Notes under the pieces: generated by a model | What the model saw: only the letters and a program-made list of their open reading frames with translations | Database searches by the model: none | Told to the model about the DNA's origin: nothing | Made by a program: the position numbers and the translations under genes | DNA from: Candidatus Parcubacteria bacterium | GTDB lineage: Bacteria; Patescibacteriota; Minisyncoccia; Phycocordibacterales; UBA918 | Direction of reading: 5' to 3' | Assembly (NCBI GenBank): GCA_046050355.1 | Contig: JBJOPW010000001.1 | Span: 67,858 to 131,857 of the forward strand | Length of the DNA stretch: 64,000 nucleotides | Shown here: positions 1 through 64,000 of the stretch, piece by piece | Layout of the letters: every line of letters starts with the position of its first letter | How positions within the stretch are numbered: position 1 is the stretch's first letter

Positions 1-1118
1 CTCGGCAGGCGGAAACCGAACTCAACGAGCGTGTCCTTGCGACTACGGTCGCCCGCATACATACCGCCAATCTGGGGCAAGGTGACGTGTGACTCGTCTA
101 CAATGGTGAGGAAGTCTGGTGTGCCATCTTCCTTATGCGGGAAGTAGTCGAGGAGTGTATAGGGGGCCTCACCGGGCTTGCGACGGTCAAAGTGGCGCGA
201 GTAGTTTTCGATACCATTGCAGTACCCTACTTCGCGAATGAGTGCGAGGTCGTGCTCGGTGCGACGACGAAGACGCTCAGCTTCGAGAATTTTGCCGTCT
301 TTCTTGAACTGTTCGAGCTGGAGCTGCAGTTCGAGTTTGATATCTTCGTAGGCCACTTTGCGTTCATCATCGGGTGAGACGAAGTGTTTGGCCGGAAAGA
401 GGAAAAAAACCTCGGGCTCTTCAATAATGGCACGGGTAATACTATCAATCTTCGTGATACCAGAGACGGTGTTTCCATCAAAACCAAGGCGGTAGATGGC
501 CCGTTCGTTGGTTGGCATGATCTCGATAGTATTACCAACGGCACGAAACTGTCCTGGTGTCAGGTCGGCATTAGTACGCTCAAAATAGAGATCAATGAGC
601 GTACGGAGCATATCAGCGCGGGTGGTACTGTATCCCTTTCCTATCTTGAGGTGCTTCTTTTTATATTCTGCTGGCGAACCAAGACCATAGATACACGACA
701 CCGACGCCACAATGATCACATCGCTCCTCGTGAGAAGTGCTTGGGTTGAAGCGTGACGGAGGCGGTCGATTTCTTCGTTGATCTGTGCTTCTTTCTCGAT
801 ATAGGTATCACTCGTCGGCATGTAGGCCTCCGGTTGGTAGTAGTCGTAGTACGAGACGAAGTAGTGCACAGCATTATTTGGAAAAAAGTCCTTGTATTCT
901 TGTGCCAGCTGCGCCGCGAGGGTCTTGTTGTGCGCAATGACGAGGGTGGGCTTTTGAATCTGCGCAATCACATTCGCTCCCGTGAAGGTCTTACCCGAAC
1001 CAGTGACACCAAGGAGTGTCTGGTGCCGCAACCCACCACGAACACCCGCCACCAGCCGCTCTATGGCTTTTGGCTGGTCTCCGGCAGGAGTCTTTTCGGT
1101 TGAGAGTTCAAATTGCAT
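1..1118 (-). CDS. uvrB: Excinuclease ABC subunit B (UvrB), N-terminal ~372 aa; the C-terminus lies beyond the window start
   Basis: Own translation of the minus strand from the ATG at 1118-1116: MQFELSTEKTPAGDQPKAIERLV...LLGVTGSGKTFT (Walker A)...HNKTLAAQL...VSYYDYYQPEAY...IVDESHVTLPQIGGMY. Absent from the ORF track because it is open at the window edge. Confidence 0.95.
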   Translation of the reverse strand, partial: MQFELSTEKTPAGDQPKAIERLVAGVRGGLRHQTLLGVTGSGKTFTGANVIAQIQKPTLVIAHNKTLAAQLAQEYKDFFPNNAVHYFVSYYDYYQPEAYMPTSDTYIEKEAQINEEIDRLRHASTQALLTRSDVIIVASVSCIYGLGSPAEYKKKHLKIGKGYSTTRADMLRTLIDLYFERTNADLTPGQFRAVGNTIEIMPTNERAIYRLGFDGNTVSGITKIDSITRAIIEEPEVFFLFPAKHFVSPDDERKVAYEDIKLELQLQLEQFKKDGKILEAERLRRRTEHDLALIREVGYCNGIENYSRHFDRRKPGEAPYTLLDYFPHKEDGTPDFLTIVDESHVTLPQIGGMYAGDRSRKDTLVEFGFRLP

Positions 1119-1125
1119 GTATACG

Positions 1126-1131
1126 AGTATA
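1126..1131 (-). promoter_or_regulatory. -10-like TATACT box 7 nt upstream of the uvrB ATG (leaderless-type geometry)
   Basis: Minus strand reads ggTATACTcgtatacATG. No purine-rich SD lies between the box and the ATG. Confidence 0.3.
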
Positions 1132-1158
1132 CCGTGCTACAAACAATTTAAAAAGCAC

Positions 1159-1183
1159 AAAGACGAGGTCTTGCCTCGTCTTT
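1159..1183. repeat. Palindrome AAAGACGAGG-tcttg-CCTCGTCTTT, copy 1, between the divergent uvrB and transposase starts
   Basis: Perfect 10-bp arms read directly. The same unit recurs at 1705-1723, 1774-1798 and 28709-28734. Confidence 0.8.
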
Positions 1184-1196
1184 TCGAAAAGTGTTG

Positions 1197-1202
1197 TATA
1201 AT
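1197..1202 (+). promoter_or_regulatory. TATAAT -10 box 11 nt upstream of the transposase ATG
   Basis: gtgttgTATAATactgtgagtgtATG. No clear -35 box. Confidence 0.35.
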
Positions 1203-1213
1203 ACTGTGAGTGT

Positions 1214-1849
1214 ATGGCGATAAGAAAGTTTTCATTCGCACCTGACGAAATATTCCATTGCTATAACCGTGGGGTTGATAAACGAGCAGTTTTTGAAGAT
1301 AAGCAGGACTACGGGTATTTTTTAAAGTTGTTGCGATATTTTAATACATCGGCAGTGAGAGGTAATTTAAGGTCAGTAGAAAATAAAGAGCCTATAAATC
1401 CTCCAGTAACTATACTTGCCTACTGTCTTCTTCCAAACCATTATCATCTTTTAGTACGCTGTAATGATGTTGAGGGAGGTTTGTCAAAATACATGCAGCG
1501 TGTTGCAGGCGGATATACGATGTATTTTAATCAAAAGAATAGTCGATCGGGTTCTCTATTTCAGGGTAAGTTTAAGGCAAATCACGTTGATACCGATAGT
1601 TATTTACGGAACATCTTAGCGTATGTTGGGTTTAATTTTATTGTTCATGATATAAATGAAAAAAGTCTGTATCGAGCGAGCATCAATTATAAAGACGAGT
1701 TAGTACGAGGTCTTGCCTCGTCCTTTTCAGAAGAACAAATGCTCGAAGTTATTGAAATAATAAAAGAAATGAGAAAGACGAGGCAAGACCTCGTCTTTGA
1801 GCATGAGAAGGTGGCTGGTGTGAAGAGTGTGGAGGATATTTCTACTTAG
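1214..1849 (+). CDS. HUH/Y1 tyrosine transposase-like protein (IS200/RAYT family, Y1_Tnp-type)
   Basis: N-terminal FHCYNRGVDKRAVFEDKQDY..FLKLL, the HUH motif in LLPNHYHLLV, and a candidate catalytic Tyr in ILAYVGFNFIV (compare YxxxNP). The last ~50 codons run through two copies of the GACGAGG palindrome, so the true C-terminus is uncertain. Confidence 0.75.
   Translation: MAIRKFSFAPDEIFHCYNRGVDKRAVFEDKQDYGYFLKLLRYFNTSAVRGNLRSVENKEPINPPVTILAYCLLPNHYHLLVRCNDVEGGLSKYMQRVAGGYTMYFNQKNSRSGSLFQGKFKANHVDTDSYLRNILAYVGFNFIVHDINEKSLYRASINYKDELVRGLASSFSEEQMLEVIEIIKEMRKTRQDLVFEHEKVAGVKSVEDIST
1705..1723. repeat. GACGAGG-family palindrome, copy 2 (acgaggtcttgcctcgtcc), inside the transposase ORF tail
   Basis: Same loop (tcttg) and orientation as copy 1. 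Its flank aaagacgag..ttagt..acgagg looks like copy 1 with a 10-nt insertion. Confidence 0.7.
1774..1798 (-). terminator. GACGAGG-family palindrome, copy 3 (loop inverted: caaga); probable intrinsic terminator of tgt
   Basis: On the minus strand it lies ~46 nt after the tgt stop and reads GACGAGGtcttgCCTCGTC followed by tttctcatttctttt. It overlaps the 3' tail of the plus-strand transposase ORF. Confidence 0.5.
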
Positions 1850-3098
1850 CTAATAACTGCTCACGTAAATTCTTGGTGAAATTGACGATGAAGTGGAGGT
1901 TGTGGATGGAGGCGAGGTGTGGGCCGAGTATTTCTCCAGCGCGGAAGAGGTGGGCGACATAGGCCTTCGTATACTTCCCGGCTACATAGCCGGTTGAAAG
2001 TGGATCAAGGAGTGAATGATCGTCTTTATACTGCGCATTACGAAGACTGATCTTTTTGGTCTCGGGGTAGGTGAAGGTACCACAGGGGGTAGTGATCATA
2101 TTACCAGTCATCACATAGATGGTGCCAGTGCGCCCAATACGGGTCGGGGCGACACAGTCAAAGGTATCACAACCCTGGAGCACGCCCTGGACGATGTCTT
2201 CTGGCTCGCCAATACCGAGGAGATGGCGGGGTTTATCGATTGGGAGGATTTCGTTGACGACCCGGAGCGAATCACCAAGATCGTTTTTACTAAAGCTCCC
2301 ACCAATACCAAAACCATCAAAGTCCATATCGCTGAGGATACGCGCACTTTCTTGGCGCAAGTCCATAAAGCGTCCACCTTGCACTACACCGTAGAGACCT
2401 TGTTTCTTGAGCGCTTCGTAGTTTTGCTTGTGGGCCATGATACTGCGCTTCGCCCAACGATGAGTACGATCAGACGCTTCCTTTTGGTACTCGTAGTCCG
2501 CGGTGGGACTGGTACACTCATCAAAGGCGATGATAATATCAGCGCCAATGGCGTGCTGGATATCGATACTGCGTTCGGCGGTGAAGCGATGCATCGAACC
2601 GTCGAGATGTGACGTGAAGGTTACTCCTTCTTCATCGATGATACAGAGCTTGCCGTGGTCTTCAGCGAACTTTTGACTATAGACATTAAGACCCTTCTTG
2701 ACTGGGAGTTCGGTTTCGTTTTCGTCTACTTCCCCTTTGGCGAACTTCGTCACCCCTTTGCCAAAAGCGGCGCCAAGACTAAAGACCTGAAACCCGCCGG
2801 AGTCGGTCATCGTCGGTGTCGGCCACTTGGCAAATTCATTGAGGCCACCACCAGCTTTGATTACCTCATGTCCAGGCTGGAGAAAGAGGTGGTAGGTGTT
2901 CGCGAGCGTTACTTCGTTACCGACGTACTGCGTGAGATCTTCGGGCATGAGACTCTTCACACTGGCTTTGGTTCCGACCACTACAAAGGCTGGTGTATGA
3001 ATATCACCATGCGGCGTATGAATAATGCCAGCGCGGGCGAGATTGCCCTTACCTACTGCCTCGGTCTCAAACCAGACCGGTCTCGTGTTGTCAGCCAT
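1842..3098 (-). CDS. tgt: tRNA-guanine transglycosylase (queuine tRNA-ribosyltransferase) homologue lacking the three zinc-site cysteines
   Basis: ARAGIIHTPHGDIHTPAFVVVGT, MTDSGGFQVFSL, IIIAFDECTS, RHLLGIGEPEDI, FDCVAPTRIGRTG, RAGEILGPHLASIHNLHF. Start moved to the ATG at 3098 (MADNTRPVWFE); the ORF-track N-terminal 31 aa look spurious. Confidence 0.9.
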   Translation of the reverse strand: MADNTRPVWFETEAVGKGNLARAGIIHTPHGDIHTPAFVVVGTKASVKSLMPEDLTQYVGNEVTLANTYHLFLQPGHEVIKAGGGLNEFAKWPTPTMTDSGGFQVFSLGAAFGKGVTKFAKGEVDENETELPVKKGLNVYSQKFAEDHGKLCIIDEEGVTFTSHLDGSMHRFTAERSIDIQHAIGADIIIAFDECTSPTADYEYQKEASDRTHRWAKRSIMAHKQNYEALKKQGLYGVVQGGRFMDLRQESARILSDMDFDGFGIGGSFSKNDLGDSLRVVNEILPIDKPRHLLGIGEPEDIVQGVLQGCDTFDCVAPTRIGRTGTIYVMTGNMITTPCGTFTYPETKKISLRNAQYKDDHSLLDPLSTGYVAGKYTKAYVAHLFRAGEILGPHLASIHNLHFIVNFTKNLREQLLAK

Positions 3099-3107
3099 AA
3101 TTGGTCT

Positions 3108-3136
3108 ACTATAGCGGGAGAATCTCACTGTGGCAA
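3108..3136 (-). promoter_or_regulatory. Sigma70-like promoter TTGCCA-N17-TATAGT, 9 nt upstream of the tgt ATG
   Basis: Minus strand: TTGCCAcagtgagattctcccgcTATAGTagaccaattATG. No SD. Confidence 0.5.
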
Positions 3137-3203
3137 ACACACAAGTGACTACAAATCTGTATACGTAAAGTTGGCTCAAGCTCAAGCGCAATCAAAATGT
3201 CAC

Positions 3204-3282
3204 CAGACGAGGAACACGAACGATGAAGTGCGAGGTGTATTAAATATACATTGGTTGCTTTCGAGTGAAGTGCAACAAAGTC
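3204..3282 (-). repeat. 3'-flank element copy L1 (CTTTGTTG box, covarying hairpin TGTAT-ttaaa-ATACA, CTC, CCTCG)
   Basis: The box ends 23 nt after the TAG stop of the FKBP gene. Hairpin at 3236-3250. Aligns with the copies at 24472-24549, 32029-32105 and 58563-58635. Confidence 0.65.
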
Positions 3283-3303
3283 TGGGGGTATTTTGGACGT
3301 GCA

Positions 3304-3849
3304 CTATTCAGCTTTAGGAGCGATTTCGAGGAGGTCGATGGCAAACACGAGGTTCGCTCCACCAGGAATTGGACCATAACCTTGGTCACCATAGCCTTTA
3401 TCAGCTGGTATGACTAAAATACGTTTTCCTCCAACTTTCATCCCCACAATTCCCTCTTCCCAACCTTTGATGACCTTGCCTTCACCAACAGTAAAGGTGA
3501 ACGGCGTACCGCGTTTGTTCGAATTATCAAATTCTTGGCCATTTTGTAAGGTCCCAATGTAGTGTACAGAAACAGTATCACCAACCTTTACCTCGGCACC
3601 CGTTCCATAAATCACGTCATCAATGATGAGTTTCGCAAGATTGCCCGTGCTATCAGCGGCATTTACGATTGCTTCACGGAGATTACCAGCCTGATCACCT
3701 TCGTCTTTTACAAACACACTACCAACCTCTGCAGTTTGTGAAGAGTTTGAAATGGCTAATGAGGTGTCGTTTTTGGTAACGAGATACAGTGCCGCGGCCA
3801 TAGCCGTTACACTGAGAGCAATTCCAGCAATTTCTACTTTTGAAAACAT
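3304..3849 (-). CDS. FKBP-type peptidyl-prolyl cis-trans isomerase with N-terminal membrane anchor
   Basis: GDTVSVHYIGTLQNGQEFDNS...FTVGEGKVIKGWEEGIVGMKVGGKRILVIPADKGYG...LVFAIDLLEI. Confidence 0.9.
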   Translation of the reverse strand: MFSKVEIAGIALSVTAMAAALYLVTKNDTSLAISNSSQTAEVGSVFVKDEGDQAGNLREAIVNAADSTGNLAKLIIDDVIYGTGAEVKVGDTVSVHYIGTLQNGQEFDNSNKRGTPFTFTVGEGKVIKGWEEGIVGMKVGGKRILVIPADKGYGDQGYGPIPGGANLVFAIDLLEIAPKAE

Positions 3850-3907
3850 ACCACGGCAAATTAAGGTTAAGTACCATAATCATACGGCCAAACCTCAAAA
3901 TTGCAAT

Positions 3908-4978
3908 CTAATTAATTAGAATTTCTATATTTTTAGCCATTATTTGTTCTTGCAGAGCTTCATCACTCCGTGACGCTAAAGCAGCCAAAAAACTCTTTTC
4001 GTCTACTTCGGCCATCCGGCAAGGAGTGGCTTTGGCACATTGTGTATGAGGGTATAAACGCCATAATAATGCGCTGTTTGACACCTCTAAGCCAAGCACT
4101 AAACCAGTTTTAACATCCGGACTGAAATATTGATCAAAGATAAAATTACCTAATGAGTAGAAGATGGGCACGCCTTCGATATGGCCGATATCTTGTACAA
4201 CATGCGGATGATGTCCAATCACTGCGTCAACGCCATGCTTCACAAACCACGTCGCCAGGTCTTCTTGCTCGAGGTTGTGAGTGAGTTCATATTCTTCACC
4301 CCAATGAATATACACAAACTGAAAATCAGACTCCAAACTAGCTTTCTCGAGTAATGTGGTCATAACCGCACGATCGGGTGACTCAAACAATGTATGCACA
4401 CCAAGTATTGCCACTTTCGAGTCACCAAGAGAAAGAAAGGTGAGACTCGAAGAACTCACCGTCACAGCGTCACCAAACGCTACGATATTTGCTTCCAAAA
4501 GTGCTCGCTTAGCATTGATATAACCATCCATCCCGTAATCACGACTATGATTATTAGCCAGTGAGCTATGGGTTACCTGTAGTGCTTCAAGTAGTTTTAT
4601 ATGTTCTGGCTTAGTCGAAAAACGCATCTGACCACTTGGCGTCTTGATGTGTGGTGAAGCGATAGCACTCTCAAAATTGGTAACTACCGCACTACTGCTA
4701 GCAAATAATTTGAAAAAATCATACGGTTTCACAAGATTAGCATCAAGCAACTGTTCGACATGACGACCAAGCATGCTATCACCCGTAAAATAAACAGGTG
4801 GTATCGCAATTGTGCTGTCGATTTGCGCGGTTGTAGTGGTTGCACGTATTTGTTGTTCGATTACTTTGTTAGTCAGTGTGTACTCAAGTGTTGCTGTAGA
4901 CAATAACAGTAGTACTACACAAAAAAGAGTGACCCCGAGAACACTACTGAGTACGGTTGGTTTGCTTAGAGATATCAT
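3908..4978 (-). CDS. CapA/PGA_cap-family metallophosphatase-like protein (poly-gamma-glutamate synthesis CapA-like), membrane anchored
   Basis: YFTGDSMLGRHV, NFESAI, LANNHSRDYG, YIHWGEEY, VIGHHPHVVQ, YSLGNFIFDQ. Confidence 0.75.
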   Translation of the reverse strand: MISLSKPTVLSSVLGVTLFCVVLLLLSTATLEYTLTNKVIEQQIRATTTTAQIDSTIAIPPVYFTGDSMLGRHVEQLLDANLVKPYDFFKLFASSSAVVTNFESAIASPHIKTPSGQMRFSTKPEHIKLLEALQVTHSSLANNHSRDYGMDGYINAKRALLEANIVAFGDAVTVSSSSLTFLSLGDSKVAILGVHTLFESPDRAVMTTLLEKASLESDFQFVYIHWGEEYELTHNLEQEDLATWFVKHGVDAVIGHHPHVVQDIGHIEGVPIFYSLGNFIFDQYFSPDVKTGLVLGLEVSNSALLWRLYPHTQCAKATPCRMAEVDEKSFLAALASRSDEALQEQIMAKNIEILIN

Positions 4979-5375
4979 GAAATACGCCAGCCTGCTCTAC
5001 ATACATGAGATAGGTCAGACCAAGCAAAACTATACTTAACGCTAGTGTTAACGACACGATAGTCTGGGCACGTTCAACTTTTTTTCGCTTCACTTCAATT
5101 TTCTCAACATCATCATTAGTAAGAGACACCTTAACGCCAAGTAAAGAGCTGATGTCTGCTGGTGTTAATCGTTCATCAGAATGAAACACCCGATGCAGCG
5201 AATCAACGTGTGTGTGTTTATTAGTTTTATTCTCTTTGAGTACCATAAGGGCTGTATCTACGTCGTTATTATCCCACCGTGCGCTAATAAGAATTGAACG
5301 GATCTCCTCGTCTGGCGCAGTTGCAGGTATCCCGTTGGCTTTTAGAATGGTTTCTACTTGTTGTCGTTCAATCAT
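4944..5375 (-). CDS. Hypothetical protein with C-terminal TM helix
   Basis: ORF-track protein. Start moved to the ATG at 5375 (MIERQQVETIL), 1 nt after the upstream stop. It overlaps the next gene by 35 nt. I recognise no family. Confidence 0.45.
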   Translation of the reverse strand: MIERQQVETILKANGIPATAPDEEIRSILISARWDNNDVDTALMVLKENKTNKHTHVDSLHRVFHSDERLTPADISSLLGVKVSLTNDDVEKIEVKRKKVERAQTIVSLTLALSIVLLGLTYLMYVEQAGVFHDISKQTNRTQ

Positions 5376-5376
5376 A

Positions 5377-6426
5377 CTAACGTTTTTTCTTAGACGGTAG
5401 CCCATCATCGGCTATGTACTGCGCATACAATTCTAGCAGGACCAGGAAAAGACTAATCATCACTGGTCCGATAATAAATCCAACCGGTCCAAATAATGAA
5501 ATGCCGCCAAGTACCGCCAGAAGTACTACAAATGGGTGAAGATTATTGCCCCGACTCATCAAATACGGACTAACAAAATTATCGATAACAACTATTGATA
5601 TTACCGCCCAAATTGCTAGGCCAAATGCACTCGATAGTTGACCAACATAGAGAAGGTAGAGCACCCCTGGGACCATAATAGCCACGGTGCCAAGACCAGG
5701 TAAAAGCGCTCCAAGCGCACCGATGGTACCCCACATAATTGGTCGCGGGATACCAAAGAAAGCAAAACCAACACCAGCAATCACACCTTGGAGTATCGCT
5801 ACAAGCACCGTACCTGTGGCTACTGAACGAATTGATCGAGCAATCTGTTCCATAATAATCTTATCTTCAGTATCCTTTAGTGGACTAACCGATACCAACC
5901 AGGCCACCAAACGCTCGCCGTCTTTAAACAAGTAAAATGATCCAAGCATGGCGATTAAGAATGTCACTACCACTGAAACTGTTCCGGCGAAAATTGTACC
6001 CAAGTTGCCGGCAAACCAAGAAGCACTTTGCCGGATCTGTTCGGAGAGATTAATATCAAAACCGGGTATGTAGTGCTGTAGTGAAGTTTCGATACCCGTT
6101 AGCATCGTATCAACCGGTAGCTGGCCCGTGCTTTCAACAGAACGGTAAAATGAGACAAATTCATTAACCAGTAGGGTTGATATAAATGATACTGGCACCA
6201 CCACCGCACTAAATACTATCAGCGTCGCTATACAAGCCGCCAAAGAACGGCGCTGTCGAGTAATATACCGTAGAATAAAGCGGTACATGGGGTAGCAAAT
6301 AATAACCGTAATTGCCGCCAAGGCTAAAGCGGTCAAAAATGGCAGTAACATAAAAACCGCTGCCAACCCGACGAGTGCTAGTGAGCTGAAGAAAAACGTA
6401 TACTCAATTATTCTGTTATGCACCAT
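5377..6426 (-). CDS. AI-2E family (PerM/YhhT-like) transporter
   Basis: Multi-TM protein with FYLFKDGERL, ALLPGLGT and PFVVLLAVLGGISLFGPVGFIIGP, typical of this family. Confidence 0.8.
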   Translation of the reverse strand: MVHNRIIEYTFFFSSLALVGLAAVFMLLPFLTALALAAITVIICYPMYRFILRYITRQRRSLAACIATLIVFSAVVVPVSFISTLLVNEFVSFYRSVESTGQLPVDTMLTGIETSLQHYIPGFDINLSEQIRQSASWFAGNLGTIFAGTVSVVVTFLIAMLGSFYLFKDGERLVAWLVSVSPLKDTEDKIIMEQIARSIRSVATGTVLVAILQGVIAGVGFAFFGIPRPIMWGTIGALGALLPGLGTVAIMVPGVLYLLYVGQLSSAFGLAIWAVISIVVIDNFVSPYLMSRGNNLHPFVVLLAVLGGISLFGPVGFIIGPVMISLFLVLLELYAQYIADDGLPSKKKR

Positions 6427-6493
6427 ATTGTAGTCTAACTATAGCAAAGATTTATACTGGGATTATCATATTTTAAAGCAATCCGTGTATAAG

Positions 6494-7051
6494 CTATTGT
6501 GTTTCGAGCAACTCGCGGGCTAATGACCGAATAGAATCACTTGATTGTGGTTGCCGTTCATGTCGCCACAATTCTCCTGCTCTTGTATAGAGAACCGTTT
6601 CCGGCATAGCATAACCATCAATCTCATGATAAAACTCATCAGTTGAATCAATCACCACTGTCAGGTTTGGTAATGGTGGCAAGGTAGCGAGAAACGCCTG
6701 AGCTTGGGCGGTTGACTCCCGGCGGTTGAGGGCGATAAAGGTAATGGGTTTATCTTTAAATTCGCCCGCCACTTCATTAAGGGCAATGAGTTCATCACGC
6801 GAAAGTGGGCTCCAACTAGCCCAGGTATTAACATAAATTACTCCTTCACCCACTGTCTCATTAAACTGGACAGCGACTCCATTCATATCAGTAAAACGGT
6901 TACCATTTTGTGTGTCGAGGAGGACTCGTCCAGCATCACTTTCGACTTGTCGGTGTCGGGTTACGATTTGGTACGTAAACCAAACAAGCACCAGTATTAT
7001 AACCAGTAAAACGATCAGAACTACGCTGTTTGATTGCTTTAGTCGAAACAT
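6494..7051 (-). CDS. TlpA/ResA-like thioredoxin-fold protein, membrane anchored, with the CxxC site replaced by SxxS
   Basis: VIYVNTWASWSPLSRDELIALNEV aligns to the usual WAxWCxPC motif with both Cys replaced by Ser. Start set to the ATG at 7051, abutting the upstream stop. Confidence 0.6.
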   Translation of the reverse strand: MFRLKQSNSVVLIVLLVIILVLVWFTYQIVTRHRQVESDAGRVLLDTQNGNRFTDMNGVAVQFNETVGEGVIYVNTWASWSPLSRDELIALNEVAGEFKDKPITFIALNRRESTAQAQAFLATLPPLPNLTVVIDSTDEFYHEIDGYAMPETVLYTRAGELWRHERQPQSSDSIRSLARELLETQ

Positions 7052-7052
7052 A

Positions 7053-7526
7053 CTACCCTTTACTGTACAGTTCAAATGATTCAGGTGTTTCATTAGCAGC
7101 TGCTTCAATTAAGTTTAGTTCAACTGACTTTCCCATAAATGTGGCTTTCATAACTGCTTCATTTGAAGCCGTCGCTGTGACCAGAAAGCGCTGTGGGGTA
7201 ACCACCTGAGCACAAGTCTCGCTTGTATTAGTCACCGCGAAGGCAAAGTTTATTTGTTCTGGATACGATTCTGCTACAGTTGCTGTGTATGTGAGCAAAT
7301 CACATGGGGTTGGCATTGGTATCTCACCGACAATGGTATGTACACCATTTCGATAAAAGTGCTTGGCATCTATACGAGTAATACCGTATGGATCAGCTGC
7401 TACGGGAGTCGGAACAGTAGGAGCCTCTACAATTGTGGCCTTTTTGACCAAGTACGTATACGTGAACATTCCGAGGACGATAACACCAAGGAGAATCAAT
7501 ATGAGTACTATTTCTCGTTGTCGCAT
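7053..7526 (-). CDS. Hypothetical membrane-anchored protein
   Basis: N-terminal TM (IVLILILLGVIVLGMF). No recognised motif. Confidence 0.45.
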   Translation of the reverse strand: MRQREIVLILILLGVIVLGMFTYTYLVKKATIVEAPTVPTPVAADPYGITRIDAKHFYRNGVHTIVGEIPMPTPCDLLTYTATVAESYPEQINFAFAVTNTSETCAQVVTPQRFLVTATASNEAVMKATFMGKSVELNLIEAAANETPESFELYSKG

Positions 7527-7565
7527 ATGCTAAGATTAGTGAGTAACCTCGCTACTAGTATACAC

Positions 7566-9206
7566 CTACTGGGTGAGACTGTCTGTACCCGCATAAATTA
7601 TAATCGCTTTTTCATGAGCATCAGTCTGTGCTGATAGCAGACCGGTACCTAAGGTATTTCTCAGTTGGAGCGCTAATTGTTCTTCACCGGGCGGGTATAC
7701 GACAATCGATTTTTGCTCGCTGCGACTTTCATCAATGGTAATTGCTTCAATCGCATAACCAGCCTCTTCAAGTGAGAATTTGGCTTTTGCAGCCGCACCA
7801 GCTTGACCACTAATATTTATGATGCGTATGGGTACAAGCTGTTCAGTTTTTGTTTCAGGTTTAATTTTTGTTTGCCGAAGTTTCTCATACGCAATATCTT
7901 CAGATGACAGCGTCAAACCTTCGCCGGCATTATCAACCGATACTTGATAGTGGGTAGCGTCCTTGACGATACCAAGTACTGCCAAGTAAATACCCACAAA
8001 AACTCCACAAACAACAAGTAAGCCCAGCAAAACAAAGCGGTAATCAAATACGTATCGCCAAAGCGCAGATATTTTTTGTTGTAGGCCATGACTTTGGTGC
8101 CACGAGTCAAGGATTTCTTTTGCTGATGCCCGCATCGGAGCACCAACATTCGCGTACCGTTTAACAACCATGGTCCGATCAGGTGTCTGAGCTTGTCGCG
8201 CGTGATGAGGAATGTACGGCGCTTCGTGAACATTAACACCTGATAGAGCGAGCATTCGATCTATGTATCGTCGAATAAGCCAAAGTATAATTTTTATACT
8301 GACATAAAGAATCAACAAGGTAATCAAAATTGTTGTGTACGGAATCACCCAAAAGTAGGTAGTGCTCGTTACGAATTTCTTACCTTCTTCACCATACCCA
8401 AGTGTGGCCACCGCTCGGTATCGGCCGATATCATAAACTGCCGTATCACTTGACCAGGTGAAGGTAAATTTACGAATACTGTTGGGGAGTACATTGCCAA
8501 AGTGAGTTTGGTGATTAATTGGTATAAAACCACGTTCCTTCCCCCACATATTAAATATCTTGATATCACCCTGCGGTTGTACATGGACATTTCCATCATT
8601 CTCAAAACGCATAAAGAGGGTCGCTTCAGGCGTTTGTACAATGGCTTTACTTGCCATAAATTCGCGAATATCACCAGATTCTACAACATCACCAGAAACA
8701 CGAACAAAAAAGAGCGAGGTTACAAATTGAGCAGTTTGTACTTGCGACAGTGTTTCGCCATCGTGAGGAGGTTTGGTACCAACCAGGATGGCAGCATAGT
8801 GTCCGCCCGGAGCTGCCTGCTCGGGAATACGGACCGAAATAGGGATCTCAGCCGTTGCTTGTGGTGGTATGATGACCGGGTCAGCGGGAACAGTTATCCA
8901 CTCTGCCAATGTCTGCCCCTGTGTTTCTTCAGCAAAAATGGGAATAAGATCACCACGACCGTCTTCGCCAAGGGGCGCGAAATTTACTGGCTGCGGATAA
9001 ACTGTTAATGGATAATCATTTACATTGACCACCCGTAGCTGGCTTGTCCAACTCTGACTGGGATTCGCTTGCATCTCGAATAATGTCGGAGACACTGACA
9101 GCGTTTGCGACTCTTCTAGACCCTGTGCCGCTACAATGAGAGGACAGATAAACAACGCCAGCAAAAAGGCATATCGGTGCTTAATTTTTTTTAAGATTGA
9201 TGTCAT
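7566..9206 (-). CDS. Membrane protein: signal peptide, two beta-sandwich ectodomains (DUF916/DUF3324-like), two TM helices and a C-terminal LytR_C-like domain
   Basis: The N-terminal part is paralogous to the 9181-10167 and 25683-26630 products. The C-terminus IRIINISGQAGAAAKAKFSLEEAGYAIEAITIDES...VVYPPGEE resembles LytR_C. Start set to the ATG at 9206 (MTSILKKIKHRYAFLLALF). Confidence 0.6.
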   Translation of the reverse strand: MTSILKKIKHRYAFLLALFICPLIVAAQGLEESQTLSVSPTLFEMQANPSQSWTSQLRVVNVNDYPLTVYPQPVNFAPLGEDGRGDLIPIFAEETQGQTLAEWITVPADPVIIPPQATAEIPISVRIPEQAAPGGHYAAILVGTKPPHDGETLSQVQTAQFVTSLFFVRVSGDVVESGDIREFMASKAIVQTPEATLFMRFENDGNVHVQPQGDIKIFNMWGKERGFIPINHQTHFGNVLPNSIRKFTFTWSSDTAVYDIGRYRAVATLGYGEEGKKFVTSTTYFWVIPYTTILITLLILYVSIKIILWLIRRYIDRMLALSGVNVHEAPYIPHHARQAQTPDRTMVVKRYANVGAPMRASAKEILDSWHQSHGLQQKISALWRYVFDYRFVLLGLLVVCGVFVGIYLAVLGIVKDATHYQVSVDNAGEGLTLSSEDIAYEKLRQTKIKPETKTEQLVPIRIINISGQAGAAAKAKFSLEEAGYAIEAITIDESRSEQKSIVVYPPGEEQLALQLRNTLGTGLLSAQTDAHEKAIIIYAGTDSLTQ

Positions 9207-10167
9207 GGTCTTTAAGATCAGTATGCACACCATCACGAACATAAACGGGTAACGACTCATTATCTCCAGGTTCATGGTGGTGCCGGTTCTTATAAATGTA
9301 CAGAAGTGTCAGGAGTATACTCCCTCCCATAACCATAGCGAAGATAATCAGAATGGTTTGTAGTGGTACTACAGTAAAAAAAGTTGTGTCATAAAGGTTT
9401 GCTCGCTGTAATGTGCCGTATTCAACATCCAAAAAGGCTTTATGGCGTCCGTACATACCACTACGAGGTACTTCACCTCTAAACGGCGCCCGTTCGCCAG
9501 CAGCCAGTACTTTACCTTCATTATTTACTGCAATACTAGCTACCTCTCTTCCCCGCACGTCGTACACAATAATCTCGCCCTGTGGTTTGATCGGCAGGTC
9601 GCCGATGTTTTCTAGTTCGTAACTGACCGGAATAGTCTCGCCACTCGTTACATAGCGATCAATTATAAAATTATTAAGCCGCATATATTCGCTGCGCACA
9701 TCAGCCATCGAAATCCGCATGGTTACCCCAGGAGCCCGACCGCTCATAACCGCCGCTTCTGCTTCGTCTCGTTTATCACCATTACCAAAGCCGACAAAAG
9801 CGTAGTAATCACCTTGGACGGCATTTGGGTTTATTGTTAAGGTCACCGGGATTTTGACTGATTCGCCGGGTTGCAATTCCACTCGAGCTCGTGATACGGC
9901 AATCCAACTAGTCACATTGGTCGTTTGGTCCGTCATCACGGGTGATTCAAATGTCTTGATTGAACCATCTTCACCAAGGGTAATCGGATGAACGGACGGG
10001 AAAATTTTTACTGGCACGGTACCGGTATTGGTAATCTTAATCGTGTCTTCCAGAATATCCCGTGGCTTAACTTTGTGTTCGATAACTGGTGGCGTGACTG
10101 TATATGACTGAGCTGAAGCAATCAGAGGTGTTGTCAGTAAGCAAAATGTAAGAAAAATGTAACGCAT
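9181..10167 (-). CDS. Two-beta-sandwich surface protein with C-terminal TM anchor (DUF916/DUF3324-like, WxL-locus-type architecture)
   Basis: Signal peptide MRYIFLTFCLLTTPLIASA; ITNTGTVPVKIFPSV, VELQPGESVKIPVTLTI, YELENIGDLPIKPQGEIIVYD; C-terminal TM ILIIFAMVMGGSILLTLLYIY. Confidence 0.55.
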   Translation of the reverse strand: MRYIFLTFCLLTTPLIASAQSYTVTPPVIEHKVKPRDILEDTIKITNTGTVPVKIFPSVHPITLGEDGSIKTFESPVMTDQTTNVTSWIAVSRARVELQPGESVKIPVTLTINPNAVQGDYYAFVGFGNGDKRDEAEAAVMSGRAPGVTMRISMADVRSEYMRLNNFIIDRYVTSGETIPVSYELENIGDLPIKPQGEIIVYDVRGREVASIAVNNEGKVLAAGERAPFRGEVPRSGMYGRHKAFLDVEYGTLQRANLYDTTFFTVVPLQTILIIFAMVMGGSILLTLLYIYKNRHHHEPGDNESLPVYVRDGVHTDLKDHDINLKKN

Positions 10168-10173
10168 AAGATT

Positions 10174-13100
10174 TTAGTAAACAGGAACGGCTATATAGAC
10201 AATTTCGGTGGTATAACTAGCGGCTGGTTGCATCCCAGTCACCTTTACTCTATATACAATATCATGGCTGTCATTGGCTGGTAATGGACTATACATAACT
10301 TCAGCCACATCAGTATGGAGACCAGCATAACTATCAAGCGGAGCAAATCGCGTAGAACCACCCGTGAGCGTTGCATCTGTTGTATGGTAGCCGACACAAC
10401 CAGATGCGGTAGTGATACAACCAACCGCCCAAGCAGCCGGCACAGCATTAGTTCCGGTGACGGACGGGATTGGTGTCCCATAGCCATTTTGTAACTGCTG
10501 GCGCGCAAAAGACAGCACTCGGTAGCCATCAGTAGCATTAGTGGTGACCGCCAACCGGTGAGCTGCCACCGCATCAGTGTCAATTGGTATTGAACCGAAG
10601 GTTACCGTTGCCGGGGTAGTGGCTACCGTCGTAACTACACCAGCAGTCGTCGTACCACTTGGAAGTCCACTAATACTCAGTGTCAATTTTGGTGTCTCTG
10701 CAACAAGACTTGGGTATGATTCCCCGCTTGCTGGCGCAACCGGTGCGTCTTCAAAGACTTCGTAGAGTCTGAAGTAGTACACTGCCCCCGCCCGAGCAGC
10801 TGCATGACGGAGGTAAAAGGCAAATTCAGTCGACGCACCGGCTAGATGGGTGTACCCAGTCGTATAGGTTGGCGACTCGTTGTGTGTACCACAACCACTG
10901 CCTGTACCACCCGTACAGCTGTTAGCATCAGTCAGCACTTTAGTGGTAATAGTGGCATTATCAGTACCACCACCGTCGACATAACACCACGTTGAGGTGG
11001 CCGTACAAGCTGCTTGCGTCACGACATCTTTTGGCGACGTAAATGTTGGCGACTCGTCGTATTGGAGTTTAAATTTTATGTCTTGGCCCACCACATTTTT
11101 TCGTTGACCAACCGTAACGCGTAAAGTAAATTCATTTCCATTTTGTACCTCAATTGGTGAAATAATTTCACCAGAAAGTGGACTAAGGGGGGTTTCGCTT
11201 TCAGCATCATCATAAAAGCGCCAACGTTTTGTTTGTGGTGAATAGCCGGCTGTGCGGATTTGCGGGTAGTTAAAATAACCGTCTAATGGTGTACCGTCAC
11301 TCCGTACCATACGGAAACAGTAGGTATTACGTGAGATTGCACCATTGTGTTGAATAAACCAATCGTATTCTACGTCTTCACCCGGATCAACAATATAAGG
11401 GTTAGCTGGTGCCGGATTTTCTTCAACTAAACTACCAGCTCGATCAGCTACCGAAATTAACAAATCGCCTCCGGTTGGCGGGTTGGTACTTAAATTTGTA
11501 CCGTTTGTTGTCCCTGTGGCAGCGTACCCTCGCCAGATACCACTACCAGCCGCAGTGTCAAGATCACTCCAGGTACCAACGGTCGAACAGGAAGTAGCAC
11601 GCAATCCATACTGCAACTTAAAATCATACAGACCAGCCGGTAGGTTTGCGTTGGCTACCCGTAACGTCATGCGTAGTCGCACCAGGTCACCATCTCCGAG
11701 TGGTTCGTCGGCAATTGTAATGGGGTTGTTTTCACCCAAATCTGAGACACCAACCGGCCATGGGTCGGTGGGCTTCAGGGCATTATTATTAACATAGAAC
11801 CGATAGTAATTTTGACGAACAGCGAGTCCAGAAACTGGCCATTCCACAATTTCGGTACGATACGTCATTTCCCCTGAGGCTTCACTGCGCCACAGTTCAT
11901 AGGTGGACGTGCTCGTAATACGAGCACCGGCCATTGGTAAGGGAAAGGTCGTATTAGCCCCCACGACGCGGGTATTAGCAAATATTGATGCATTGTTTGT
12001 CGCTTCAATTGGTGAGAAGATTGAGATTGATAACGCTACTGGCTCAGTACCGGCGTTGGTCGTTCCATTTGTTCGTTGTACCTCCATAGCACCGGCACTG
12101 GTCTGCAGGTTTTCAATAATCCAAGCCACTGAAGTATGTCCGCTCGGTGCAGTAGCAGCGCCCTCAAGTCGGTATGATACGGCGCCAATACTCGACAGCC
12201 AAACTTCGTGGCCAAAGTTGTTGACGTTGCCTTGAGCGGTCATGCGTTTTTGTGTGTGTATAAACGAACGCGCTAAACTATTGAGCGTTGTTGGTATTGA
12301 TTCTGTTTCTACGGTTCCAACTGCAGTATACGTATGTTCACTTCGTTGCACCTGCCAATTAATGCCGGTAAATTCAACCACGGCATAGCTCACATTGATA
12401 ATAGCCCCACCGGCTCCACGATTAAAAACGGGTGCCGTACTGGTGGGACTCCAACTTGATGTTACTTGCCCGGCATAATACACGTTACGCGCAACATCAC
12501 GGTTCTCAATACCAGTTATAAAGACCACCACATCAGTATTATCGGTAATGGTACCAAGGGCAGTGCCGGTGGCTATCAAGGCGGCACTCGCCATATTGAC
12601 ACTCCCCACCCCTCTTACCTTCATTTCATTGTCGGTGCCAGCATCCCCAATAAACTCAACGATTTCCCAGTTCACCCGTGTATTTCCGGTGGCAGCTGGT
12701 GGCCGAGAAATGGTAAAATTGCTCGGTAAGTTAGCCGCCGAAATGTACGCGGTGATATCATCGGCATTTTGCGCTCCTCCACCAGCTGTCGTGCGTCCCG
12801 GCCCAGTGTTGTGGGTGTCAGTGAGACGGACAAAGGCAGTCGTTGTGCTCGCTGGAGCAGTATAGTCAACACCAGCGGTTAGCGTTTGTGACGTACCGGC
12901 GATGGTAGCAGTGCCACGCTGCACTTTAAAATCACGCTTGGGAGCAGTGGTTAGTTCTGCATAGTTACTATAGGTTAAGGGTTCTCCATTATTGGTGAGT
13001 CTAAAGCAATACGTAGTATTATAAGCAGTAATATTGGTAGAGGTAATACTAAATTCATACTCAGCAAATTCAGTTGTACTCATGACCAGAGCAGAGGTAG

Positions 13101-16100
13101 TACTCGTGGTATCACGTTGGCCGGCATTTGCGACAATAAAGGTTGGATTTGGGTCGGTAACACCCCCGTTTGCAACCGCAATATTGGTAGTGTTGTTACC
13201 GTTGGTGAGATTAGTGCTATCAAACATATTCCAGTCATCAGCACTATCGCCAACCGGTGTCCACACACTCACCGCACTACAGGTAGTCACGCGCGGTCCA
13301 AATTCAAGGCGATAGGCGGTTGCAACAGAAGCAGCCGCACCTTCGTTTGAAAGTGCCAGGCGTAGTCGGATTGGTGTATTGGCAGGGTGTTCTGTCAGGA
13401 GGACATTTTCTGACCCACCTGTAGCTGAAGTTGCTGTAGTTTCAGACCCATTGTCGTTACGCCAATGGTAACCATTTTGGGTAATCACTGGTCCTGAAAG
13501 CGTGGTGGTACCGTTAATTGCTATCGGTGTAGATGGTGATACCGATCCAGCCGAGACACCGATATCATTAGCGGGTGAAGAAATTTCTATTTGCACGGTG
13601 TCACCATTGCTAGCCGCAGCGGTAACATCAAACACCACATAAAGACAAACGGTCTGTGTGGTTGTTACGGTCACCGAGCCACTAAACGTTGATGTACCAT
13701 TTTGACTAGTAAAGCCATCAGTATCGGTGCTACCAAATTGCGTTTCTGATCCACCATACGATTCACTGGCACAATCGTACGGAGCGGTGGTGTCTAAATC
13801 ATATCTAAGCACTATGGTATCTAAGTGATTCTGTGCATCAACAGTGCCATTCTCAGCTATCATAATATTGGTAATATTTCGACTACTGGTGTTTTCACGA
13901 AAGACAAACTGGCCGCCGACATGTTGATTTGTAGATGGCACCAAGAGCGATGCTGTCTGACTACCTAAAGCGGTCACACTGACATCAGCGGCAATGGTGA
14001 CACTTGGGAATTGTGAATATACGGGTAAGGGGGTGCCAGCATTAGTAACACGAAAACAGTACGTTGTTCCCTCACTCGCTGAGGTTGATGCAACAATGGC
14101 ATATTCTAATTCAACAAAATTAGTGTTCGTTAGCGTTAAAGAGCCAGTTTGTGAAGAGACTTCGCGCAAGCCACCATTGGGGGTTAAAAATGTCGTGTTT
14201 TCGTCGGCCACACCACCAGTACCCACTGCAATATTAGTAGTATCTCCCCCTTCGGTAATATTTGCAGATAACGACATATTCCAGGCATCATCGGCTGCCC
14301 CGACATCAGTCCAACTCGTGGTGTCATTACAGGTCGGGGCTGCTACCCCATACTCCAAACGAAATGTTGATGCGGCGCTAGATAGTGAGCCTTCGTTTGA
14401 TACCTGCACGCGCAGGCGACGAGGGTTATTCGGCAACAGTGCAGCGATTGGTGTATCAGCTACTCCGCCGGTCGCAGATGAGGCGGTAGTTTCTGTACCG
14501 TTATCGTTACGCCAGTGGTAGTGCGTTTGGGTAAGTTCATCATTTTGAATCAGTGATGATGAAGCCATACGCACTGGAGATTCAGGCATTACCAGCACAC
14601 CACCAGTGACAATCACGTCATCATTAGGAGCTTCAACTGAAACTGACAACGTATCACCATCAAGGGCAGCTTCTAGTACATCGAGCACGACGTAGAAGCA
14701 CATGGCCTGTGTCGTGGTGATAGACTGTAAGCCAGAAAAACTCGAAACCCCATTAGCGCCAGAAAATCCATTAGTGTCTGTAAGTCCATACTGAGATTCA
14801 GTGCCACTATATGATTCACTGACACAGTCATAGGGGGCCGAAGTATCAAGGTCATAAAACAATTTCACATTGCTCACCGCAGTACTACCATTAATACTGC
14901 CACGCTCGTTAACGACTACAGCGGTCACATTCCGACTACTTTGGGTTTCTCGAATTGCAAACTTGCCGCCGACATAGACATTATTGGTACCGGCGGTGAT
15001 AACACTGGTCGCTGTACCGGTTGCATACAATTTTGTAATCGGTGCGATATCAGCAAGCGTATCACCAAAATAATCATCTGGTGCTGGGTCAGTCCAACTC
15101 ACATAGATGCGCTCATCACTCATGAGATTGATATCAAGACCACGATGGTCGCCAGCAGTCACACCCGAGACGGTTCGCTCAGGACTCCAGGTTGACATAG
15201 CAGAAGTTGAAGTCGCCCAGTAGATACCTCCGGTCGTGGCTGTCGCCGGTGTCGACCGTAGTACATAGGCAACATAAACAGTACTGGTATTGATATCTAA
15301 TCCAATCGCAACCGTATTAAGACCACGTGTTGTATTCGTAAATACTGCAGTTGTTCCAGTCCATGAACCGGATGAGAACTTAGCCGTACGAACATCATGA
15401 TCAAGTGTAGTATACGTGTCATGATCAGCACCATAGGCAAGATACACATCACCGGAGTTTGGGTCAACAACAGCCGCCATACTGGTATCGTACGTAGCAC
15501 TCTCAACGGCTGCCCCATCAATAGTAGTCCAACTGGCTGACCAAGCTGATCCATTCCATACACGTGACTGAATCACGTTTAAACTAATGTCACGGTTTAT
15601 AAGGAGTACATTGCCATTAATAAGTGGCAACAATATATTCCAATCATTATCAAGATCCATAAAACGCGCACCACCCGGCTCACTCCAGCCAGTAGTGGCG
15701 GTGCACCCCGTGTCAGTATCGCAACTCACCACAAAAGAATCAGCGGCATCTGAGATACCGATAAAAACTTCGTTACCAGCATTTTTTGTGACCGTGAGGT
15801 TGTTAGTACCCGATACGTAGGTGCCGGCCTGACTTGAGTTGGTACTCGCGTTCACTGGAGCAGTACCGAGGAGGAGAGTGTCGGTACTGGTATCAAGCGC
15901 ATTATAAAATACATGGTCGGGGTTTGAGGCCGTTTCCATTGTTGCTATATGAATCGTGCTCCCAAAGTCGCCGGGTGTCCACTGGTCATACCACACCGCA
16001 ATACTCGAACAGTCAGTTTGGGCATCTACAATCACTGGTGTATTCCAGACCGTACCACCGTTTGTAGTCTTACTATACACACAACTACCAGAGAGATCTC

Positions 16101-16335
16101 GGTAAAACTTGTACCCCACCTGATCAGAAGTGAACACCGTTTGGGAGCCACCGAAGAAAAATGAGTTGGCATCGGTACTCACCGTAGCATCAATGGTATT
16201 TTGGGCAGCTTCGGCCATAGTCGGCCAGGCCATATACTCCAAAAACGTGAAGTTGAGAAAAAACATCACAGCTAACATGATGCCAGCAATCAGTCGACGC
16301 CATCCATACCAAAAAAACGCTGGAAACCTCCGCAT
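10174..16335 (-). CDS. Giant secreted surface protein (2,053 aa): N-terminal anchor, WNGSAW-type repeats, repeated YxWRxDxG beta-sandwich modules, WxL-like C-terminal module
   Basis: Uninterrupted 6.2-kb ORF starting at an ATG. YHWRNDNG(T/S)ETTA occurs twice; also RWRFYDDAESE and YCFR(V/L)TN. C-terminus ...SYTTEIVYIAVPVY. Confidence 0.85.
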   Translation of the reverse strand: MRRFPAFFWYGWRRLIAGIMLAVMFFLNFTFLEYMAWPTMAEAAQNTIDATVSTDANSFFFGGSQTVFTSDQVGYKFYRDLSGSCVYSKTTNGGTVWNTPVIVDAQTDCSSIAVWYDQWTPGDFGSTIHIATMETASNPDHVFYNALDTSTDTLLLGTAPVNASTNSSQAGTYVSGTNNLTVTKNAGNEVFIGISDAADSFVVSCDTDTGCTATTGWSEPGGARFMDLDNDWNILLPLINGNVLLINRDISLNVIQSRVWNGSAWSASWTTIDGAAVESATYDTSMAAVVDPNSGDVYLAYGADHDTYTTLDHDVRTAKFSSGSWTGTTAVFTNTTRGLNTVAIGLDINTSTVYVAYVLRSTPATATTGGIYWATSTSAMSTWSPERTVSGVTAGDHRGLDINLMSDERIYVSWTDPAPDDYFGDTLADIAPITKLYATGTATSVITAGTNNVYVGGKFAIRETQSSRNVTAVVVNERGSINGSTAVSNVKLFYDLDTSAPYDCVSESYSGTESQYGLTDTNGFSGANGVSSFSGLQSITTTQAMCFYVVLDVLEAALDGDTLSVSVEAPNDDVIVTGGVLVMPESPVRMASSSLIQNDELTQTHYHWRNDNGTETTASSATGGVADTPIAALLPNNPRRLRVQVSNEGSLSSAASTFRLEYGVAAPTCNDTTSWTDVGAADDAWNMSLSANITEGGDTTNIAVGTGGVADENTTFLTPNGGLREVSSQTGSLTLTNTNFVELEYAIVASTSASEGTTYCFRVTNAGTPLPVYSQFPSVTIAADVSVTALGSQTASLLVPSTNQHVGGQFVFRENTSSRNITNIMIAENGTVDAQNHLDTIVLRYDLDTTAPYDCASESYGGSETQFGSTDTDGFTSQNGTSTFSGSVTVTTTQTVCLYVVFDVTAAASNGDTVQIEISSPANDIGVSAGSVSPSTPIAINGTTTLSGPVITQNGYHWRNDNGSETTATSATGGSENVLLTEHPANTPIRLRLALSNEGAAASVATAYRLEFGPRVTTCSAVSVWTPVGDSADDWNMFDSTNLTNGNNTTNIAVANGGVTDPNPTFIVANAGQRDTTSTTSALVMSTTEFAEYEFSITSTNITAYNTTYCFRLTNNGEPLTYSNYAELTTAPKRDFKVQRGTATIAGTSQTLTAGVDYTAPASTTTAFVRLTDTHNTGPGRTTAGGGAQNADDITAYISAANLPSNFTISRPPAATGNTRVNWEIVEFIGDAGTDNEMKVRGVGSVNMASAALIATGTALGTITDNTDVVVFITGIENRDVARNVYYAGQVTSSWSPTSTAPVFNRGAGGAIINVSYAVVEFTGINWQVQRSEHTYTAVGTVETESIPTTLNSLARSFIHTQKRMTAQGNVNNFGHEVWLSSIGAVSYRLEGAATAPSGHTSVAWIIENLQTSAGAMEVQRTNGTTNAGTEPVALSISIFSPIEATNNASIFANTRVVGANTTFPLPMAGARITSTSTYELWRSEASGEMTYRTEIVEWPVSGLAVRQNYYRFYVNNNALKPTDPWPVGVSDLGENNPITIADEPLGDGDLVRLRMTLRVANANLPAGLYDFKLQYGLRATSCSTVGTWSDLDTAAGSGIWRGYAATGTTNGTNLSTNPPTGGDLLISVADRAGSLVEENPAPANPYIVDPGEDVEYDWFIQHNGAISRNTYCFRMVRSDGTPLDGYFNYPQIRTAGYSPQTKRWRFYDDAESETPLSPLSGEIISPIEVQNGNEFTLRVTVGQRKNVVGQDIKFKLQYDESPTFTSPKDVVTQAACTATSTWCYVDGGGTDNATITTKVLTDANSCTGGTGSGCGTHNESPTYTTGYTHLAGASTEFAFYLRHAAARAGAVYYFRLYEVFEDAPVAPASGESYPSLVAETPKLTLSISGLPSGTTTAGVVTTVATTPATVTFGSIPIDTDAVAAHRLAVTTNATDGYRVLSFARQQLQNGYGTPIPSVTGTNAVPAAWAVGCITTASGCVGYHTTDATLTGGSTRFAPLDSYAGLHTDVAEVMYSPLPANDSHDIVYRVKVTGMQPAASYTTEIVYIAVPVY
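12990..15090 (-). repeat. Tandem in-frame duplication (~1.05 kb, ~350 aa per unit) inside the 2,053-aa gene
   Basis: The anchor sequence encoding YHWRNDNG sits at 14497-14520 and 13447-13470 (1,050 nt apart). The flanking protein segments align, for example LFYDLDTSAPYDCVSESYSG with LRYDLDTTAPYDCASESYGG. Confidence 0.75.
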
Positions 16336-16389
16336 AAGTTAATTTTGTCACGTTAAGTGAGAGTTTTCTATGTTTTTGCTGTAGAGAAC

Positions 16390-17916
16390 CTACTCGACCA
16401 CAGGTATGTCTATAGGGGAAGCATCAGGTGTAAATGGAGTTACTACGAGGTCTGGAATGGCCGCCACAGGTTCTGATACAACTTCAGTTACCACGGTTGT
16501 TTCAGTGAGGTCAAGGGTGAGGCTCGTAGTGGTTGCAATCACCTCGGTACTAGTCGCGAGGTTGAGCTCTAAATCTGGTGGTGTACTCGAGGCATTACCG
16601 TCAGGATTTGCTGCTGCTTCAAGGCCATCTTCTTCGGTTGGTGACTTAGTTGATAGCAACGCTCGAGTCTCGCCAGTAGTATCTGGACTCGGAATCTCAT
16701 CTGGCAGTGGCGCCGGTTCAGCTTCAAAAGAGGTAATTTCACCGGTGACAAGATCGTATCCGCGAGTTTCGATGTCACCATTCTCCATCGCCGCATCGTA
16801 GACAAGGACCATACGTGGATTTGAAATAGTGCCACCGTTATCATCACGAATGGTCATGAAGGCTTTTGAGTTCAGGTCATATACCTCGATAGTTTTTTCG
16901 TTGTACTGGACTCGGTGCCATACCACCAAATTATTCCGTATTACCGGTGCGAGATTATGCTCACTTGTGTTCGTCAGCTGCGTAGCTGTCTCGCCGTCAT
17001 ATAGCATAATCTGCCAAGCATCATTATCCCAGTATTGCCAAACAATGATATTGTCGGCACGGAACGGCTCCATGTTGTTGGTGCTCGTATCGGTGAGCTG
17101 ACGCTCTTCACCTGAAGCCATATCATAGACAACAATTTGATAGCGCTCATCAACTAGACGGTGCCAAACGAGACTGTCGGAAGCTGGGTCATAGTATGGG
17201 GAGGCATCGTCAACCGTGTTGTAGGTAATCTGTTGGAGGCCGTCATTATTCTTGAGATAAATTTCAAGGTCACCATCACTATCGGGGAGCGAGAACAGGC
17301 CTTGTTCGTCAGCAGCTGGAACTGTCGTTGTCGCGAGTTGGCAGTAGAAAGAACCGTCCTCAACCGCGAGACAGTTGTCTTTACTGAACTGAATCATTTG
17401 GTCACTCTCCACGGTCAACGTTGGCGTGGTTGGATCAGTGCTGGTAGCGGTTGTCGTGCCAGTTTGTTCGGTCGATGTCGCAACAGGCAGGTTAGTTGTA
17501 TCGGTAGGTGGTTCTACTTCCCCGCTTGCAGGAACATCAAGAACACCGGCATCAGGCGGTACTGGTGTAGGATCTTCCTCTGTTGCTATTGGTGTATCAG
17601 GTGGTGGAGATACATCAGGCGATGGCTCGTCGGCCGGTGCTGTTGCTTCACCAGACACTACTTCTGCTGGCGATTCGGCTCGGGTAGAAAACTCTTGCTG
17701 GATAGTCGCCACCGCTTCATCGGTTATCGTAACAGGTAGATTTGGCGCCGGTTCAGGCGGCGACTCGTTTGCATACGCTCGCTCGACAGTTTGGAGTAAG
17801 AATGAACAAACCAGCACCACCACAAAGAGCCGTACTAGTGCACGTTCAAAGACAAATCGATACAACAGGGGTGTACCTGGTGGCGACGATGATCTATTGG
17901 CTGGTAATTGTTTCAT
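16390..17916 (-). CDS. Secreted protein with Pro/Thr/Glu-rich linker and repeated beta-strand (propeller-like) units
   Basis: N-terminal TM/signal. Repeats include LVWHRLVDERYQIVVYD, IIVWQYWDNDAWQIMLYD and LVVWHRVQYNEKTIEVYD. Confidence 0.5.
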   Translation of the reverse strand: MKQLPANRSSSPPGTPLLYRFVFERALVRLFVVVLVCSFLLQTVERAYANESPPEPAPNLPVTITDEAVATIQQEFSTRAESPAEVVSGEATAPADEPSPDVSPPPDTPIATEEDPTPVPPDAGVLDVPASGEVEPPTDTTNLPVATSTEQTGTTTATSTDPTTPTLTVESDQMIQFSKDNCLAVEDGSFYCQLATTTVPAADEQGLFSLPDSDGDLEIYLKNNDGLQQITYNTVDDASPYYDPASDSLVWHRLVDERYQIVVYDMASGEERQLTDTSTNNMEPFRADNIIVWQYWDNDAWQIMLYDGETATQLTNTSEHNLAPVIRNNLVVWHRVQYNEKTIEVYDLNSKAFMTIRDDNGGTISNPRMVLVYDAAMENGDIETRGYDLVTGEITSFEAEPAPLPDEIPSPDTTGETRALLSTKSPTEEDGLEAAANPDGNASSTPPDLELNLATSTEVIATTTSLTLDLTETTVVTEVVSEPVAAIPDLVVTPFTPDASPIDIPVVE

Positions 17917-18037
17917 TCAAAAGGGACTTTCAAAGCTGAAAGCTCTACGTTGTCCCATCCAACATATAATACCAGTCCTTTGTCAATGATGTTTTTTGCT
18001 TATCAACAGCTAAAAAATAATCTAAATACTGCGCCGA

Positions 18038-18793
18038 TCAAGACTTCGATCGAAAATAATTAGCGAGAAGGATTGAAAAGTCTTTGAAGGTCATAGCCCC
18101 ATCATTATTAAAATCGTAGCGGTTGTTCTGCTTTACCCATTCCGCCATAAATATACTGATATCGTCAAGTGAGACTTTTCCATCAGCATTCACATCGCTG
18201 ACAAGGAGAACCACTGCTCCGGCTTCAAGTGTCCCATCCGTACTTTCGGCAATTTTAAGTCTTAACTGACTCTCTTCCCCGATTTTTGCGTTAATTTCGG
18301 TCCCCTTGCCATCACCTGCCAGTAGGTTGGCTTCGGTGGTTGAAAACACAATTTCCCCAGTAGCACGAGCTTTGGCTCTTATGGTGGCGATAAGGTGTTT
18401 ACCTACAAACCCTTTGCGGTATGTCCCACCTTCGAGTAAAACCGCTCCATTTTCAACTCGCGGCTCACTTGTCCAAAGCGTAATTACTGACTCACCGCGG
18501 TCAATACCAAGTACTTCAATTTTGTCTTCAGGATACGCAATGCTCAGTGAGACAGCATTGACCGGTGTGTTTGCAACTGCATAGACAGCGATAAAGAATG
18601 TCTCATCTGGAGCACTTTGTGATTGTTTGGTTTCAAGTATAATTGATGATTTTGAAGAACCAACTACTGAAGCGAAACTTGCTACGACCATGAGAGCGAA
18701 CAACCACGAAAACAGGTAGCGTACCGTTGTGGTTGATGTGCGGCTTCGCCGAGCGTGTATATAGGCTACAACTAGCTGCCATAGTTTGATCAT
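18038..18793 (-). CDS. Cohesin-like domain plus C-terminal dockerin (adaptor-scaffoldin-like), N-terminal anchor
   Basis: Cohesin-like FFIAVYAVANTPVNAVSLSIAYPEDKIEVLGID...LLAGDGKGTEI. Dockerin duplicated Ca-loop DVNADGKVSLDDISIF...DFNNDGAMTFKDFSILL. ATGA start/stop overlap with the upstream gene. Confidence 0.65.
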   Translation of the reverse strand: MIKLWQLVVAYIHARRSRTSTTTVRYLFSWLFALMVVASFASVVGSSKSSIILETKQSQSAPDETFFIAVYAVANTPVNAVSLSIAYPEDKIEVLGIDRGESVITLWTSEPRVENGAVLLEGGTYRKGFVGKHLIATIRAKARATGEIVFSTTEANLLAGDGKGTEINAKIGEESQLRLKIAESTDGTLEAGAVVLLVSDVNADGKVSLDDISIFMAEWVKQNNRYDFNNDGAMTFKDFSILLANYFRSKS

Positions 18794-19467
18794 AGTGATT
18801 GCAGTTCGCGTCTGGTTGTTTCAATTTGCTGCATGCGCACCGTCATATTGTTCTTGAGATCAGTGACGGACTTGAGCGTATTCATAATCTCTTCAGAGTC
18901 ACGACTCTTCCCTGCCAAAAGGGCTAAAATAATATCACCCTGCAACTCAACGAGTTGCGTGAAGTCCGCTGCCATAGTAAGTTCATCTTCAGCGATTCGT
19001 TGCCAAAGCGCTACACGATTTGTCTTCTCGTCTTCAGTTTCAAGAATGCGTGAGCGGAGCGTAATGTATTCATCATACACAGTCACTTCTCGTGCTAGTC
19101 GAGCTGCCATCACTGACTTTTTGTCGGCAAAATACCGACCACAGGCAAAAAACAGTCGGTCAAGCTCACTCAGTTCTGGCTTCGAAATTGAGGCAGATAA
19201 TTTGTCGAGTAGCACCTCAAAACGTTGACGTTCTGTTGGCTGACAGTCGACCACAATACGTTCGGTAATTTCATCAGCTTCATTGCGTTTGGTGAGGTCA
19301 GCTATCGTAGCCAAAACCAGTTCTTGTTCAGCTATATTTGCTTTAAGCGCTAGACTAGTTGAATCAAGTTTTTCACGAACAACTCTATTTGTGTAGATAG
19401 AAATTACCCACAAAAGGAGCCCGATACCAATAGCGAGTAGAGCTAGCTGGCGAGATGTTACATGCAT
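18790..19467 (-). CDS. Hypothetical membrane-anchored coiled-coil protein
   Basis: N-terminal TM LALLAIGIGLLLWVISIY followed by helical, charged sequence. No family recognised. Confidence 0.45.
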   Translation of the reverse strand: MHVTSRQLALLAIGIGLLLWVISIYTNRVVREKLDSTSLALKANIAEQELVLATIADLTKRNEADEITERIVVDCQPTERQRFEVLLDKLSASISKPELSELDRLFFACGRYFADKKSVMAARLAREVTVYDEYITLRSRILETEDEKTNRVALWQRIAEDELTMAADFTQLVELQGDIILALLAGKSRDSEEIMNTLKSVTDLKNNMTVRMQQIETTRRELQSL

Positions 19468-19477
19468 ACAGTAAGAA

Positions 19478-21193
19478 TTAGCGAGTTAAGGTGGTTACGT
19501 CTGATACTTCTTTTTGTACAATTTGCTCTGCTGATTTTAACACGGTTCTTATATCTGTAATAAGGGCACCTTCGGTCGCTGTCAATTTACCGGTTTTGCG
19601 GCTACGAACAATATCCGCTTCGTGTGCATGCAGCAGTTCTTCAATAACAATAAATTGGGCATGAAGCGCAGTACCAACTTCACTACTTTCACGGTTAAGG
19701 AGTACCCGGAAGCGGCGATACCGTGCCAAGAAGTAAAAACTGCCGAGGGTAGCCAGTACGAGCAGGGCAATCAGTGGAATAATGACCGAGAGCACATCAA
19801 TCAAGAATGAACCGATTCGTACGAGACCCATAGGTTGTACAACAAATTGGACGGGGTCAGAAATACCACTTTGCGCACCAAACTCATCATGTGCAGCAGC
19901 CGTGAGGGCATAGACGCCTTCAGTGAGAGCGCTGTTCGGGATAAAACGAAACGTACCTGTTTCGTCACTCTTTACCTCGTAGATAGCTGGCTCTTGTCCA
20001 GTCTTCGTGAGGGTTACGGCGACTGTAGCATTTGGTCTTGTGGTACCAAGGAATACTGGGATGACACCGGTACTGATCTCGGTTGGCACATCGCTAAAGC
20101 GTGGTGCTTCAAATGATTCAATCTCGAACGTAAAGGTTGAGACCGTGCTGTTGCCGGCGGCATCAACCACTTCTACCACCATTGTTTGGCGACCGGGAGT
20201 CAATTTCTCGAGTTTTATTTCATTTTTACCTTCTTCATTTTTGTACTCAACTGGTGCAGCGCCATTGAGTTGTACCCTAAAGACTTTAATTGGTGAGCCA
20301 TTGGTATCAGTAGTTGATGCTACGACAATTTGTGTCGGATTCGCCAGATTGCTATCGGGTTTGAGGCTCAACACCACATTTTGGGGAGCGTTAGTATCAA
20401 CCCCGAGACGATAGTGCGCTACCTTGCCCCACCCCTCGGCATTTTTGAATTGGATATGGAAATACGATACCCCTTCATCGAGATCAGCAAGGGTAATCTC
20501 TTTGATAGGACTATCATAGACTTTGGTTGGTATGGCAGTCGGAGATTCATCAAGTGCGGTTCGTACAGCGACTACATCTCCCGGTAGTGTCCAGCGGAGA
20601 ATAGCGGTCTTGTCTTTTGACCAGCCGGCTGGGTCGCCATGGGTATCGGAGGTTATCTTTGGAGCCGCTGGTGTATTGGCTGGTGGTACGTATTCAACAA
20701 TGGTTTCGGGGGCTGGGGTCTCAGTGGCAGCAGAGATGGTATACGCACCACTCCCCATACTCGAGAGCACATTGGTCCCGCGACCATCAGCCGCTAGAAC
20801 AGAGCCACTACCAAAGGTGACACGCGCTGCTCCAGATCCCAGGGTGCGGAAGGTGATGTTCATCACTGTTCCTGACCCACCAGTGTAGCCGGTCGGCGTA
20901 CCACCGCTAAAGTTAATCGTACCAGCACTATTAGAGTAGGTTGGTTCGGTGGTCCAGAGATTAAAGATTGAACTACTGCGGGAAACCGACACTACCTGAA
21001 GCGCTTTATTATCAAAATTAATCGTGCCATCAGCGGCATTAATGGCAGCTCCTTTAGTATCAACCGCCACGCGCACAGTAAAGGTACTGCCGCTGCCATA
21101 GACACCAGTAGCTGGTGACATATTGAGAGTGGCCGCTAGAGCGAATGAACTAGAACCAAAGAGCGCAAGTAGTATAAGGAGACGACTAAACAT
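19478..21193 (-). CDS. Cohesin-like surface protein with Ig-like domains, C-terminal TM and a ~100-aa cytoplasmic helical tail (paralogue of 56211-57755)
   Basis: ATLNMSPATGVYGSGSTFTVRVAVDT...LWTTEPTYSNSAGTINFSGG...VLAADGRGTNV. Start set to the ATG at 21193 (MFSRLLILLALFGSSSFALA), right after the upstream stop. Confidence 0.65.
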   Translation of the reverse strand: MFSRLLILLALFGSSSFALAATLNMSPATGVYGSGSTFTVRVAVDTKGAAINAADGTINFDNKALQVVSVSRSSSIFNLWTTEPTYSNSAGTINFSGGTPTGYTGGSGTVMNITFRTLGSGAARVTFGSGSVLAADGRGTNVLSSMGSGAYTISAATETPAPETIVEYVPPANTPAAPKITSDTHGDPAGWSKDKTAILRWTLPGDVVAVRTALDESPTAIPTKVYDSPIKEITLADLDEGVSYFHIQFKNAEGWGKVAHYRLGVDTNAPQNVVLSLKPDSNLANPTQIVVASTTDTNGSPIKVFRVQLNGAAPVEYKNEEGKNEIKLEKLTPGRQTMVVEVVDAAGNSTVSTFTFEIESFEAPRFSDVPTEISTGVIPVFLGTTRPNATVAVTLTKTGQEPAIYEVKSDETGTFRFIPNSALTEGVYALTAAAHDEFGAQSGISDPVQFVVQPMGLVRIGSFLIDVLSVIIPLIALLVLATLGSFYFLARYRRFRVLLNRESSEVGTALHAQFIVIEELLHAHEADIVRSRKTGKLTATEGALITDIRTVLKSAEQIVQKEVSDVTTLTR

Positions 21194-21194
21194 A

Positions 21195-22223
21195 TTAGTT
21201 AATTTCAGTGACCTCAGCCTCGGCACTCACCGCGGAAGCCTGCTTTTGGCGGCGGCGTCGACGCCAATACCAGACTCCAGCGAAACTGAAGAGGACAAGC
21301 GCTACTCCAGTGGCTGCAGCCACTGCCAGCGTTATTGGTGAAAAGCGACTGATATGAGCGTTTTGTGGGGCCAAAGTAGCAATGTATTCATTCCCCGCTT
21401 TATCAACGGCGCGCACGCGGATAGTACTCTTGAGTGACTGATCAGTGAGCACATATGGACTGCGTCCTTCCGTCCACACTGTTGTGGCCGCACCAAAGGT
21501 AAAGAGTCTCGTGTCCTCAACCGGTTCTTCGATTACTTCATAGTGACTCATGCCACTTTGTTTGTCGGTAGTGTTAAAGACAATATAGTACTTCTTTTCA
21601 AAAGCATAGTCGTCTTTCTCGAGGGTAATAGAAAATTCTTCGGGCGGGATATCATCATCTGCAACAACATCTCGCCACTCATCGATAATAGTAGACCCAA
21701 CAACTTGATTGAGCGTCAATTCTGCCCCGAGTGTTTGGAGCGCTGCTTCAGTCCCAAAACCATCATTCAAAAAGGCGCGTGTTTCTGGATTAAATGTCAC
21801 CGTTCCAAAGGGAGCGACCTCCCCACCACCAACGGTGAGACCGGGAGCACGAAATACAATCTGGAGTAGTGTATTAGTGAGTCTCGGATCACCATCAACA
21901 CGCCCACAATAGCCATTTGGAATACCGCCAGCAAATGAGATGGTGCGTGCATTTTTGTCAATCACTGGCTGTTCCACCCAAATTGGAAATATTGACTGGC
22001 CAATTGAAATATCAACCGGATTTATAGCCTCGTTGTAACTAATCACCCCATCAATAGCATTAATACATTCATCTTCAGCTTCGTTCGTATCTAGTCGCAC
22101 TGAGAGTGTCACTGAATCACCACGATTAAGTGTTGGTCGCGGCGGGTCAAGGTACAAGGTGGCTGCTGACACGGAATCAGCCACCAAAAACATACACAAA
22201 AAGAGAACGAGTCGGTAGACCAT
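21195..22223 (-). CDS. Cohesin-like surface protein with Ig-like domain and C-terminal TM anchor
   Basis: AATLYLDPPRPTLNRGDSVTLSVRLDT...IDGVISYNEAINPVDISIG...ISFAGGIPNGY. TM LAVAAATGVALVLFSFAGVWYW followed by RRRRRQ. Start set to the ATG at 22223 (MVYRLVLFLCMFLVADSVSA). Confidence 0.55.
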   Translation of the reverse strand: MVYRLVLFLCMFLVADSVSAATLYLDPPRPTLNRGDSVTLSVRLDTNEAEDECINAIDGVISYNEAINPVDISIGQSIFPIWVEQPVIDKNARTISFAGGIPNGYCGRVDGDPRLTNTLLQIVFRAPGLTVGGGEVAPFGTVTFNPETRAFLNDGFGTEAALQTLGAELTLNQVVGSTIIDEWRDVVADDDIPPEEFSITLEKDDYAFEKKYYIVFNTTDKQSGMSHYEVIEEPVEDTRLFTFGAATTVWTEGRSPYVLTDQSLKSTIRVRAVDKAGNEYIATLAPQNAHISRFSPITLAVAAATGVALVLFSFAGVWYWRRRRRQKQASAVSAEAEVTEIN

Positions 22224-22270
22224 ACTTGTAGTATACAGAATAGAATCATACAAAAACGGCTTTTTACACA

Positions 22271-22306
22271 AACAAAAACTCCCCGTGGTGGGGGAAGTTT
22301 TTGTTG
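22271..22306 (-). terminator. Intrinsic-terminator-like hairpin after the 402-aa surface-protein gene
   Basis: Minus strand: acaaaaacttcccc-caccac-ggggagtttttgt then ttgtgt. ~14-bp stem with one bulge and a U-rich 3' arm, 29 nt after the TAA stop. Confidence 0.5.
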
Positions 22307-22334
22307 TATTACTCCAAGCTTGGACCAATATTCT

Positions 22335-23489
22335 TTAGAACACTGGGGTTGCTACGTATGTCAGCGTAGCGTTGTAGTCGTTCCCCGCTTCCTGGAGCGG
22401 AGAAATTTCAACCTTGTAACCAACGCGGGTACGACCAATATTTGGTGTAACTCCGTCTGATGGTCCATTGTGTCGAAATACTTCAACCGGTGTGGTCGAG
22501 GCAGAAACAAAGCGCTGCCCGGTTCCTCCGGCATCAAATGGATCGGTGAGACCAGCGGTGAGTGAGGCGTCTTCTGTGGTTAGACCCCAGTGACCCCACG
22601 TATTCTCATTACTGATTGTCCCGGTTGGTGGATCCCACGCCACTGGCGTGTTAGTGTACGCACCATCAATAAATCCATCGATATCAGCACCCGTTGAAGA
22701 GAGCAACTGCTGATCAACTTCTACTGTTACCGCAAAGCCGTAACTCGCATTTGTTGACACAGACAATTGCTGAGCTGATGTCGTGGCTGAACCCTGTGTC
22801 AAAACTCCAAATGGAATTGAGGTAGCAGAGGTCGAGCCAGTAATTGCTTCTTGGTTAACGGTACCGGTAGCGACACCACTTACCGTAAAGGTAAAGCTCG
22901 TGTCAACAGCGGCTGTAACCACGACTGGTGAAATGATCGCTACTCGAGTAGACCCACTATCTACTGAACCAGCAGTGATGTCAATCTCGTATGAGCCGAC
23001 AGCAGGGTTGGTCAATTGAGCGTTACCAGTGGCACCAAAGGTGGCATTGGTTCCGATCTGAATAGTGGTAGTGCCATTAGCCGGTAATGAGGCACCATCG
23101 CCGGGACAGAACTGGAGCGTAATGGTGTTGGTAGTTGTTGAAAAACCAACTTCATCAGATCCTCCACATCCGTTCCCAACAGACAAATCTGTTCCATCAT
23201 CAGTGATATCTACATCGTCAAACGCGACTGCTCCAAGAGCGAAAGGCCCGTTAGAGAAATTGAGGACAATAGATTCACCGTTTGCTACGCCAGTAGGTGT
23301 AACAAAACTGATGGTGTGATTTGATGGCACACTCGGGGCTGAATCCGAGAGCGTATCACTTACTAATCTGACATTTGCGGCCTCCGCAAAGCGGAATGTT
23401 GGTAGACCCAATGACCATAACAAAATGGCAAGTCCAACAACAGAAGCCAGTGCTTGGAGTAGTCCGAACGTTGAATTCGTTCTACTCAT
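22335..23489 (-). CDS. Secreted surface protein (384 aa from the ATG at 23489) with WxL-like C-terminal module; candidate abundant surface subunit
   Basis: Signal MSRTNSTFGLLQALASVVGLAILLW. N-terminal motif SDTLSDSAPSVPSNHTISF. C-terminal half aligns with the 2,053-aa C-terminus (FG..L...L.V.TNA..G) and ends YNATLTYVATPVF. The ORF-track start at 23543 is a TTG. Confidence 0.7.
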   Translation of the reverse strand: MSRTNSTFGLLQALASVVGLAILLWSLGLPTFRFAEAANVRLVSDTLSDSAPSVPSNHTISFVTPTGVANGESIVLNFSNGPFALGAVAFDDVDITDDGTDLSVGNGCGGSDEVGFSTTTNTITLQFCPGDGASLPANGTTTIQIGTNATFGATGNAQLTNPAVGSYEIDITAGSVDSGSTRVAIISPVVVTAAVDTSFTFTVSGVATGTVNQEAITGSTSATSIPFGVLTQGSATTSAQQLSVSTNASYGFAVTVEVDQQLLSSTGADIDGFIDGAYTNTPVAWDPPTGTISNENTWGHWGLTTEDASLTAGLTDPFDAGGTGQRFVSASTTPVEVFRHNGPSDGVTPNIGRTRVGYKVEISPLQEAGNDYNATLTYVATPVF

Positions 23490-23500
23490 GACTCTACGTT

Positions 23501-23529
23501 GTATTAGCCAGGCGCTGCTGCGAGAGCAA
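23501..23529 (-). promoter_or_regulatory. Promoter-like TTGCTC-N17-TAATAC, 11 nt upstream of the ATG at 23489
   Basis: Minus strand: TTGCTCtcgcagcagcgcctggcTAATACaacgtagagtcATG. Confidence 0.35.
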
Positions 23530-23790
23530 AAGCAATGCAGCAACGTGACTCGCGACCGTCATCGTTCACAGTGTGGTCTCCACCCCACTTCTGTATAGAC
23601 GAGCGACAGGCATACTAATGCTGTAACAGTGGCTGTTCTGTCCTAGCATTCCATTGTGGTGGGAGCTAGCAGTATCATTAAATAGATACCTCCAAACATT
23701 AGTACTCATTCATTGTAGCTTGCGCGTGTCAGCAAAAGAGAAACTTATACACAAAAAACAATCTCAAGTTTACCAACTATACAGACGATG

Positions 23791-23819
23791 TTAGAAATTT
23801 TTATACAAAATGATATAGT
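23791..23819 (+). promoter_or_regulatory. Promoter TTAGAA-N17-TATAGT, 6 nt upstream of the HD-gene ATG (leaderless geometry)
   Basis: TTAGAAatttttatacaaaatgaTATAGTatatcaATG. No SD. Confidence 0.45.
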
Positions 23820-23825
23820 ATATCA

Positions 23826-24419
23826 ATGCCAGATTTGGATTCACTCCTTGAGTTTACACGCCTGATGTCAAAGCTTTCAACTACTGAGCGTTTTGTTAAC
23901 AAAATCGGTACTAATACGCGTGAGAATTTCTCAGAACACTGCACACAACTTGCTTTTACTGCTTGGTACCTGATTGAAAAACATAAAATGTCGCTGGCTA
24001 TAGAGAAAGTTCTACAATACGCTCTCATACACGACATTGTGGAAACGTATACCGGCGACTTTCCCACCCATTTACCTAACTGTGACCGACAGGAAAAAGA
24101 ACGCCGAGAACGTGAAGCCTTTGCATGTATCAAACAAGATTTTCCCGACGCTACAAGTTTATGGTTACAATACGCGCAATATGAACAAAAGATCGATGCC
24201 GAAAGTAAGTTCGTTTACGCACTCGATAAACTACTACCAGGACTTAACATTTATTTAGACTCAGGCAAAGCCTGGGCTGAGAGGGATCCGGAGAATAACA
24301 CTTGGAGTTTCGATGATCTATCAAAACGGGTAGCACACGATCAGTTAGTTTCTCAGCTATGGGAAGAAATTCGGACTCGAATCTATACAGAACATCCAGA
24401 GTTTTTCTCCCAGCCGTAA
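23826..24419 (+). CDS. HD-domain phosphohydrolase (YfbR-like 5'-deoxynucleotidase family)
   Basis: RENFSEHCTQLAFTAWYL...ALIHDIVETYTGDFP (H...HD...D metal-binding pattern). Confidence 0.75.
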   Translation: MPDLDSLLEFTRLMSKLSTTERFVNKIGTNTRENFSEHCTQLAFTAWYLIEKHKMSLAIEKVLQYALIHDIVETYTGDFPTHLPNCDRQEKERREREAFACIKQDFPDATSLWLQYAQYEQKIDAESKFVYALDKLLPGLNIYLDSGKAWAERDPENNTWSFDDLSKRVAHDQLVSQLWEEIRTRIYTEHPEFFSQP

Positions 24420-24471
24420 AAAAATGTAACATATACTGTCGTCAGTAAAGAGTTCGCCAAATGACCCTAGA

Positions 24472-24549
24472 TTCGAGGCGTGCGAGGAAATTGTTGTGAG
24501 CCGTACTGGCTGTACGGTGAACTGCAATTTACCGAAGCACAACAAAGAA
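24472..24549 (-). repeat. 3'-flank element copy L2 (hairpin CCGTAC-agcca-GTACGG)
   Basis: The box (+ strand caacaaag, 24540-24547) ends 23 nt after the TAG stop at 24571. Hairpin at 24501-24517. Confidence 0.65.
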
Positions 24550-24570
24550 GATAGGGTTAGTTGGTGGACT

Positions 24571-25677
24571 CTACCCGGTCCAGTTGAAGAGGAGGATTGA
24601 GAAGTCTTCAAGTCCAACCTTCCCATTACTATTGATATCCGCCGGCGGGTTTGAGTCACCGCCATTAGTACTCCACCAGAAAATGAGAATAGAAAAGTCG
24701 GTTAGATTAACCTTACCATCACGACTGAGGTCAGATGGCGAGCTGGGTGCGCCATCGACGCCTAAAAGCAGCTGCACGACACTACTATAACCACTTTGGG
24801 TCAGTAGTGGTGGTGTGCCAGTAATAGAGCGAACTTTGATTGGATAGGTGGCATTACGGAGACTCGCCGTATTGAGCGTATAGCTGTAACGACCACTAGT
24901 GTCACTGGTCGTTCGTTCGGTGCGAAGACTACTGTTCCCTACCTGGATTTCGATCGCAGCACTCGGGACTGCCTGTCCAGAAATCGTAACTGTTCCGCCA
25001 GGACTGACTTTAGTATTTGATAAGGCTAAGGTCGGCGGCAACAAAAGGCCACTGACATTTGTTACGGCGCCTTGAGTCACATCAAAGGTACTATTGAGCG
25101 TGATAGAGCGTACCCCCGTCGAGTCATTCGCCCACACACCCATGGTAGCGGTTCCTGGCGACGCTTTGGTCGAAAATTCAAAACGACCGGTACTATTAGC
25201 TCGTACGGAACCGACAGACTTGGTATCAAGAAGAAAATTAACTTGCTGATTTGGATACGCAATACCAGTAATACTGATTGACGAATCACCAAGATCGCGG
25301 GTACCACCGCCACCTCCTCCACCGCCAGATGATCCACCGCCGCCAGAACCAGCCGGTTCTATTTGACAGGTAGCCGAACAAAAATCACCACCGGTGTTAT
25401 TCGCATCGTCACACTCTTCTGCATAAGTAGTCTGCAAAATACCATCACCGCAGTATGGTCCATAGTCACAGACAGCATTGCATTGTCGCCCAGCAATGGT
25501 GGTACTGTAGAGACCAATTTCACCAGGCACATCGCACTGTTCCCCGACATCGATGAGTGCGTTCCCGCAGATACTCAAATCAATAGTGGTTGTTGCTGTT
25601 GAAATAGTGACAGCGAGTACTTCGTGTGGCATAACACCAAGCGAAGCGACGAAGAGGAGGAGAGCAGCAAGGCGCAT
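24571..25677 (-). CDS. Secreted protein: Cys-rich repeats (Myxococcus cysteine-rich-repeat-like), Gly linker, two Ig-like domains, C-terminal dockerin
   Basis: CGNALIDVGEQCD...YCGDGILQTTYAEECDDANNTGGDFCSATCQIE; GSGGGGSSGGGGGGGG. Dockerin DLSRDGKVNLTDFSILIFWW...DINSNGKVGLEDFSILLFNW. Confidence 0.7.
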   Translation of the reverse strand: MRLAALLLFVASLGVMPHEVLAVTISTATTTIDLSICGNALIDVGEQCDVPGEIGLYSTTIAGRQCNAVCDYGPYCGDGILQTTYAEECDDANNTGGDFCSATCQIEPAGSGGGGSSGGGGGGGGTRDLGDSSISITGIAYPNQQVNFLLDTKSVGSVRANSTGRFEFSTKASPGTATMGVWANDSTGVRSITLNSTFDVTQGAVTNVSGLLLPPTLALSNTKVSPGGTVTISGQAVPSAAIEIQVGNSSLRTERTTSDTSGRYSYTLNTASLRNATYPIKVRSITGTPPLLTQSGYSSVVQLLLGVDGAPSSPSDLSRDGKVNLTDFSILIFWWSTNGGDSNPPADINSNGKVGLEDFSILLFNWTG

Positions 25678-25682
25678 AACAA

Positions 25683-26630
25683 CTACGTTAAACGAGAACG
25701 ACGGTTATGAATAAAGAATAAGATGACAATAAGTACTGCGAAGATTGGCAGCAGGATCGATAGCTTGTGTGCTATTGATAGTCCCATAAAGCCGTAACCA
25801 GCGACCTGTAGCGTGCCATATGGCAATATACTCAAGTTGAGTTCACCCTCTTGTTTGACATCCTCGCCATTTTTAATGGTATACCGCGCGATATAGCTAC
25901 CAGCCGGTAACCGGGTCGGGAGTGAGGCACTAATTTCTTCTATCGCGTAGGGAGCGATTTTTTTGAGACGACCCGTATGGTGGGTTTCCTCGAGTAATAC
26001 GGCGCCAGCGCGATCATAAATACGAAACTCAACATCTGACGGAGCAACATCAATGTTACCGGTGTTCTCAATCAACATCGAAAAATTAATCTTGCCAGGG
26101 AAATACAACCAACCAACTTTCTTTCCTTCATTGAGATCACTGACAGTAATCTTACGGACGCGGAAATCTTCGATGACTTTATCAATGACTGATAGATCGA
26201 CATCAACTTGAGCACCCAGAGAAATGCTTACGACACCCTCAGCGACCTGATCATCAGCTGGCAGCGTACGGATACGAATCTTGCCGGTATAGTCTGCAAA
26301 ATCTGCCTCAGCTGGAACCTTGATACGTACTGTCATGGGCACTTTTTGTTGTCCACGTGGCAAGGCGATACTTTGACCTTCAACAATCTCTATCCAATCC
26401 TGAATCTCTGGTGCGTCAATTGTAATTTCGGCTTTGAGATTGTCACTTGGGTTACCACGAACCAGGAGAATCTGCTGTTCGTAGGTTGAGTTGCGTGTCA
26501 GGCTGGTGTTCCGAACATACGGCGGGGTAATACCAAAACTAGCGTAACTTAAGGCTGGCCAAAAAGCCAAAGTTGCGAGCACACACAAAACAAAAGAACG
26601 AAGCAAAAACGTTGGCAAAATTACCTTCAT
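25683..26630 (-). CDS. Two-beta-sandwich surface protein with C-terminal TM anchor (DUF916/DUF3324-like), third paralogue
   Basis: Signal MKVILPTFLLRSFVLCVLATLAFWPALSYA; QQKVPMTVRIKVPAEADFADYTGKIRI; MLIENTGNIDVAPSDVEFRIYD; TM LSILLPIFAVLIVILFFI. Start set to the ATG at 26630. Confidence 0.55.
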   Translation of the reverse strand: MKVILPTFLLRSFVLCVLATLAFWPALSYASFGITPPYVRNTSLTRNSTYEQQILLVRGNPSDNLKAEITIDAPEIQDWIEIVEGQSIALPRGQQKVPMTVRIKVPAEADFADYTGKIRIRTLPADDQVAEGVVSISLGAQVDVDLSVIDKVIEDFRVRKITVSDLNEGKKVGWLYFPGKINFSMLIENTGNIDVAPSDVEFRIYDRAGAVLLEETHHTGRLKKIAPYAIEEISASLPTRLPAGSYIARYTIKNGEDVKQEGELNLSILPYGTLQVAGYGFMGLSIAHKLSILLPIFAVLIVILFFIHNRRSRLT

Positions 26631-26661
26631 GCGATACTCACTATTATCGAAAATATTAGCC

Positions 26662-26702
26662 AAAAAAGCAATAACCACTGTTCGGATAACAGTGGTTATT
26701 GC
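26662..26702 (-). terminator. Rho-independent terminator of the 625-aa surface-protein gene
   Basis: Perfect 15-bp stem gcaataaccactgtt/aacagtggttattgc (26668-26682/26688-26702) with a 5-nt loop. On the minus strand it is followed by TTTTTT and starts 20 nt after the TAA stop. Confidence 0.85.
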
Positions 26703-26722
26703 TTGTTGTATAGAGTGATGGT

Positions 26723-28600
26723 TTACCAACTTAATGGATTTGAGATTGCACCAGTGAAAGTGTTTTGTCCGGTGTATGATCCAGCGAGGGTGATCGTACC
26801 TGGTACCGCAATACCCCAGTAGGTTGTACCTGATGTTGGTGTCGAGGTCGCAGTTGGTTTTGGAATCTGAATCTGTAACGTTGCCGGTGACGTAGTTGGT
26901 TGAAGCGCTGCACCAGAGGCATAGGCAACCGCAGAAGTAGCATACCGCTGCTCACCTTGTGGAATTGTCGACGTGGCAGAAACTGGGCAAGGGTTAGTGG
27001 TACTAAAGGTCGTACACATAGACTCACCACCAAGGAGTTGATTAAGACCAGTGTTACCAAGGACTCGTAGTGATGACGATGAAGTCAAGTTTGGCATGTT
27101 TGTCCCCGGCTCAAGCTGATCGTACGCAATGGTACTCGTCAGGAGATCAATGGCCACGAGACTCAAGAGTTCTACCGGACTGGTGGTAGTCGCCATGGTA
27201 CCAGTGGCATTATCATCATCGACACCAGCTACACCAGCACTCCAAGCCTGCGTATCAAATGGTGTTCCAGAAACAGTTGGATCAGCAATGAACCAGAGTG
27301 GGAAGGAACATGAGTAACTGATCGTATCGTCAGTGTTGCCGGTACACGATGTTGTGGAAGCTGTACATGAAAGGTTCCAAACTGAAGCAGCTACTCCACT
27401 TGGATAACAGTTGTTTGCATTGTAAGCTCCAGCTGATCCATCACAAGTTGTTGTTCCAACCGCACTACGGAAGATAGAGACCACCGAACGCTGGATTTCA
27501 TCAGCCGCACCGCCACCAACCGCATCACAACTGTTAGCATCAGCCACCACAAAATCAAGCGTAAAACCTGTTGTTTGTGAACCCGGCACTGTAAGCACTA
27601 TATCAAGTCCACCATTAAGAGAAATGGTACCACCGGCCACTGTTGGTGCGACGTTGCTGACTTCAAAGGTAACGTTTGTACCTTGTGCACCACCTGATGC
27701 TTCGTGACCGTGCTCATCATAAAGATACGCAAATGCGTTGTAGTTAGTGTCCTGAAGAATAGTAGCCATTACTCGCGAGGTGGTGGCGTTAGCAAACGCA
27801 ATCGAGAGTGATGATGAAGCAACAGTATCACCGGCGCCACAACTGTTCGTACTGGTACTATATGAAGCCGAACCACAAACTACCAGGTAAAGTGCGTCAT
27901 CAGTATCTACAACGTCTGGGTCAGTAGAGGTTGATCTAAAGAGTAGTGTACCGCCTGGATTAACTGGACCATCATTACTAAACCCAGTGAAAACTGGTCG
28001 ACGATTCACATTAAATGGTGACGAGTTCGTCGCATTTGTACCCTGTGAGAAAGTGGTACTACAACGGGGGTTTACCGGATCATCGTCACACACCCAGGCG
28101 TACCAGTCGTTTGATTCAGCAAAGGGCGCAACTTCTACGGTCGTGGTGGCAGCACGGGCTTCAGTGCCACTTGGCGTGCCCGTAGAAACCGCCCAGCGTG
28201 TACCAGCACTACAGACAGGAGCCGCAGTACCTAAGGTGGTTGTCGACTGTTGAGCAGTTGGGGTGGCGTTTGTACTACACACAATGAGGAAGTATGGTGC
28301 ACCGTTGGCATCGCTTGCTGTTCCGACCCAAGCTACTTGATCACCTGAGTTCGTTGGCGAGGTTGAAGATGAGCTGATTAACTCACGACCCTCTTGTCCA
28401 GCCACCCAGGTTGGCGGCGTGTTAAGTACGGTCAACGTGGTCGTTGCAGTACTGGTCGCTTCGGCCTTTTCAAGCTCAGTTTTACCAATGTTAAGAATAA
28501 AGATGAAGGTAAAAATGAGCAACCCTGATAATGCTGATAATACGGTGATTTTCCCAGCGGTCTCTACATACCGTGGAAAGTTATTTTTGTTGTACAACAT
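26723..28600 (-). CDS. Secreted surface protein (625 aa), Thr/Ser-rich with Cys pairs; C-terminal module shared with the 7,456-aa protein
   Basis: N-terminal anchor ITVLSALSGLLIFTFIFIL. The C-terminus IAYDQLEPG...LGNTG...IPKPT...TYWGIAVPG...SYTGQNTFTGAISNPLSW parallels INYGSLAPQ...ANAGN...LSKPT...IFWGIEVPFG...GINVFTPVSP. Confidence 0.7.
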   Translation of the reverse strand: MLYNKNNFPRYVETAGKITVLSALSGLLIFTFIFILNIGKTELEKAEATSTATTTLTVLNTPPTWVAGQEGRELISSSSTSPTNSGDQVAWVGTASDANGAPYFLIVCSTNATPTAQQSTTTLGTAAPVCSAGTRWAVSTGTPSGTEARAATTTVEVAPFAESNDWYAWVCDDDPVNPRCSTTFSQGTNATNSSPFNVNRRPVFTGFSNDGPVNPGGTLLFRSTSTDPDVVDTDDALYLVVCGSASYSTSTNSCGAGDTVASSSLSIAFANATTSRVMATILQDTNYNAFAYLYDEHGHEASGGAQGTNVTFEVSNVAPTVAGGTISLNGGLDIVLTVPGSQTTGFTLDFVVADANSCDAVGGGAADEIQRSVVSIFRSAVGTTTCDGSAGAYNANNCYPSGVAASVWNLSCTASTTSCTGNTDDTISYSCSFPLWFIADPTVSGTPFDTQAWSAGVAGVDDDNATGTMATTTSPVELLSLVAIDLLTSTIAYDQLEPGTNMPNLTSSSSLRVLGNTGLNQLLGGESMCTTFSTTNPCPVSATSTIPQGEQRYATSAVAYASGAALQPTTSPATLQIQIPKPTATSTPTSGTTYWGIAVPGTITLAGSYTGQNTFTGAISNPLSW

Positions 28601-28708
28601 ACTAAATACCTATATATTGTATCGGATAAAGGCCTGAGTTATGCACTAGTTATGCACAGTAAGCAACCTCTGTGACAGCTGGTGAGTTTTAGTCACTGCG
28701 ATAATTTT

Positions 28709-28734
28709 TAAAAAAGACGAGGTCGGACCTCGTC
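28709..28734 (-). terminator. Intrinsic terminator (GACGAGG-family palindrome, copy 4) closing the tandem RNA array
   Basis: Minus strand: GACGAGGTC-c-GACCTCGTC followed by TTTTTTaaaaatt. The plus strand has no T-run after the hairpin, which sets the orientation. Confidence 0.7.
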
Positions 28735-28790
28735 CTTAGGGGCACCAAGAAACTAAAGTTCCTCAAATAAAGTGAGCGTCTGGTGGCCAA

Positions 28791-28935
28791 GAGACGTGGA
28801 CTGGGCCATTAGGGATAGTGAGAAATGGGGTGGGACCCATTTCTCAAGACTCATTGTGGATATTTGTGAGTGATAACGAAACAAATAGCCCAATGAGTGG
28901 ACAGCCTCTGTAAGAAGTCAGCTCACGGAAATTCG
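28791..28935 (-). ncRNA. Unclassified structured RNA motif, copy A (strand inferred from the downstream terminator)
   Basis: Helices: cgtggactg/cagctcacg, gagaaatggg/cccatttctc, actcattg/caatgagt, tatttgt/acaaata. No ORF. The helices covary with copy B. Confidence 0.55.
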
Positions 28936-28969
28936 TCAGGTAAGCATAAAGAGAGTGTGCGGTAGCTGT

Positions 28970-29111
28970 GAGACGTGGACTGGGCCATTAGGTGAGAAAA
29001 CGTGGGACGTTTTCGCAAGACTCATTGCGTAATTTTATGAGTGGTAACGAAATAAAATTGCCAATGAGTAGACAGTTTCTGTAAGAAATAGGCCCAGCTC
29101 ACGGAAATTCG
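28970..29111 (-). ncRNA. Unclassified structured RNA motif, copy B
   Basis: Helices: cgtggactgggcc/ggcccagctcacg, gagaaaacg/cgttttcgc, actcattg/caatgagt, aattttat/ataaaatt. Loops tggga and gagtgRtaacgaa are conserved with copy A. Confidence 0.55.
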
Positions 29112-29231
29112 CAATAGTCGGCGAAGAAGATTCAAGAAACATAGTGATTCGGCCTAGAAAAGACATTAGGAATAGTCTTCTCTAGGTAAGTTCGCAATAG
29201 TCGGCTTGCGCTTCGTTTGCTCACTTAATTT

Positions 29232-30440
29232 CTATTCATAGCGAATCGCATCCAGTGGATTTAGAGACGAAGCCCGACGGGCTGGGAAGATTCCAGTCAA
29301 GTACCCCACCGCCGCTGAGAAGAGAGCAATAAATACGAGGAAGCCAATCGGGAAAGAAAAGAGCTTCACTGCCTGCCCGCCAAATTGCCCCGCCACAATA
29401 TTCAAAAAGACATTGATGGTCACCCCTAAACCTACCCCCATCACGATGCCACTAATACCGCCAAGGAAGCCTACTACCACCGACTCTGACACGAAGAGGT
29501 ACTTCACATCATTTGGTGAGGCCCCAATCGTACGCATAATACCGATCTCTTTGGTACGCTCAAGGAGGGTCACCGTCATGGTATTGAACATACCAATGGC
29601 TGACACTACTAGCGCAATACCACCGAAGGTAGCAAGTACGATCTGAATTCCTTGAAAGATTTTGGAAGCTTGCTCCACGGTCTTTGAGAGTGCTGTCACC
29701 CGGTAGCCAGCGTCGATAAGTTTATTTTCTACAATCGGTAAATTCTCGTTGGTATCAACGCGTACTTGAATCCGTTCAAATTCTTCAATACCGACATAGT
29801 TGCGTAGTTCAGGCAACATCATCATCGCATTAAGGACACCTTCCTCTTTGGTAATGCCACGAACAGTGTATTCCTTATCAATAATGACTTCAGTGTTGTT
29901 GTTAGTCCCATCATTAGCCGGAATCAAAATACGAAATGATACTTTTTCACCAACAAAGGTGGCTGGATCATCAACTCCAAACAGCTTTAGTACGGCTGGC
30001 GAAAGCATCACAGAATTCGTATCACCAGCGTCAGCATCGGTAAAGACAGTGCCTTCAGTGGCCGATACGCCGGCATACCGCAGATAAGGTGGCTCCACAC
30101 CTTGAATAAAGACGTTCCCGGTGAGACCTTTGTAGGTGACGAGAGCCGGAAAGCGAGCGAGCGGAGCGGCGTCGAGTACCTCAGGCATATTTTCAAAATC
30201 AGCCACGGTCTCGGTGGTCAATTTTAGGTTTTGCGCACCAGTAGCTGAGACACCGAGCGACAAAAGGGTCTCACCAAACACGATCTGTTCTAGAATGATT
30301 TGCTGCAAACCAAACCCAAGACCAACGAGAATCACCACGGCCCCTGTCCCCACACCCATACCCAAAATCGTGAGCCACGTACGAAGCGGGTTGGTTTTGA
30401 ACATACGCGTCGAAAGCTGCGCCAGATCCTGAACTCGCAT
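29232..30440 (-). CDS. ABC transporter permease, FtsX/MacB-type (4 TM plus large extracytoplasmic domain)
   Basis: FKTNPLRTWLTILGMGVGTGAVVILV at the N-terminus; C-terminal LERTKEIGIMRTIGASPNDV...FPARRASSLNPLDAIRYE. The ORF-track start at 30461 is a TTG inside the promoter-like box, so the ATG at 30440 is preferred. Confidence 0.85.
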   Translation of the reverse strand: MRVQDLAQLSTRMFKTNPLRTWLTILGMGVGTGAVVILVGLGFGLQQIILEQIVFGETLLSLGVSATGAQNLKLTTETVADFENMPEVLDAAPLARFPALVTYKGLTGNVFIQGVEPPYLRYAGVSATEGTVFTDADAGDTNSVMLSPAVLKLFGVDDPATFVGEKVSFRILIPANDGTNNNTEVIIDKEYTVRGITKEEGVLNAMMMLPELRNYVGIEEFERIQVRVDTNENLPIVENKLIDAGYRVTALSKTVEQASKIFQGIQIVLATFGGIALVVSAIGMFNTMTVTLLERTKEIGIMRTIGASPNDVKYLFVSESVVVGFLGGISGIVMGVGLGVTINVFLNIVAGQFGGQAVKLFSFPIGFLVFIALFSAAVGYLTGIFPARRASSLNPLDAIRYE

Positions 30441-30446
30441 AGTACT

Positions 30447-30460
30447 TACATTATGACACA
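30447..30460 (-). promoter_or_regulatory. Extended -10-like box TGTGTCATAATGTA, 9 nt (from CATAAT) upstream of the permease ATG
   Basis: An identical 14-mer recurs upstream of the ATPase ATG (31908-31921). Confidence 0.4.
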
Positions 30461-30504
30461 ACTACTTTTCGTAAACATTAGATAACCCCCATGTCAAAAT
30501 GAAT

Positions 30505-30572
30505 ATAAATATAGAATAGACAAAGTATTCAGTCACTTTTCAATTTTCCATCTTCACTATTCTATATTTATT
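30505..30572. repeat. 15-bp perfect inverted repeat (ataaatatagaatag / ctattctatatttat) with a 38-nt spacer, between the ABC ATPase stop and the permease promoter
   Basis: Arms at 30505-30519 and 30558-30572, read directly. Confidence 0.7.
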
Positions 30573-30577
30573 TGATG

Positions 30578-31900
30578 CTAACTTTTGTAACTAACATCTA
30601 CCCCTTGTGCAATCAACTTTTCAAAGTAACGAGTCATGTCATCAGCCTCCTTCTCAGACAAAGAGAGACCTTTGCTCCGGATCCCTTCCATTAATCGTGT
30701 ATTAAAGTCTTTCTCTTCGACGACACCAGTCACTCGGTCCGCCACTAGTTCAACGAGGTTAGCATCTTGCTCTTTACTAAGCTTCATACGGTATACCTCT
30801 TGGAGGTGATCACGGAGTCGCTCAGCGAGTTTATGTTGACTAAAGAAAACACCGGCATTGTCCTTCTTGGCACGAAAACGGCGAATATCATCTGATTGTT
30901 CAATCAATTTTTCACTCCGTTTGGCCATATCTTTGGCTACCGACTCTGGCACCTCCACTCCCCCGCGTTCTAATGGCAATACAAGTGCATTTATAAAGGC
31001 GTCGCGATCAATTTTGCCTTTAATGAAGAAACCAACCGCACGTTCAAGTCGTTGGATTTGGTCAAAGGTGTAGTCTTGTGTGAGGTAGTTTACAAGACTT
31101 TTTACCCGCAGAGTTTCTACCGAATCATACGGGAAGAGTCGTGCCAGCTGCTCGAGTTCAGTCACAATCGTCTCCCCTTCACGTACTGGCTTAATCTGTT
31201 TACGTTGCGGGTTGACCACTTCGCGCACAATAAAGCCATCTTTGAGATAGTACACCCGGTGCGCATACGAAAGATGCGCAGCGTTGTGTGACACCATAAT
31301 AATGGTACGACGGTCAAAGGTGTTAATTTCGTCAATTTTATCCATTACTTGCTGAGTCGAAATCGAGTCAAGGTTACCGGTTGGTTCGTCCGCCAGAAGA
31401 ATCTTTGGATCATTCACCATACTCCGAGCTACTGATACACGCTGTTGCTGTCCACCGGAGAGCATCGAGGGGATTTTGTGTGACACATGCCCTACCCCAA
31501 AACGATCGAGGAGCGATTGGGCTCGTCGATCACGGGTCTGTTTGTCGGCATTACAAAAAATCATTGGTAGAGCTACATTATCAAGCACCGACAGCGACCC
31601 AATGAGGTTAAACGACTGGAAGATAATACCCATCACGTAGCGCTGGAAGTACACACGTTCTGAAGGTGGATAGGAATAGATATCATCCCCTCGAATAAGG
31701 AGTGTTCCGTCTCCTGGTGGCAAAGAACCCTGAATTGAATACATGAGTGTCGACTTCCCTGACCCTGAGGCCCCGAAGAGAATGATGTACTCACCTTCAT
31801 AGATGTCCGTGTTCACATTTTGGAGCGCACGAAATTCGTTACTCTTGCCTTTATTATAAATAATCGACAAGTCACGACAAACAATCAGAGGCTTCGCCAT
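30578..31900 (-). CDS. ABC transporter ATP-binding protein (MacB/LolD/FtsE-like) with a ~210-aa C-terminal helical extension of unknown function
   Basis: [11 protein letters not shown] (Walker A), [15 protein letters not shown] (signature), [12 protein letters not shown] (Walker B), MVSHN (H-loop). Residues ~230-440 have no motif I recognise. Confidence 0.9.
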
Positions 31901-31907
31901 ACGTAGC

Positions 31908-31921
31908 TACATTATGACACA
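31908..31921 (-). promoter_or_regulatory. Extended -10-like box TGTGTCATAATGTA, 10 nt (from CATAAT) upstream of the ATPase ATG
   Basis: Minus strand: gcTGTGTCATAATGTAgctacgtATG. Same 14-mer as at 30447-30460. Confidence 0.4.
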
Positions 31922-32028
31922 GCATAACAATTGAAGACGTCTCTCATATCCCCATTACCAAATCAAAACAAATAAGATGTGTGATTTGTTTCAGCATGAG
32001 TCTGCTAGGATTTACAAACTTGATGCAG

Positions 32029-32105
32029 TTCGAGGCGGACGAGTAAAATTTTGTGAGGCGTATTAAATATACGTTTAATAAAATTTTATGAAGTCCAACA
32101 AAGAA
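32029..32105 (-). repeat. 3'-flank element copy L3 (hairpin CGTAT-ttaaa-ATACG, flanked by taaaatttt/aaaatttta)
   Basis: The box (+ strand caacaaag, 32096-32103) ends 21 nt after the relic TAG at 32125-32127. Hairpin at 32059-32073. Confidence 0.6.
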
Positions 32106-32124
32106 ATGCGCTAGTTTGGAGATT

Positions 32125-32154
32125 CTAGTTGGTAATGTTCTTAACCCAACCAAA
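32125..32154 (-). pseudogene. Relic or alternative gene 3' end encoding FGWVKNITN-stop, a duplicate of the last 9 codons of the Fn3 gene
   Basis: Minus strand TTT GGT TGG GTT AAG AAC ATT ACC AAC TAG versus the real end TTT GGT TGG GTT AAG AAT ATA ACT AAT TAA. All differences are synonymous third positions. The relic is in frame with the real stop. Confidence 0.5.
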
Positions 32155-32229
32155 AAGTAAAACAACAACCGTGAGGTTGTATGATTTTACTTTGTTCCAA
32201 CTTTCTATTCCTAATGAAAGTTCTGGAAC

Positions 32230-32288
32230 CTTTTGGTGGATTAAGATATAACTAATTTAATTAGTTATATTCTTAACCCAACCAAAAG
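32230..32288 (-). repeat. Long imperfect hairpin (~26 bp) whose 3-nt loop is the TAA stop codon of the Fn3 gene
   Basis: The left arm (32230-32256) is the inverted copy of the last ~10 codons (32260-32288). Pairing checked base by base: 2 bulges, 1 mismatch. Confidence 0.7.
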
Positions 32289-33732
32289 TAGACTCAAAGT
32301 TCTCAAGAATCAAATCAATAATATTCTTCTCTTGAATCGGTGTAAAGAGCACGAAGTTTTCAGACTGTATGGTATTTTCAGCTTCATCAGTACAGTTAAG
32401 CCAGAATTGGTAGACAGTCGCCGGCGCAAAATCAGTAATAACCTCAACGTGGTTGGTATTATATTCAAGTACTTCTTTTTCGAGCACAATCGGTTCAACT
32501 CCACCCGCCACTCCTTCACGATAGGTCATAATACATGAAGCCGGTTCATCAGTATTCCATTCAACGATTGTCTGTACCCGTGATTCTCCCCCCGGGAAAA
32601 TAGTAGATTCATTGGTCACATTTGAGATCAGCGGAGCCGAATTATCGCGTACCGTAATAAATTGAATCGGTTGACTACGAACGCGGTCTCCGCCAGAGTT
32701 TTCGGCAATCACAAACGCGACATAGCGAGTACCCAGAGTAAGATCAGAGAGACGCATCTGGTGTGTAGTGGCTAAAGTTGGTCGCCCTACAGAATTCTGG
32801 GTACCAAGGGTGAGATCTTGGTATTCAATGAGCGCTTTCGCCGGCACGGTTGTATCCCACGCTAGGGTGGCAGCATTTTCTTCTACCTTGACGATGCGTA
32901 AGTTACGAATGTCGGGTAACGAGGCTTTGGTTTTAAACGTGTACGTTCTACTTTCACCAGTAATTTGGTACGAATCGGTGGAACGAACTTGAAAACTGTA
33001 CTCAGTAAATGGCTCAAGACCAATGAGCTTAATCTCGTGGTCAGTGACCGCACCAGCGGTTGACGATTGTGAGAAATCAAAATTGGTACCATCAAAGCCG
33101 TTAGTTCGGGCAAAACGAACTTCTGAATTGGCTTCACGATCAGTCACCCAGGACACAGTTGCTGAAGTAGTTTCTGGTACTACCGTTGGTGGACCAACAA
33201 TGGTCAAATCTTCAGTAATACCCTGAATCGCTTTGACAGTTTCGTTAAGAATTTCCTGGAGCTGTTGTGGGCTTTGGATTTGCTGAATTTGTTCAACAAT
33301 CTCTTGCGGTGTATTAGTTTGTCCGGGTCCAACCCCACTACCTGAGCCACTGTCTGAAGATTTCTCGCTATCGACATCTATTTTGTAGTCAGCGGAGATA
33401 CCTTGGTTACCATCAGCATCAGCGGAAATCACTCGAAAATAGTACGTACGACCAGGGTCGAGGTTTTCGAGGGTCACCGAATGACTGGTACGATTTGCTA
33501 CTGGCACACGGACAACTCCCAGATCTGGATTGAGACTGTAATTTACTGCCGAATCCGCGCTTTCATTCGTCTTCCAAGTAATCGTTACCGTTGTTTCGGT
33601 GGATGAAGCAACTTTTACTTCGGTGATTTCTGGTGCTTTTGTATCACTGGTTTGCGCTATAAGCGGGTTACTCGGTAACGCAAAAACACCGAGGAAGAGG
33701 AGGAGTAGCGGAAATAAACGCAACATAATCAT
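32257..33732 (-). CDS. Secreted protein with four fibronectin-type-III-like repeats
   Basis: Signal MIMLRLFPLLLLFLGVFALP. Repeats of the type TxxTVTITWKTNESADSAVNY...LxPGxxYYFRVxSxDxxGN occur four times. Confidence 0.75.
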   Translation of the reverse strand: MIMLRLFPLLLLFLGVFALPSNPLIAQTSDTKAPEITEVKVASSTETTVTITWKTNESADSAVNYSLNPDLGVVRVPVANRTSHSVTLENLDPGRTYYFRVISADADGNQGISADYKIDVDSEKSSDSGSGSGVGPGQTNTPQEIVEQIQQIQSPQQLQEILNETVKAIQGITEDLTIVGPPTVVPETTSATVSWVTDREANSEVRFARTNGFDGTNFDFSQSSTAGAVTDHEIKLIGLEPFTEYSFQVRSTDSYQITGESRTYTFKTKASLPDIRNLRIVKVEENAATLAWDTTVPAKALIEYQDLTLGTQNSVGRPTLATTHQMRLSDLTLGTRYVAFVIAENSGGDRVRSQPIQFITVRDNSAPLISNVTNESTIFPGGESRVQTIVEWNTDEPASCIMTYREGVAGGVEPIVLEKEVLEYNTNHVEVITDFAPATVYQFWLNCTDEAENTIQSENFVLFTPIQEKNIIDLILENFESTFGWVKNITN

Positions 33733-33750
33733 AGGTAGTATACCATCACG

Positions 33751-36700
33751 TTATGGTGAGACTGGCGTAAAGACGTTGATACCAGAGTGAGGCGCACTGT
33801 TCACCCCAAACGGTACCTCAATTCCCCAGAAGATGTCCGTGGTTACTGGTGGCGTTGGTACGGTCGGTTTACTGAGATTAACATCAAGTGCTACTGGAGT
33901 TGAACTTGAGAGGAGTGAGCAGACGGCACAGCCACTGTAGGTGAACGTACTCGTAGCAAATTTTTGTTTATTGGCTGGAATCACTGATGAGGCGCCATCA
34001 CTGAGATCAGTTCCCTCTACTTCGATATCAAATGGTACGTTACCAGCATTTGCAATAGTCGTTGTTGCATTATAAGAACCGGTATCAGCTTGAGGGGCCA
34101 AAGAACCGTAGTTAATACCAGAATTTATACTCAGTGATCTTACCGTAAGTAGTTCAACGGCCAAGCTATCAGCAAAATCATATCCGCCACTATTATCAAT
34201 CACTTCAGTGAAGGCGAACCACTCAGCTGCGCCATCATCTGAAGGAGTTGCAAAGAATTGTATATCAGCATAACAAATTAAGTTACAGTTGTTGCCTGTG
34301 CACTGCAGATTACATTGATTACTGGTATCAACACGGTAACAATTGTTGTCATCAGGTGTACATGATGAGGTACCGGACGCGGTTTTGTAGAAGGTAGTCG
34401 TAGCCATTTTAATATCACTCGCACCGTTAAAGTCGGTAATGGTTGTCGTGGCGTAAATGCGGGTGGTTGTTCCTGGTAGCAATGCAATGTCAAACCCGTC
34501 ATTGAGGTTGACTGTGCCAATCACCGGATCAAATTGGAGACCAAGTTCAGCCACTTTAGCGTAGTAGTCGATTGGAGTTGAACCGTTTACCACGCGGAAA
34601 CAGTAGTTATCAGAAGCATTGTTAGTCGGAGTAATCACATACTCAAGTTCGGTGTAACGATCTTGATTAACTGATAAACCACTAGTCATAGTAGACGGAC
34701 TTTCAACAACCGCACCAGCACTAAACTGACCATTACTGGTAGTAAGCAAGTCGGTAGTCGCTTCACCGTCGGTAACGTTGCTGGATACCTGCATACAAAC
34801 GGGTGACGATCCGCACGATGCCTGATTTGGTACGGCTGCAAAGCTACCACTACTGACCGCTTCACAACTCGGAGCACCACCCTTGGCGGCATACTGGAGC
34901 CGGTAGGTCTGTCCTGTCACATCGAGACCAGAATTCTCTATGCCGATACGTAGACGACGAGTGACATTTGGCAAGCCACTACCTAAAGTATTCTCCGCAG
35001 CGACCCACGATGCACCACCGGCAGTTTGTTTGGCACCAAAGGAAATACCGGGATTAATCGGACCTCGTCCGCTCACCTGGTAGCTATCCCAGGCGCCATT
35101 TTGTACCCAGAAGGTAAAGCCCATACCACCACTGGTATACGAACTATCGGTAGCGGTAGTCGACGCTACAATCGAGCCAGCAGCATTATAGAGGTACACA
35201 TCAATACGATTGCTGGTTTGCCAATCAATTTCGACCAGATACCAACCAGTAGCAAAGGTGACCGTGGTAGACGCCAAGCGGGTACCGGAAACATCGTTAT
35301 CAGTTACATTCTTCGACAGTGAGAGGCGGTCTGTTCCAAACAGTTCAAGACACACTGCGTAGTTATTATTATTGGTGCCGGGAGTTTGTACACCAAATAG
35401 TGCACAACCTTCATCGGCTGATCCCGTTGTAGTATCGACGTATTGGCGATATCGAATAACTTGACCCTGCGCTGTTAGACTGCCGGTACGGAAGATACCA
35501 TCAGTGGTTCGACCTGACTTATTTAAGGCTTCAAGCGCATAGCTACCACCAAAGACTGGCGCGGTATCGGTCTGGAATAATGTCGTATCGCCACTGTACT
35601 CAGTAATATTGTTATCTTCAAAGTCGTCACTAAAGCTGAAAGTGGCAGCCGCTGAACTTGAACTGGTTGAACTTGCATTTCCAAAGTACGCAAAGACATC
35701 AGTATATGCATTTGCCGCTAGACTCGGCACCTCTACCCACACCACGGCTTCAGTACTCGCCGTGTAACGATCAAGCCAGAAATCAAGTGGCGTCACCCCG
35801 TCAATACGGGTAAAGCGAAGATCATCAAAGTCAGATTGCATCGCACTATCGTACGGTACGACAATCTTAACCGTGGTGGTCGAGAAAGTGGTAGCGGTAA
35901 TGTTTTCGATGCGGACTCGCTGCCGATTACTCCATGACAAGTTATACCACTCACTATTTGGCGCTCCTTCTCCCCCATCATCAGCACGCCAACGGTAGCT
36001 GGTCTGTGAAGTCAAAAGACAACCACTATCGTCAAAGCGTATTGAACCACATGCGTCAACACCGTCACTGTCAAACGCTTCTCCACCGATGTTGCCGTAG
36101 CTACCACTAAAGCGCCACGCATTACTGGTACTACCGACCAGTGCTGTATTGGTACCATTCCAACTATTTCCAGCATTAAAGCCAACGGCGGTAAATATCT
36201 TTGACGCATTGGCATTAAGCGCTGTGTCAGCCAATGTGATGAGGGTACCACCGTTAAGCGCTAGATTGTAGTAACCGTTACTCAAATTGGTGATAGTAGG
36301 CGTATTGATGAAATTAAGACCGGTGCTATTGAGGGCGTTAAAGCGATAGTACTGGGCATTAAAGGTACCACCAGTGACAATAAACGCGTGGGTGCCGGTA
36401 CTGATGTTACCAATGGTAGTCGAGGCACTTAGTCCACCAATGATACTAAGAGTACCGCTCTGGACAGTGGTAGTTGCATTTTCATTGATCCGAACGGTTA
36501 CTGCTCGCTCAGTGCCAGTAAGTGCAGTACCATCAAAATCGGTAGCGTACGACCAGTATTCACTCGTGGTGGCAACGGTGAAGTCTCCATAAATATTGAG
36601 GGCTCCGTCAACTACGCCATGGTCTTGTGAGTAGAGTGAGGCCCCCGCACCGGTAGTGGTGGTAGCCACCGAACTATTCCACAGGCGTAGATCAGCGACA

Positions 36701-39700
36701 TTGATTGACAAGGTGGCATAATCGTCACCACCAGTGGTTTTAGTATTGATAGTGTATGGCGCACTGTTGGTGAGACTGATAATGGTATTAGTCCAGGTCG
36801 TTGCACCACCACCAACAAGATTAGTGAACACACCACCAATACTAAGCGAAGTACCAGCTTCTTTGGTAAATGCTGATGCGGTGGTGAGGGTAAGGTTATT
36901 TGTTGTCGTGGCATTACCTTGCCAGGTCCATCCACCGGAAGCACTGGCAAACTGGACATTGTAGAACGGACTGGTACTTGCATTGATGGTCTTGCCACTG
37001 GCTGTCGCATTGAAGAGGACGGTTCCAGAAGCATGACTGAAGGTACCGCCAGTCACGAGGAATGAGCCACCAACAGAGAGTGTATTTGTCGCTGCCACGA
37101 GGGATCCAGATGCTATGACTACATCATCACGGAAGGTCGCTGAGGCATCAGTGATATTGATGGTACCAACATCAGTCTTGCGGAGCGCAAAGAGATCAGA
37201 ACCACGGGTGGTGATTGAGGCGGCACTGGCACTCGTCATATAGAGGTCAGCAGTGTTATGAGTGACAGTACCACTCGCATTAGTGAATGAACCACCGACA
37301 GCGAGGGCGCCACTTGGCAGCGTGACAGTACCAGTGTTACTGATAATAAAGCTACCGGTAGTCGTAGCATTGGTATCAGTCATACTCCAGGCACCGCCAG
37401 CACCCGTGAAGTACAAGGCTGGCACCATCGCGTCATCAAAGCGGACAATATTACCAGTTGAAGAACTGACAAAGGCAATACCGGTACCTGGCATCGAGAA
37501 GCTACCACCCGTCGCATTAAACGAAGCACCAATAGTGGTCGTACCACTACCAAAGGTTACCGTACCAGCGCTTTGAGTGTAAGAACGAGTAGTAGTCAGC
37601 GCACTATCGGCTACTGTCCAAGAACCACTACCAGTGATATAGAGGTTGTAGAATGCCCCACTATTGACGTCAATCGTACGACCAGCACCCGTAGTGGTGA
37701 GTGTGGTTGTTGATTGACCAGCGGTAAAGACAGCTCCAGCACCAAAGATGATACTGCCAGCAATACTGTGTGTCTCATTGCCCTGTGCGCGCCAAGTGGC
37801 ATTCGCAAGAGCCTCAAGCGTGCCGTCTTGCGCACCGCCACCACCGCCACCACTAAGGGTGACATTACCATTTGGTTCAAAGGTCTTACTTGTCCAGATA
37901 AGGAGCTTCTGGTCAGCTGGCAAGCTGAGCGTATCGCTGCCAGCATCAACCGCCGTGAAGAGAATATCACCATCATCACTACTATCCCAAACCGCCATGT
38001 CGGCAATTGAAAGTGGGCTAGTGTTTTCGTGGCGGACAATCACCCGATTTTCGTACAAGTGCATGTCACTAATCGATGAGATTGGATCAGCACTGACGGT
38101 TACTGCCTTGCGGATGTTGTTGTCGATATACACCGTCAACGTATCAGCCGGACTAAAGGCTACGTTTGGAATACTATATGCTCCGGTAGTGGCATTACAT
38201 GGTGTTGAGTAGGTCGTAAGCCCTGCAACGCGGAGCACAATGTTGGCGGTGACGCCGTTACAAACTGGCGAGACCGTCACCCCTTCGTCACTGTAGACAT
38301 TACCCGATACCGTGATAAGCGCAGCTGAGTCATCCCAGACGATGTACCCAGGATCACCAGCCGGATCATTGTCATATACTTCCCCATCAATTGAGCCGGT
38401 GTGGTTCGTAAAGCGCCACGAACTAACCGCCGTTCCGGTCGCGGTCACGTTGGTAGCAGCACTCACACCAGTTGAAGTGGCGAAATGGTTGTTAGTTAAG
38501 TTCTTCGCCGGGTTGTTATTAAGGACAGTACTACCAATGGTAACGCCTGTACCACCAGTAGCCCCAACTTCGATATCCACTCGTGAGAAATCGGTGACGA
38601 TTGGTGTGCCGGTAAAGATGATACCACTGGTGCTAGCGTTGCGCACCGTTGCATAGTTCCAGTTAGCAGTGCCACTACCACCAATTATCACACCATAAGT
38701 GCCCGCGCCTTGATTGGTGATTGAGGTGGATGCTCCAGCAGCCCCAATTACCGAGAGACTACCACCAGTGAGATTATAGGCTGCACCTGAAGCAAAGGCT
38801 ACGGTCACGACACGTTCACTACCACTAAGAGCGGTGCCATCAAAGTCAGTGGCGTAACTCCAGTAATCAGACGCGCTTGTTTCGGCAAACGTGCCGTAGA
38901 CGTGGAGAAGACCATTGGTGTTGTTGTGATCTTGTGAGTAGATACCACCGAGCGCATTGTAGGTAGTAGCGCTACTATTCCAGAGACGGATACGAGTATC
39001 ACTGGCCACTCCGAGTGTACTGTATGTATCGGCAGTAGTTTTTTGGTTCACTGCTATGCTGCTACCACCATAGAAGTAGAGCGTGCCCGGGAAATCAGTG
39101 GCTGCGCCACCCAGTTGATTATCAAAGGTACCCGCGAGTGCCAGTGTCGTACCCGTCGCGACTCTAAAGAGTGCGTGGTTCTGGAGAGTAAAGCTCACGG
39201 TAGAGGTCGCTGATTCAGATACGGTAAATGAACCAGTGCCATTAATACGGGTGCGAGCGAGCGGTGAAGTACCCATCGCAATGGTATGAGTTCCACTACC
39301 AGTGAAAGCAGCTATGCCACCGTTTGCTAGTACCGTCCCGTTATTATCGATACTACCGGCAATAGTGGTGGTCGCCGTATCACTGAGACTCAAGGTCGAA
39401 GCTGAAGCTACAAACACGTCGCCACTTACCGTAAGTACTGGGTCTGACTGATTGGTGGTGAAGGTTGAAGAAGCAGTACCGTTACCGATAGTGAGATTAC
39501 GGTTAACGAGGATACCAACACCACTGGTCGTGAAGGTAGAACTACCAACGCTGGCTCCGACAGCTAAGTCGTAGTAGGTCGTACCGAGCACAGTTGCGTT
39601 CGCACCACTATAGGTAACGAGCCCAGTGCCTGGTCGATACGTTCCAGACACCGAGAAGACGGTACCGCTACCCGTGAGATTAATTGGCGAAGAGCCAACA

Positions 39701-42700
39701 TCGTACACATGAGCAGCACTAATGGTGAGGCGGCCGCTGACTGTCGTAGTAGCGGCACTAGCTGGTGTAGTAGTACCAGCTACTGACCCATTACCCAAGA
39801 CTAGGTTTGCAAAGGTCCATGGCGTGGTACCACCAAGGGTATTAGTGCGGGAAATGGTTGTCGTACCTGAGCCAAGGGACAATGTGCCGTTCCCGGTAAG
39901 TTGTCCGTTAAGGAGTGAGATATTATTGGTGCCCGTGACGGTACCAGCGCTGATGGTCATATCTCCAGTGAGACTGAGTGGTGCGCCAATATTCCATGCC
40001 CCACCCACTCCGGTAAAGGAAAGGTTATGGAAGTTTTGGGTGGTGGCCGCAGTAATACTCTTACCAGTAGTGGTGGCGGTAAAGACAAAGGTCGAAGATG
40101 CCGCGGTAATAGTGGCATTCTGACCAACTACCAGTCGACCAGCCAAGCTATGCGTATCAGTACCAGCGGCGATGAATTGTGACGAGGTCGCCAGTGTAAG
40201 ACTTCCCTCAAAGGCGCTACTTGAGGCATTACCGGCGAGCGTGACTGGTCCGCCTGGAGTAAAGGTCGTGCTCGCCCAGACAAAGAGGCCATTATTCGAG
40301 AGGACAGTGAGTGACGTCGACGGTGTCGTGGTGGCACTAAAACGCATATCGGTATCTGAAGCAGTATCAAAGAGCGTCAGGTCAGCAATTGAGAGCGGCA
40401 CTGCCCCTTCATGACGAGTAATGAGTTGGTAGGCATACACATCAAGATTCGTGATGTCACTGGTTGGAGTTTTGGTGACTGCCGCACCCGAAACACCTCC
40501 GTTAGTATTGAGGTACACGGTAATCTTTGGGTCGCCAATAAACGCAACATTACTAAAGCTGTAGGCACCAGTAGTGACATTACACGAGGTTTGCGCAGTG
40601 TAACTACCACTATTAACGACGACCCGCACGTTTGGCGTTACTCCATCACACACCGGTGCACCAAGCGAGGCTCCGCCATCACTCGTGAGCACTCGTCCAG
40701 ACACCGTAATGAGATACGAACTATCATCAAAGCGAATGGCGCCAGGATTTGCATCCCCGCTATCAAAGGCCTCGCCGTACAGGTTGCCGCTTCCCTCCTT
40801 GAACCAAACAAAACTAGTTGAAGTGCCGGTAAAGGTAACGTTTGCTCCGGTACCAGCAGTCGTGGTCGCAAAGGCGACGCGGAGTAGTTGTTTGGCTGGA
40901 TTGGTACTTACGGTCGTACCATCAATCCGCAGACCCGAGGTTCCTGGAGTAACATCAATATAACCATCGTCAAATTGTGACAGCGTCGTTGAACTTAAGA
41001 GACCAAAGCCGGCTGATCCGGTACTCGCCACACTAAAGTAGCGAGCCGTCACAATACTGTTCGTGGCATTAAGCGAGAACGAACCGGTGAGTGCCGCAAT
41101 GGTTGTCGATGCCGAACTAGTACCCGTAAAGTTGAGTGAGGCCGCCGTGAAGCCAACACTCGAACCGCTCGCCACCCGCACATCTACCTGGCGTGGACTA
41201 CCGAGTACCGTACCGTCAAAGTCAGTGGCGTAGGCCCAATGTTCGGTGCCGGTACTACGGATGTAATTACCGTAAATGTTGAGATCGCCATCAACTGCGG
41301 CATGATCTTGTGAGTAGATTGAGCCAGTATCACTCGTGATGTAGGTGGTGGCTGATGAATTCCACATTGCAATATCTGCATCATTGGCTACTTGGAGCGT
41401 ACCGTAAACGTCACCACCAAAGGACTTAGTATGCATACTGTGATCGGTACCGATGAAACGAAGGAGTGAGCCCGTCCAGGTGGTCGACGTACCAGACATA
41501 GTTTGTGAGAACGTACCTGATGCGGTCAGTGACAAACCGCTCTGTAATGTAAATTGAGTGGCATTAGTCAAATTGATGGCAACCGTAGCAGTAGCGCTTT
41601 CGGTGACAGTAAAGTCGCCACCAGCACCATTAAATTCGAGGGTGGCAAAGGTTGATGATCCAACCGCTATCGTTTCACTGCCGGCGGTTGAATTAAAGCG
41701 GACAGTACCGTTGTTAGCACTAAACGCACCATTGTTATCAAATGATCCGCCCACACTGAGGATGCCACTCGGGAAAGTTGCACTCGCTCCAGCGTCGGCA
41801 ATGTAGTTACCAAGAATTGTTGTGTTGGTATCAGTAAAGACACGAGCGAACCTGGCTTCTGCAGTACTGGTACTATAGAACGAAGTTGACGTACTCTGGT
41901 TATTGAACTCAGTACCAAGCCAACCTGCATCACGTACCACCGAAGCTAGACGGAACTCGTCGATACGTCCATCATGATATTGACTCGCGCCGAGACTACC
42001 AAGTGAGAAGCCGGTTAAGGTCACGTTTGGATCACTCGCGGTACTACTCGTGATAAAGGCACCGTCAAAGTAGATACTCATATTGCCACCACCAGCGCCA
42101 GGAGACACCAACCCGATATGAGTCCATTTGTTTCGGTACGAAGCATATGAACTCGACACGCGACCGGGTACACCAGCAGCACCAAAGTCCCAGTAGAGTA
42201 TGGCATCACTCCACGGTCCATGGGTTGCCACCCGCTGCCCACCACTTTCAGTAAAGCCAAAGAGATTGGCAGCTTTTGTTTCGGCCGTTGTCACATTGTT
42301 CCAAGCAGTAACGGTGATCGTATTTGACGCATTCACCCAGGCAAACGCTGCATTGGTAAGATAATCATTGACGCCATCAAAATCGATCGCATTCCCAAGC
42401 ACACCGGCCACGACGTCAGTAGCATCCATCGCACCTACCTGACTCAAACGCCTATCAAACCGCGTACTATCAACAGTGATACCCGCTGGGTCAGAGTCCA
42501 AGTGGTACACCGCCTGGTAGCCGTTGGTCCAAACATTTTGAGCACCAAAGGCAGACGTCGAGGCGTAAGCGGTAGCACCACTATTACCGTAGTATACGTA
42601 GAAGTCGGCACTGGTTGAGGTCGCGAGACTTGGCGCTCTGAAGTACACCTCACCTCGCTTCGTACTGGTACTGACAGACACCACTTCAAGTGGTACTTCG

Positions 42701-45700
42701 GTGACTCCATCACTCGCCGTAATGCGGATATCAGCCCCACCGGTAGTAATTCCAGTGAAGAAATCATCGCCAAGATCGGCCAGATTGAGGTACACTGGGA
42801 AGTTTGTCATACTACCCATCACCTTCGATCCTTGAATAGTAATCTTCTTGCGTGCTGACCAACTATCGTTGTACCAGCCAGAAGCAGCGCCACGGACGCG
42901 TAGATTATTAAACGATGAACCATTCGTCGAAAGCGTATCGGCATCCTGAACCAGGAGTATGACTTCCCCGTTATTATGGGCAAAGGCACCTGAACCAGTG
43001 GTGACAAAATCACCACCAACCGCAAGCGTTGTCGTTGGCATAGTTACGGTACCGGCCGTGATACGCATATCGCGGGTCGTCGTCGCTGCTCCCGTGAAGG
43101 TCCAGCCACCAGCACCGGTAAACACTAAATCGTAAAAGTTATTGAGGAATGGTGTACCGCTGGTCGTAATTGACCGACCAGCCACACTACTCGTCATGCG
43201 TACCTCACCGTTGTTGTGCGCAAATTGCCCACCAGTGTTGAGGAATGAACCACCAATGGTCGTCGTACCAGTTGGCAAGGTGACGGTACCAGTGGCGATA
43301 GTCAAGGTACCGTTAAGCGCCAATGTACTCGTACTAAATGACCAATTACCACCAACACCGGTGAACGAAAGATTATTAAAGGCTGACGTACCACGTGCAA
43401 TGACTCCCGTTGAGGTACCAATAAATGAGACCGTACCAGACTGTGGTACAAAGGCATTGTTATTTGTCCAATGGCGCAGCACGTTGATATTAAAACCAGA
43501 ACCAGACGCATTGAGGGTATCGTCATTACCGATGGTGAGAGACTCACTACCAACGTTGCCTGACAAAGTAATCGTCTTAGCGGTACCATCAATAACGACA
43601 TTACCAATATTGGTACTGAGATTTGCAGCTTTTGCGTCACCCCAGAGACTACTACCAGTACCATCAAAGGTCGTTGTGCCGAGTCCACTAAACGTACCGT
43701 TGGCACCGAGACTGAGGTTGCCACCTATGTTCAGTGTCGTTGTCCCGCGAGCCAGAGTACCGTAGTTTACGGTGAGATTGCCATAGGTAATGAGTGGTTT
43801 CGTCAGGGTAAAGGTTGCATTGCCACTACTTTCACCAAAGGTAACATTATAGAACGCTAGTGAACTTGAGGCGTTTTGTGGTGTCTGGGTTGAAGTGGTG
43901 GCCGTGAAGATAATGGTTGATTGTCCCACCGTAAAGGTACTCTGATTATCCCAAACATTACTAATACGGAAGGTACTGGTGGCTGGGGCAAAGGTACCAT
44001 TATTTTGGAAATTGATAACACTGGTATCAGCTCCTGGTGCGTAGGTGGCACCAGAGAGTACTCGCAATCTGGCATCGCTACAGGTTGATTCAGCACAAAG
44101 GCTAATGGTACTACCGCCACTAGCGCTATAGAAAATATCTTCGTTGGCAGCATTGGCGTAGAGGGCCAAATTGGCATTCGTTACCGTCGTACCATCATTA
44201 GAACCAATAGTGAGATGACGTTTACTCAGTTGCATACCGGTAATGTCACCAGAGCCATCATATACAGTCACCGCTACCGCTTCGTCAGTACCACTCGCAT
44301 TTTGGATAAACACAGTAATCACATCACCTGCCACGGCAGATACGTTTGGAATCGACCAGGTACCCGCCGAAGCGACGGTCGACCACGTCACCACTACCTT
44401 ACCATTACCGCCACTTGATCCGTTGGTAATTGAGGTTACCGCTGCCGCACCTACCCCCACGCCAGCACTATAGTCTGGATCAGCGGTATTAGCAGCCTGT
44501 GTACCAGAGCCACTAATCGTCGAGGTAGCCGAAACTCCGGTGAGCGCAGTGTACGAGGAACCACCGCCGCCGCCAGCGCCAGGGTTGTGCGTATAAAAAT
44601 CACTGGCGTTTGCTCCACCACCGCCACCATAGTAGCCTGCACCACCACCACCGCCACCGGCCAAGATAGCAGTAGTCGAACCAGAACCGCCTGTGCCGCC
44701 ACCACCAATACCACCAGCGCCACCAGCCCCCACACCACCAGCGGTACCAGCACCAAGCCCTCCTTGGTAGGCTGCACCAACGGTCGCATTACTACCACCA
44801 ATGGCCCCGCCCGCTACTTGTGTTCCTCCGCCACCACCACCTGATGCAGCCGTAGTAGAGCCTGTTTCCCCAGTGAGACCACCGCCCGCCCCACCATTAC
44901 CAAGCACCAACCCATCAGTAGCTTGTGGTCGCAAAGCAAAGGTAAAGTAACGTCCTACATCAGCACCAAGCGTTGCTTGCGTCATTGTTGGTGCACCGAG
45001 TGAACCGGCACTTGAAATTGGATTATCTCGATAACACAAGAACACTGAGTTATCAGTACCATTTGCGTTCGCTGCATAAAAATTCGCATCCGCAGCATTA
45101 GGGGTATTACACGAACCACCACCTGGACCCCAAGTATTATTGTCCATTGACCCACCCACATGGACGACCATAGCGTCAGGCACCGTGCTCGAAAGATTAC
45201 TACCAGTGAAGACTGTGTTTGCGACCGTTACCGCGGTATTAGTCCCAAGCACATCATAAGGGTTGCCAGTAATAGCCGCTCCTCGGAACGCCCAGATACG
45301 CCCCGTGTATGATTCGGTAGCAGGACCCGCAAAGGTAGGGTTGGCTGGTGCCGCACCCGTACGGCGGTAATACCATACCGATACTCGTCCTTCACCAGCT
45401 GAACCAGCCTGGGTTGAAAACTCAGTCCAACCAGTACAGTTTGTAGTACAGGTGTGAGCTGTATCAGTGCGTGAATGCAGGACGGCGATGTAGAGATCAT
45501 TAACCGCTGTAGACGCAGGAATTGTTGGCGTACAAGCAGCTCCGTTAACGCCACAAGCGGTTCCTGCTCCAACATATTTAATGTTTGTTACTCCACCACC
45601 ACCGCCACCACCACCACCAGCGACGAGAAGTGGGGTTGAAGTACGAAATACTCCTGAGTAGCCGCCACCGCCACCGCCACCGGTAGAAGTCGCTGCCGTG

Positions 45701-48700
45701 CCACCAGCACCTCCACCACCCACCCGTACTGTCAGATTTTCGGCCGGAATGGTTGTAACGTTACCCTGTACAAACCCGCCACCACCACCGGCACCAGCCC
45801 CACCACCATTTGTTGAATAACTGGCACCACTACCACCACCAGCACCCCACGATTTGACCGTAACACTAGTAACCCCACTCGGAACAGTGAACGTACTGGT
45901 ACCAGCCGCAGTGTACACCACCTGTTGTGTCGAGGTGCCAGCCGCTACTTGCGCTGTCTTCCCTGATTGCAGTACACCATTAACAGCCACAGCCACAGTA
46001 CCTGAAGCGAGCGCGGTGAGTTGATCATAATCAAAGATACTACCAGAGATGGTAAGTCCTTCTGACCATTCCACCGACCAATCTTGCACCGATGGACAAT
46101 TACCGCTATCACAGAGGAGTTCGGCGTCGAGCTTAAGTACGTTGTAGATGTTTTTATCAAGTCCTGAAATATTGATTGGCGAATTAGTAAAACCAGCTGC
46201 ATTACCAGACAAGGCCGAATCTGGGACCAAGGCAAAAGTACCTGGCGTCGTTTCGTAATAAACACGATACAGCACGTTACTCAGGCCGGGAGTGGTATCA
46301 GTAAATCGAACCCGCTCCCACCGAGGACTGGCACCATCAGCAAAATTGATAGCCGTCGAACGGATTGACGCCGATGTGAAATTTGGATAAATCTGTGCAG
46401 CGATGGTCAAAGAACCGTCAAATGGTTGCGCCGCAATTGATGGGCTACTACTAAAGTTCTCTCGGGCTGTCCACACTGATCCATTCCACCGACTCGTATC
46501 ATACCGATCTGGGTTTGATCCATCATCAAAAGCCAGTGCATGGACAGTACCATCACCACCCCGCACAGTCTGGAAGCGCCAACTATTATTAATAACATCG
46601 AGACTAAATTCACCTGACGTTGTCCCGGTACCAAACGAATAGGTTTGGTAGCGGGCTGCAACCGTATCAGAATAAGCAATCACTACATCTCCATCCGTCC
46701 CTTGTGTCGTCTGGAAATCACAGTCAGCAGGCAAGCCGCGGTTATCATTACCGGTAATAGTTAATTCGGTGAAAGTTCCAAAGGCACTGCCCGTCCACGG
46801 TACGATACCAATATCAGTATCAGCATCCATATAGCAGAGCATCATGCGATCGGTTCCCTCATCGCGCTTGAGGCTACCCCAGGTCATAACGTTACCAAGC
46901 GCTACGGTATTAGTCGCCGACCACGTCGAGCCATTCCAGGTCTTCCACGGCATATTAACCGTACCGTTTGGTAAAGCCAAAACCGCCTGGTCTCCCGATT
47001 CTTCATACTCAATCACCATCCCTTCGTTTGTGTTCGCACTCACATCACCGAAGCGATTGCTATTACCCCAACTTGAGCCATTCCAAACGAGTGCTTCATA
47101 ATCAGGGGTGCCGGTATTGGTATGACGGAATACCGCAATAATTTCGTTTGAGACGGGATCACTCGCCATCTGTACCCACTCGCAGTCATTTGTGTTAGCC
47201 AAGACAAGACTTGAGGTTGCACTCCAGGATGAACCATCCCAGGTTGCATACACGGCATCATTTCCAAGACAGGCCACTGCCATAAGCTTTCCTGAAACTG
47301 TTTCATATGCAATGTCATAGCGGCGCTTCGTCGATTCGGTAGCTGAATTCACAATTTCAAATATATTGCCCCACGATTCGGTGATCGCGTCATATATCTG
47401 AATATTGATATCGAGGTCGGTTCCAAGAGTACCAAGCGCATACTCAGGCCGTGTGGTCGCTGCCTTGAGTCTGGTCCAGCGGATTTGCGCACTGACTGTA
47501 TCAGCAGAAATTGGAGCACTCCAGGCGGAACCATTCCAGGTTCGATACTGCGGGGCTTGCGCTGTCCCCTCTGCATAGGCGACCATCACGCCGTTAATCA
47601 CTGACGAGACTTGGGCGCCACCGAGGGTAGTTTCGATATCAACAGTATCATTGGTGCTAAATTGCTCTCCTGTAGTCTGGTACCAAACGGACACATTGGT
47701 CGCAGTATCAACTGTAAAGCTAAATGGGGTCGAATAATTCGACCAACTATTACTACCACCCGGGTCACGTGCCCGAGTACGCCACCAATAAGTCACGCTG
47801 TTGGTAAGTGGTGCCTGTGTCTGGTATCTGATGGTATTACCCGAATTAAATGGCGACGTATCAGCTGGGGTTGTAACATTCGAAAATCCTGCGTCAACAC
47901 CAGACATAAATGTGGTTGGTGCGGCAAAGTCTTGCGTGGTTGAAATTTGAATTTCATACTGCAAATCATCAGCTTGCGGATCAATCGTCGTAAACGTAAA
48001 GGCTGGAGTAACCGTTGCGGTCTTAGCATTATCAAAGAGTGTCAGGTGGGTTGGTGGTTCAATTTTCAAACTCCACGTCACGGTCATGTCTAAGAGTCGC
48101 GGTAACGTCGCATTACCCGAAAAGACTGAGGTGATACGGAGCACATTGTAGGTTGTTGTATCAAGTGCGGCGATCGAAATTGGTGACGATGCAAAACCAG
48201 CACTGTTGCCAGGCAGATCAGTGTCGGGCACTAACGCAAAATTATTGCTTGATACTTCATACTCAACATAGTGCCTGATAGTACCTGAAGTTACATTCTG
48301 ATTGAAGCTAATACTGCCCCAGGCATTGCCAATAGCTCGGTTATCATAGTCAATTTCGGTGGTTGTGGTGGTAGCAGCAGTGAAGCTTGTATTGATACCA
48401 ACATCGTTAGTTGAAACATTCGCTAGTGCATCATTGAGACTATTAGTATTAAACTGATCACCAGTAGTCTGGAACCACGTCGTAAGTGTCGTCGCACTAT
48501 TAACCGTAAAGCTTCGTGGCTCAGACCAGCTTCCATATGTATTGGAGCCAAAGTCATCTTTTGCCCGGACACGCCACCAATAGGTAACCCCATTAGTTAA
48601 ACCGGTATTAGGTACAAATTGAATCGTCTGGCCGGAAGAATACTGACTACGTTCAGATGGTGATGCAATATTAGTGAACTGAGAAAAGTCAGCGTTTGAT

Positions 48701-51700
48701 TCGCGGGTAATAGTTGGTGAAGAAAAATCAGCATCATTATCAATGACAACCTCATACGAGACAAGATCACCAAGCTCATCAATCGCGGCAAATTCAAAAG
48801 TTGGTGTCGTCGAAGCGAGTTGCCGATTATCAAACGGTGCGGTCAACGTCGGTTGTAGCGGTGCCGCATTAGTGATCAATCGTGGGTAGGTACTGTAGGT
48901 GTTGAGAATGGCTCCATCTGCATACACAAGACGGAAACAGTAACTTGTATTGGCTGTGGCTCCATTGTTTTGTAACGTAAAATCCCATTCTGTTTTTTGA
49001 CCAACCAAGAGCCCATTCCGATTGAGAATGGTTGGATTATTTTCTTCGTATGTCTCACTAAAATTACTATCAGAAAGTAACGTGCTTGGCAGGACTCGAC
49101 CGTCACCAATCAACTCTTCTGCTTGTACAGTATAAAATCCCGTTGCATTTGTCTGGTTGTTATATTCGGTCTTTAACCAGCTCGCTGAGCGCGCTACTGA
49201 GGCAATTCTAAACTCGTCGATCCGGCCTCGGTGATACGTACCACCAGCCGTTGATACAGAACCAAGCGCAAAACCGGTCAACGCTACGTTTGGATTATCT
49301 GACGTGGCCGCCGTTGCGATGGGCGCACCGTCTAAGTAAATACCCATGAAAGTGCCGCCAGTACCGTGTGATACGAGCCCAACGTGTGTCCACTTATTAC
49401 GATAACTCGTGTAGTTTGTTGTGAGTCGTCCCGGGGCACTACAACAGGTACCAAAGTCCCAGTATAGTACCGCATCTCCCCATGGTGCATGGGCAGCAAA
49501 CCGCTCTGCTCCAGCAGCAGTAAAGCTGAAGAGGTTTGAGTTCTGTGTTTCAGCAGTACTCACATTATTCCAGGCGGTGACGGTCACGGTCGCTGTGTTC
49601 CAGCTCCAACCAGTATTGGTTAAATAGTCGTTAACGCCATCAAAATTCAAACCATTGCCAATTTTTGAACTAGTACTGTTCGTGGCCACCATGCCTGACG
49701 ACGTTAGATTGCGTCCATTACTGGTACTATCAATCATGGCACTGGTCGGATTGGTGCCTAAGTGATACACCGCTTGGTAGCCATTATTCCAGACGTTATT
49801 TCGACCATATGTTGCTGTGGCCGCATACCCACTTGCGCCACTATTGCCATAGTAGATATAAAATCCAGTGTCGGTGGTGGTTGAGAGACTTGGTGCTTTA
49901 AAGTGAAGTTCACCAGTGTCAGCACTAGTATCAATTGCTACAAGCTCATACGGCACTTCGGTGATACCGTCACTCGTGGTAATACGAATATCGTCACCAT
50001 CACTCTGCACAGTATCAAAGAAGACGGCTGGCAAATCATCGAGATTTACATACACAGGAAAGTCAGTCACTGCTGATGATGTACCAACGAGCGCATTATC
50101 AACTTCAATCTTAATTCGACGTCCCCAAGCCGCTCCATACCAATCGCTACCAACAATCGAGTTGGCATAGCCACGCCAGAGAGCTGTTGTACTACCGACC
50201 GCACCGACATCAGACCACCCGGTAGCGATACTACAAGAAGAACCAGGAGCATACTGAAGTTTAAAAGCAGAAGTACTGGTTGCCAGTGGTACATTTGCAC
50301 CCTGAAGTGATAGCCGTAGTCGCAGGACATCATTAAGACTCACCGCTTCAGCTGAAGACAAAGCGACATTTTCGTTGACGTCAGTACCGCCGACTGGCCA
50401 GGCATCAGTTGGTGTGAAAAAGCTACCATTCGCATACCAGCGAAAGTTACTTTGCACTAATTTTGGTTTACGTAGCCAGGCGACTGACCAATCATCAAGA
50501 CTCGCACTTTGTGAGCCGAATGTAGTTAACGTAGCTTCAAGACAAATCTGACTATAAGTCGAAGTCGAAAGACTGGTGAGGTTGAGAGGCATCGCACTCT
50601 GATCAAATCCCGTACTATTACCCGGAAGTGCTCCATCAGGGATATAGGTATCACAGGTAGTGGTATTAGTATATTTGAGTTTCACCGTCACATCAGTACC
50701 AAAAGGTTCCGTTGAACCAAACGACAAATCACCCCAGGTATTTTGATTGGGGACAGACGTAAAGACGATTGGCTGGGTCGTCACGATACCCTGTGTGAAG
50801 GTGTAGCGTTTGGCGGCCATCTCGAATGTTTCGTAAGGGGCGCCAATAATTGAGGAGGGATTCGGAACTATAGATTGTTTGGTAGACCAATTGGTTCCAT
50901 TCCAATATGTCGACTCAATTTCATCACCCGCCACCGCATCATCATGACTAATTGCGACAATGGTGCCATCCCCAGCACGTTCTGTTTGTACCCAAAATAC
51001 ACCAGCCCCAGAGCCGACACCAGACACTGTTTGTTGGGCATCCCAGGTTGATGTCGCAAAGGTACGGTAGCGTAGGTTTGTGGTATCAGAGTATGTACCG
51101 AGAATATAACCTGACCGACCGGCAGTAGTTTCGTATTCACAATCAACCGGTCGACCAGCTTGTGAGTTACCGGTAATAGTAAAGTCGGTAAAAGTACCAG
51201 TCCAGACACTACCATCCCAGCGTATGGCACCAACCCGCGCTGAGTCATTGATGAAACAAAGCGTCATGAGATCAGAGTTAGGATCGGCAGCCAGTGAACC
51301 AAATTCAAAATCGTTGAAGAGTGCCTGCGTACCATTACTACTCCAACCCAAACTAGGACCGAGCCAGGTCACATAGGCAAAGTTGTTGTTAGTACCATTA
51401 GTCACGGCTATCACCGCTTGGTCGCCAGAAGACTCATACTTCACGCCAATACCGGCTCGCAGTTCTTGACCAGCCTGTACTGAACCAAGGACCCGACTAC
51501 TTATCCAACCAGTACCATCCCACACCAGCGCTTCGTAGTTGTTCCCTACCGCCGCGCCACTATCGCGCACGACGAGAATCATTTCATCTGAAGTTGGATC
51601 AGACGCAATTTCGACATGGTTACAGACATTGACGAGGCTAGTGGTGATACTACTGGTGGCTGACCACGTACTCCCATTCCAGGTGCGGTATACCGGATCT

Positions 51701-54700
51701 TTAGTGTTACTACAAGACACCACCATCGCGTCACCGGAGACACTTTCATAGCCCACGGCAATACCCTTGCGCGTGACATTCGAAACAGTGCTCGTAATCA
51801 GTGTCTGATTACCCCACGAACTGCTCGTGGCATTGTACACCTGCGCATACGTCGCATTAGATTGGTCCATCGTCACGAGAATGTATTCATCCCGCTTTAC
51901 TCCAGCAGCTGTACGGACCCAGTTAATAGTACCGCCGACCGCAATCGCCGACTGCTCAATCCCCCAGCTCGTACCATTCCAGAGGCGATACCGTGGGGTG
52001 GTGTTGGTACCATCACCATAAGCCAACATAATCTCAGAACTCACCGTTGAGTTTACAGTGACATTATTATTCACATCATTGGCCGTCGCGCCAAAGAGCG
52101 TATTCGTTTGGAATTGTCCACTGGTAGTTTGGTACCAGTTTGCAACGGTATCTCCTGCATTAACAGTAAAGCTTTGTGTTGTTGAATAATCACCAAAGCC
52201 ACCTGAACCAGTAACGTCTTTCGCGCGGACCCGCCAATAGTATGTCGTTAGGTCTGTGAGTGTGTCACCTGGTTGTAACTGATAGCGGATTTTATTGCCT
52301 TCGGTAAATGGCGCAGTGTCACCACCACTCACGGTGTTTACAAATCCTGCATCGGCACTAGAAACTCGCACGGTAGCAGTCGCAAAGGTTGAGGAGGTAG
52401 AAATTGAGAACTCGTATTCAATATCAGAAGCTCCGTCCGGGTCACTCGCGGTAAATTCAAAATACGGTGACGTTGAAGCAAACCGGGCATTATCAAATGG
52501 AGTTTGTAATGTTGGTGCTGCCGGGCGGAAATCAAGCGCAGCTTTTTTCCATAGCATGAGGGTAGCTGGAGTAGTAGAGCTTACCTGACCAGCCGTTGCT
52601 TCTTGCTGACTTTGCACTGACACGATCTGTCCCGCGCCAACCCCCTCAAGCAAGAAGACGAGATTGCCTGACGCATCAGTGTGTCCGTTTTGGTTACGAA
52701 TGTAGTTTGATTTGGTTTGGGCACCCGTTGTCGTCGCCCCATTAACTGTTACGGTAATACGATTGTTCGTACGAGCAGTAGCACCAGTCACGGCCACGTT
52801 GTACATGAGGAAATAGTCACCACTTTGACCAACCGTAATCTGATGACTGTTAGTGGTTGATGAATAGGTATAGGTACCGGTATCGTGTGCCAATGGTACA
52901 TTGAAGCGTGTTGAGGAAGCGTTTGTGTTATTGAAGTTCATTCCCGTCGTACCGTTGAAGTAGTTACCAGTGACGGCAATCACACCCGCAGTTGGTAACT
53001 TTTCAATCACAATCGAACCAGCAAAGCCTGGTGTCACAACGACGTTCCCGCCACCGGCTTCTTGTTGTGCTGTTACGGTGAGCACACTATTTGTACTACT
53101 GGCAACCACCACCCCGGACCAATGAATACTCGAGTCGCCATCACTTTCGGTAGCTGCCGTTTCCATGTACCCCTGCATAAATTGCGCACCTGGCACGGCC
53201 ATACCATTGATAAGTACTCGTCCAGTGACGTTTGTCTGCACTGTATGGTTTACTCCCGTAAGTGGAATATTGACATGGACCATGTAGGTACCAGTAGCGG
53301 ACAACGTAATATTTTGTGGCGATACAGTGTTTGAGTGTACAAAGCCGGTGTCTTGTCGAGTCTCAATCCAATCCAATGCGTTGGCCGTGGCAGTGTTGAG
53401 ACTGGTGGTTGCCGTCGATCGAGTGGTTGTGGCCGCAAAGACAATATCGCTACTTGTCATGTACTCAACATACAGTGACGCCAACCCAGATACATTAACG
53501 GTGTCGCCGGCATCAATAGTATTTAAGTTTTCGACAAACACTTCAATGTAGTCATTCGCATTGACATCAGTAAGGAGAAACGCGACGTTTGATGATGACT
53601 CTGATTGTGCACCGGCATTTTCGATATAGCCACTACGCCCAAGACCTTCTTGTACCGCCACGCCGTTTTTACGTACCTCAATACCCGAACGAGTGCGACT
53701 CGTGTTGGCATCGGTTCGTTGTACTGGCAAGTTTACTGCGACAAAGTAATCACCACTTTGACGGAGGGTTACTCGCTGTGAGTTTGATGAAGTTGAGTGA
53801 GTATAGTAGTAGTTATCAATTGAACTCGTCGACCACTGCATCGGACTAGGTACACTGTTGAGGTTCGTTCCAGCAACGGTCCGCGTACCCTTAAACCACC
53901 CGATGTTGTTAAGCGCATCAGACGCAATCTGCCACTGCCTCAGCTCTGAGAAGCTGTCCATAGTGAGTGGCCCAAGGAGATACATATAAGGACTAACATC
54001 AGGCGCATCAAAGGTATACGAGAAGGTACGTTCGTCGCCGACATTCATTGTCACGTTTGACCAGGTTATAAGACTATACTGTGGTAGTGCCGTAATCGTC
54101 GCCCCCTCGAGACCCTCGATGATAAAGCCACGTGGTACTCGCTCGGTGATATCACCGGTGTAGGTACGGTTGGCTTTGACCTTAAGCTCTACCTTATATG
54201 GTGCGGGTGGGTAGATACGGGTAGGTGCCGTACGAGTGATATCAAATGGGATATAGTCACGCACTTCAAAGGAGTCAGTAATCTTGTGTACGACTTCCCC
54301 GCTTACGTTTAGATGTTGTAGCTGAATAGTGTACTTACCCCATTCGCCCGTATCTTTAAAGGTAGCCAGGTAGTCTGGCACATCAGTAACGTTGTTCGCG
54401 TTACACGAACCAGATTGCGACACTGGCACTTCGAAGATTGCTCCCTTTGGATCGATAATCTTCATCTCTAAGTTCGCATCACAAATCGTGTCGCCACTAT
54501 CAGTCAAGGCAGCGAGATTGAGCACTACTTCCTCGTTCGGGAAGTACATGCTCTTCTTGGTGTTTACAGCCAAAAGCCCCCAGTAGAATTCAAAAGTGTC
54601 GGTGAACTTTTCACCATTTTCAAGTACCTCAACGGTCACTTCGTACTTTCCTGGTGCGAGCGTATACGGCAGTTCTTCAACTTGCATTGACCAGGTGAGG

Positions 54701-56121
54701 TCATCGTAGTATTTGATATCAAACAGGGCTGGAATCTCAGTCCCGTCGGGATTCTTGATACTCACCCGATCCACGGCAAAGGTATTCTCAGCAAAGATAG
54801 AACGGAAGATGCGATTGAAGAAACCTTGCTGTGGATCGTACGACAAGGTAAACATCGGTGACTTACCAAGAACTTGGTCCAAGTCAGCATTCACAAGTTC
54901 ATTGAGACTTGGTGCCTTCAGATCTCGTTCGTAGCCAATGGCATCGGTTGGCTTTTCAAAGTCTGATGATTCGTAAAAGCGTCCTGAGGTCACATCAAGC
55001 CATACACCATCAACAAAGACAGCTTCGGTCTCAGCTTCAATGCCTTCGTAGGCGACTTTGACCCGAAGGTTTGAGAGGTCATTACTGTATGGCGAAACAG
55101 CGAGGGCCACGAGGAAGTGGTCACCATTAAGGCTATTTGAAATCTCACCACCAACGTCAATCACGGTACCAGGGAGATACGTCGCACCCGCATCAAGTGA
55201 GTATGACACGACGAAACGCTGGATAGCACTACCAGGTTTCGCTTTGGCCGCTAGTGAGAGTCGTAGTTGTACCGTATCTAGTACCGTGCCGTTGGTGAAC
55301 TCAGGCAACGCAAAATTATCAAAGGTCAGCGACCGAGTTTTACAGCCAGCTTCGACGAGACAAGGTTCCAGGCCAAAGAGGTCAGTGGTGGTAGTACCAA
55401 CTGCAGCAGGTGATTCAGGAGTACTCGTCGTAGCCCCATCGCTAATAGTCTCAGAGGCGTCACTTGGTGAGTCACTTGCTTCCGTTGGCGTTGCTGTCGT
55501 TACCTCAGGTATCTCTGGAGTAGATGCTTCGTTTGGCGCAGAAGCTGGTTCTATGTCAGGCGCAGTTGTATCTGGTGCTACTTCCTCAACCACCGGCACC
55601 GCATCGGTGACCGGAGTCGTTTCATCAAATTGTGCGAGTGGATAGGCTACCGCCCGCATGGATGTCTCAAGCGGCGTATCACTCGGCACTGGTTCGGTTG
55701 GTGGTGTTGATTCAGTTGATGGCTCGGTAGCTGGAGTTTCAGCTGGTGGAGTATCAGTAGTAGCACCGTCTGAAGCAGCTCCATCATCTGGCGTACCGGT
55801 TGGCGGATTTTCAGTTGGCACAGCAGGAGATGGCGTTTGTGATTGTGTTGGTTCTACGTACTTGAAGTGTGCAGAATTGGCATTGGTGAAGTTTTGTAAG
55901 ATACCATCACCATCAACATCTTGAATCAAAACCTCATTCGGATTATCAAAGCCATCTGCCACTACACCTCCTGGTACAACCAGCAATTCTTCGGTCGTAT
56001 AGACCGTTCGGTCAATGTACGAGTACGCCAAAAAGCCACTGATACAGACAAATACCAGCAGAACCCGCAGAGTAAGGCGGTTTAGCTTAGGAATTACATG
56101 CGACACAACTCTAACGCCCAA
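33751..56121 (-). CDS. Giant secreted surface protein (7,456 aa): N-terminal anchor, PT-rich linker, Fn3-like modules, two 7-repeat WNGSxW arrays, three DUF2341+LamG/ConA-like modules, Gly-rich blocks, beta-helix-like repeats, WxL-like C-terminal module
   Basis: Uninterrupted 22.4-kb ORF. The track start is a TTG at 56121, with an alternative GTG at 56106. The stop lies 18 nt before the next gene start, so the two are probably co-transcribed. Confidence 0.85.
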   Translation of the reverse strand: MGVRVVSHVIPKLNRLTLRVLLVFVCISGFLAYSYIDRTVYTTEELLVVPGGVVADGFDNPNEVLIQDVDGDGILQNFTNANSAHFKYVEPTQSQTPSPAVPTENPPTGTPDDGAASDGATTDTPPAETPATEPSTESTPPTEPVPSDTPLETSMRAVAYPLAQFDETTPVTDAVPVVEEVAPDTTAPDIEPASAPNEASTPEIPEVTTATPTEASDSPSDASETISDGATTSTPESPAAVGTTTTDLFGLEPCLVEAGCKTRSLTFDNFALPEFTNGTVLDTVQLRLSLAAKAKPGSAIQRFVVSYSLDAGATYLPGTVIDVGGEISNSLNGDHFLVALAVSPYSNDLSNLRVKVAYEGIEAETEAVFVDGVWLDVTSGRFYESSDFEKPTDAIGYERDLKAPSLNELVNADLDQVLGKSPMFTLSYDPQQGFFNRIFRSIFAENTFAVDRVSIKNPDGTEIPALFDIKYYDDLTWSMQVEELPYTLAPGKYEVTVEVLENGEKFTDTFEFYWGLLAVNTKKSMYFPNEEVVLNLAALTDSGDTICDANLEMKIIDPKGAIFEVPVSQSGSCNANNVTDVPDYLATFKDTGEWGKYTIQLQHLNVSGEVVHKITDSFEVRDYIPFDITRTAPTRIYPPAPYKVELKVKANRTYTGDITERVPRGFIIEGLEGATITALPQYSLITWSNVTMNVGDERTFSYTFDAPDVSPYMYLLGPLTMDSFSELRQWQIASDALNNIGWFKGTRTVAGTNLNSVPSPMQWSTSSIDNYYYTHSTSSNSQRVTLRQSGDYFVAVNLPVQRTDANTSRTRSGIEVRKNGVAVQEGLGRSGYIENAGAQSESSSNVAFLLTDVNANDYIEVFVENLNTIDAGDTVNVSGLASLYVEYMTSSDIVFAATTTRSTATTSLNTATANALDWIETRQDTGFVHSNTVSPQNITLSATGTYMVHVNIPLTGVNHTVQTNVTGRVLINGMAVPGAQFMQGYMETAATESDGDSSIHWSGVVVASSTNSVLTVTAQQEAGGGNVVVTPGFAGSIVIEKLPTAGVIAVTGNYFNGTTGMNFNNTNASSTRFNVPLAHDTGTYTYSSTTNSHQITVGQSGDYFLMYNVAVTGATARTNNRITVTVNGATTTGAQTKSNYIRNQNGHTDASGNLVFLLEGVGAGQIVSVQSQQEATAGQVSSTTPATLMLWKKAALDFRPAAPTLQTPFDNARFASTSPYFEFTASDPDGASDIEYEFSISTSSTFATATVRVSSADAGFVNTVSGGDTAPFTEGNKIRYQLQPGDTLTDLTTYYWRVRAKDVTGSGGFGDYSTTQSFTVNAGDTVANWYQTTSGQFQTNTLFGATANDVNNNVTVNSTVSSEIMLAYGDGTNTTPRYRLWNGTSWGIEQSAIAVGGTINWVRTAAGVKRDEYILVTMDQSNATYAQVYNATSSSWGNQTLITSTVSNVTRKGIAVGYESVSGDAMVVSCSNTKDPVYRTWNGSTWSATSSITTSLVNVCNHVEIASDPTSDEMILVVRDSGAAVGNNYEALVWDGTGWISSRVLGSVQAGQELRAGIGVKYESSGDQAVIAVTNGTNNNFAYVTWLGPSLGWSSNGTQALFNDFEFGSLAADPNSDLMTLCFINDSARVGAIRWDGSVWTGTFTDFTITGNSQAGRPVDCEYETTAGRSGYILGTYSDTTNLRYRTFATSTWDAQQTVSGVGSGAGVFWVQTERAGDGTIVAISHDDAVAGDEIESTYWNGTNWSTKQSIVPNPSSIIGAPYETFEMAAKRYTFTQGIVTTQPIVFTSVPNQNTWGDLSFGSTEPFGTDVTVKLKYTNTTTCDTYIPDGALPGNSTGFDQSAMPLNLTSLSTSTYSQICLEATLTTFGSQSASLDDWSVAWLRKPKLVQSNFRWYANGSFFTPTDAWPVGGTDVNENVALSSAEAVSLNDVLRLRLSLQGANVPLATSTSAFKLQYAPGSSCSIATGWSDVGAVGSTTALWRGYANSIVGSDWYGAAWGRRIKIEVDNALVGTSSAVTDFPVYVNLDDLPAVFFDTVQSDGDDIRITTSDGITEVPYELVAIDTSADTGELHFKAPSLSTTTDTGFYIYYGNSGASGYAATATYGRNNVWNNGYQAVYHLGTNPTSAMIDSTSNGRNLTSSGMVATNSTSSKIGNGLNFDGVNDYLTNTGWSWNTATVTVTAWNNVSTAETQNSNLFSFTAAGAERFAAHAPWGDAVLYWDFGTCCSAPGRLTTNYTSYRNKWTHVGLVSHGTGGTFMGIYLDGAPIATAATSDNPNVALTGFALGSVSTAGGTYHRGRIDEFRIASVARSASWLKTEYNNQTNATGFYTVQAEELIGDGRVLPSTLLSDSNFSETYEENNPTILNRNGLLVGQKTEWDFTLQNNGATANTSYCFRLVYADGAILNTYSTYPRLITNAAPLQPTLTAPFDNRQLASTTPTFEFAAIDELGDLVSYEVVIDNDADFSSPTITRESNADFSQFTNIASPSERSQYSSGQTIQFVPNTGLTNGVTYWWRVRAKDDFGSNTYGSWSEPRSFTVNSATTLTTWFQTTGDQFNTNSLNDALANVSTNDVGINTSFTAATTTTTEIDYDNRAIGNAWGSISFNQNVTSGTIRHYVEYEVSSNNFALVPDTDLPGNSAGFASSPISIAALDTTTYNVLRITSVFSGNATLPRLLDMTVTWSLKIEPPTHLTLFDNAKTATVTPAFTFTTIDPQADDLQYEIQISTTQDFAAPTTFMSGVDAGFSNVTTPADTSPFNSGNTIRYQTQAPLTNSVTYWWRTRARDPGGSNSWSNYSTPFSFTVDTATNVSVWYQTTGEQFSTNDTVDIETTLGGAQVSSVINGVMVAYAEGTAQAPQYRTWNGSAWSAPISADTVSAQIRWTRLKAATTRPEYALGTLGTDLDINIQIYDAITESWGNIFEIVNSATESTKRRYDIAYETVSGKLMAVACLGNDAVYATWDGSSWSATSSLVLANTNDCEWVQMASDPVSNEIIAVFRHTNTGTPDYEALVWNGSSWGNSNRFGDVSANTNEGMVIEYEESGDQAVLALPNGTVNMPWKTWNGSTWSATNTVALGNVMTWGSLKRDEGTDRMMLCYMDADTDIGIVPWTGSAFGTFTELTITGNDNRGLPADCDFQTTQGTDGDVVIAYSDTVAARYQTYSFGTGTTSGEFSLDVINNSWRFQTVRGGDGTVHALAFDDGSNPDRYDTSRWNGSVWTARENFSSSPSIAAQPFDGSLTIAAQIYPNFTSASIRSTAINFADGASPRWERVRFTDTTPGLSNVLYRVYYETTPGTFALVPDSALSGNAAGFTNSPINISGLDKNIYNVLKLDAELLCDSGNCPSVQDWSVEWSEGLTISGSIFDYDQLTALASGTVAVAVNGVLQSGKTAQVAAGTSTQQVVYTAAGTSTFTVPSGVTSVTVKSWGAGGGSGASYSTNGGGAGAGGGGGFVQGNVTTIPAENLTVRVGGGGAGGTAATSTGGGGGGGYSGVFRTSTPLLVAGGGGGGGGGVTNIKYVGAGTACGVNGAACTPTIPASTAVNDLYIAVLHSRTDTAHTCTTNCTGWTEFSTQAGSAGEGRVSVWYYRRTGAAPANPTFAGPATESYTGRIWAFRGAAITGNPYDVLGTNTAVTVANTVFTGSNLSSTVPDAMVVHVGGSMDNNTWGPGGGSCNTPNAADANFYAANANGTDNSVFLCYRDNPISSAGSLGAPTMTQATLGADVGRYFTFALRPQATDGLVLGNGGAGGGLTGETGSTTAASGGGGGGTQVAGGAIGGSNATVGAAYQGGLGAGTAGGVGAGGAGGIGGGGTGGSGSTTAILAGGGGGGAGYYGGGGGANASDFYTHNPGAGGGGGSSYTALTGVSATSTISGSGTQAANTADPDYSAGVGVGAAAVTSITNGSSGGNGKVVVTWSTVASAGTWSIPNVSAVAGDVITVFIQNASGTDEAVAVTVYDGSGDITGMQLSKRHLTIGSNDGTTVTNANLALYANAANEDIFYSASGGSTISLCAESTCSDARLRVLSGATYAPGADTSVINFQNNGTFAPATSTFRISNVWDNQSTFTVGQSTIIFTATTSTQTPQNASSSLAFYNVTFGESSGNATFTLTKPLITYGNLTVNYGTLARGTTTLNIGGNLSLGANGTFSGLGTTTFDGTGSSLWGDAKAANLSTNIGNVVIDGTAKTITLSGNVGSESLTIGNDDTLNASGSGFNINVLRHWTNNNAFVPQSGTVSFIGTSTGVIARGTSAFNNLSFTGVGGNWSFSTSTLALNGTLTIATGTVTLPTGTTTIGGSFLNTGGQFAHNNGEVRMTSSVAGRSITTSGTPFLNNFYDLVFTGAGGWTFTGAATTTRDMRITAGTVTMPTTTLAVGGDFVTTGSGAFAHNNGEVILLVQDADTLSTNGSSFNNLRVRGAASGWYNDSWSARKKITIQGSKVMGSMTNFPVYLNLADLGDDFFTGITTGGADIRITASDGVTEVPLEVVSVSTSTKRGEVYFRAPSLATSTSADFYVYYGNSGATAYASTSAFGAQNVWTNGYQAVYHLDSDPAGITVDSTRFDRRLSQVGAMDATDVVAGVLGNAIDFDGVNDYLTNAAFAWVNASNTITVTAWNNVTTAETKAANLFGFTESGGQRVATHGPWSDAILYWDFGAAGVPGRVSSSYASYRNKWTHIGLVSPGAGGGNMSIYFDGAFITSSTASDPNVTLTGFSLGSLGASQYHDGRIDEFRLASVVRDAGWLGTEFNNQSTSTSFYSTSTAEARFARVFTDTNTTILGNYIADAGASATFPSGILSVGGSFDNNGAFSANNGTVRFNSTAGSETIAVGSSTFATLEFNGAGGDFTVTESATATVAINLTNATQFTLQSGLSLTASGTFSQTMSGTSTTWTGSLLRFIGTDHSMHTKSFGGDVYGTLQVANDADIAMWNSSATTYITSDTGSIYSQDHAAVDGDLNIYGNYIRSTGTEHWAYATDFDGTVLGSPRQVDVRVASGSSVGFTAASLNFTGTSSASTTIAALTGSFSLNATNSIVTARYFSVASTGSAGFGLLSSTTLSQFDDGYIDVTPGTSGLRIDGTTVSTNPAKQLLRVAFATTTAGTGANVTFTGTSTSFVWFKEGSGNLYGEAFDSGDANPGAIRFDDSSYLITVSGRVLTSDGGASLGAPVCDGVTPNVRVVVNSGSYTAQTSCNVTTGAYSFSNVAFIGDPKITVYLNTNGGVSGAAVTKTPTSDITNLDVYAYQLITRHEGAVPLSIADLTLFDTASDTDMRFSATTTPSTSLTVLSNNGLFVWASTTFTPGGPVTLAGNASSSAFEGSLTLATSSQFIAAGTDTHSLAGRLVVGQNATITAASSTFVFTATTTGKSITAATTQNFHNLSFTGVGGAWNIGAPLSLTGDMTISAGTVTGTNNISLLNGQLTGNGTLSLGSGTTTISRTNTLGGTTPWTFANLVLGNGSVAGTTTPASAATTTVSGRLTISAAHVYDVGSSPINLTGSGTVFSVSGTYRPGTGLVTYSGANATVLGTTYYDLAVGASVGSSTFTTSGVGILVNRNLTIGNGTASSTFTTNQSDPVLTVSGDVFVASASTLSLSDTATTTIAGSIDNNGTVLANGGIAAFTGSGTHTIAMGTSPLARTRINGTGSFTVSESATSTVSFTLQNHALFRVATGTTLALAGTFDNQLGGAATDFPGTLYFYGGSSIAVNQKTTADTYSTLGVASDTRIRLWNSSATTYNALGGIYSQDHNNTNGLLHVYGTFAETSASDYWSYATDFDGTALSGSERVVTVAFASGAAYNLTGGSLSVIGAAGASTSITNQGAGTYGVIIGGSGTANWNYATVRNASTSGIIFTGTPIVTDFSRVDIEVGATGGTGVTIGSTVLNNNPAKNLTNNHFATSTGVSAATNVTATGTAVSSWRFTNHTGSIDGEVYDNDPAGDPGYIVWDDSAALITVSGNVYSDEGVTVSPVCNGVTANIVLRVAGLTTYSTPCNATTGAYSIPNVAFSPADTLTVYIDNNIRKAVTVSADPISSISDMHLYENRVIVRHENTSPLSIADMAVWDSSDDGDILFTAVDAGSDTLSLPADQKLLIWTSKTFEPNGNVTLSGGGGGGAQDGTLEALANATWRAQGNETHSIAGSIIFGAGAVFTAGQSTTTLTTTGAGRTIDVNSGAFYNLYITGSGSWTVADSALTTTRSYTQSAGTVTFGSGTTTIGASFNATGGSFSMPGTGIAFVSSSTGNIVRFDDAMVPALYFTGAGGAWSMTDTNATTTGSFIISNTGTVTLPSGALAVGGSFTNASGTVTHNTADLYMTSASAASITTRGSDLFALRKTDVGTINITDASATFRDDVVIASGSLVAATNTLSVGGSFLVTGGTFSHASGTVLFNATASGKTINASTSPFYNVQFASASGGWTWQGNATTTNNLTLTTASAFTKEAGTSLSIGGVFTNLVGGGATTWTNTIISLTNSAPYTINTKTTGGDDYATLSINVADLRLWNSSVATTTTGAGASLYSQDHGVVDGALNIYGDFTVATTSEYWSYATDFDGTALTGTERAVTVRINENATTTVQSGTLSIIGGLSASTTIGNISTGTHAFIVTGGTFNAQYYRFNALNSTGLNFINTPTITNLSNGYYNLALNGGTLITLADTALNANASKIFTAVGFNAGNSWNGTNTALVGSTSNAWRFSGSYGNIGGEAFDSDGVDACGSIRFDDSGCLLTSQTSYRWRADDGGEGAPNSEWYNLSWSNRQRVRIENITATTFSTTTVKIVVPYDSAMQSDFDDLRFTRIDGVTPLDFWLDRYTASTEAVVWVEVPSLAANAYTDVFAYFGNASSTSSSSAAATFSFSDDFEDNNITEYSGDTTLFQTDTAPVFGGSYALEALNKSGRTTDGIFRTGSLTAQGQVIRYRQYVDTTTGSADEGCALFGVQTPGTNNNNYAVCLELFGTDRLSLSKNVTDNDVSGTRLASTTVTFATGWYLVEIDWQTSNRIDVYLYNAAGSIVASTTATDSSYTSGGMGFTFWVQNGAWDSYQVSGRGPINPGISFGAKQTAGGASWVAAENTLGSGLPNVTRRLRIGIENSGLDVTGQTYRLQYAAKGGAPSCEAVSSGSFAAVPNQASCGSSPVCMQVSSNVTDGEATTDLLTTSNGQFSAGAVVESPSTMTSGLSVNQDRYTELEYVITPTNNASDNYCFRVVNGSTPIDYYAKVAELGLQFDPVIGTVNLNDGFDIALLPGTTTRIYATTTITDFNGASDIKMATTTFYKTASGTSSCTPDDNNCYRVDTSNQCNLQCTGNNCNLICYADIQFFATPSDDGAAEWFAFTEVIDNSGGYDFADSLAVELLTVRSLSINSGINYGSLAPQADTGSYNATTTIANAGNVPFDIEVEGTDLSDGASSVIPANKQKFATSTFTYSGCAVCSLLSSSTPVALDVNLSKPTVPTPPVTTDIFWGIEVPFGVNSAPHSGINVFTPVSP
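35075..35940 (-). other. DUF2341-like + ConA-like module 3
   Basis: WSNRQRVRIENITATTFSTTTVKIVVPYDS...DLRFTRIDGVTPLDFWLD...VFAYFGN, then a lectin-like domain ending GFTFWVQNGAWDSYQVSG. Confidence 0.5.
36000..41870 (-). repeat. Tandem in-frame super-repeats (~2.3-2.4 kb each; 2.5 units) of beta-helix-like + YSQDH...YWSYATDFDGT + IRFDDS + Cys-pair domains
   Basis: The anchor encoding YSQDH sits at 41302-41316, 38926-38940 and 36619-36633 (spacing 2,376 and 2,307 nt). The flanking protein sequence aligns across the three units. Confidence 0.7.
41870..42860 (-). other. DUF2341-like + LamG/ConA-like module 2
   Basis: WSARKKITIQGSKVMGSMTNFPVYLNLADL...DIRITASDGVTEVPLEVV...FYVYYGN, then IDFDGVNDYLTN...RIDEFRLAS. 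Confidence 0.55.
44460..45850 (-). other. Two glycine-rich blocks (45590-45850 and 44460-44900) flanking a Cys-containing ~230-aa insert
   Basis: GGGSGASYSTNGGGAGAGGGGG...GGGGGGGGG, then ...GGAGGGLTGETGSTTAASGGGGGG...GGGGGGAGYYGGGGG. The DNA is GGN-codon rich. Confidence 0.6.
46440..47570 (-). other. WNGSxW repeat array 2 (7 units) within the giant ORF
   Basis: YRTWNGSAWSAP, ATWDGSSWSAT, ALVWNGSSWGNS, KTWNGSTWSAT, VPWTGSAFGTF, (degenerate unit), SRWNGSVWTAR. Confidence 0.5.
49130..50130 (-). other. DUF2341-like + LamG/ConA-like lectin module 1
   Basis: WGRRIKIEVDNALVGTSSAVTDFPVYVNLDDL...DIRITTSDGITEVPYELV...FYIYYGN, then LNFDGVNDYLTN...RIDEFRIAS. Confidence 0.55.
50870..52030 (-). other. 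WNGSxW repeat array 1 (7 units, propeller-like) within the giant ORF
   Basis: YRLWNGTSWG, YRTWNGSTWSAT, ALVWDGTGWISS, VTWLGPSLGWSS, IRWDGSVWTGT, YRTFATSTWDAQ, TYWNGTNWSTK. Confidence 0.5.
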
Positions 56122-56146
56122 AAGATAACTTTTGGGTTACCTATAG

Positions 56147-56181
56147 TATAACGCGCCAGTACTCGGTACTGGCGCGTTATA
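56147..56181 (-). promoter_or_regulatory. Perfect 16-bp GC-rich hairpin between the cohesin-like gene stop and the giant-gene start (terminator/attenuator/stability element candidate)
   Basis: tataacgcgccagtac-tcg-gtactggcgcgttata. No U-run follows on the minus strand, so it is not a canonical terminator. Confidence 0.45.
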
Positions 56182-56210
56182 CGAATTTTATTGTGGATTG
56201 TTTGTGCTCA

Positions 56211-57755
56211 TTAGCGCAAAATCGTCTTTACGTCATTGATTTCTTTTTCAATCAAGGTCTCAGATACTTCGAGCGCTTGGTTGAGACCCTCCACCGCTTC
56301 TTTTTCTTTCTTAGAGAGCCGTGGACGCTTCGTGATGAGGTTGATCTGATCGTAGATCTCATCACGCAAGGCGGAGAAGATTTTTTCCATTTGATCCTGA
56401 ATTTCGCGAGTTTCGCGACGGAGTTTGTCTTCGCGCAGTTTGTTCTGCTTCCGATCGTACCAAATGTAGATAAACTGCATCAAGATTGTTACCAGGAGGA
56501 GCGCAGTAAAGATATTCCTTCCGGTAAAGTAGTCCCAAATGGTGGTTTCTATCTCTACTTCGGCCGGTTTAATCCATCCAGCCGTAATCTGCACTGCTAC
56601 ACTTGATTCTTTACTGTTACCAGCCTTGTCGTAAGCCACTACCGTGACAGTGTAGGTACCGTCCTCGAGTTCCTTGAGGAGGTAACCGATTTTTGCTTCA
56701 TCCGGAGTGACTTTGATCGGTTCGTTGTCGGCAATGGTCATCTCATAGTAATCGATGCCAGATGTCGTATCGTTCGCAGCAAAGTTAAGCTGCGGGAACC
56801 CGGTTGGTGAATTTGAGACCCGAACATCAATGGTGAAGTTTTCTGGTTCGGTAGTATCAATCATGATTTTGCGATTGAGTACCGCACCCCAGCCCACCTG
56901 ATTCTTATATTTGATACTCAAGTACTGGATACCTTCAATCGCATTTTCCTTATTGAGCGCAAACTCTTTAATTGGAGGATTTGCGATCGCTGACTTAGTT
57001 AGCTCAGGCTGGTTCTCCGATGAAGTCGCAAGCATGACAGCGAGCTCATTGACATCAAATGGTATTTCCCATTCAAATAAGCCATCAGTAGTGGCGTACC
57101 AAACCTCTGGATCAAGGAAGGTTTTTGAACCAACCTCTGGCGCCCGTGGCGGATCGCCAAACACGATGGCCTCATCCCCTCCTTCTTCTTCATCTTCTGC
57201 CGCTGGGGTTGTTGGTTCAGGGGTTGGCGTAGGGGTTGGTGTTGGCGTAGTAGCCGCTGCAACTGTAAAGGAGCCATTAGTACTCTTACTGTAGACATCA
57301 GTACCACGACCATCAGCCGCCAGCACCGACGCATTGGAGACCGTGAGGGCGCCCGTCCCCGCCGCTACTGCTCGGAACGTGACACTGACAAGATTTGACT
57401 GGGCCGTAAATGGAGATGGGCTACCACCACCAAAAGTAATAGTTCCGGCACTATTTGAGTAGGTCGGTTCAGTAGTCCAGAGTGAGAACACTGATCCTGT
57501 CTTACTGACATTTACTACGGCGAGCACCGCAGGATCAAACTTAAGGGTAGCCTCAACCGCATTGACACTCTGACCACCGGGCGATACCCGCACCGACACC
57601 GTAAAAGTCTGCCCCGGTGTGTAGCTACCCGTACTCGGTGCAATCACCACATCAGCCGCGAAAGCCACTGTAGCAAACCAGACAAAAAGCCCAAACACCC
57701 CCACAAGGGTCAGGAGTTTGTATAACGTGGTGAGTATGTGTGTGCGTGAGAACAT
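56211..57755 (-). CDS. Cohesin-like surface protein with Ig-like domains, C-terminal TM and cytoplasmic coiled-coil tail (paralogue of 19478-21193)
   Basis: ADVVIAPSTGSYTPGQTFTVSVRVSPGG...LWTTEPTYSNSAGTITFGGG...VLAADGRGTDV; PT linker; TM IFTALLLVTILMQFIYIW; charged helical tail. Confidence 0.65.
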   Translation of the reverse strand: MFSRTHILTTLYKLLTLVGVFGLFVWFATVAFAADVVIAPSTGSYTPGQTFTVSVRVSPGGQSVNAVEATLKFDPAVLAVVNVSKTGSVFSLWTTEPTYSNSAGTITFGGGSPSPFTAQSNLVSVTFRAVAAGTGALTVSNASVLAADGRGTDVYSKSTNGSFTVAAATTPTPTPTPTPEPTTPAAEDEEEGGDEAIVFGDPPRAPEVGSKTFLDPEVWYATTDGLFEWEIPFDVNELAVMLATSSENQPELTKSAIANPPIKEFALNKENAIEGIQYLSIKYKNQVGWGAVLNRKIMIDTTEPENFTIDVRVSNSPTGFPQLNFAANDTTSGIDYYEMTIADNEPIKVTPDEAKIGYLLKELEDGTYTVTVVAYDKAGNSKESSVAVQITAGWIKPAEVEIETTIWDYFTGRNIFTALLLVTILMQFIYIWYDRKQNKLREDKLRRETREIQDQMEKIFSALRDEIYDQINLITKRPRLSKKEKEAVEGLNQALEVSETLIEKEINDVKTILR

Positions 57756-57780
57756 AAGAACTATCTGAATTACTACTAAA

Positions 57781-58242
57781 CTATTTTGGCCTGGTCTTAT
57801 CGGCAGTGATTTTGAGCTTGACTCGCTCTTTCTCCTCCGGCTTTAAGAGTGGCAGTATTAAAATGAGTACACCGTTTTTTATCTTTGCCTCGGCCTTTTC
57901 AATATCAACACTCTCAGGCAAGATTATCCGTCGATAAAAATCACCCCAGACACATTCTTCAGTAAAATACGAACCACGCGGTTTACTTTTAGGAAAGACA
58001 ATAAATTCCGGTCGAATGCGGCGACCTTCGATGAGGACGATATCGGCATCCCCTTCAATCGAGACGTGGACATCATTCATATCAGCACCAGCTGACTGCG
58101 CATAGATGACAATCGTCCGTTCCGTCTGATAGACATCAACATCAAGCTGCGCCACTTTGTCGACAGCAGTCTCTTCCTCACTAGACTGCAGAGTCTGGTC
58201 AGAACGAACACCTCTCCCTTTGAGACGTTGTAAAAATGACAT
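57781..58242 (-). CDS. Small heat-shock protein, Hsp20/alpha-crystallin family
   Basis: QLDVDVYQTERTIVIYAQSAGADMNDVHVSIEGD...RRIILPESVDIEKAEAKIKNGVLILILP. GAGGA SD 6 nt upstream of the ATG. Confidence 0.85.
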   Translation of the reverse strand: MSFLQRLKGRGVRSDQTLQSSEEETAVDKVAQLDVDVYQTERTIVIYAQSAGADMNDVHVSIEGDADIVLIEGRRIRPEFIVFPKSKPRGSYFTEECVWGDFYRRIILPESVDIEKAEAKIKNGVLILILPLLKPEEKERVKLKITADKTRPK

Positions 58243-58562
58243 ACCAATTCCTCTACATTATATATGTGTCAGCCTATCATGATGTAACGTTACCCACAGT
58301 AAGTTTTATATAGAAGATAGAAGATTGAATACGGAATATACAATATACGAGACAAAGACAGGCACTGCCTCTTTACACTATTCAATGTTATCAGTTCAAT
58401 CTTCCCTAGAATTTTAACTTAAAACTTTGAAAGAAAATTTTCTCAGACGAGGCGCACAAAGAAGAAAAGCGAAGGGGAGTTAAATAAGGAGCTTTTCTAA
58501 TGTAATAATGAATAAGTGAACAAATTATAAAGCTGGTGGCTCTAGAATAAAATCGTTTATGA

Positions 58563-58635
58563 CAAGGCGTCTGAACGCCAAAGAACGAGCCGTATTGCTA
58601 TACGGTGAGGATTTCGAGTGAAACACAACACAGTC
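58563..58635 (-). repeat. 3'-flank element copy L4 (hairpin CCGTAT-agca-ATACGG)
   Basis: The box (+ strand caacacag, 58626-58633) ends 23 nt after the TAG stop at 58657. Hairpin at 58590-58605. Confidence 0.65.
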
Positions 58636-58656
58636 AGAGGCGATTTTAGTCAGAGC

Positions 58657-60570
58657 CTAGCCGGTCCAGTTGAAGAGGAGAATCGAGAAGTCCGTCAAAT
58701 TCACCTTACCGTCCTGACTAATATCCGCGGGCGGATTGGAGTCGCCACCATCAGTACTCCACCAGAAAAGGAGAATAGAAAAGTCGGTGAGGTTCACCTT
58801 ACCATCACGATTGAGATCAGAATTATTACCCGCTGCTTGTGATGGCCCACCGACTCCATAGAGGGTGTACTGTGAGAAGTTTGATGTCAGTGTACCATCA
58901 ACTGCTCTCGCACGTACTTTGTAGGTGCCATTACTAAATCCACTGGTATCCACTGGTGTTGACCACGCCCCACTACTATTAGCGGTAACGGTGTATGACT
59001 TGCGTGACGCGGTGTTTTTGTCCTTTTCATTCTCAATGGTAACCTGAGCATTCGGGAAAGTATAGCCAGAAATCGTCAATGCTTGTCCGGGATTAACTGG
59101 ATTCGGTGAAACCAGAATCGAAGGCGGAATATTGATATTACTGAGAGCAGATTCACGAGCTCCGGCCACGGTAAAGGAAGTACTGAAGGTTGAAGACTTC
59201 GTCCCCGCTTGATCGGTGGCATAGATGCCAAAGGTGTATGCACCCCGAGCGATTTTGTCCACGGTGGCAGTATACGAACCATCATTGGTAGCGTTGGCAG
59301 TTACCGCTGCTTTGCCGTCAACGAGCACCGTTATCTTTGCTCGTGGCGAAGCATAACCAGTGATCACCACTTGTCCATCACCACTACGGTACGGACCCGG
59401 AGCTGATTCGAATCCCCCGCCCCCGCCCCCGCCACTAGCGCCGCCACTACCACCCCCACCGCCACCGCCACTGCCGCCACCAGAACTACCTGAAGTACTA
59501 CCACCACCGGTAGCCGGTCCACCACTATTACCACTACCGGAACCACTTCCAGTGCCCCCATTACCGGTACCAGTACCTGAGCCGCTACCATTACCATTTT
59601 CGGTTGAGCTACCGGTCGGCTGGTTGCTCACGAAGAAGCTAATAAGGTAGTCGTCGGGGTTAGTGTTACCTTCATCATCACGGCACCGCACGTAAAAATC
59701 TTGTTGAGAATTGGGTGTCACCGCCACCACCTGAGAATGGAAGAGGAGGCCTGAGTTAGAGAAGACAGCGGACATAGTGTTGTAATCAGCGCCTGGACTG
59801 CGCGCAAAACGACAAAACGCAAACTCATCAGTTTCGAGACTAATCTCTACATTTAAGGTCGTGCCACCAACGGTCGAGGTAGGCTGACCATTAAACCGAA
59901 ATGGGGGAATGGCTTCCGTCGTATCGACGGGGGCGACACCGACTTGATCAACAAGGGCAATCAAAAAACCAGCATTGCCAATCTCGCTAGCGGTATTATC
60001 AAAAATACGCATAGCTACTTCATGAGTACCAACCGTTGATCCATTAGTAATGCCAGGAATATCTGCCGGGGTGGTAGTAGTGCCGGTTGTGGTACTAAAA
60101 CTCGTACCGCCGGTTTGTGCGAGTGTCGTATGATTACCGATTTTTAACTCGAGCAAACTACCCGCTGCAATTCCTGTGGTTTGGTTGAGACGATACCGGA
60201 TGAGCCCCGGCGTACCCGGGACAATATCAACCTTATCATCACTTGCCGATACGACTGAACCAACCTCACGTCGCACACCGTTGACTCGTAACTCGACATT
60301 ACGGAGCTCGGAAAACTGGGCACTGCCCGCGACTGTAAAGTCTGTTGGTGGTGTAATCTCTAGATAGCCCTCAGGTGGTATACCCGTATCAACCAAACGA
60401 AAAGACAAGGTATGATTTGCAGCCCTTGTCGGCGCTGACTGCGAAATAGTGTCTTTGTACTCCTTCACATTACGAGCAAACGAAAATTGTGGCGATACAA
60501 ACAAAAAACCAATGAAGCCAAGCCACAAAGTCAAAGCAATGACCAGACGCAACGGTCTCGTGATATGCAT
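58657..60570 (-). CDS. Secreted protein: N-terminal domain related to the 402-aa protein, Gly-rich linker, two Ig-like domains, C-terminal dockerin
   Basis: KDTISQSAPTRAANHTLSF (compare SDTLSDSAPSVPSNHTISF); GSGSGTGTGNGGTGSGSGSGNSGG...GGGGGG. Dockerin DLNRDGKVNLTDFSILLFWW...DISQDGKVNLTDFSILLFNW. Start set to the ATG at 60570. Confidence 0.7.
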   Translation of the reverse strand: MHITRPLRLVIALTLWLGFIGFLFVSPQFSFARNVKEYKDTISQSAPTRAANHTLSFRLVDTGIPPEGYLEITPPTDFTVAGSAQFSELRNVELRVNGVRREVGSVVSASDDKVDIVPGTPGLIRYRLNQTTGIAAGSLLELKIGNHTTLAQTGGTSFSTTTGTTTTPADIPGITNGSTVGTHEVAMRIFDNTASEIGNAGFLIALVDQVGVAPVDTTEAIPPFRFNGQPTSTVGGTTLNVEISLETDEFAFCRFARSPGADYNTMSAVFSNSGLLFHSQVVAVTPNSQQDFYVRCRDDEGNTNPDDYLISFFVSNQPTGSSTENGNGSGSGTGTGNGGTGSGSGSGNSGGPATGGGSTSGSSGGGSGGGGGGGSGGASGGGGGGGFESAPGPYRSGDGQVVITGYASPRAKITVLVDGKAAVTANATNDGSYTATVDKIARGAYTFGIYATDQAGTKSSTFSTSFTVAGARESALSNINIPPSILVSPNPVNPGQALTISGYTFPNAQVTIENEKDKNTASRKSYTVTANSSGAWSTPVDTSGFSNGTYKVRARAVDGTLTSNFSQYTLYGVGGPSQAAGNNSDLNRDGKVNLTDFSILLFWWSTDGGDSNPPADISQDGKVNLTDFSILLFNWTG

Positions 60571-60636
60571 AGGTATATTGTACCTTGTGAGGATGAACAA
60601 AATGGGTGTTCTCCCACAGTTAAACAATGTTTGAAA

Positions 60637-62388
60637 CTACGTTTCAAGGAATCCTCCTGCTTGATGCGACCACAACCGAGCATACGTCCCACCAAACTGT
60701 AGCAGGCTATCGTGGGTCCCGTCTTCACTGATTTTACCTTCTTCGAGCACTATAATGCGATCCATCTCGCGGAGCGTGGAGAGGCGGTGAGCAATAGCGA
60801 TGACCGTCTTCCCTGCCATCAGTACATGGAGCGCCTTTTGAATTTCGACCTCACTTTCGCTATCAAGTGCTGAAGTCGCCTCGTCCAGCACGAGAATTGG
60901 CGCATCTTTGAGCATGGCGCGCGCAATCGCGATGCGCTGCTTTTGACCACCCGAGAGCTTTACACCACGCTCACCAACGAGGGTGTCGTAGCCCTGTGGT
61001 AGAGTCTCAATAAAGTCGTGGGCGTGCGCCTTTTTGGCCACCGCAATAACCTCTTCGTCGGTAACGTCTGGCTTCCCGTAGGCGATATTCTCACGAATAG
61101 TACGGTGGAATAAGGCCGGTTCTTGTGGCACTACCGCTATCGCGGCTCGTAGTGAATCTTGAGTCACGGCGGCGATATTTTGTCCATCAATTTCGATAGC
61201 ACCACTTTCGATATCGTATTGACGCAAGAGGAGCGACACAAAAGTACTCTTCCCAGCCCCTGATGGACCAACGAGACCAAGTCGCTGCCCGGCTGGGATA
61301 GTGAGCGAGAAGTCAGTAAACACTTCAGTACTTTCATGGTTAAACAACACTTGGTTAAAATCAATCTGTCCGTCTCTTACTTGCAGTGCTTTGGCGCCAA
61401 CCTGGTCAGTAACCGTATGTGGTTGGAGTATTTCTTTAAGACCTTCTTCGATGTTCCCATACTCACGAATAAAGCGATTGAGGGCCTGTCCGGTTGTAAT
61501 AAATAGATGTCCAACCCGTCCAAGGAGACCCAGAACGAGAACAAAAACACCAACGGATATCGCCTCTTCGCGCATCAGTATGTACAAGGTACTCAAAATG
61601 AGGGCTGTCATAAGAATGGCAAAAAGAGTATTCACCACCATGATGTTTTCGCCAAAAAATGATTGTTTAAGGTCACGCTTACTCCGCTCAGTAAAAAAAC
61701 CGGCCAAGCGCTGTAGTTCATTCTCGTATTGTGAAAAAAGACGAACTGCAGAAATGTTAGAGATGACATCCACCCCTTCACCACGCGACTTTGAGGCTGA
61801 TTCTGCGTAATGGACAACGTACGGACGTCGACGTTTTACCGCGAGGATATTAAATATAAAAACCGCAATAGTAATGAGTAACAGAATTACGCCAATACGG
61901 AAATCAACACTAAAAAACAAAACTAAGGTAACTATCAAACCAACGAACTCAGAGAAAAATGTCCAAACAATTTGAAACATTAATCCTGCACTACTATCCA
62001 TAGCATTTGAGACCTTGTTTGAAAGTGCCCCAGCAAAGCGGTCACTGAAATAGGTGTGGCTATGTTTGGCCAGATAGCCATACAAAATATTGTAGCCATC
62101 TTGGTGGAACTTTATAATCCAGTAAATGAGGGTGTAGCCACTAAGACGATAGAATATGAGATGAGCAGCATACAGAGCCAAAAATAATCCACCCCAAAAG
62201 ACCACCGTGTTGGCTTGGTCAACTTGGTTTTGAGCTTGCGAGAATCGCTCTACCAACTGTGCCGATACATAAAATATAAGAATATTCGCCAACTCAGCGG
62301 CCAGTACCAGTAACAAAGAAACTATTCCCAAGGTTTTGTAGCGGGAACTGATATACCATAAAAACTTTAATGGGGTGCGCGGAATCAT
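60637..62388 (-). CDS. ABC exporter, fused permease/ATPase (MsbA/type-I exporter-like)
   Basis: Six-TM N-terminal half; GPSGAGKST, LSGGQKQRIAIARAML, ILVLDEATSALD, IAHRLST. The track start is a GTG at 62394; the ATG at 62388 is preferred. Confidence 0.88.
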   Translation of the reverse strand: MIPRTPLKFLWYISSRYKTLGIVSLLLVLAAELANILIFYVSAQLVERFSQAQNQVDQANTVVFWGGLFLALYAAHLIFYRLSGYTLIYWIIKFHQDGYNILYGYLAKHSHTYFSDRFAGALSNKVSNAMDSSAGLMFQIVWTFFSEFVGLIVTLVLFFSVDFRIGVILLLITIAVFIFNILAVKRRRPYVVHYAESASKSRGEGVDVISNISAVRLFSQYENELQRLAGFFTERSKRDLKQSFFGENIMVVNTLFAILMTALILSTLYILMREEAISVGVFVLVLGLLGRVGHLFITTGQALNRFIREYGNIEEGLKEILQPHTVTDQVGAKALQVRDGQIDFNQVLFNHESTEVFTDFSLTIPAGQRLGLVGPSGAGKSTFVSLLLRQYDIESGAIEIDGQNIAAVTQDSLRAAIAVVPQEPALFHRTIRENIAYGKPDVTDEEVIAVAKKAHAHDFIETLPQGYDTLVGERGVKLSGGQKQRIAIARAMLKDAPILVLDEATSALDSESEVEIQKALHVLMAGKTVIAIAHRLSTLREMDRIIVLEEGKISEDGTHDSLLQFGGTYARLWSHQAGGFLET

Positions 62389-62426
62389 AGACACCCACTA
62401 TATCACAGGCTTATTTTGGCCCGAAA

Positions 62427-63419
62427 TCACGTAAACAACGAGACAATCACAAAGTAGACGAGGAGTGTCATCACATCACGAATCACGGTCGCTACCGGAC
62501 CACTCGTCAGGGCTGGGTCATATTTGAGCTTCGTGGCCAAAAACGGGATAACAAGCGCGACTACCATGGCGAGGGTAAGGGTGGCCAAAATAGCAGTAAA
62601 TAAGAGTGATACGAGCTCGGGCGCCCCAAACCACCATGAGGTAATTCCACCCACCAGGATACCGAGGATGGTAGCGAGGGTGCCAGAGACAATCACCTCA
62701 CGCATAAAGTACTTGCGAAACCGAGCAAAATGTCCTAATTCTGGATCAAGGGCAATGGCCCGGACAAAAATAATCTCCGTCTGTGAACCCACCGCATCAG
62801 CGAGATATACGACGAGTGGAATAAATGCCACAATGAGGACATGGGCCGCTAGCGCCTCTTCAAAGCCCTGGACAATTGAAGCTGCTAGCAGGCCACCAAG
62901 GAGACCAAGAATGAGCCATGGCAGACGCTTCCGGATGTGGAGCAGTGGTGTACCGGACAATAATGAGTTCTGTGGGTCTTCAAAATTAGTGGCCCCCGCA
63001 TGCGCCAGTGCATCATGGATCCGACCATAATGGAGAATATCGCGCACTTTGTCTGGTGTGACCACTCCGAGGAGCCGTCCAGTGGCCTGATCTACCACTG
63101 GTACTGCTTTGAGATTGTGATTGATAGCAGTGAGGGCTACCTGTTCGGCCGGAAGTGTCGCTGGTACAGATACCAATGTGGCCTTAGCGGCCGCAGCGGC
63201 AATGGTATGGTGTGAATGCGTAAAAACTTCTTTTATTGATACAACACCGGTAAGTTTTCGATTGGCATCTACCAAGTAAACATAGGCCACACTCGAGTAA
63301 GACGAGGCGTGTCTGGAGAGCAGGATCACAATCTCACCAATCGTAGCCTTGGGTGAAATTACTGGAACATTTTCCACCATGCAGTCGGTGGCGGTCTTAC
63401 CCTTAAAACGATCAGACAT
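62427..63419 (-). CDS. mgtE: MgtE-like divalent-cation channel (CBS pair + MgtE TM domain; lacks the usual N-terminal domain)
   Basis: CBS-like VPVISPKATIGEIV...GVVSIKEVF and AVPVVDQATGRLLGVVT. The TM part contains LAAHVLIVAFIPLVVYLADAVGSQTE. Confidence 0.7.
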   Translation of the reverse strand: MSDRFKGKTATDCMVENVPVISPKATIGEIVILLSRHASSYSSVAYVYLVDANRKLTGVVSIKEVFTHSHHTIAAAAAKATLVSVPATLPAEQVALTAINHNLKAVPVVDQATGRLLGVVTPDKVRDILHYGRIHDALAHAGATNFEDPQNSLLSGTPLLHIRKRLPWLILGLLGGLLAASIVQGFEEALAAHVLIVAFIPLVVYLADAVGSQTEIIFVRAIALDPELGHFARFRKYFMREVIVSGTLATILGILVGGITSWWFGAPELVSLLFTAILATLTLAMVVALVIPFLATKLKYDPALTSGPVATVIRDVMTLLVYFVIVSLFT

Positions 63420-63482
63420 AGCTAATCAGTATTATAGAGGGCGCTTTCTAAATAACCAACCCTCAGGCGTGTATTACCACCT

Positions 63483-63914
63483 CTATACAGACGGTATTGG
63501 TGTGGTGGTAGCGATTTGTAGTCGTCGCTCGCGGGCCCGGACATAGTCAAGGGCATAATTAAGCACAATGAGCACGAGGAGGATAAAAAGGATGGTGGTC
63601 AGTATAAAGGTTCCCGAATCCATTCCGGGTAACGGACTATTGTTGTTTAGGCCAACTTCTATCTCCCGCTCCGCTACGGCAAGTTCACGGGCATCGAGCT
63701 CACGGTCACGGGCAGTGAGAGCGGCTGTCATTTGGTTGAGCTCCGTTGGCGCCACCCCCACTGAGACACCAACCGCATTGGCTAGATACAGTTCGGTATT
63801 ATCGGCCAAACGAGCAGTCAATGGACTAAGGAGACCACCTTCAAAGACGAGCATAAGTGCTACCACCGCACTGGCAATACGCAATAGACTGTGGTACGTG
63901 GAATTGTATCCCAT
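63483..63914 (-). CDS. Hypothetical protein with two TM helices and a central coiled-coil
   Basis: ORF-track protein. Start set to the ATG at 63914 (MGYNSTYHS); the track start is a GTG directly after an in-frame TGA. Confidence 0.4.
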   Translation of the reverse strand: MGYNSTYHSLLRIASAVVALMLVFEGGLLSPLTARLADNTELYLANAVGVSVGVAPTELNQMTAALTARDRELDARELAVAEREIEVGLNNNSPLPGMDSGTFILTTILFILLVLIVLNYALDYVRARERRLQIATTTPIPSV

Positions 63915-64000
63915 ACACGTAGTATACACCTTAGGCAAACAGGATGAGAAGTCCAATAAAGAACAGTGCACTCACCGATAACATCACAAAGAAGATGAGG

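What the first reader, a model, noticed from the sequence alone, without database searches (positions are those of the whole stretch)
1159..1849. RAYT/IS200-like Y1 transposase gene bracketed by terminator-like GACGAGG palindromes, with an ORF tail built from them
This gene is one of only two on the plus strand. It sits between the divergent uvrB start and the convergent tgt end, overlapping the tgt stop by 8 nt.

The palindrome AAAGACGAGG-N5-CCTCGTCTTT occurs:
- just upstream of the gene (1159-1183), where no terminator is needed because both neighbouring genes start there;
- twice in its last ~50 codons (1705-1723 in the same loop orientation, 1774-1798 inverted);
- at 28709-28734, where it works as a terminator.

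Copy 3 most likely doubles as the tgt terminator.

The recognisable Y1 domain ends near residue ~160. The remaining ORF (…KDELVRGLASSFSEE…RKTRQDLVFEH…) is a translation of palindrome DNA.

Y1/HUH enzymes act on DNA hairpins, so this may be a RAYT with its REP-like substrate, or a minimal IS200-type insertion between pre-existing terminators.
Basis: partly seen in the sequence, partly recalled or inferred. Interest (0 to 1): 0.55.

Follow-up and report, generated by a model that had tools for sequence, protein, structure and literature searches.

The report
Hairpin-cutting enzyme gene carrying its hairpins
A small gene for a hairpin-cutting DNA enzyme (a relative of the bacterial REP-associated transposases) carries three copies of its own 25-base DNA hairpin, one in front and two written in-frame into its coding sequence. 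The same layout, with a different hairpin in each genome, recurs across dozens of ultra-small bacteria, so the hairpins are selected as DNA and evolve together with the gene.

Summary
ORF 1214-1849 (+, 211 aa) encodes an intact Y1/HUH enzyme lying between uvrB and tgt. Three copies of one 25-nt palindrome sit at 1159-1183, about 1702-1724 and 1774-1798 (loop inverted). A fourth related hairpin is at 28716-28734. That is 4 matches against 0.08 expected.

The tail is not junk. More than 650 homologues, mostly Patescibacteria, conserve it, including a helix between the two hairpin-coded peptides.

The main result is family-wide. In 66 of 73 related loci the upstream 120 nt shares at least 14 nt exactly with the gene or its 3' flank, against 15 of 575 mismatched pairs. 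Each locus has its own hairpin sequence. Copies sit at the same sites: upstream, around residue 55-59, around 145-169, and at the C-terminus or just after the stop.

Stems change in concert, even at amino-acid cost. CDS hairpins exceed synonymous shuffles (82 vs 27±5). Copies elsewhere are rare.

A related genome has tgt directly next to uvrB with an unrelated terminator, so the gene and its hairpins form one cassette.

Best reading: a REPtron/TIRtron-type module of a divergent RAYT-like enzyme. In-frame REPs in a RAYT gene and TIR-flanked RAYT-like genes are both published, so this is a new variant of a known kind.

The parts
1139..1845 (+). Y1 cassette: the segment present in the window but absent from the tgt-uvrB junction of a related genome (L131)
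   Evidence: The blastn alignment to L131 ends at window 1138. By eye, an A-tract (AATnnAAAAAGC) just beyond that point is also shared. Similarity resumes at the tgt stop region, about 1848. L131 has only a 72-nt spacer containing an unrelated hairpin.
1155..1183 (.). Left hairpin ('up'): the perfect palindrome AAAGACGAGG-TCTTG-CCTCGTCTTT at 1159-1183. It is also the left arm of a 29-nt inverted repeat with 1774-1802.
   Evidence: Fold energy is -15.4 kcal/mol with RNA parameters. It is terminator-like on the minus strand. A cognate hairpin lies at -30 to -55 upstream of the start in most relatives.
1195..1202 (+). TGTATAAT, an extended -10-like box 11 nt before the ATG. No Shine-Dalgarno motif is present, so the mRNA is probably leaderless or has a very short leader.
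   Evidence: TTGTATAAT is conserved in the close relatives. TAnAAT lies within 32 nt of the start in 34 of 76 loci, against 2 of 76 in a control window. The median gap to the start codon is 6 nt, and only 2 of 76 loci have an SD-like motif. That it acts as a promoter is inferred.
1214..1849 (+). Y1/HUH endonuclease gene (211 aa). The HuH motif is N75-H76-Y77-H78 (H76-H78 at 1439-1447). The catalytic Tyr is Y137 (1622-1624), in a Y-x3-N motif.
   Evidence: Pfam Y1_Tnp. H76, H78, Y137 and N141 are invariant in 86 homologues. The AF2 model has pLDDT 85. The best PDB matches are 4ER8, then IS608 and ISDra2 TnpA. Among close relatives ω is 0.05-0.12.
1702..1724 (.). Internal hairpin 1 ('int1'): AGTACGAGG-TCTTG-CCTCGTCCT, with the same loop orientation as 'up'. 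It encodes L163-V-R-G-L-A-S-S-F.
   Evidence: It sits at the same offset (+490 to +493) in all 9 close loci. R165, G166 and S169 are nearly invariant, yet R165 becomes G in L003, where all three stems switched from CGAGG to GGAGG.
1774..1802 (.). Internal hairpin 2 ('int2'): the perfect palindrome AAAGACGAGG-CAAGA-CCTCGTCTTT at 1774-1798, with the loop inverted. It is the right arm of the 29-nt inverted repeat and encodes R187-K-T-R-Q-D-L-V-F.
   Evidence: It is terminator-like on the minus strand, so it is a candidate tgt terminator. It sits at +563 to +566 in all close loci and carries the same derived stem variant as 'up'. With int1 it can form a REPIN-like long hairpin over 1699-1802 (-42 kcal/mol).
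1802..1849 (+). Lineage-specific ORF extension (residues ~197-211, HEKVAGVKSVEDIST). It runs past the right repeat into the end of tgt.
   Evidence: It is not conserved in homologues, whose ORFs stop 0-12 codons after int2. pLDDT is 33-46. It overlaps the tgt ORF by 8 nt.
28716..28734 (.). Orphan related hairpin GACGAGGT-CGG-ACCTCGTC in a 630-nt intergenic region. On the minus strand it is followed by TTTTTT.
   Evidence: There is no Y1 remnant nearby (tblastn). It shares ACGAGGTCCGACCTCG with the post-stop hairpin of the distant homologue L007. Its terminator role is inferred from the T-run; the scanner did not call it.

Best explanation
This is a REPtron/TIRtron-type module.

**Composition.** It consists of a single-copy gene for a divergent class-2 Y1 (HUH) single-strand DNA endonuclease, RAYT/TIRYT-like, packaged with its own cognate hairpin. 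The hairpin is present three times: once about 30 nt upstream of the start codon, next to a probable leaderless promoter, and twice in-frame inside the 3' part of the coding sequence. The outer pair forms 29-nt inverted repeats around the gene.

**Shown.**
- The enzyme is intact and under purifying selection.
- The hairpins are selected as nucleic acid and not as peptide.
- All copies within a locus stay the same, while different loci have different hairpins.
- The gene plus its hairpins is gained or lost as one cassette.
- A few orphan copies occur elsewhere in the genomes.

**Inferred, by homology with E. coli TnpAREP and IS608 TnpA.**
- The protein binds these stem-loops when the DNA is single-stranded, and cleaves and rejoins next to them.
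- This activity, or gene conversion between copies, keeps the copies homogeneous.
- It occasionally seeds new copies, including in-frame ones at positions the proteins tolerate.
- In the window the two perfect copies probably also act as minus-strand terminators. They would then replace the ordinary tgt terminator seen in a genome that lacks the cassette.
For: **1. Enzyme.**
- Pfam Y1_Tnp hit.
- The HuH histidines (H76, H78), Y137 and N141 are invariant in 86 homologues.
- AF2 pLDDT is 85, and the best PDB match is 4ER8, RAYT bound to a REP hairpin (E 3.5e-6), followed by IS608 and ISDra2 TnpA.
- ω is 0.05-0.12.

**2. Hairpin copies.** 4 copies against 0.08 expected, three of them at the gene, with 29-nt and 25-nt inverted repeats.

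**3. Family-wide cognate hairpins.**
- 66 of 73 loci share at least 14 nt exactly between the upstream 120 nt and the CDS plus downstream flank. Only 15 of 575 mismatched locus pairs do.
- 52 of 62 loci have 2 or more copies near the gene, and 36 have 3 or more.
- Each locus has its own sequence, for example TCCAAGGT-tcg-ACCTTGGA, CCGTGGCGGT-ccg-ACCGCCACGG and AACTAGGCAT-ccg-ATGCCTAGTT.

**4. Concerted change.**
- L003 has all three stems changed from CGAGG to GGAGG, with the nearly invariant R165 changed to G.
- L005 and L084 have complementary loop changes in int1 and int2.
- In L082 and L083, 'up' is identical to the reverse complement of int2, including a mismatch in L083.
- The window's 'up' and int2 share the derived stem AAAGAC/GTCTTT.

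**5. Nucleic-acid selection.** There are 82 perfect hairpins with stems of 7 or more pairs in 77 CDS, against 26.9±5.1 (maximum 41) after synonymous-codon shuffling. Hairpin centres cluster at residues 55-59, 145-169 and 190-194.

**6. Cassette.** L131 is an empty site with an unrelated terminator. L132 has an HD_4 gene at the same place.

**7. Orphan copies.** 13 far copies occur in 796 kb. My own back-of-envelope estimate of the chance expectation, not a tool result, is about 0.3. Copies include in-frame ones in a homologous 245-aa ORF of L012 and L027, each matching its own genome's hairpin.

**8. Terminator pattern.** Both perfect copies match the terminator pattern on the minus strand.

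**9. Published precedent.** REPtrons, in-frame REPs inside tnpAREP of subclass 2.4, and TIR-flanked TIRYT genes with repeats overlapping gene ends (PMC6006769; PMC3733652). [quoted passage not shown]
Against: - No biochemical or in vivo evidence exists that this protein touches these hairpins.
- Dispersed copies are rare: one in 64 kb here. The defining REP property of high copy number is therefore absent or untestable from one window.
- The canonical GT[AG]G foot is not present in the window's hairpin.
- The protein has no sequence-level match to any solved RAYT or TnpA. It falls below the NCBIfam RAYT cut-off.
- Loop orientation of the copies is not constant across the family. Some loci have all copies in the same orientation, others alternate. 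No single strand-specific end architecture can be derived.
- Concerted evolution could come from ordinary gene conversion without any role for the enzyme.
Confidence: 0.62

Rival explanations
1. It is an autonomous, currently mobile IS200-type insertion sequence. The upstream and 3' hairpins would be its left and right ends, and the element would have transposed into the tgt-uvrB spacer.
For: - There is presence/absence polymorphism at the same site.
- The gene is 8.6 GC points below its flanks in 75 of 76 loci.
- The window's Y1 allele is much more diverged from L004 and L005 (dN 0.20, pS 0.79) than the flanking uvrB and tgt (dN 0.02-0.035, pS 0.45-0.65). The L004-L005 pair tracks the host.
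- Y1 genes 75-80% identical occur in at least two different genomic contexts.
- In many relatives the flanking hairpins have the same loop orientation.
Against: - No near-identical duplicates were found. Paralogues on one contig are 28-41% identical and carry different hairpins.
- There is one copy in the 64-kb window.
- The uvrB-Y1-tgt order is kept in genomes whose uvrB and tgt are only 82-84% identical.
- The Y motif is Y-x3-N, as in class 2, not the Y-x3-Q of IS200 (PMC6006769 Table 1).
- The protein is 211 aa, against about 150 for IS200 TnpA.
- The fold is closer to RAYT than to IS608 TnpA.
- No relatives were found in viral contigs, and only relatives of 33% identity or less on plasmids.
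- Two of the 'ends' lie inside the CDS.
Confidence: 0.15
2. The hairpins are ordinary cis-regulatory structures. They would be bidirectional terminators or insulators and mRNA stability or translation elements of a weakly expressed gene. They would be kept alike by gene conversion and would not be substrates of the Y1 enzyme.
For: - Both perfect copies match a terminator pattern for the tgt direction.
- The empty-site genome has a classical terminator at exactly this position.
- int1 and int2 can form a long 3' stem-loop of -42 kcal/mol.
- IS200 is known to use a left-end hairpin as a terminator (general knowledge).
- Dispersal is minimal.
Against: - Terminator function does not explain copies at two or three conserved in-frame sites of the CDS. 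One of these, at residues 55-59, lies in the middle of the gene in 32 of 77 genes.
- It does not explain why the copies must be identical to the upstream one.
- Stem mismatches are not of the G-U type. They are C-C, G-G, A-A and T-T, which gives no sign of RNA-level selection.
- Orphan and in-frame copies in other genes track the local Y1 hairpin.
- All studied relatives of the enzyme act on exactly this kind of hairpin (PMC8266576; 4ER8).
Confidence: 0.18
3. The palindromes are a by-product of conserved peptides (LVRGLAS, TRQDL), and the upstream copy is a chance or duplicated fragment.
For: R165, G166 and S169 and the TRQDL-like motif are conserved in the close clade.
Against: - Across the family the peptides at these sites differ widely (GLGGSTSKS, ERGGPTATL, NRHRMPK, TQVRGKASNLS), while the DNA stays palindromic and equal to the non-coding upstream copy.
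- The synonymous-shuffle test gives 82 against 27±5.
- In L003 the conserved residues change so that the stems stay paired.
Confidence: 0.02

Closest known systems
REPtron: E. coli-type RAYT / TnpAREP with flanking REPs (Nunvar 2010; Ton-Hoang 2012; Messing 2012, PDB 4ER8; Corneloup 2021, PMC8266576)
   Same: - A single-copy Y1/HUH gene flanked by copies of a cognate GC-rich palindrome in inverted orientation.
- The enzyme and hairpin co-evolve, and paralogues each have their own hairpin.
- The best structural match is 4ER8.
- int1 and int2 form a REPIN-like inverted doublet.
   Different: - There is no high-copy dispersed REP family: 1 orphan in 64 kb here and 0.16 per 10 kb in relatives.
- The window's hairpin has no GT[AG]G foot.
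- The Y motif is Y-x3-N-[FNY] rather than Y-x3-NP.
- The NCBIfam RAYT score is below the cut-off, and there is no sequence-level PDB hit.
- Two of the three copies lie inside the CDS.
TnpAY1 subclass 2.4 (Bertels group 4): REP sequences inserted in-frame within tnpAREP (Quentin et al. 2018, PMC6006769)
   Same: Cognate palindromes lie inside the transposase-like gene without breaking the reading frame. They were interpreted there as insertions in peripheral, tolerant regions.
   Different: [quoted passage not shown] Here they lie before HuH (residues 55-59 in relatives) and after the Y motif (about 163-171 and 187-195).
- The motifs differ: 2.4 has NH[IFV]H, WQ and YIxNNP, while this protein has NHYH, FQ and YVxxN[FN].
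- The taxa differ (Cyanobacteria and Bacteroidetes there).
- Subclass 2.4 REPs are long or 'double foot' and dispersed.
TIRYT / TIRtron (Di Nocera et al. 2013, PMC3733652), roughly equal to TnpAY1 subclass 2.1 (Quentin 2018)
   Same: - A RAYT-like gene flanked by terminal inverted repeats rather than a large REP family.
- Some of those repeats overlap the 5' or 3' end of the gene, and some are self-complementary.
- Few or no dispersed copies.
- The motifs NH[YF]H, FQ and a serine motif after the Y helix match subclass 2.1 in Table 1.
   Different: - No C-terminal HTH (Bac_DnaA_C, HTH_23 or HTH_28) is detected.
- The repeats lack the GGGGWSAS consensus.
- Quentin et al. found no REP-like structures around subclass 2.1 genes.
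- Additional in-frame internal copies are not described for TIRtrons.
IS200/IS605 TnpA with subterminal hairpins (IS608, ISDra2, IS200)
   Same: - The same HUH/Y1 fold.
- The enzyme recognises DNA hairpins near the element ends.
- The IS200 left-end hairpin doubles as a terminator (general knowledge).
   Different: - IS200 has a Y-x3-Q motif and proteins of about 150 aa.
- IS200 occurs as multi-copy, near-identical elements with distinct left and right ends outside the gene. None of these is seen here.
Rickettsia palindromic elements (RPEs) inserted in-frame in protein genes (Ogata et al. 2000, as cited in PMC3733652)
   Same: Palindromic repeats are tolerated in-frame in coding sequences. Orphan in-frame copies in unrelated ORFs are seen here in L012, L027 and L040.
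   Different: - RPEs are 100-150 bp and high-copy.
- They are not tied to a linked Y1 gene.

Membership tests
Y1 / HUH single-strand DNA endonucleases (Pfam PF01797) | HUH fold with an HuH metal-binding motif and a catalytic Tyr on the following helix | tested here: met
   Pfam score 29.7 bits against a cut-off of 23. H76, H78 and Y137 are invariant in 86 sequences. Foldseek finds 4ER8, IS608 and ISDra2 TnpA at E 3.5e-6 to 1e-3.
RAYT / TnpAREP (class 2 TnpAY1) | Y-x3-NP tyrosine motif and a W/F-Q motif | tested here: inconclusive
   Y137-V-G-F-N141 is followed by F (N in most relatives), not P. F116-Q117 is invariant, compared with Table 1 of PMC6006769. The NCBIfam REP_Tyr_transpos score is 41.7, below the cut-off of 80.
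RAYT / TnpAREP (class 2 TnpAY1) | Gene flanked by cognate REP palindromes in inverted orientation (REPtron) | tested here: met
   A 29-nt, 97% inverted repeat at 1155-1183 / 1774-1802, each arm itself a palindrome. Cognate hairpins are found at 52 of 62 related loci.
RAYT / TnpAREP (class 2 TnpAY1) | The same palindrome dispersed at high copy number (tens to hundreds) in extragenic space of the genome | tested here: not met
   One related orphan in the 64-kb window. 13 far copies in 796 kb of relatives' flanks. The whole genome is not available, so the total count is unknown.
RAYT / TnpAREP (class 2 TnpAY1) | GT[AG]G tetranucleotide at the 5' foot of the hairpin | tested here: not met
   The window stem is AAAGACGAGG. 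Relatives have AAGTAC, AAGTAG or AAGTTC inside the stem, so GTAG appears only in some (L002, L003, L082) and is base-paired there.
RAYT / TnpAREP (class 2 TnpAY1) | Single copy per genome, mostly vertical inheritance | tested here: inconclusive
   There is one copy in the window. Paralogues on one contig are 28-41% identical. uvrB-Y1-tgt synteny is kept across Kaiserbacteria. However, the allele is incongruent with host divergence, the site is sometimes empty or occupied by another gene, and there are two synteny groups at 75-80% identity.
TIRYT / subclass 2.1 | NH[YF]H, FQ and serine motifs, with a conserved C-terminal HTH domain (Bac_DnaA_C, HTH_23 or HTH_28) | tested here: not met
   The motifs are present by inspection (NHYH, FQ, YRAS/YRSS). 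No HTH family is detected at E up to 1. The C-terminus is instead a single long helix.
TIRYT / subclass 2.1 | Flanked by terminal inverted repeats, sometimes overlapping the gene ends | tested here: met
   The right repeat lies inside the ORF (the '3'ov' arrangement of PMC3733652).
TnpAY1 subclass 2.4 | [quoted passage not shown] | tested here: not met
   In-frame hairpins exist, but at residues 55-59, 145-169 and 190-194, not between residues 78 and 137. The motifs differ.
IS200/IS605 TnpA (subclass 1.1) | Y-x3-Q motif, about 150 aa, multi-copy near-identical elements, often with tnpB | tested here: not met
   The motif is Y-x3-N and the protein is 211 aa. No duplicates and no tnpB are seen nearby.

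The most novel reading that the evidence does not exclude
The hairpins are not relics of self-insertion. They would be functional cis-sites through which the Y1 enzyme acts on its own locus. On this reading a widespread 'closed' REPtron in Patescibacteria and SUP05-type bacteria never disseminates its hairpins. It would use the 3-4 local copies, including the in-frame ones, for an autoregulatory or DNA-rearranging cycle. Examples are cleavage and rejoining between copies that truncate, invert or restore the gene, or a replication/transcription barrier at that site. If so, this would be either the ancestral state from which REP/RAYT systems arose, or a host-domesticated single-locus ssDNA switch.
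Probability: 0.12. Interest if true: 0.8.

Novelty: new variant of a known kind. Interest (0 to 1): 0.52.

Why it matters
What RAYT-type enzymes do, and how their palindromes spread and stay uniform, is still unresolved. This clade offers a very compact system for that question.
- It has one small gene, one 25-nt hairpin and 3-4 local copies at fixed positions.
- There are almost no copies elsewhere in the genome.
- It is replicated in dozens of natural variants, each with a different cognate hairpin.

That gives ready-made enzyme/hairpin specificity pairs for in vitro cleavage and strand-transfer assays. It is also a clear case where DNA-structure selection overrides protein sequence: a nearly invariant Arg is sacrificed to keep a stem paired.

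It also bears on annotation of Patescibacteria genomes. These genes are labelled 'transposase', but they behave largely like resident cassettes that can stand in for an intergenic terminator.

Tried and rejected
- **Rfam.** No match on the whole window at gathering scores, nor on 28550-29300 at E up to 1. No known RNA family explains the hairpins or the orphan's surroundings.
- **ARAGORN.** No tRNA or tmRNA in the window.
- **Second or decayed Y1 copy.** tblastn of the Y1 protein against the window found none near 28716.
- **Solved structures by sequence.** Neither the profile nor the single protein gave a meaningful PDB hit. Only the fold search links the protein to RAYT and TnpA.
- **Phage or plasmid carriage.** There are no relatives in viral contigs. 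Plasmid hits are all 33% identical or less. There is therefore no support for either as a vehicle.
- **'Generic terminator of the genome'.** Rejected: the other strong hairpins in the window are unrelated.
- **'Insertion between pre-existing terminators'.** Rejected using the empty site.
- **Y1 73% against flanks 96% as proof of replacement.** I first read this contrast that way. The nucleotide comparison showed that the hosts are themselves well diverged at synonymous sites. The dN/pS analysis still shows excess divergence for the window's allele, but this is suggestive only, because the gene has only about 50 synonymous sites.
- **Strand-specific end architecture.** I could not derive a consistent IS200-like or REPtron-like arrangement, because loop orientation varies among loci.
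Full report
**1. What is in the window**

ORF 1214-1849 (+, 211 aa) lies between the start of uvrB (minus strand, ATG at 1116-1118) and the end of tgt (minus strand). It overlaps the tgt ORF by 8 nt. Both neighbours are confirmed by Pfam.

The ORF hits Pfam Y1_Tnp above the gathering score. It stays below NCBI's RAYT equivalog cut-off, at 41.7 against 80 bits.

The motif GACGAGG-N5-CCTCGTC occurs 4 times in 64 kb against 0.08 expected.
- A perfect 10-bp palindrome is at 1159-1183 (loop TCTTG).
- An imperfect copy is at about 1702-1724 (same loop).
- A perfect copy is at 1774-1798 (loop CAAGA, inverted).
- A shorter relative with a different loop is at 28716-28734.

Copies 1 and 3 are arms of a 29-nt, 97% inverted repeat. 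Copies 2 and 3 form a 25-nt inverted pair 40 nt apart.

The other strong hairpins of the window are unrelated sequences, so this is not the genome's generic terminator. The gene is 35-39% GC in a 47-59% GC neighbourhood.

**2. The tail is real protein**

The protein search returned 657 homologues. The closest are 70-80% identical. Sources name some of them 'RayT' or 'putative transposase', and the organisms are Patescibacteria.

Homologues of about 195 aa cover the query to residue ~195. The alignments show that L-V-R165-G166-L-A-S169 and I182-I183-K184-E-M-R187-x-T-R-Q-D-L are conserved. The helix between the two hairpin-coded peptides shows synonymous variation in the DNA.

The AF2 model has pLDDT 85. 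Residues 162-170 and 173-~192 are helical at good confidence, and only 193-211 are disordered. So only the last ~15 codons are lineage-specific read-through into the end of tgt.

The model's best solved-structure match is E. coli RAYT bound to a REP hairpin (4ER8), followed by IS608 and ISDra2 TnpA. There is no sequence-level PDB hit.

**3. The hairpins are a family-wide, co-evolving feature**

I fetched 80 genome loci. The closest are Candidatus Kaiserbacteria. The rest are other Patescibacteria, some SUP05/Thioglobus-type Gammaproteobacteria and MAGs labelled Bdellovibrionales. I also fetched 49 metagenome loci.

In the nine closest loci the three copies sit at identical offsets: about -45, +490 to +493 and +563 to +566. 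They have the same relative orientation as in the window.

Their sequence changes in concert.
- L003 has GGAGG instead of CGAGG in all three stems. The peptides follow: R165 becomes G, T becomes R, and V becomes L.
- L005 and L084 have complementary loop changes in int1 and int2. In L005 one change is synonymous and the other is Q to R.
- In L082 and L083 the upstream copy equals the reverse complement of int2 over 25 nt, including a T-T/A-A mismatch in L083.
- In the window, 'up' and int2 share the derived stem AAAGAC...GTCTTT, whereas int1 keeps AGTAC.

Across the whole sample, 66 of 73 loci share at least 14 nt exactly between the 120 nt upstream and the CDS plus 120 nt downstream. Only 15 of 575 mismatched locus pairs do.

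Each lineage has a different hairpin, and the hairpin-encoded peptides differ accordingly. Hairpin centres map to three hot spots on the protein alignment:
- residues 55-59, the loop between helix 30-42 and strand 65-72, in 32 of 77 genes. This copy has decayed in the window's clade, leaving 'VRGNLRS';
- residues 145-169;
- residues 190-194, or just after the stop.

The 77 CDS contain 82 perfect hairpins with stems of 7 or more pairs. After shuffling synonymous codons the count is 26.9±5.1, with a maximum of 41. The structures are therefore selected at the nucleic-acid level.

**4. Copy number and dispersal**

The window has a single Y1 gene. Paralogues that share a contig are 28-41% identical and carry different hairpins. 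This is unlike IS copies and resembles RAYTs.

Cognate hairpins more than 200 nt from the gene are rare, at 13 in 796 kb. My own estimate of the chance expectation, which is not a tool result, is about 0.3. Some are intergenic and terminator-like, and some are in-frame in other ORFs. A homologous 245-aa ORF in L012 and L027 carries each genome's own hairpin. The orphan at 28716 fits this picture of a small dispersed family.

**5. Cassette behaviour**

L131 (GCA_964469295.1) has a tgt 90% identical to the window's. There tgt is followed directly by uvrB.

The 72-nt spacer contains an unrelated classical terminator, AAAAAAAGCGGGCGGAAT-TACT-ATTCCGCCCGCTTTTT. The blastn alignment to the window stops at 1138. 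By eye, a shared A-tract follows, and similarity resumes at the tgt stop.

L132 has an HD_4 gene at that place. L134 and L135 have a 222-aa Y1 gene. L004, L005 and L006 have Y1 plus extra DNA before tgt.

Hence gene and hairpins come and go as one unit of about 700 bp. The hairpins were not pre-existing terminators.

Both perfect copies match an intrinsic-terminator pattern on the minus strand. The cassette can therefore plausibly supply the termination function between tgt and uvrB. This is inferred.

The evolutionary rates point the same way.

| Comparison | uvrB / tgt | Y1 |
|---|---|---|
| WIN vs L004 or L005 | dN 0.02-0.035, pS 0.45-0.65 | dN 0.20-0.21, pS 0.75-0.79 |
| L004 vs L005 | dN 0.026-0.030, pS 0.48-0.56 | dN 0.05, pS 0.46 |

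WIN, L004 and L005 are about equidistant for uvrB and tgt. The L004-L005 Y1 pair tracks the host. The window's allele is therefore probably not the vertical orthologue of theirs. This rests on only about 50 synonymous sites.

Elsewhere, Y1 genes 75-80% identical sit in two different synteny groups. The gene is AT-richer than its flanks in 75 of 76 loci while still tracking host GC.

Together this indicates long residence with occasional relocation or exchange. It does not indicate an active multi-copy IS.

**6. Expression signal**

A TGTATAAT or TAnAAT box lies a median of 6 nt before the start codon in 34 of 76 loci, against 2 of 76 in a control window. Only 2 of 76 loci have an SD-like motif. 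In the window the box is at 1195-1202, 11 nt before the ATG.

A leaderless or near-leaderless mRNA starting just downstream of the 'up' hairpin is likely. This is inferred.

**7. Comparison with what is known**

REPtrons are RAYT genes flanked by inverted cognate REPs. In vitro, TnpAREP processes its cognate single-stranded REP and co-evolves with it (PMC8266576; 4ER8).

Quentin et al. 2018 (PMC6006769) describe 12 TnpAY1 subclasses.
- Subclass 2.1 has NH[YF]H, FQ and a serine motif, a C-terminal HTH, and no REPs. It corresponds to the TIR-flanked 'TIRYT' genes of Di Nocera et al. 2013 (PMC3733652). Some of those TIRs overlap gene ends and some are self-complementary.

The window's protein has 2.1-like motifs (NHYH, FQ, YRAS) but no detectable HTH. 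It has palindromic TIRs, like some TIRtrons. It has in-frame cognate hairpins, like subclass 2.4, but at different and conserved positions. It has almost no dispersed family.

In the held literature I found no paper that mentions REPtrons or TnpAREP together with the candidate phyla radiation or Parcubacteria, and no description of this arrangement in those bacteria.

I therefore file it as a new variant of a known kind (REPtron/TIRtron), not as a member of canonical RAYT, TIRYT or IS200.

**8. Verdict**

The most likely mechanism is a Y1 enzyme acting on its own local hairpins as single-stranded DNA. This would keep the copies uniform and rarely seed new ones, and the perfect copies would double as terminators. 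This mechanism rests on homology and comparative patterns, not on direct evidence.

Noticed in passing
window 28750-29210 (between the FtsX/MacB-like gene 29232-30461 and the orphan hairpin 28716-28734): This 630-nt non-coding region contains a diverged tandem duplication with a period of about 171-179 nt. Copies of 86 nt and 47 nt are 78-83% identical, and a 17-nt stretch is exact. On the minus strand the region ends at the orphan Y1-type hairpin followed by T6. There is no Rfam match at E up to 1 and no tRNA or tmRNA. It may be an unannotated structured RNA pair or a decayed repeat.
   Followed up: partly
window 33751-56121 (-) and 10174-16335 (-): Giant ORFs of 7456 aa and 2053 aa lie on the minus strand, and 26723-28600 encodes a 625-aa Thr/Ser-rich protein with no Pfam hit. 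I did not analyse them.
   Followed up: no
window 26666-26704 and 56146-56182: Two long perfect palindromes have 17-bp stems: AAGCAATAACCACTGTT-CGGAT-AACAGTGGTTATTGCTT and GTATAACGCGCCAGTAC-TCG-GTACTGGCGCGTTATAC. They sit at gene junctions and are unrelated to the Y1 hairpin. The first overlaps the 25683-26729 / 26723-28600 gene boundary.
   Followed up: no
whole window: Nearly all genes are on the minus strand. Apart from the Y1 gene, the only plus-strand gene I found is an HD-domain (YfbR-like) gene at 23826-24416.
   Followed up: partly
L012 ~942 and L027 ~5058 (SUP05-type Gammaproteobacteria loci); L040 ~11352: Orphan copies of each genome's own Y1 hairpin lie in-frame inside other ORFs. 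The same position (around residue 26-32) of a homologous ~245-aa ORF carries GCAGGCAAGGCCTGC in L012 and GCAAGCCTTGCTTGC in L027. In L040 a copy lies inside a 1739-aa ORF. This resembles Rickettsia RPEs and suggests trans dissemination or conversion.
   Followed up: partly
L004 2663-3323, L005 1142-1532, L006 3966-4263: In these close relatives extra DNA separates the Y1 stop from tgt. In L004 and L005 it appears, from my reading of the sequence, to hold one or two small hydrophobic minus-strand ORFs. In L132 an HD_4 gene occupies the tgt-uvrB spacer instead. This intergenic site is a hotspot of gene-content change in Kaiserbacteria.
   Followed up: partly
window 1195-1213 and the equivalent position in 34 of 76 related loci: A -10 box (often TGnTATAAT) lies only about 6 nt upstream of the start codon, with no Shine-Dalgarno motif. 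This suggests the family is expressed from leaderless mRNAs.
   Followed up: partly
FLOH01000214.1 (L086 and L098), and contigs with two family members (L023, L031, L052, L054, L065, L071): Several genomes carry two family members within 5-10 kb of each other. Where I compared them (L023, L031, L052, L071) they are 28-41% identical and have different cognate hairpins. This looks like clustering of diverged paralogues rather than duplication.
   Followed up: partly

What the first reader, a model, noticed from the sequence alone, without database searches (positions are those of the whole stretch)
7566..16335. WxL-locus-like gene pairing scaled up to giant proteins
Four secreted proteins end in a related C-terminal beta-rich module that finishes with an aromatic-x(n)-P motif:
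- 402-aa: ...YNATLTYVATPVF
- 2,053-aa: ...SYTTEIVYIAVPVY
- 625-aa: ...SYTGQNTFTGAISNPLSW
- 7,456-aa: ...HSGINVFTPVSP

The 402-aa and 2,053-aa C-termini align over ~170 aa (FG..., L.V.TNA..G...). The 625-aa and 7,456-aa C-termini form a second alignable pair (I.Y..L.P(G/Q), (G/A)N.G, KPT, (Y/F)WGI.VP).

This resembles the Firmicutes WxL cell-wall-binding domain (...Y..tltWtL...P), with W replaced by Y or F.

Two of these genes are immediately followed by genes for signal peptide + two beta-sandwich + C-terminal TM proteins. The 2,053-aa gene is followed by 9181-10167 and 7566-9206; the 625-aa gene is followed by 25683-26630. That architecture is the one DUF916/DUF3324 proteins have as partners of WxL proteins in Enterococcus and Lactobacillus loci.

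One paralogue is additionally fused to a LytR_C-like domain. If the homology holds, a WxL-type non-covalent wall-attachment system is being used here to tether 2,000-7,500-aa proteins.
Basis: inference. Interest (0 to 1): 0.65.

Follow-up and report, generated by a model that had tools for sequence, protein, structure and literature searches.

The report
Pam-like pilus genes with giant adhesins
In this ultrasmall (CPR/Paceibacteria) bacterium, two enormous surface proteins and two smaller ones end in pilin-type domains and sit next to membrane-anchored helper proteins related to the WxL-interacting proteins of Firmicutes, so they most likely belong to a recently described type of pilus rather than a cell-wall-binding WxL system.

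Summary
The observed layout is real. Two pairs of secreted proteins share C-terminal modules: 402/2053 aa (BLASTP 8e-7) and 625/7456 aa (4e-12). Three paralogous proteins with a signal peptide, two Ig-like domains and a TM helix follow the 2053-aa and 625-aa genes, and one carries LytR_C.

The WxL reading is half right.
- **Partner proteins:** they are homologues of WxLIP (DUF916/DUF3324). hhalign gives 97.5%, E 6e-12, and the best PDB hit is EfmWxLIP1.
- **C-terminal modules:** they are not demonstrably WxL. There are no PF13731 hits, and profile scores are no better than reversed or shuffled controls.
- **Type 1 (402/2053):** belongs to a CPR family of about 1200 clusters. Half of the sampled members hit NCBIfam "CPR_Pam_pilin_C".

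Best reading: Pam-like, usher-less donor-strand pili. The 384-aa protein would be the shaft pilin, the giants would be tip adhesins, and the WxLIP-like proteins would be membrane-anchored chaperones or anchors. I class this as a new variant of a known kind. The link between the two module types, and from either to WxL, remains unproven.

The parts
10174..16335 (-). 2053-aa secreted giant protein; putative tip adhesin carrying a type-1 pilin-type C-terminal domain
   Evidence: ORF. N-terminal hydrophobic segment at aa 15-33. No Pfam family over the whole length. A 64%-identical 2035-aa orthologue lies in the same gene order in GCA_019752815.1.
10177..10692 (-). Type-1 C-terminal domain of the 2053-aa protein (aa ~1882-2053)
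   Evidence: BLASTP to the 402-aa C-terminus, E 8e-7. NCBIfam NF058581 CPR_Pam_pilin_C at 7e-4, covering profile positions 3-148 of 148. Matches the pilin-family HMM from position 36 to the end (E 3.7e-30) but not the preceding linker segment.
9181..10167 (-). 328-aa WxLIP-like membrane-anchored chaperone/anchor (signal peptide, two Ig-like domains, TM at aa 271-289, short cytoplasmic tail)
   Evidence: 117 homologues, all named ones from CPR. hhalign of the family against WxLIP: 97.5%, E 6e-12. The family's best PDB hit is EfmWxLIP1.
7566..9206 (-). 546-aa paralogue (the ORF extends to 9275; the likely start is the Met at 9206): signal peptide, two Ig-like domains, TM1, cytoplasmic loop, TM2, extracytoplasmic LytR_C
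   Evidence: BLASTP to the 328-aa protein, 7e-23. Pfam WxLIP_PGBD 8e-5 (below threshold) and LytR_C 1e-8. TM segments at 316-334 and 419-437 in ORF numbering. A 550-aa orthologue with LytR_C is present in L001.
7581..7835 (-). LytR_C domain of the 546-aa protein
   Evidence: PF13399 at E 1e-8, 36.4 bits (cut-off 22.2), residues 481-565 of the 569-aa ORF.
22335..23489 (-). 384-aa two-domain pilin-like protein (the 402-aa ORF; the database homologues start 18 codons in); putative shaft subunit
   Evidence: 1814 homologues; the top 120 cluster representatives are 64-100% identical to it. AF2 model with pLDDT 83: N-terminal beta-sandwich, a low-confidence linker, then the C-terminal domain. NF058581 at 3.5e-5. 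The linker and C-terminal domain are the most conserved segments across 125 diverse relatives.
26723..28600 (-). 625-aa secreted protein with a type-2 C-terminal domain (last ~170 aa, 26726-27235)
25683..26630 (-). 315-aa WxLIP-like chaperone/anchor (the ORF extends to 26729), immediately downstream of the 625-aa gene
   Evidence: hhalign against the 328-aa family: 97.7%, E 2.4e-12 over both domains. TM at aa 323-341 of the ORF. The same pairing occurs in L006, L008 and L009.
33751..56121 (-). 7456-aa secreted giant protein; putative tip adhesin with a type-2 C-terminal domain
   Evidence: Only DUF2341 and Ig_Rha78A_N are found by Pfam. It shares internal domains with the 2053-aa protein.
33754..34194 (-). 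Type-2 C-terminal domain of the 7456-aa protein (aa ~7310-7454)
   Evidence: BLASTP to the 625-aa protein, 4e-12. Leave-one-out HMM E 5e-29 at aa 7319-7452.
29232..33732 (-). Conserved intervening genes: a 4x fn3 secreted protein (32257-33732) and a MacB-type ABC transporter (ATPase 30578-31900, FtsX permease 29232-30461). Their role in the system is unknown.
   Evidence: Pfam. The same order, fn3 - ABC - FtsX - type-2 protein - chaperone, is found in L008 and L009.

Best explanation
The window comes from a Paceibacteria/Parcubacteria (CPR) genome. It carries two gene sets for usher-less, donor-strand-type surface filaments of the kind recently described as Pam pili.

Proposed roles:
- The C-terminal modules are pilin-type, strand-accepting Ig-like domains.
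- The highly conserved 384-aa protein (N-terminal sandwich + linker + C-terminal domain) is the polymerising shaft subunit.
- The 2053-aa and 7456-aa proteins, and perhaps the 625-aa protein, have the layout of two-domain tip adhesins such as FimH or PapG: a receptor-binding region followed by a C-terminal pilin domain. They would be held at the distal end of a filament, or on the chaperone itself.
- The three proteins with a signal peptide, two Ig-like domains and a TM helix are membrane-anchored chaperones or anchors. They are homologous to Firmicutes WxLIP and analogous to PamC/PamD. They would complete the open fold of the C-terminal domain with a strand and hand it on to the next subunit.
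- One of them additionally carries a wall-associated LytR_C domain.

Shown: the homologies, the domain architecture and the conserved gene pairing.
Inferred: strand complementation, polymerisation, and the tip position of the giants.
For: - **Organism:** the proteins are 100% identical to proteins of a Candidatus Parcubacteria MAG.
- **Type-1 domain family:** 1204 cluster representatives, and in the 150 best matches the domain lies at the extreme C-terminus in all but one.
- **Pam signal:** 62 of 125 sampled members hit NF058581 'Pam pilus system pilin subunit', best 7.6e-11. It is the only recurrent family. The window proteins hit it at 3.5e-5 and 7e-4, the latter across the full profile.
- **Pilin architecture:** the AF2 model shows a beta-sandwich, linker and C-terminal domain. 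The linker and C-terminal domain are the best-conserved parts. The Pam preprint reports the same for PamA/B (10.64898/2026.03.03.709456).
- **Chaperone architecture:** the preprint describes PamC/D as two-Ig-domain chaperones with a C-terminal TM helix, which is the architecture of the 328/546/315-aa proteins.
- **WxLIP homology:** these proteins are WxLIP homologues. AF2 predicts that a WxLIP strand completes the WxL sandwich (PMC10599100).
- **Conserved pairing:** a chaperone gene follows the type-2 gene in 4 of 4 loci. The giant gene followed by two chaperone genes occurs in 2 of 2 loci.
- **Tip position:** the 2053-aa protein matches the pilin HMM only from the C-terminal domain onward. 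It lacks the conserved RVAII-PVxVTAxVD segment, which fits an acceptor-only (tip) subunit.
Against: - All NF058581 hits are far below the curated cut-off. The window proteins score 20-24 bits against a cut-off of 55.
- I could not obtain PamA-D sequences or structures, so there was no direct comparison.
- The Pam preprint reports the system mainly in Saccharimonadia and Microgenomatia, not Paceibacteria.
- Type 2 has no sequence link to Pam, to type 1 or to any known family.
- I did not recognise PamR-like terminator or PamT-like tip genes.
- I do not know which residues form the donor strand, so the 'acceptor-only' argument for the giants is weak.
- No complex prediction could be run.
Confidence: 0.55

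Rival explanations
1. A WxL-type tether without polymerisation. Each C-terminal module is the CPR counterpart of a WxL domain. It stays bound, by strand complementation, to its membrane-anchored WxLIP-like partner and/or to peptidoglycan. The 2-7.5k-aa proteins are therefore held at the cell surface individually, with LytR_C adding a wall contact.
For: - The partner proteins are true WxLIP homologues.
- The cluster grammar matches WxL clusters as defined in PMC10599100: a small protein plus a large protein with the same C-terminal module, and one or two partner genes nearby.
- Motifs visible by eye (FG..., G-aromatic-x-hydrophobic, AG-x-Y-x(3)-T-aromatic ... P) align in register with the WxL motifs in the hhalign output.
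- WxL domains are likewise always C-terminal.
- One partner carries a LytR_C domain.
Against: - No PF13731 hit in the 4 window proteins or in 125 + 33 relatives.
- hhalign against a deep WxL profile gives P 0.02-0.04, indistinguishable from the reversed control at 0.05-0.22.
- HMM scores lie within shuffled noise.
- The Trp residues that define the motif are absent.
- Type 1 instead hits the Pam pilin domain.
- The 384-aa protein's strong conservation and its conserved linker fit a polymerising subunit better.
Confidence: 0.25
2. The C-terminal modules are ordinary Ig-like adhesin or stalk domains, or TasA/camelysin-like fibre domains, with no dedicated partner. The neighbouring two-Ig-domain membrane proteins are unrelated surface proteins that happen to be syntenic in a cell-surface gene island.
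For: - The region is packed with surface proteins: cohesin, dockerin, fn3 and Big domains.
- Much of the synteny also covers housekeeping genes.
Against: - The modules are confined to the extreme C-terminus in all but one of the 150 listed relatives, and they are the most conserved part of those proteins.
- The chaperone-like gene immediately follows a module-bearing gene in every locus examined, including the distantly related L006, where the surrounding genes differ.
- There is no Peptidase_M73/TasA Pfam hit. No SipW-type gene was noticed in the window, though I did not search for one specifically.
Confidence: 0.1

Closest known systems
Pam pilus system of CPR bacteria (PamA/PamB pilins, PamC/PamD membrane-anchored chaperones; Candidatus Mycosynbacter amalyticus; bioRxiv 10.64898/2026.03.03.709456; NCBIfam NF058581)
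   Same: - CPR-restricted.
[quoted passage not shown]
- Linker and C-terminal domain are the most conserved parts.
- Chaperone candidates have two Ig-like domains and a C-terminal TM helix.
- No usher.
- The type-1 module and half of its sampled relatives hit the Pam C-terminal domain model.
   Different: - The hits are well below the model's cut-off.
- The host is Paceibacteria rather than Saccharimonadia or Microgenomatia.
- The pilin domain is fused to 2053-aa and 7456-aa proteins, which the preprint does not describe.
- There is a second, sequence-unrelated C-terminal module (type 2) with its own chaperone.
- One chaperone is fused to LytR_C.
- No recognisable PamR or PamT, and no ATP-synthase neighbourhood.
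WxL / WxLIP (DUF916-DUF3324) clusters of Bacillota (Csc clusters; PF13731, PF06030, PF11797; PDB 9i1y, 9i25)
   Same: - The partner proteins are homologous (hhalign 97.5%) and have the same architecture: signal peptide, two Ig-like domains, TM helix, 315-550 aa.
- The module is always C-terminal.
- Small and large module-bearing proteins are encoded near one partner gene.
- AF2 predicts that a WxLIP strand inserts into WxL.
   Different: - The C-terminal modules do not match the WxL profile and lack the Trp-x-Leu motifs.
- The conserved WxLIP N-terminal motif NQIDKxxxYFDLK is not evident.
- On its own, domain 2 does not align with DUF3324.
- No small LPXTG (CscD-type) gene.
- The cargo proteins are 2-7 times larger than large WxL proteins (500-1000 aa).
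- The organisms are CPR, not Firmicutes.
Chaperone-usher pili (Fim, Pap, Csu, CFA/I) and their two-domain tip adhesins FimH/PapG
   Same: - The layout 'adhesin region + C-terminal pilin domain' is that of tip adhesins.
- A chaperone with two Ig-like domains is encoded next to the subunits.
   Different: - No outer membrane and no usher.
- The chaperone is membrane-anchored.
- No sequence similarity to FimC or the Fim pilins (hhalign P 0.24-0.73).
- The adhesin regions are 10-40 times longer.
Donor-strand fibres of monoderms, archaea and the environment: TasA (8aur), AbpA bundling pili (7ueg), TLP-1a/b pond fibrils (9ikk)
   Same: - Ig-like or jelly-roll subunits completed by a strand from a neighbouring subunit.
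   Different: - Those subunits donate an N-terminal strand and need no dedicated chaperone gene.
- No Peptidase_M73 signature, and no SipW-type gene was noticed.

Membership tests
WxL domain (PF13731) | Significant match to the WxL profile | tested here: not met
   No PF13731 hit at E<=1 for the four window proteins, at E<=0.1 for 125 type-1 relatives, or at E<=1 for 33 type-2 relatives. hhalign against 104 genuine WxL domains gives P 0.022 and 0.038, compared with 0.052 and 0.22 for the reversed control.
WxL domain (PF13731) | Two Trp-x-Leu motifs (GWxL and LTWxL...P) | tested here: not met
   Type 1 has YGFAV / DGYRV and LTYVATPVF / IVYIAVPVY. Type 2 has YWGIAVP and NTFT(G/A). The aromatic residues align in register with the WxL tryptophans in the hhalign output, but the Trp-x-Leu motifs themselves are absent.
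WxL domain (PF13731) | Fold equivalent to the solved WxL domain (9i25 chain A) | tested here: inconclusive
   [not shown]
WxL domain (PF13731) | Non-covalent binding to peptidoglycan | not testable with these tools
   Needs binding assays with recombinant modules.
WxL cluster (Hassan et al. 2023 definition) | At least one WxLIP gene and two module-bearing genes within a few genes of each other | tested here: met
   The 7456-aa and 625-aa genes are three genes apart, with the 315-aa partner adjacent. The 384-aa and 2053-aa genes are five genes apart, with two partners adjacent. This is met only if the modules are accepted as WxL equivalents.
WxLIP (DUF916 PF06030 + DUF3324 PF11797 + TM helix) | N-terminal domain homologous to DUF916/PGBD | tested here: met
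   PF06030 is below threshold but is the most frequent hit: 36 of 119 members, best 1.1e-5; the 569-aa protein scores 8e-5. hhalign of domain 1 gives 93-97%. The best hit in the whole PDB is EfmWxLIP1 at E 0.015.
WxLIP (DUF916 PF06030 + DUF3324 PF11797 + TM helix) | Second domain homologous to DUF3324/HBD | tested here: inconclusive
   Domain 2 alone against the HBD gives P 0.075, and the family has no PF11797 hit. However, the full-length alignment to 44 WxLIPs extends over columns 28-265 against 25-278 of 361, that is, into the second domain.
WxLIP (DUF916 PF06030 + DUF3324 PF11797 + TM helix) | Signal peptide, two Ig-like domains, C-terminal TM helix, about 320-380 aa | tested here: met
   The 328-aa and 315-aa proteins fit. 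The 546-aa protein adds a second TM helix and LytR_C.
WxLIP (DUF916 PF06030 + DUF3324 PF11797 + TM helix) | Conserved N-terminal motif NQIDKxxxYFDLK | tested here: not met
   The corresponding stretch reads YTVTPPVIEHKVKPRDILED in the 328-aa protein. The alignment places a gap opposite the NQ...YFDL segment.
Pam pilus system (CPR) | Pilin C-terminal domain matching NF058581 CPR_Pam_pilin_C | tested here: inconclusive
   The hits are specific but below threshold: 23.9 and 19.7 bits against a cut-off of 55. 62 of 125 relatives hit at E<=1e-3, best 7.6e-11. Type 2 has no hit.
Pam pilus system (CPR) | Pilin = N-terminal beta-sandwich + linker strand + C-terminal truncated Ig domain, with linker and C-terminal domain most conserved | tested here: met
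   AF2 model of the 384-aa protein and the conservation profile. This is met for the 384-aa protein only.
Pam pilus system (CPR) | Membrane-anchored two-Ig-domain chaperones (PamC/PamD) in the operon | tested here: inconclusive
   The architecture matches. There is no NCBIfam hit.
Pam pilus system (CPR) | Assembly into filaments by donor-strand exchange | not testable with these tools
   Needs complex prediction or cryo-EM/ET. Only single-chain prediction was available.
Chaperone-usher pili | Outer-membrane usher and periplasmic PapD-family chaperone | tested here: not met
   No usher-like ORF was seen in the window. hhalign of the chaperone family against FimC gives P 0.24.
Sortase-assembled pili | C-terminal LPXTG sorting signal with a TM helix; a sortase gene | tested here: not met
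   The C-termini end ...ATPVF...AVPVY...NPLSW and ...TPVSP, with no hydrophobic tail.
TasA/camelysin (PF12389) | Match to Peptidase_M73 and an N-terminal donor strand | tested here: not met
   [not shown]

The most novel reading that the evidence does not exclude
The WxL/WxLIP clusters of Firmicutes and the Pam-type pili of CPR bacteria would be two branches of one ancient, usher-less system of monoderm envelopes. In it, a membrane-anchored two-Ig-domain protein (WxLIP, PamC/D, or the 328-aa family here) completes and hands over strand-accepting C-terminal domains. In Paceibacteria this system would display 2,000-7,500-aa adhesins at filament tips, which would make them by far the largest pilus-borne adhesins known. 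A second, so far unannotated acceptor-domain family (type 2) would also exist. On this reading, 'WxL-interacting proteins' would be reinterpreted as pilus-type chaperones or anchors rather than host-binding proteins.
Probability: 0.3. Interest if true: 0.8.

Novelty: new variant of a known kind. Interest (0 to 1): 0.6.

Why it matters
CPR/Patescibacteria live attached to host cells, and how they make contact is a central open question. Pam pili were only identified in 2026, in one cultivated Saccharimonadia species.

This locus suggests four things:
- The same assembly principle operates in Paceibacteria.
- It may be used to present giant adhesins, which are obvious candidates for host-recognition determinants.
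- There is a second, unannotated acceptor-domain family with its own chaperone.
- The chaperones are sequence homologues of Firmicutes WxLIP. The Pam preprint does not mention this link. If it extends to the modules, it would recast the poorly understood WxL clusters of enterococci, listeriae and lactobacilli as donor-strand systems.

Each point can be tested directly with complex prediction and with the solved 9i25 and Pam structures.

Tried and rejected
- **afdb50 fold search:** this would have listed WxL-annotated models, but the library is not installed.
- **Foldseek against the PDB with the full pilin model:** only generic two-Ig-domain adhesins.
- **Siezen 2006 supplementary alignments:** I tried to assemble WxL sequences from the OCR text, but it was too garbled. 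I obtained genuine WxL/WxLIP loci instead, by tblastn on plasmids and a genome-contig scan.
- **HMM-versus-sequence tests between type 1, type 2 and WxL, with shuffled controls:** no signal.
- **Profile searches of both module types against PDB sequences:** nothing.
- **hhalign of the chaperones and modules against FimC and the Fim pilins:** nothing.
- **Pfam on the giants:** almost empty.
- **Sortase pili and cohesin-dockerin anchoring of the giants:** considered and rejected, because there is no LPXTG and no dockerin at their C-termini.

Full report
**Where the window comes from and what is in it**

All genes of interest lie on the minus strand. The 402-aa ORF (384 aa from the start used by its database homologues) and the 328-aa ORF are 100% identical to proteins of a 'Candidatus Parcubacteria bacterium' MAG. 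Their named relatives are all Paceibacteria, Patescibacteria or Kaiserbacteria. The region is a surface-protein island. In transcription order it contains:
- a 514-aa cohesin-TM protein;
- the 7456-aa giant;
- a 4x fn3 protein;
- a MacB-type ABC pair;
- the 625-aa protein, then the 348/315-aa membrane protein;
- a dockerin protein;
- (an HD-domain gene on the plus strand);
- the 402/384-aa protein;
- two cohesin-TM proteins, a 225-aa protein, a cohesin-dockerin protein and a beta-propeller protein;
- the 2053-aa giant, then the 328-aa and 569/546-aa membrane proteins;
- housekeeping genes.

**Checking the observation**

Within-window BLASTP confirms two pairs of related C-termini. The 2053 and 402 C-termini give E 8e-7 (28% over 191 aa). 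The 625 and 7456 C-termini give E 4e-12 (27% over 295 aa). The last ~140 aa of the 7456-aa protein match a leave-one-out HMM of the 625-type module at E 5e-29. Default HMMER filters miss this in the 7456-aa sequence, and --max is needed.

All four proteins have a single N-terminal hydrophobic segment and no C-terminal anchor.

The three membrane proteins are paralogues. The 569 and 328 proteins give 7e-23, and the 348-aa protein against the 328 family gives hhalign 97.7%, E 2.4e-12 over both domains. Each has a signal sequence and a C-terminal TM helix. The 569-aa protein also has a second TM helix and a LytR_C domain (1e-8).

I could not confirm that the two module types are related to each other. 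hhalign gives P 0.006-0.009, and HMM scores are within the range of shuffled sequences. I therefore call them type 1 (402/2053) and type 2 (625/7456).

**The partner proteins are WxLIP homologues**

- Pfam WxLIP_PGBD (DUF916) is below threshold in the window proteins (8e-5 and 0.019). Across 119 family members it is the most frequently hit family: 36 members, best 1.1e-5. Other Ig-like families (fn3_5, ASH, CARDB) follow at similar levels.
- To test this properly I retrieved genuine WxL loci. Four came from Bacillus, Listeria, Enterococcus and Melissococcus plasmids, and 60 came from Bacillota genomes. From these I built local profiles of 104 non-redundant WxL domains and 44 WxLIPs.
- hhalign of the CPR family against WxLIP gives 97.5%, E 6e-12 over 232 columns. 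The column-reversed control gives 10% (P 0.003), and FimC gives P 0.24.
- A profile search of all PDB sequences puts EfmWxLIP1 (9i25_C, 9i1y_A) first, at E 0.015.
- Taken alone, domain 1 aligns with DUF916 at 93-97%. Domain 2 alone does not reach significance against DUF3324 (P 0.075).

**The C-terminal modules are not demonstrably WxL**

- None of the four window proteins hits PF13731. Neither do any of 125 diverse type-1 relatives or 33 type-2 relatives.
- Against the 104-sequence WxL profile, hhalign gives P 0.022 (type 1) and 0.038 (type 2). Against the reversed WxL profile it gives 0.052 and 0.22, so the real comparisons are not distinguishable from the control.
This is a lead, not evidence.

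**What the modules match instead**

*Type 1.*
- An exhaustive profile search finds 1204 cluster representatives at E<=1e-3, with 234 at E<=1e-30. In the 150 best matches the domain ends at the protein's last residue in all but one. Most of these proteins are 340-400 aa, and some reach 1022 aa.
- Of 125 of these, 62 hit NCBIfam NF058581 'CPR_Pam_pilin_C, Pam pilus system pilin subunit' at E<=1e-3 (best 7.6e-11). No other family recurs.
- The window proteins hit it at 3.5e-5 and 7e-4, the latter over profile positions 3-148 of 148. All scores are below the curated 55-bit cut-off, so this is a distant relationship.
- The source paper is bioRxiv 10.64898/2026.03.03.709456. It describes PamA/PamB of Ca. 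[quoted passage not shown] That domain accepts the neighbour's linker, and the linker and C-terminal domain are the most conserved parts. It also describes chaperones PamC/PamD with two Ig-like domains and a C-terminal TM helix.
- The AF2 model of the 384-aa protein (pLDDT 83) shows this architecture, with a low-confidence linker at residues 186-203. Across 125 relatives no more than 50% identical to each other, the best-conserved 12-mers all lie in the C-terminal domain or at the junction between the N-terminal domain and the linker.
- The preprint does not mention WxL or DUF916.

*Type 2.*
- It has no Pfam or NCBIfam family at all and no PDB sequence relative.
- The top-60 list is nevertheless strikingly enriched in chaperone-usher pilins: CsuA/B, FimA/G/I, the FimH and PapG pilin domains, PapA/E/F/H, CfaB, CooA, EcpD, CS17/CS20 and CupE.

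**Conserved gene pairing**

- In GCA_019752815.1 the order 2035-aa giant, 325-aa, 550-aa (LytR_C) is preserved. The giant is 64% identical along its whole length.
- In three further metagenomic or genomic loci, the type-2 gene is immediately followed by a member of the chaperone family (E 1.5e-10 to 4.5e-19).
- L008 and L009 share the order fn3 - ABC - FtsX - type-2 protein - chaperone. In L006 the surrounding genes differ, and two type-2 genes (540 and 308 aa) precede one chaperone gene.
- Small complete type-2 proteins (~310 aa: signal peptide, one Ig-like domain, the module) exist. They parallel the two-domain type-1 pilin.

**Mechanism proposed**

*Shown:* two families of strictly C-terminal modules, one of them distantly related to the Pam pilin domain. 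Each is encoded next to WxLIP-homologous membrane proteins with two Ig-like domains.

*Inferred:*
- The membrane proteins act like PamC/D, or like WxLIP in the 9i25 complex and its AF2 prediction. They would complete the open sheet of the module with one of their own strands at the membrane surface.
- The 384-aa protein polymerises by donating its conserved linker to the preceding subunit's C-terminal domain.
- The giants have the layout of FimH/PapG-type tip adhesins and would be the first, distal subunits.

In support of the tip position, the 2053-aa protein matches the pilin HMM only from position 36 (the ...FTFTVSG strand) onward. It lacks the conserved RVAII-PVxVTAxVD stretch. However, I do not know which residues form the donor strand, so this is weak.

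The main rival keeps the same chemistry but drops polymerisation. Each module would stay bound to its membrane partner (and perhaps to peptidoglycan, helped by LytR_C), giving a WxL-like tether. The data here cannot separate these two readings. I weight the pilus reading higher for three reasons: the Pam signal, the very strong conservation and abundance of the 384-aa protein in databases, and its conserved linker.

**Comparison with what is known, and novelty**

This is not a member of the WxL domain family, because defining features were tested and not met. Its partner proteins are members of the wider WxLIP family. It is best filed as a distant, Paceibacteria variant of the Pam system.

Four features are not in the preprint:
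- fusion of the pilin domain to 2-7.5k-aa proteins;
- a second, unannotated acceptor-type module with its own chaperone;
- a chaperone-LytR_C fusion;
- sequence homology of the chaperones to Firmicutes WxLIP.

The last point raises the possibility that WxL clusters and Pam pili share ancestry. I give that about 0.3, because the modules themselves show no detectable similarity.

**Limits**

- No multimer prediction, no pairwise structure superposition, no AFDB search, and no access to the Pam protein sequences.
- NF058581 hits are below threshold.
- The relation between type 1 and type 2 rests on context and fold class only.

Noticed in passing
window 19478-21226, 56211-57755, 21195-22328, 18038-18793 (cohesin-like); 24571-25677, 58657-60627, 18038-18793 (dockerin): A set of cohesin-like + Big_13 + C-terminal-TM proteins and dockerin-bearing secreted proteins is interleaved with the pilin and chaperone genes. 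A cohesin-TM gene sits next to each giant gene. The same families recur in loci L008 and L009. This suggests a second, cohesin-dockerin surface-display system in the same island.
   Followed up: partly
window 58657-60627 (-), first ~80 aa: The N-terminus of the 656-aa dockerin protein resembles the N-terminus of the 384-aa pilin (BLASTP 4e-7). The shared features are the signal peptide and the motif SDT(L/I)S(D/Q)SAP...NHT(I/L)SF, which is also highly conserved across the pilin family. Its meaning is unknown; a shared first strand or a processing site are possibilities.
   Followed up: no
window 29232-33732 (-); L008 2967-7088; L009 2783-7455: A 4x fn3 secreted protein and a MacB-type ABC transporter (ATPase + FtsX/MacB_PCD permease) lie between the giant type-2 gene and the 625-type gene, in the same order in three genomes. 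They may have a role in export or assembly.
   Followed up: partly
L009 1-2355 and 2319-2774: In GCA_964513495.1 the type-2 module of a giant protein of at least 2803 aa is encoded by a separate 151-aa ORF that overlaps the end of the giant gene (HMM E 2.7e-31). This is either a frameshift or assembly error, or a stand-alone module like the single-domain tip pilin PamT.
   Followed up: no
L006 6303-9871: In a distantly related locus, two type-2 genes (540 aa and 308 aa) are followed by one chaperone-family gene. This is the same 'two module proteins + one partner' layout that defines WxL clusters.
   Followed up: partly
[not shown]
   Followed up: partly
window 10174-16335 and 33751-56121: The two giants share internal domains. 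2053 aa 613-784 and 975-1128 resemble 7456 aa 7029-7198, the domain just upstream of the type-2 module. 2053 aa 1498-1605 resembles 7456 aa 1877-1986. Pfam recognises almost nothing in either protein, only DUF2341 and Ig_Rha78A_N in the 7456-aa protein.
   Followed up: no
window 33751-56121: hmmsearch with default filters fails to report the clear type-2 module at the end of the 7456-aa protein, but --max finds it at E 2e-39. Routine annotation pipelines may therefore miss terminal domains of giant proteins.
   Followed up: yes
window 1214-1849 (+): By eye, the 211-aa ORF looks like an IS200/RAYT-type Y1 transposase (..LLPNHYHLLV..). It is the only clearly plus-strand gene at this end of the window. 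I did not check it with any tool.
   Followed up: no
window 9181-9206 and 26630-26729: The mechanical ORF starts of the 569-aa and 348-aa proteins are probably too far upstream. With the 9206 start, the 546-aa gene overlaps the end of the 328-aa gene by 26 nt.
   Followed up: partly

What the first reader, a model, noticed from the sequence alone, without database searches (positions are those of the whole stretch)
18038..25677. Cohesin-dockerin surface-display system with no recognisable glycoside hydrolases
Three membrane-anchored paralogues (19478-21193, 21195-22223, 56211-57755) share one architecture: signal peptide, cohesin-like domain (LWTTEPTYSNSAGTI(N/T)F.GG ... VLAADGRGT), Ig-like domains and a C-terminal TM. 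Two of them also have a ~100-aa cytoplasmic helical tail.

A fourth protein (18038-18793) carries a cohesin-like domain plus a C-terminal dockerin, like an adaptor scaffoldin.

Two secreted proteins (24571-25677 and 58657-60570) end in a canonical duplicated Ca-loop dockerin, DL(S/N)RDGKVNLTDFSIL...D(I)(N/S)xxGKV.L.DFSILLFNW.

Their cargo heads are a Cys-rich repeat domain and a domain related to the 402-aa surface protein, not enzymes I can recognise.

This suggests a modular anchor-adaptor-cargo assembly dedicated to surface decoration or adhesion next to the giant adhesin-like genes, rather than to polysaccharide degradation.
Basis: partly seen in the sequence, partly recalled or inferred. 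Interest (0 to 1): 0.7.

Follow-up and report, generated by a model that had tools for sequence, protein, structure and literature searches.

The report
Cohesin-dockerin joints in CPR fibre locus
An uncultured ultra-small (CPR, Paceibacteria) bacterium carries real cohesin and dockerin modules with no sugar-degrading enzymes. They sit inside a large gene cluster, conserved across the group, for pilus-like surface fibres and giant adhesins, where they most likely plug fibre or adhesin proteins into membrane anchors.

Summary
The window has four cohesin domains (g571 19478-21193, g343 21195-22223, g251 18038-18793, g514 56211-57755) and three dockerins (g251, g368 24571-25677, g656 58657-60570). 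No glycoside hydrolase was found in the ORFs scanned.

These genes are the core of a single minus-strand super-locus (7566-60627). Its order is almost invariant in about 30 Paceibacteria/Kaiserbacteria/Nomurabacteria genomes and 26 metagenome contigs.

The locus also encodes:
- a 384-aa protein (g402) that is a distant relative of the CPR "Pam" donor-strand pilins described in a 2026 preprint;
- a 2053-aa giant that carries only g402's C-terminal acceptor domain;
- three WxLIP/RbmA/PapD-like two-domain proteins with C-terminal membrane anchors;
- a MacB-type ABC transporter.

The head of dockerin protein g656 is the pilin N-domain plus linker strand, without the complete pilin C-domain.

My proposal is inferred, not shown. 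Single-cohesin membrane proteins act as sockets, and dockerin-tailed proteins tie fibres or adhesins to them.

I rate this a new variant of known kinds. Binding, polymerisation and the cohesin fold remain untested.

The parts
58657..60570 (-). g656 (637 aa). Signal peptide, pilin-like N-domain plus linker strand, Ig-like domain, Gly/Ser-rich spacer, two Big_6/Big_13 Ig domains, C-terminal dockerin. Proposed dockerin-tailed base/anchor subunit.
   Evidence: Pfam Dockerin_1 32.5 bits, Big_6, Big_13. hhalign to the g402 family 96.5 %, E 7e-10, over N-domain plus linker. The linker is the most conserved stretch of the family.
57781..58242 (-). HSP20/alpha-crystallin protein (153 aa), always found between the dockerin gene and the cohesin-TM gene.
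   Evidence: Pfam HSP20 41 bits. The position is conserved in 26 close loci and several distant ones.
56211..57755 (-). g514. Signal peptide, cohesin, middle domain, Ig-like domain, TM segment, roughly 80-aa cytoplasmic tail. Proposed membrane socket.
   Evidence: Pfam Cohesin 41.7 bits. 33 % identical to g571 over 400 aa, E 2e-60. TM at 413-433.
33751..56121 (-). g7456, a giant surface protein. Its last ~290 aa are shared with the small protein g625.
   Evidence: BLASTP E 9e-14 against g625. Pfam finds only DUF2341 and an Ig domain. No dockerin or cohesin.
29232..31900 (-). MacB/Lol-type ABC transporter: ATPase (30578-31900) and MacB_PCD+FtsX permease (29232-30461).
   Evidence: Pfam and NCBIfam hits. 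Conserved at this position in related loci.
26723..28600 (-). g625, a Cys-rich secreted or anchored protein that shares its C-terminal module with g7456. Followed by a 17-bp hairpin with a T-run.
   Evidence: Terminator-like site at 26704-26666.
25683..26630 (-). g348. Signal peptide, two tandem beta-sandwich domains, C-terminal TM. WxLIP/RbmA/PapD-like; a candidate PamC/D/R-type chaperone or anchor.
   Evidence: AF2 pLDDT 77.5. Foldseek top hit 9i25_C WxLIP (4e-8), RbmA (7e-8), FimC/DraB/Caf1M (about 1e-5). Paralogue of g328 and g569.
24571..25677 (-). g368. Signal peptide, Cys-rich DUF4215 repeat, Gly-rich linker, two Ig domains, C-terminal dockerin.
   Evidence: Pfam DUF4215, Big_7, Dockerin_1 22.4 bits. 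NCBIfam cysteine-rich repeat. By my count from the sequences, its dockerin is about 85 % identical to that of g656.
22335..23489 (-). g402 (384 aa as called by NCBI). Pam-pilin-like subunit: N-terminal beta-sandwich, conserved linker strand, incompletely modelled C-terminal Ig-like domain.
   Evidence: NCBIfam CPR_Pam_pilin_C is the only family hit, in 15 of 20 orthologues, but below its cut-off. AF2 model. Terminator-like hairpin just downstream at 22296-22279.
21195..22223 (-). g343. Signal peptide, divergent cohesin with a conserved Cys pair, Ig-like domain, TM, short basic tail.
   Evidence: hhalign to the g571 family 100 %, E 2.9e-40. Alignment.
19478..21193 (-). g571. Signal peptide, cohesin, middle domain, Ig-like domains including Big_13, TM, roughly 80-aa cytoplasmic tail.
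   Evidence: Pfam Cohesin 35.7 bits, Big_13 51 bits. At least 871 homologues, mostly 570-595 aa, in CPR.
18790..19467 (-). g225. N-terminal TM plus about 190 aa of unknown function. Conserved between g571 and g251, and its stop overlaps the g251 start.
18038..18793 (-). g251. Conserved 'TVRYAFP' motif, TM or signal segment, cohesin, compact dockerin with loops 27 aa apart.
   Evidence: Alignment. 24 of 26 orthologues hit Dockerin_1 and 9 of 26 hit Cohesin. hhalign 99.4 % to the g571 cohesin.
16390..17916 (-). g508. TM-anchored protein with TolB-like beta-propeller repeats; a conserved locus member.
   Evidence: NCBIfam sub-threshold TolB and beta-propeller hits. Synteny.
10174..16335 (-). g2053, a giant protein. 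Its last ~170 aa are the g402 C-terminal (acceptor) domain, without the g402 N-domain or linker. Proposed tip adhesin.
   Evidence: hhalign 97.7 %, E 2e-12, g402 197-384 against g2053 1882-2053. BLASTP.
7566..10167 (-). g328 (9181-10167) and g569 (7566-9275), two further WxLIP-like proteins. g328 has one TM segment. g569 has two TM-like segments and a C-terminal LytR_C domain.
   Evidence: g328 against g569 E 4e-22. hhalign to the g348 family 98.1 %. Pfam WxLIP_PGBD 23.1 bits (below cut-off) and LytR_C. TM-like segments.

Best explanation
The cohesin and dockerin genes form the coupling module of a conserved Paceibacteria surface-fibre/adhesin super-locus (window 7566-60627). The locus is related in logic, and partly in sequence, to the CPR Pam pilus and to Firmicute WxL clusters.

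**Shown here**
- Three single-cohesin proteins (g571, g343, g514) are held in the cell membrane by a C-terminal TM helix.
- g251 carries a cohesin plus a dockerin.
- g368 and g656 are secreted proteins ending in near-identical dockerins.
- g402 is a distant Pam-pilin homologue.
- g2053 ends in the g402 C-domain only.
- g656 begins with the g402 N-domain plus linker strand and lacks the complete pilin C-domain.
- Three WxLIP/RbmA/PapD-like TM-anchored proteins and a MacB-type ABC transporter are co-conserved with these genes.

**Inferred**
- g402 polymerises by donating its linker strand to the C-domain of the preceding subunit.
- The giant g2053 caps the distal tip as an acceptor-only subunit.
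- g656 is a donor-only subunit. It ends the fibre at its base and, through its long spacer and Ca-dependent dockerin, plugs it into the cohesin of a membrane socket (g514, or g571/g343).
- g368 is docked in the same way. It may serve the g625/g7456 pair.
- g251 adds an adaptor level or a second specificity.
- The WxLIP-like proteins act as membrane-anchored chaperones or anchors.

In a bacterium without an outer membrane or a sortase in the locus, cohesin-dockerin would thus supply the cell-anchoring joint.
For: **Domain identities:**

**Synteny**
- The order fn3-ABC-FtsX-g625-g348-g368-g402-g343-g571-g225-g251-g508-g2053-g328 is kept in about 30 species-level genomes at 45-90 % identity.
- The order g656-HSP20-g514-giant is kept in 26 metagenome loci.
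- Distant lineages keep a dockerin protein next to the cohesin-TM gene(s): L029, L033, L034, L061-L073.

**Pam link**
- NCBIfam NF058581 is the only family hit, in 15 of 20 g402 orthologues.
- The AF2 model has a confident N-sandwich, a low-confidence linker and a patchy C-domain.
- The linker is among the most conserved stretches in both the g402 and g656 families. The Pam preprint reports the same for its pilins.

**Subunit logic**
- The g2053 C-terminus equals the g402 C-domain only.
- g656 has the N-domain plus linker but not the C-terminal GHWG/TLTYVATPxF part.

**Accessory proteins:**

**Shared specificity**
- The g368 and g656 dockerins are about 85 % identical (my count from the sequences), while the C-terminal ~240 aa overall are 40 % identical.
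- The g571 and g514 cohesins are 51 % identical, against 33 % overall.

**Expression hint:** terminator-like hairpins follow g402 and g625, as is usual after abundant subunit genes.
Against: - No binding or polymerisation was tested. AlphaFold-Multimer was not available.
- The Pam match is below the model's curated cut-off (24 bits against 55) and covers only about 37 residues in this genome.
- Fold searches with the g402 model gave only generic tandem-Ig pilin/adhesin hits.
- The cohesin fold was not confirmed structurally. A cohesin-only profile finds no solved cohesin significantly (E 0.44).
- In the Pam model the base anchor is a TM-anchored RbmA-like protein. The WxLIP/RbmA-like g348, g328 or g569 could play that role here, which would leave the dockerin proteins with another job.
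- g625 is unrelated to g402, and its link to g368 rests only on a short Thr-rich strand motif.
- There are four cohesins and three dockerins, and the pairing is unresolved.
Confidence: 0.5

Rival explanations
1. Plain surface display. Membrane cohesin proteins display g368 and g656, directly or through g251, as free-standing adhesins or decorations. Their place beside fibre and giant-protein genes only reflects a shared envelope regulon, and the pilin-like head of g656 is a recycled binding domain.
For: - Domain content.
- Dockerin and cohesin genes are repeatedly adjacent.
- The g368 head is a Cys-rich DUF4215 repeat with no pilin features.
- Functional non-cellulosomal cohesin-dockerin pairs exist, for example in Archaeoglobus fulgidus (PMC9705933 listed; PMC12484212).
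Against: - g656 keeps the pilin linker strand as its most conserved stretch.
- g2053 keeps the matching acceptor domain.
- The gene order is frozen across about 30 species, including the pilin and chaperone-like genes.
Confidence: 0.25
2. The cohesin-like domains do not bind dockerins. They are beta-sandwich modules that bind peptidoglycan, host glycans or another locus protein. The dockerins are Ca-dependent EF-hand-like modules used for cell-wall or host attachment, or for Ca-dependent folding.
For: - The cohesins are very distant from all solved ones.
- All four paralogues share invariant W..P and DG.GT motifs. To my knowledge these motifs are not typical of cellulosomal cohesins.
- Cohesins outnumber dockerins in the window.
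Against: - Pfam Cohesin gathering scores are passed with near full-length model coverage.
- Cohesin-TM and dockerin genes are adjacent even in the most reduced, distant versions of the locus.
- The dockerin is much better conserved than the rest of its protein, which suggests a conserved protein partner (and the sequences).
Confidence: 0.1
3. The locus builds a sheet-like envelope layer (S-layer-like coat) rather than fibres. g402 and g625 are lattice subunits, and cohesin-dockerin pairs tether the layer to the membrane.
For: - The subunit genes look abundantly expressed, being followed by hairpins.
- g348 has a weak sub-threshold hit to a putative S-layer protein model.
- From my own recollection, not retrieved here: cryo-EM reports describe surface layers on ultra-small groundwater bacteria.
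Against: - The only specific family hit is to Pam pilins.
- The small/giant protein pairs that share a terminal domain, plus WxLIP/PapD-like partners, match fibre or adhesin systems.
Confidence: 0.08

Closest known systems
Pam pilus system of CPR bacteria (Ca. Mycosynbacter amalyticus; bioRxiv 10.64898/2026.03.03.709456)
   Same: - CPR-specific.
[quoted passage not shown]
- A subunit with only the acceptor domain is proposed to sit at the tip.
- The accessory proteins are two-domain beta proteins with a C-terminal TM helix (PapD/FimC-like, RbmA-like).
- There is no usher and no sortase.
- g402 orthologues hit only NCBIfam CPR_Pam_pilin_C.
   Different: - The sequence match is sub-threshold.
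- This lineage (Paceibacteria) is not among those where the preprint found homologues to be most prevalent (Saccharimonadia, Microgenomatia).
- The preprint never mentions cohesin, dockerin, ABC/FtsX or giant proteins.
- Here the 'tip' is a 2053-aa giant.
- Here a donor-only subunit carries a dockerin.
- Here four cohesin proteins are co-conserved.
Cellulosomal and non-cellulosomal cohesin-dockerin systems (Clostridia, Ruminococcus; Archaeoglobus fulgidus pair)
   Same: - Pfam Cohesin and Dockerin_1 homologues.
- Dockerin with duplicated Ca-loops.
- A protein with both a cohesin and a dockerin (g251), which resembles an adaptor scaffoldin.
- Cell-bound anchoring proteins.
   Different: - One cohesin per protein, with no multi-cohesin scaffoldin.
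- Anchoring by a C-terminal TM helix with a cytoplasmic tail instead of SLH or sortase.
- No GH, CBM or other enzyme cargo.
- Very divergent sequences: no significant hit to any solved cohesin.
- Embedded in a fibre/adhesin locus.
WxL surface-protein clusters of Enterococcus, Lactobacillus and Listeria (WxL proteins plus WxLIP = DUF916-DUF3324-TM; PMC10599100)
   Same: - A small protein and a very large protein share the same C-terminal domain.
- They are accompanied by signal-peptide / two Ig-like domain / C-terminal TM proteins.
- The g348 model's best structural match is E. faecium WxLIP bound to a long WxL protein.
- g569 gives a weak WxLIP_PGBD hit.
   Different: - No Pfam WxL domain hit.
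- WxLIP_PGBD is below its cut-off.
- WxL proteins bind peptidoglycan non-covalently and are not known to polymerise.
- I did not find cohesin or dockerin mentioned in the abstract and outline of the one WxL paper I opened. I did not search for them.
Chaperone-usher (Pap/Fim) pili
   Same: - The proposed donor-strand complementation.
- The order tip adhesin, shaft, terminator.
- PapD/FimC/Caf1M chaperones are among the structural matches of g348.
   Different: - No usher and no outer membrane.
- The chaperone-like proteins are membrane-anchored.
- The terminator would be held by cohesin-dockerin rather than by an usher.

Membership tests
Cohesin-dockerin module pair | Cohesin domain detectable by the curated model (Pfam PF00963) | tested here: met
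   - g571 scores 35.7 bits and g514 41.7 bits against a cut-off of 24.1, covering model positions 12-126 and 9-139 of 139.
- g343 and g251 qualify only through homology to these (hhalign E 2.9e-40 and 2e-21) and through 6 of 28 and 9 of 26 orthologue hits.
Cohesin-dockerin module pair | Dockerin with two Ca-binding F-hand loops (Pfam PF00404) | tested here: met
   - g656 scores 32.5 bits against 22.9.
- g251 (22.8) and g368 (22.4) fall just under the cut-off.
- 24 of 26 g251 orthologues hit the model.
- Both DxNxDGxxxxxD loops are visible in all three.
- Mutual HMM scores are 87-95 bits.
Cohesin-dockerin module pair | Nine-stranded jelly-roll beta-sandwich fold of the cohesin | not tested
A cohesin-only profile gives no significant hit to solved cohesins (best scaffoldin hit E 0.44).
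Cohesin-dockerin module pair | Ca-dependent, specific cohesin-dockerin binding | not testable with these tools
   Needs AlphaFold-Multimer or recombinant domains.
Cellulosome | Multi-cohesin scaffoldin plus dockerin-bearing carbohydrate-active enzymes and CBMs | tested here: not met
   Each protein has a single cohesin. No GH or CBM family appears in the ORFs scanned.
CPR Pam pilus system | Pilin belongs to the Pam pilin sequence family (NCBIfam NF058581 CPR_Pam_pilin_C) | tested here: inconclusive
   - It is the only family hit. It matches 15 of 20 orthologues, with a best E-value of 1.3e-7.
- The window protein scores 24 bits against a cut-off of 55, and only model positions 3-39 of 148 align.
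CPR Pam pilus system | [quoted passage not shown] | tested here: inconclusive
   - The AF2 model has an N-domain (41-185) at pLDDT about 90, a linker (186-198) at low confidence and a C-domain (199-384) that is patchy at 45-85.
- Linker conservation fits.
- Fold searches give only generic Ig pilin/adhesin matches. No Pam entry appeared among the listed PDB matches.
CPR Pam pilus system | Membrane-anchored PapD/FimC-like chaperones and an RbmA-like anchor with a C-terminal TM helix | tested here: met
   g348, g328 and g569 are paralogues. The g348 model has two beta-sandwich domains plus a TM helix, and matches WxLIP, RbmA and FimC/DraB/Caf1M. Which Pam role each one plays was not resolved.
CPR Pam pilus system | Polymerisation by donor-strand exchange into filaments | not testable with these tools
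   Needs multimer modelling, cryo-EM or biochemistry.
WxL cluster (Firmicutes) | [quoted passage not shown] | tested here: not met
   No WxL family hit for g402, g2053, g625 or g7456. There is only a conserved 'HWGL' and a terminal 'TLTYVATPxF'.
WxL cluster (Firmicutes) | WxLIP protein (DUF916-DUF3324-TM) | tested here: inconclusive
   Pfam WxLIP_PGBD scores 23.1 bits against 27.3 for g569. The best structural match of g348 is WxLIP 9i25_C at E 4e-8, but with TM-scores of about 0.3.

The most novel reading that the evidence does not exclude
Cohesin-dockerin is the cell-anchoring joint of a donor-strand-exchange fibre. A donor-only pilin with a dockerin tail (g656) terminates a Pam-like pilus that is tipped by a giant adhesin, and plugs it into a transmembrane cohesin socket whose cytoplasmic tail (with the co-conserved HSP20) could couple the fibre to the cell interior. 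This would be a pilus-anchoring principle distinct from usher, sortase and type IV platforms, and it would be conserved across the class Paceibacteria.
Probability: 0.3. Interest if true: 0.85.

Novelty: new variant of a known kind. Interest (0 to 1): 0.66.

Why it matters
CPR/Patescibacteria are a very large, mostly uncultured part of bacterial diversity, and their cultivated members live attached to other cells. How Paceibacteria attach is unknown.

This locus is among the best conserved large gene clusters in the group, yet in this genome its genes are all annotated as hypothetical. It brings together three things that have been described separately:
- cohesin-dockerin coupling;
- Pam-type donor-strand fibres, known so far from one preprint on Saccharimonadia;
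- giant surface proteins.

If the proposed joint is real, it extends Pam-like pili to Paceibacteria. It also gives cohesin-dockerin a structural, non-enzymatic role. And it offers defined, small recombinant domains (4 cohesins, 3 dockerins, one linker strand) with which host-attachment machinery of uncultured bacteria can be tested directly.

Tried and rejected
1. **Searching solved structures by sequence profile.**
   - For the g571-type cohesin-only alignment, nothing was significant. The full-length g571 alignment matched only SiiE and ColH Ig domains. The g251 and g343 profiles gave only weak scaffoldin hits (E 0.03-0.07).
   - For g348, nothing was found.
3. **A common origin of the cohesin-TM proteins and the WxLIP-like proteins.** Both are two beta domains plus a TM helix. 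Rejected: hhalign 13 % and 44 %, covering the signal peptide and first strand only.
4. **A relationship between g625 and g402.** Rejected (hhalign 4.8 %). g625 has no NCBIfam or Pfam family.
6. **Exact-sequence contig look-ups** for g514 and P0001. Neither is on record.
7. **The HD-domain gene inside the finding's span** (23826-24419, + strand). It is absent from all 34 related loci, so it is not part of the system.
8. **Literature searches** for cohesin or dockerin in CPR. I found only passing mentions, for example an essential dockerin-domain protein in Southlakia (PMC10633639). Nothing was found on Parcubacteria.

Full report
**1. What is there**

The region 18038-25677 holds six minus-strand genes and one plus-strand HD-domain gene. 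The two distal genes named in the finding (56211-57755, 58657-60570) also exist. My gene starts match the NCBI gene calls of the source record exactly. That record is a MAG named Candidatus Parcubacteria bacterium, locus tags RLZZ360_85 to _101, and every one of these proteins is annotated 'hypothetical protein'. For short I name genes by protein length, from the ORF lists. The NCBI gene calls shorten g402 to 384 aa, g656 to 637 aa and g348 to 315 aa.

**2. The modules are real**

*Cohesins*
- Pfam Cohesin passes its gathering score in g571 (35.7 bits) and g514 (41.7 bits), with almost full model coverage.
- g343 and g251 give no Pfam cohesin hit in this genome.
- Alignments of their orthologues are nonetheless clearly homologous to the g571 family: hhalign 100 %, E 2.9e-40 and 99.4 %, E 2e-21.
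- Some orthologues hit PF00963 on their own: 6 of 28 for g343 and 9 of 26 for g251.

*Dockerins*
- Dockerin_1 passes in g656 (32.5 bits).
- It is 0.1-0.5 bit below the cut-off in g251 and g368.
- 24 of 26 g251 orthologues hit it.
- All three show two canonical DxNxDGxxxxxD loops.

*Census and topology*
- HMMs built from these domains find exactly four cohesins and three dockerins in all six-frame ORFs of the window, and none inside the giants.
- g571, g343 and g514 have a signal peptide and a C-terminal TM helix followed by Arg/Lys-rich sequence, so the tail is cytoplasmic. It is about 80 aa in g571 and g514 and about 25 aa in g343.
- No glycoside hydrolase or CBM family appears in the ORFs scanned, which cover most large ORFs of the window and both giants.

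*Limit.* No solved cohesin is matched significantly by sequence profile, and I did not predict a cohesin structure. The fold therefore rests on the Pfam model alone.

**3. The context changes the picture**

The g571 protein has at least 871 homologues, mostly full length (570-595 aa), in Paceibacteria, Kaiserbacteria and Parcubacteria.

*Main module.* I compared 34 species-level genomes. In about 30 of them, where the contig reaches far enough, the gene order is practically invariant at 45-90 % identity:

fn3 protein - ABC ATPase - MacB/FtsX permease - g625 - g348 - g368(dockerin) - g402 - g343(cohesin) - g571(cohesin) - g225 - g251(cohesin+dockerin) - g508 - g2053 - g328 (- g569)

*Second module.* It is equally fixed in 26 metagenome loci: (MgtE - ABC) - g656(dockerin) - HSP20 - g514(cohesin) - giant. 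Two of the fetched loci (L043, L067) come from one contig and carry both modules, as the window does.

*Distant lineages.* These retain a reduced core: a dockerin protein next to g343 and g571, or a dockerin protein - HSP20 - cohesin/TM protein (L029, L033, L034, L061-L073).

*Conclusions from the synteny*
- In the window everything from 7566 to 60627 lies on one strand, apart from the HD gene, and forms one super-locus.
- Dockerin and cohesin-TM genes travel together, which is the best available evidence that they are partners.
- The HD gene inside the finding's span is absent from all related loci and is not part of the system.

**4. What the other genes are**

*g402, the '402-aa surface protein' (384 aa)*
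- It hits a single curated family, NCBIfam NF058581 'CPR_Pam_pilin_C'.
- Fifteen of 20 orthologues do so, with a best E-value of 1.3e-7, all below the model's cut-off.
- The family comes from a June 2026 preprint (10.64898/2026.03.03.709456). It describes cryo-EM structures of PamA/PamB pili of a Saccharimonadia bacterium.
- In that work the pilins have an N-terminal beta-sandwich, a linker strand donated to the truncated Ig-like C-domain of the neighbouring subunit, and an acceptor-only tip subunit.
- The accessory proteins are PapD/FimC-like chaperones and an RbmA-like anchor, all carrying a C-terminal TM helix.
- The preprint does not mention cohesin, dockerin, Paceibacteria, ABC/FtsX or giant proteins.

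*The g402 model*
- An AF2 model of g402 (62-sequence alignment, pLDDT 74.7) has the same layout: a confident N-sandwich (41-185), a low-confidence linker and a patchy C-domain.
- That pattern is what I would expect of a domain that needs a donated strand.
- The linker 'RVAIxDxVTVTASVDT' and the C-terminal motifs are among the most conserved parts of the family. The preprint reports the same for Pam pilins.
- Fold searches return only generic Ig-type pilins and adhesins.

*The WxLIP-like proteins*
- g348, g328 and g569 are paralogues.
- The g348 model (pLDDT 77.5) is two tandem beta-sandwiches plus a TM helix.
- Its best matches are E. faecium WxLIP bound to a long WxL protein, V. cholerae RbmA, and the chaperones DraB, FimC and Caf1M.

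*Parallel with WxL clusters.* WxL clusters of Firmicutes combine a small and a large protein sharing one C-terminal domain with such a WxLIP (PMC10599100). The same pairing occurs twice here:
- g402 and g2053 share the C-domain (hhalign 97.7 %, E 2e-12; g2053 has the C-domain only).
- g625 and g7456 share their last ~290 aa.

Terminator-like hairpins follow g402 and g625.

**5. The dockerin proteins in this light**

*g656*
- It begins with the g402 N-domain and linker strand (hhalign 96.5 %, E 7e-10). Compare g402 'RVAIISPVVVTAAVDT' with g656 'FLIALVDQVGVAPVDTT'.
- It then continues into an ordinary Ig-like domain, a Gly/Ser spacer, two Big_6-type Ig domains and the dockerin.
- The conserved C-terminal half of the pilin C-domain is missing.
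- The linker is the most conserved stretch of the g656 family.
- In donor-strand terms g656 can donate but not accept. g2053 can accept but has no recognisable g402-type linker.

*g368*
- It has a Cys-rich DUF4215 head.
- It shares with g656 a dockerin that I count as about 85 % identical from the sequences, although the C-terminal ~240 aa overall are only 40 % identical.
- The g571 and g514 cohesins are likewise better conserved (51 %) than the whole proteins (33 %).
- g368 and g625 orthologues share a short post-signal strand, [AS]TT[TS][LIV]x[LIV]. This is weak evidence.

**6. Mechanism I commit to** (confidence about 0.5; steps marked)

*Shown.* Homology, architecture, topology signals, synteny.

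*Inferred*
- g402 polymerises by linker-strand donation.
- g2053 is the distal giant tip adhesin.
- g656 ends the fibre at the base, and its dockerin docks, Ca-dependently, into a TM-anchored cohesin socket (g514 next door, or g571/g343).
- g368 is docked in the same way and may serve the g625/g7456 pair.
- g251 either bridges two levels as an adaptor or is itself membrane-tethered. It has a conserved 'TVRYAFP' motif before its hydrophobic segment, and an AxA-like site follows that segment, so cleavage is open.
- The WxLIP-like proteins chaperone or anchor subunits.
- The MacB-type transporter may extract or energise envelope components.

*Rivals*
- Plain display of g368 and g656 (0.25).
- Cohesin-like domains with a non-dockerin ligand (0.1).
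- An S-layer-like coat (0.08).

**7. Comparison and novelty**

- It works like a non-cellulosomal cohesin-dockerin anchor system, and probably like a Pam/chaperone-usher-type fibre.
- It is not a cellulosome: that membership feature was tested and not met.
- Membership in the Pam family is plausible but sub-threshold.
- WxL membership is not met at the WxL-domain level.
- I found no description of cohesin or dockerin in Parcubacteria or in Pam loci. There are only passing notes of dockerin domains in Saccharibacteria.
- I therefore rate it a new variant of known kinds.
- Interest is fairly high because of the deep conservation, the unexpected combination, and how easy it is to test.

Noticed in passing
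57781-58242 (-); also L035-L060, L062, L063, L068, L069, L071, L072: A cytoplasmic HSP20/alpha-crystallin gene always sits between the dockerin-protein gene and the cohesin-TM gene, even in distant lineages (35-38 % identity). It might act on the cytoplasmic tail of the cohesin protein or hold pre-secretory subunits. This is unexplained.
   Followed up: partly
23826-24419 (+): An HD-domain (YfbR-like 5'-deoxynucleotidase) gene is the only plus-strand gene in the super-locus. It lies between g368 and g402 and is absent from all 34 related loci, including relatives whose locus proteins are about 72-96 % identical. It looks like a strain-specific insertion.
   Followed up: yes
22279-22296 and 26666-26704 (-): Terminator-like hairpins with T-runs lie directly after the stops of g402 and g625, the two small proteins that share terminal domains with the giants. 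Each falls inside the over-extended upstream part of the next ORF. This may be attenuation after abundant subunit genes.
   Followed up: partly
18038-18793, 26723-28600, 22335-23489 (N-termini): The N-terminal regions before and within the hydrophobic segment are unusually conserved: g251 'TVRYAFP', g625 'TAGKITV', g402 'LWSLGLP..RFAEAA'. This suggests recognition by a dedicated sorting or processing factor, perhaps the MacB-type transporter.
   Followed up: no
30578-31900 (-): The ABC ATPase of the MacB-type transporter has about 200 extra C-terminal residues with no family match. They are conserved with the locus.
   Followed up: no
33751-56121 (-): A 7456-aa protein whose only Pfam matches are DUF2341 and one Rha78A-like Ig domain. 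Its N-terminus is conserved directly downstream of g514 in most related loci that extend past g514.
   Followed up: partly
19478-22223, 18038-18793, 56211-57755: All four cohesin paralogues share invariant W..P and DG.GT motifs (LWTxEP ... AADGxGT). To my knowledge these are not a feature of cellulosomal cohesins. They may mark the binding site or a metal site.
   Followed up: no
1214-1849 (+): An IS200-like (Y1 transposase) gene lies at the edge of the window, next to tRNA-guanine transglycosylase.
   Followed up: no
L003, L004, L017, L025, L032 and others (record titles): Several related contigs are titled 'uncultured Candidatus Saccharibacteria', 'Gammaproteobacteria' or 'Azotimanducaceae', although they carry the Paceibacteria-type locus. 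These are probably automatic mislabels or mis-binned contigs.
   Followed up: no
L033:22-5983: In a distant relative the g625-like gene is duplicated. One copy is fused into an ORF of at least 1355 aa that runs to the edge of the fetched locus, which shows how small and giant versions of the same module interconvert.
   Followed up: no
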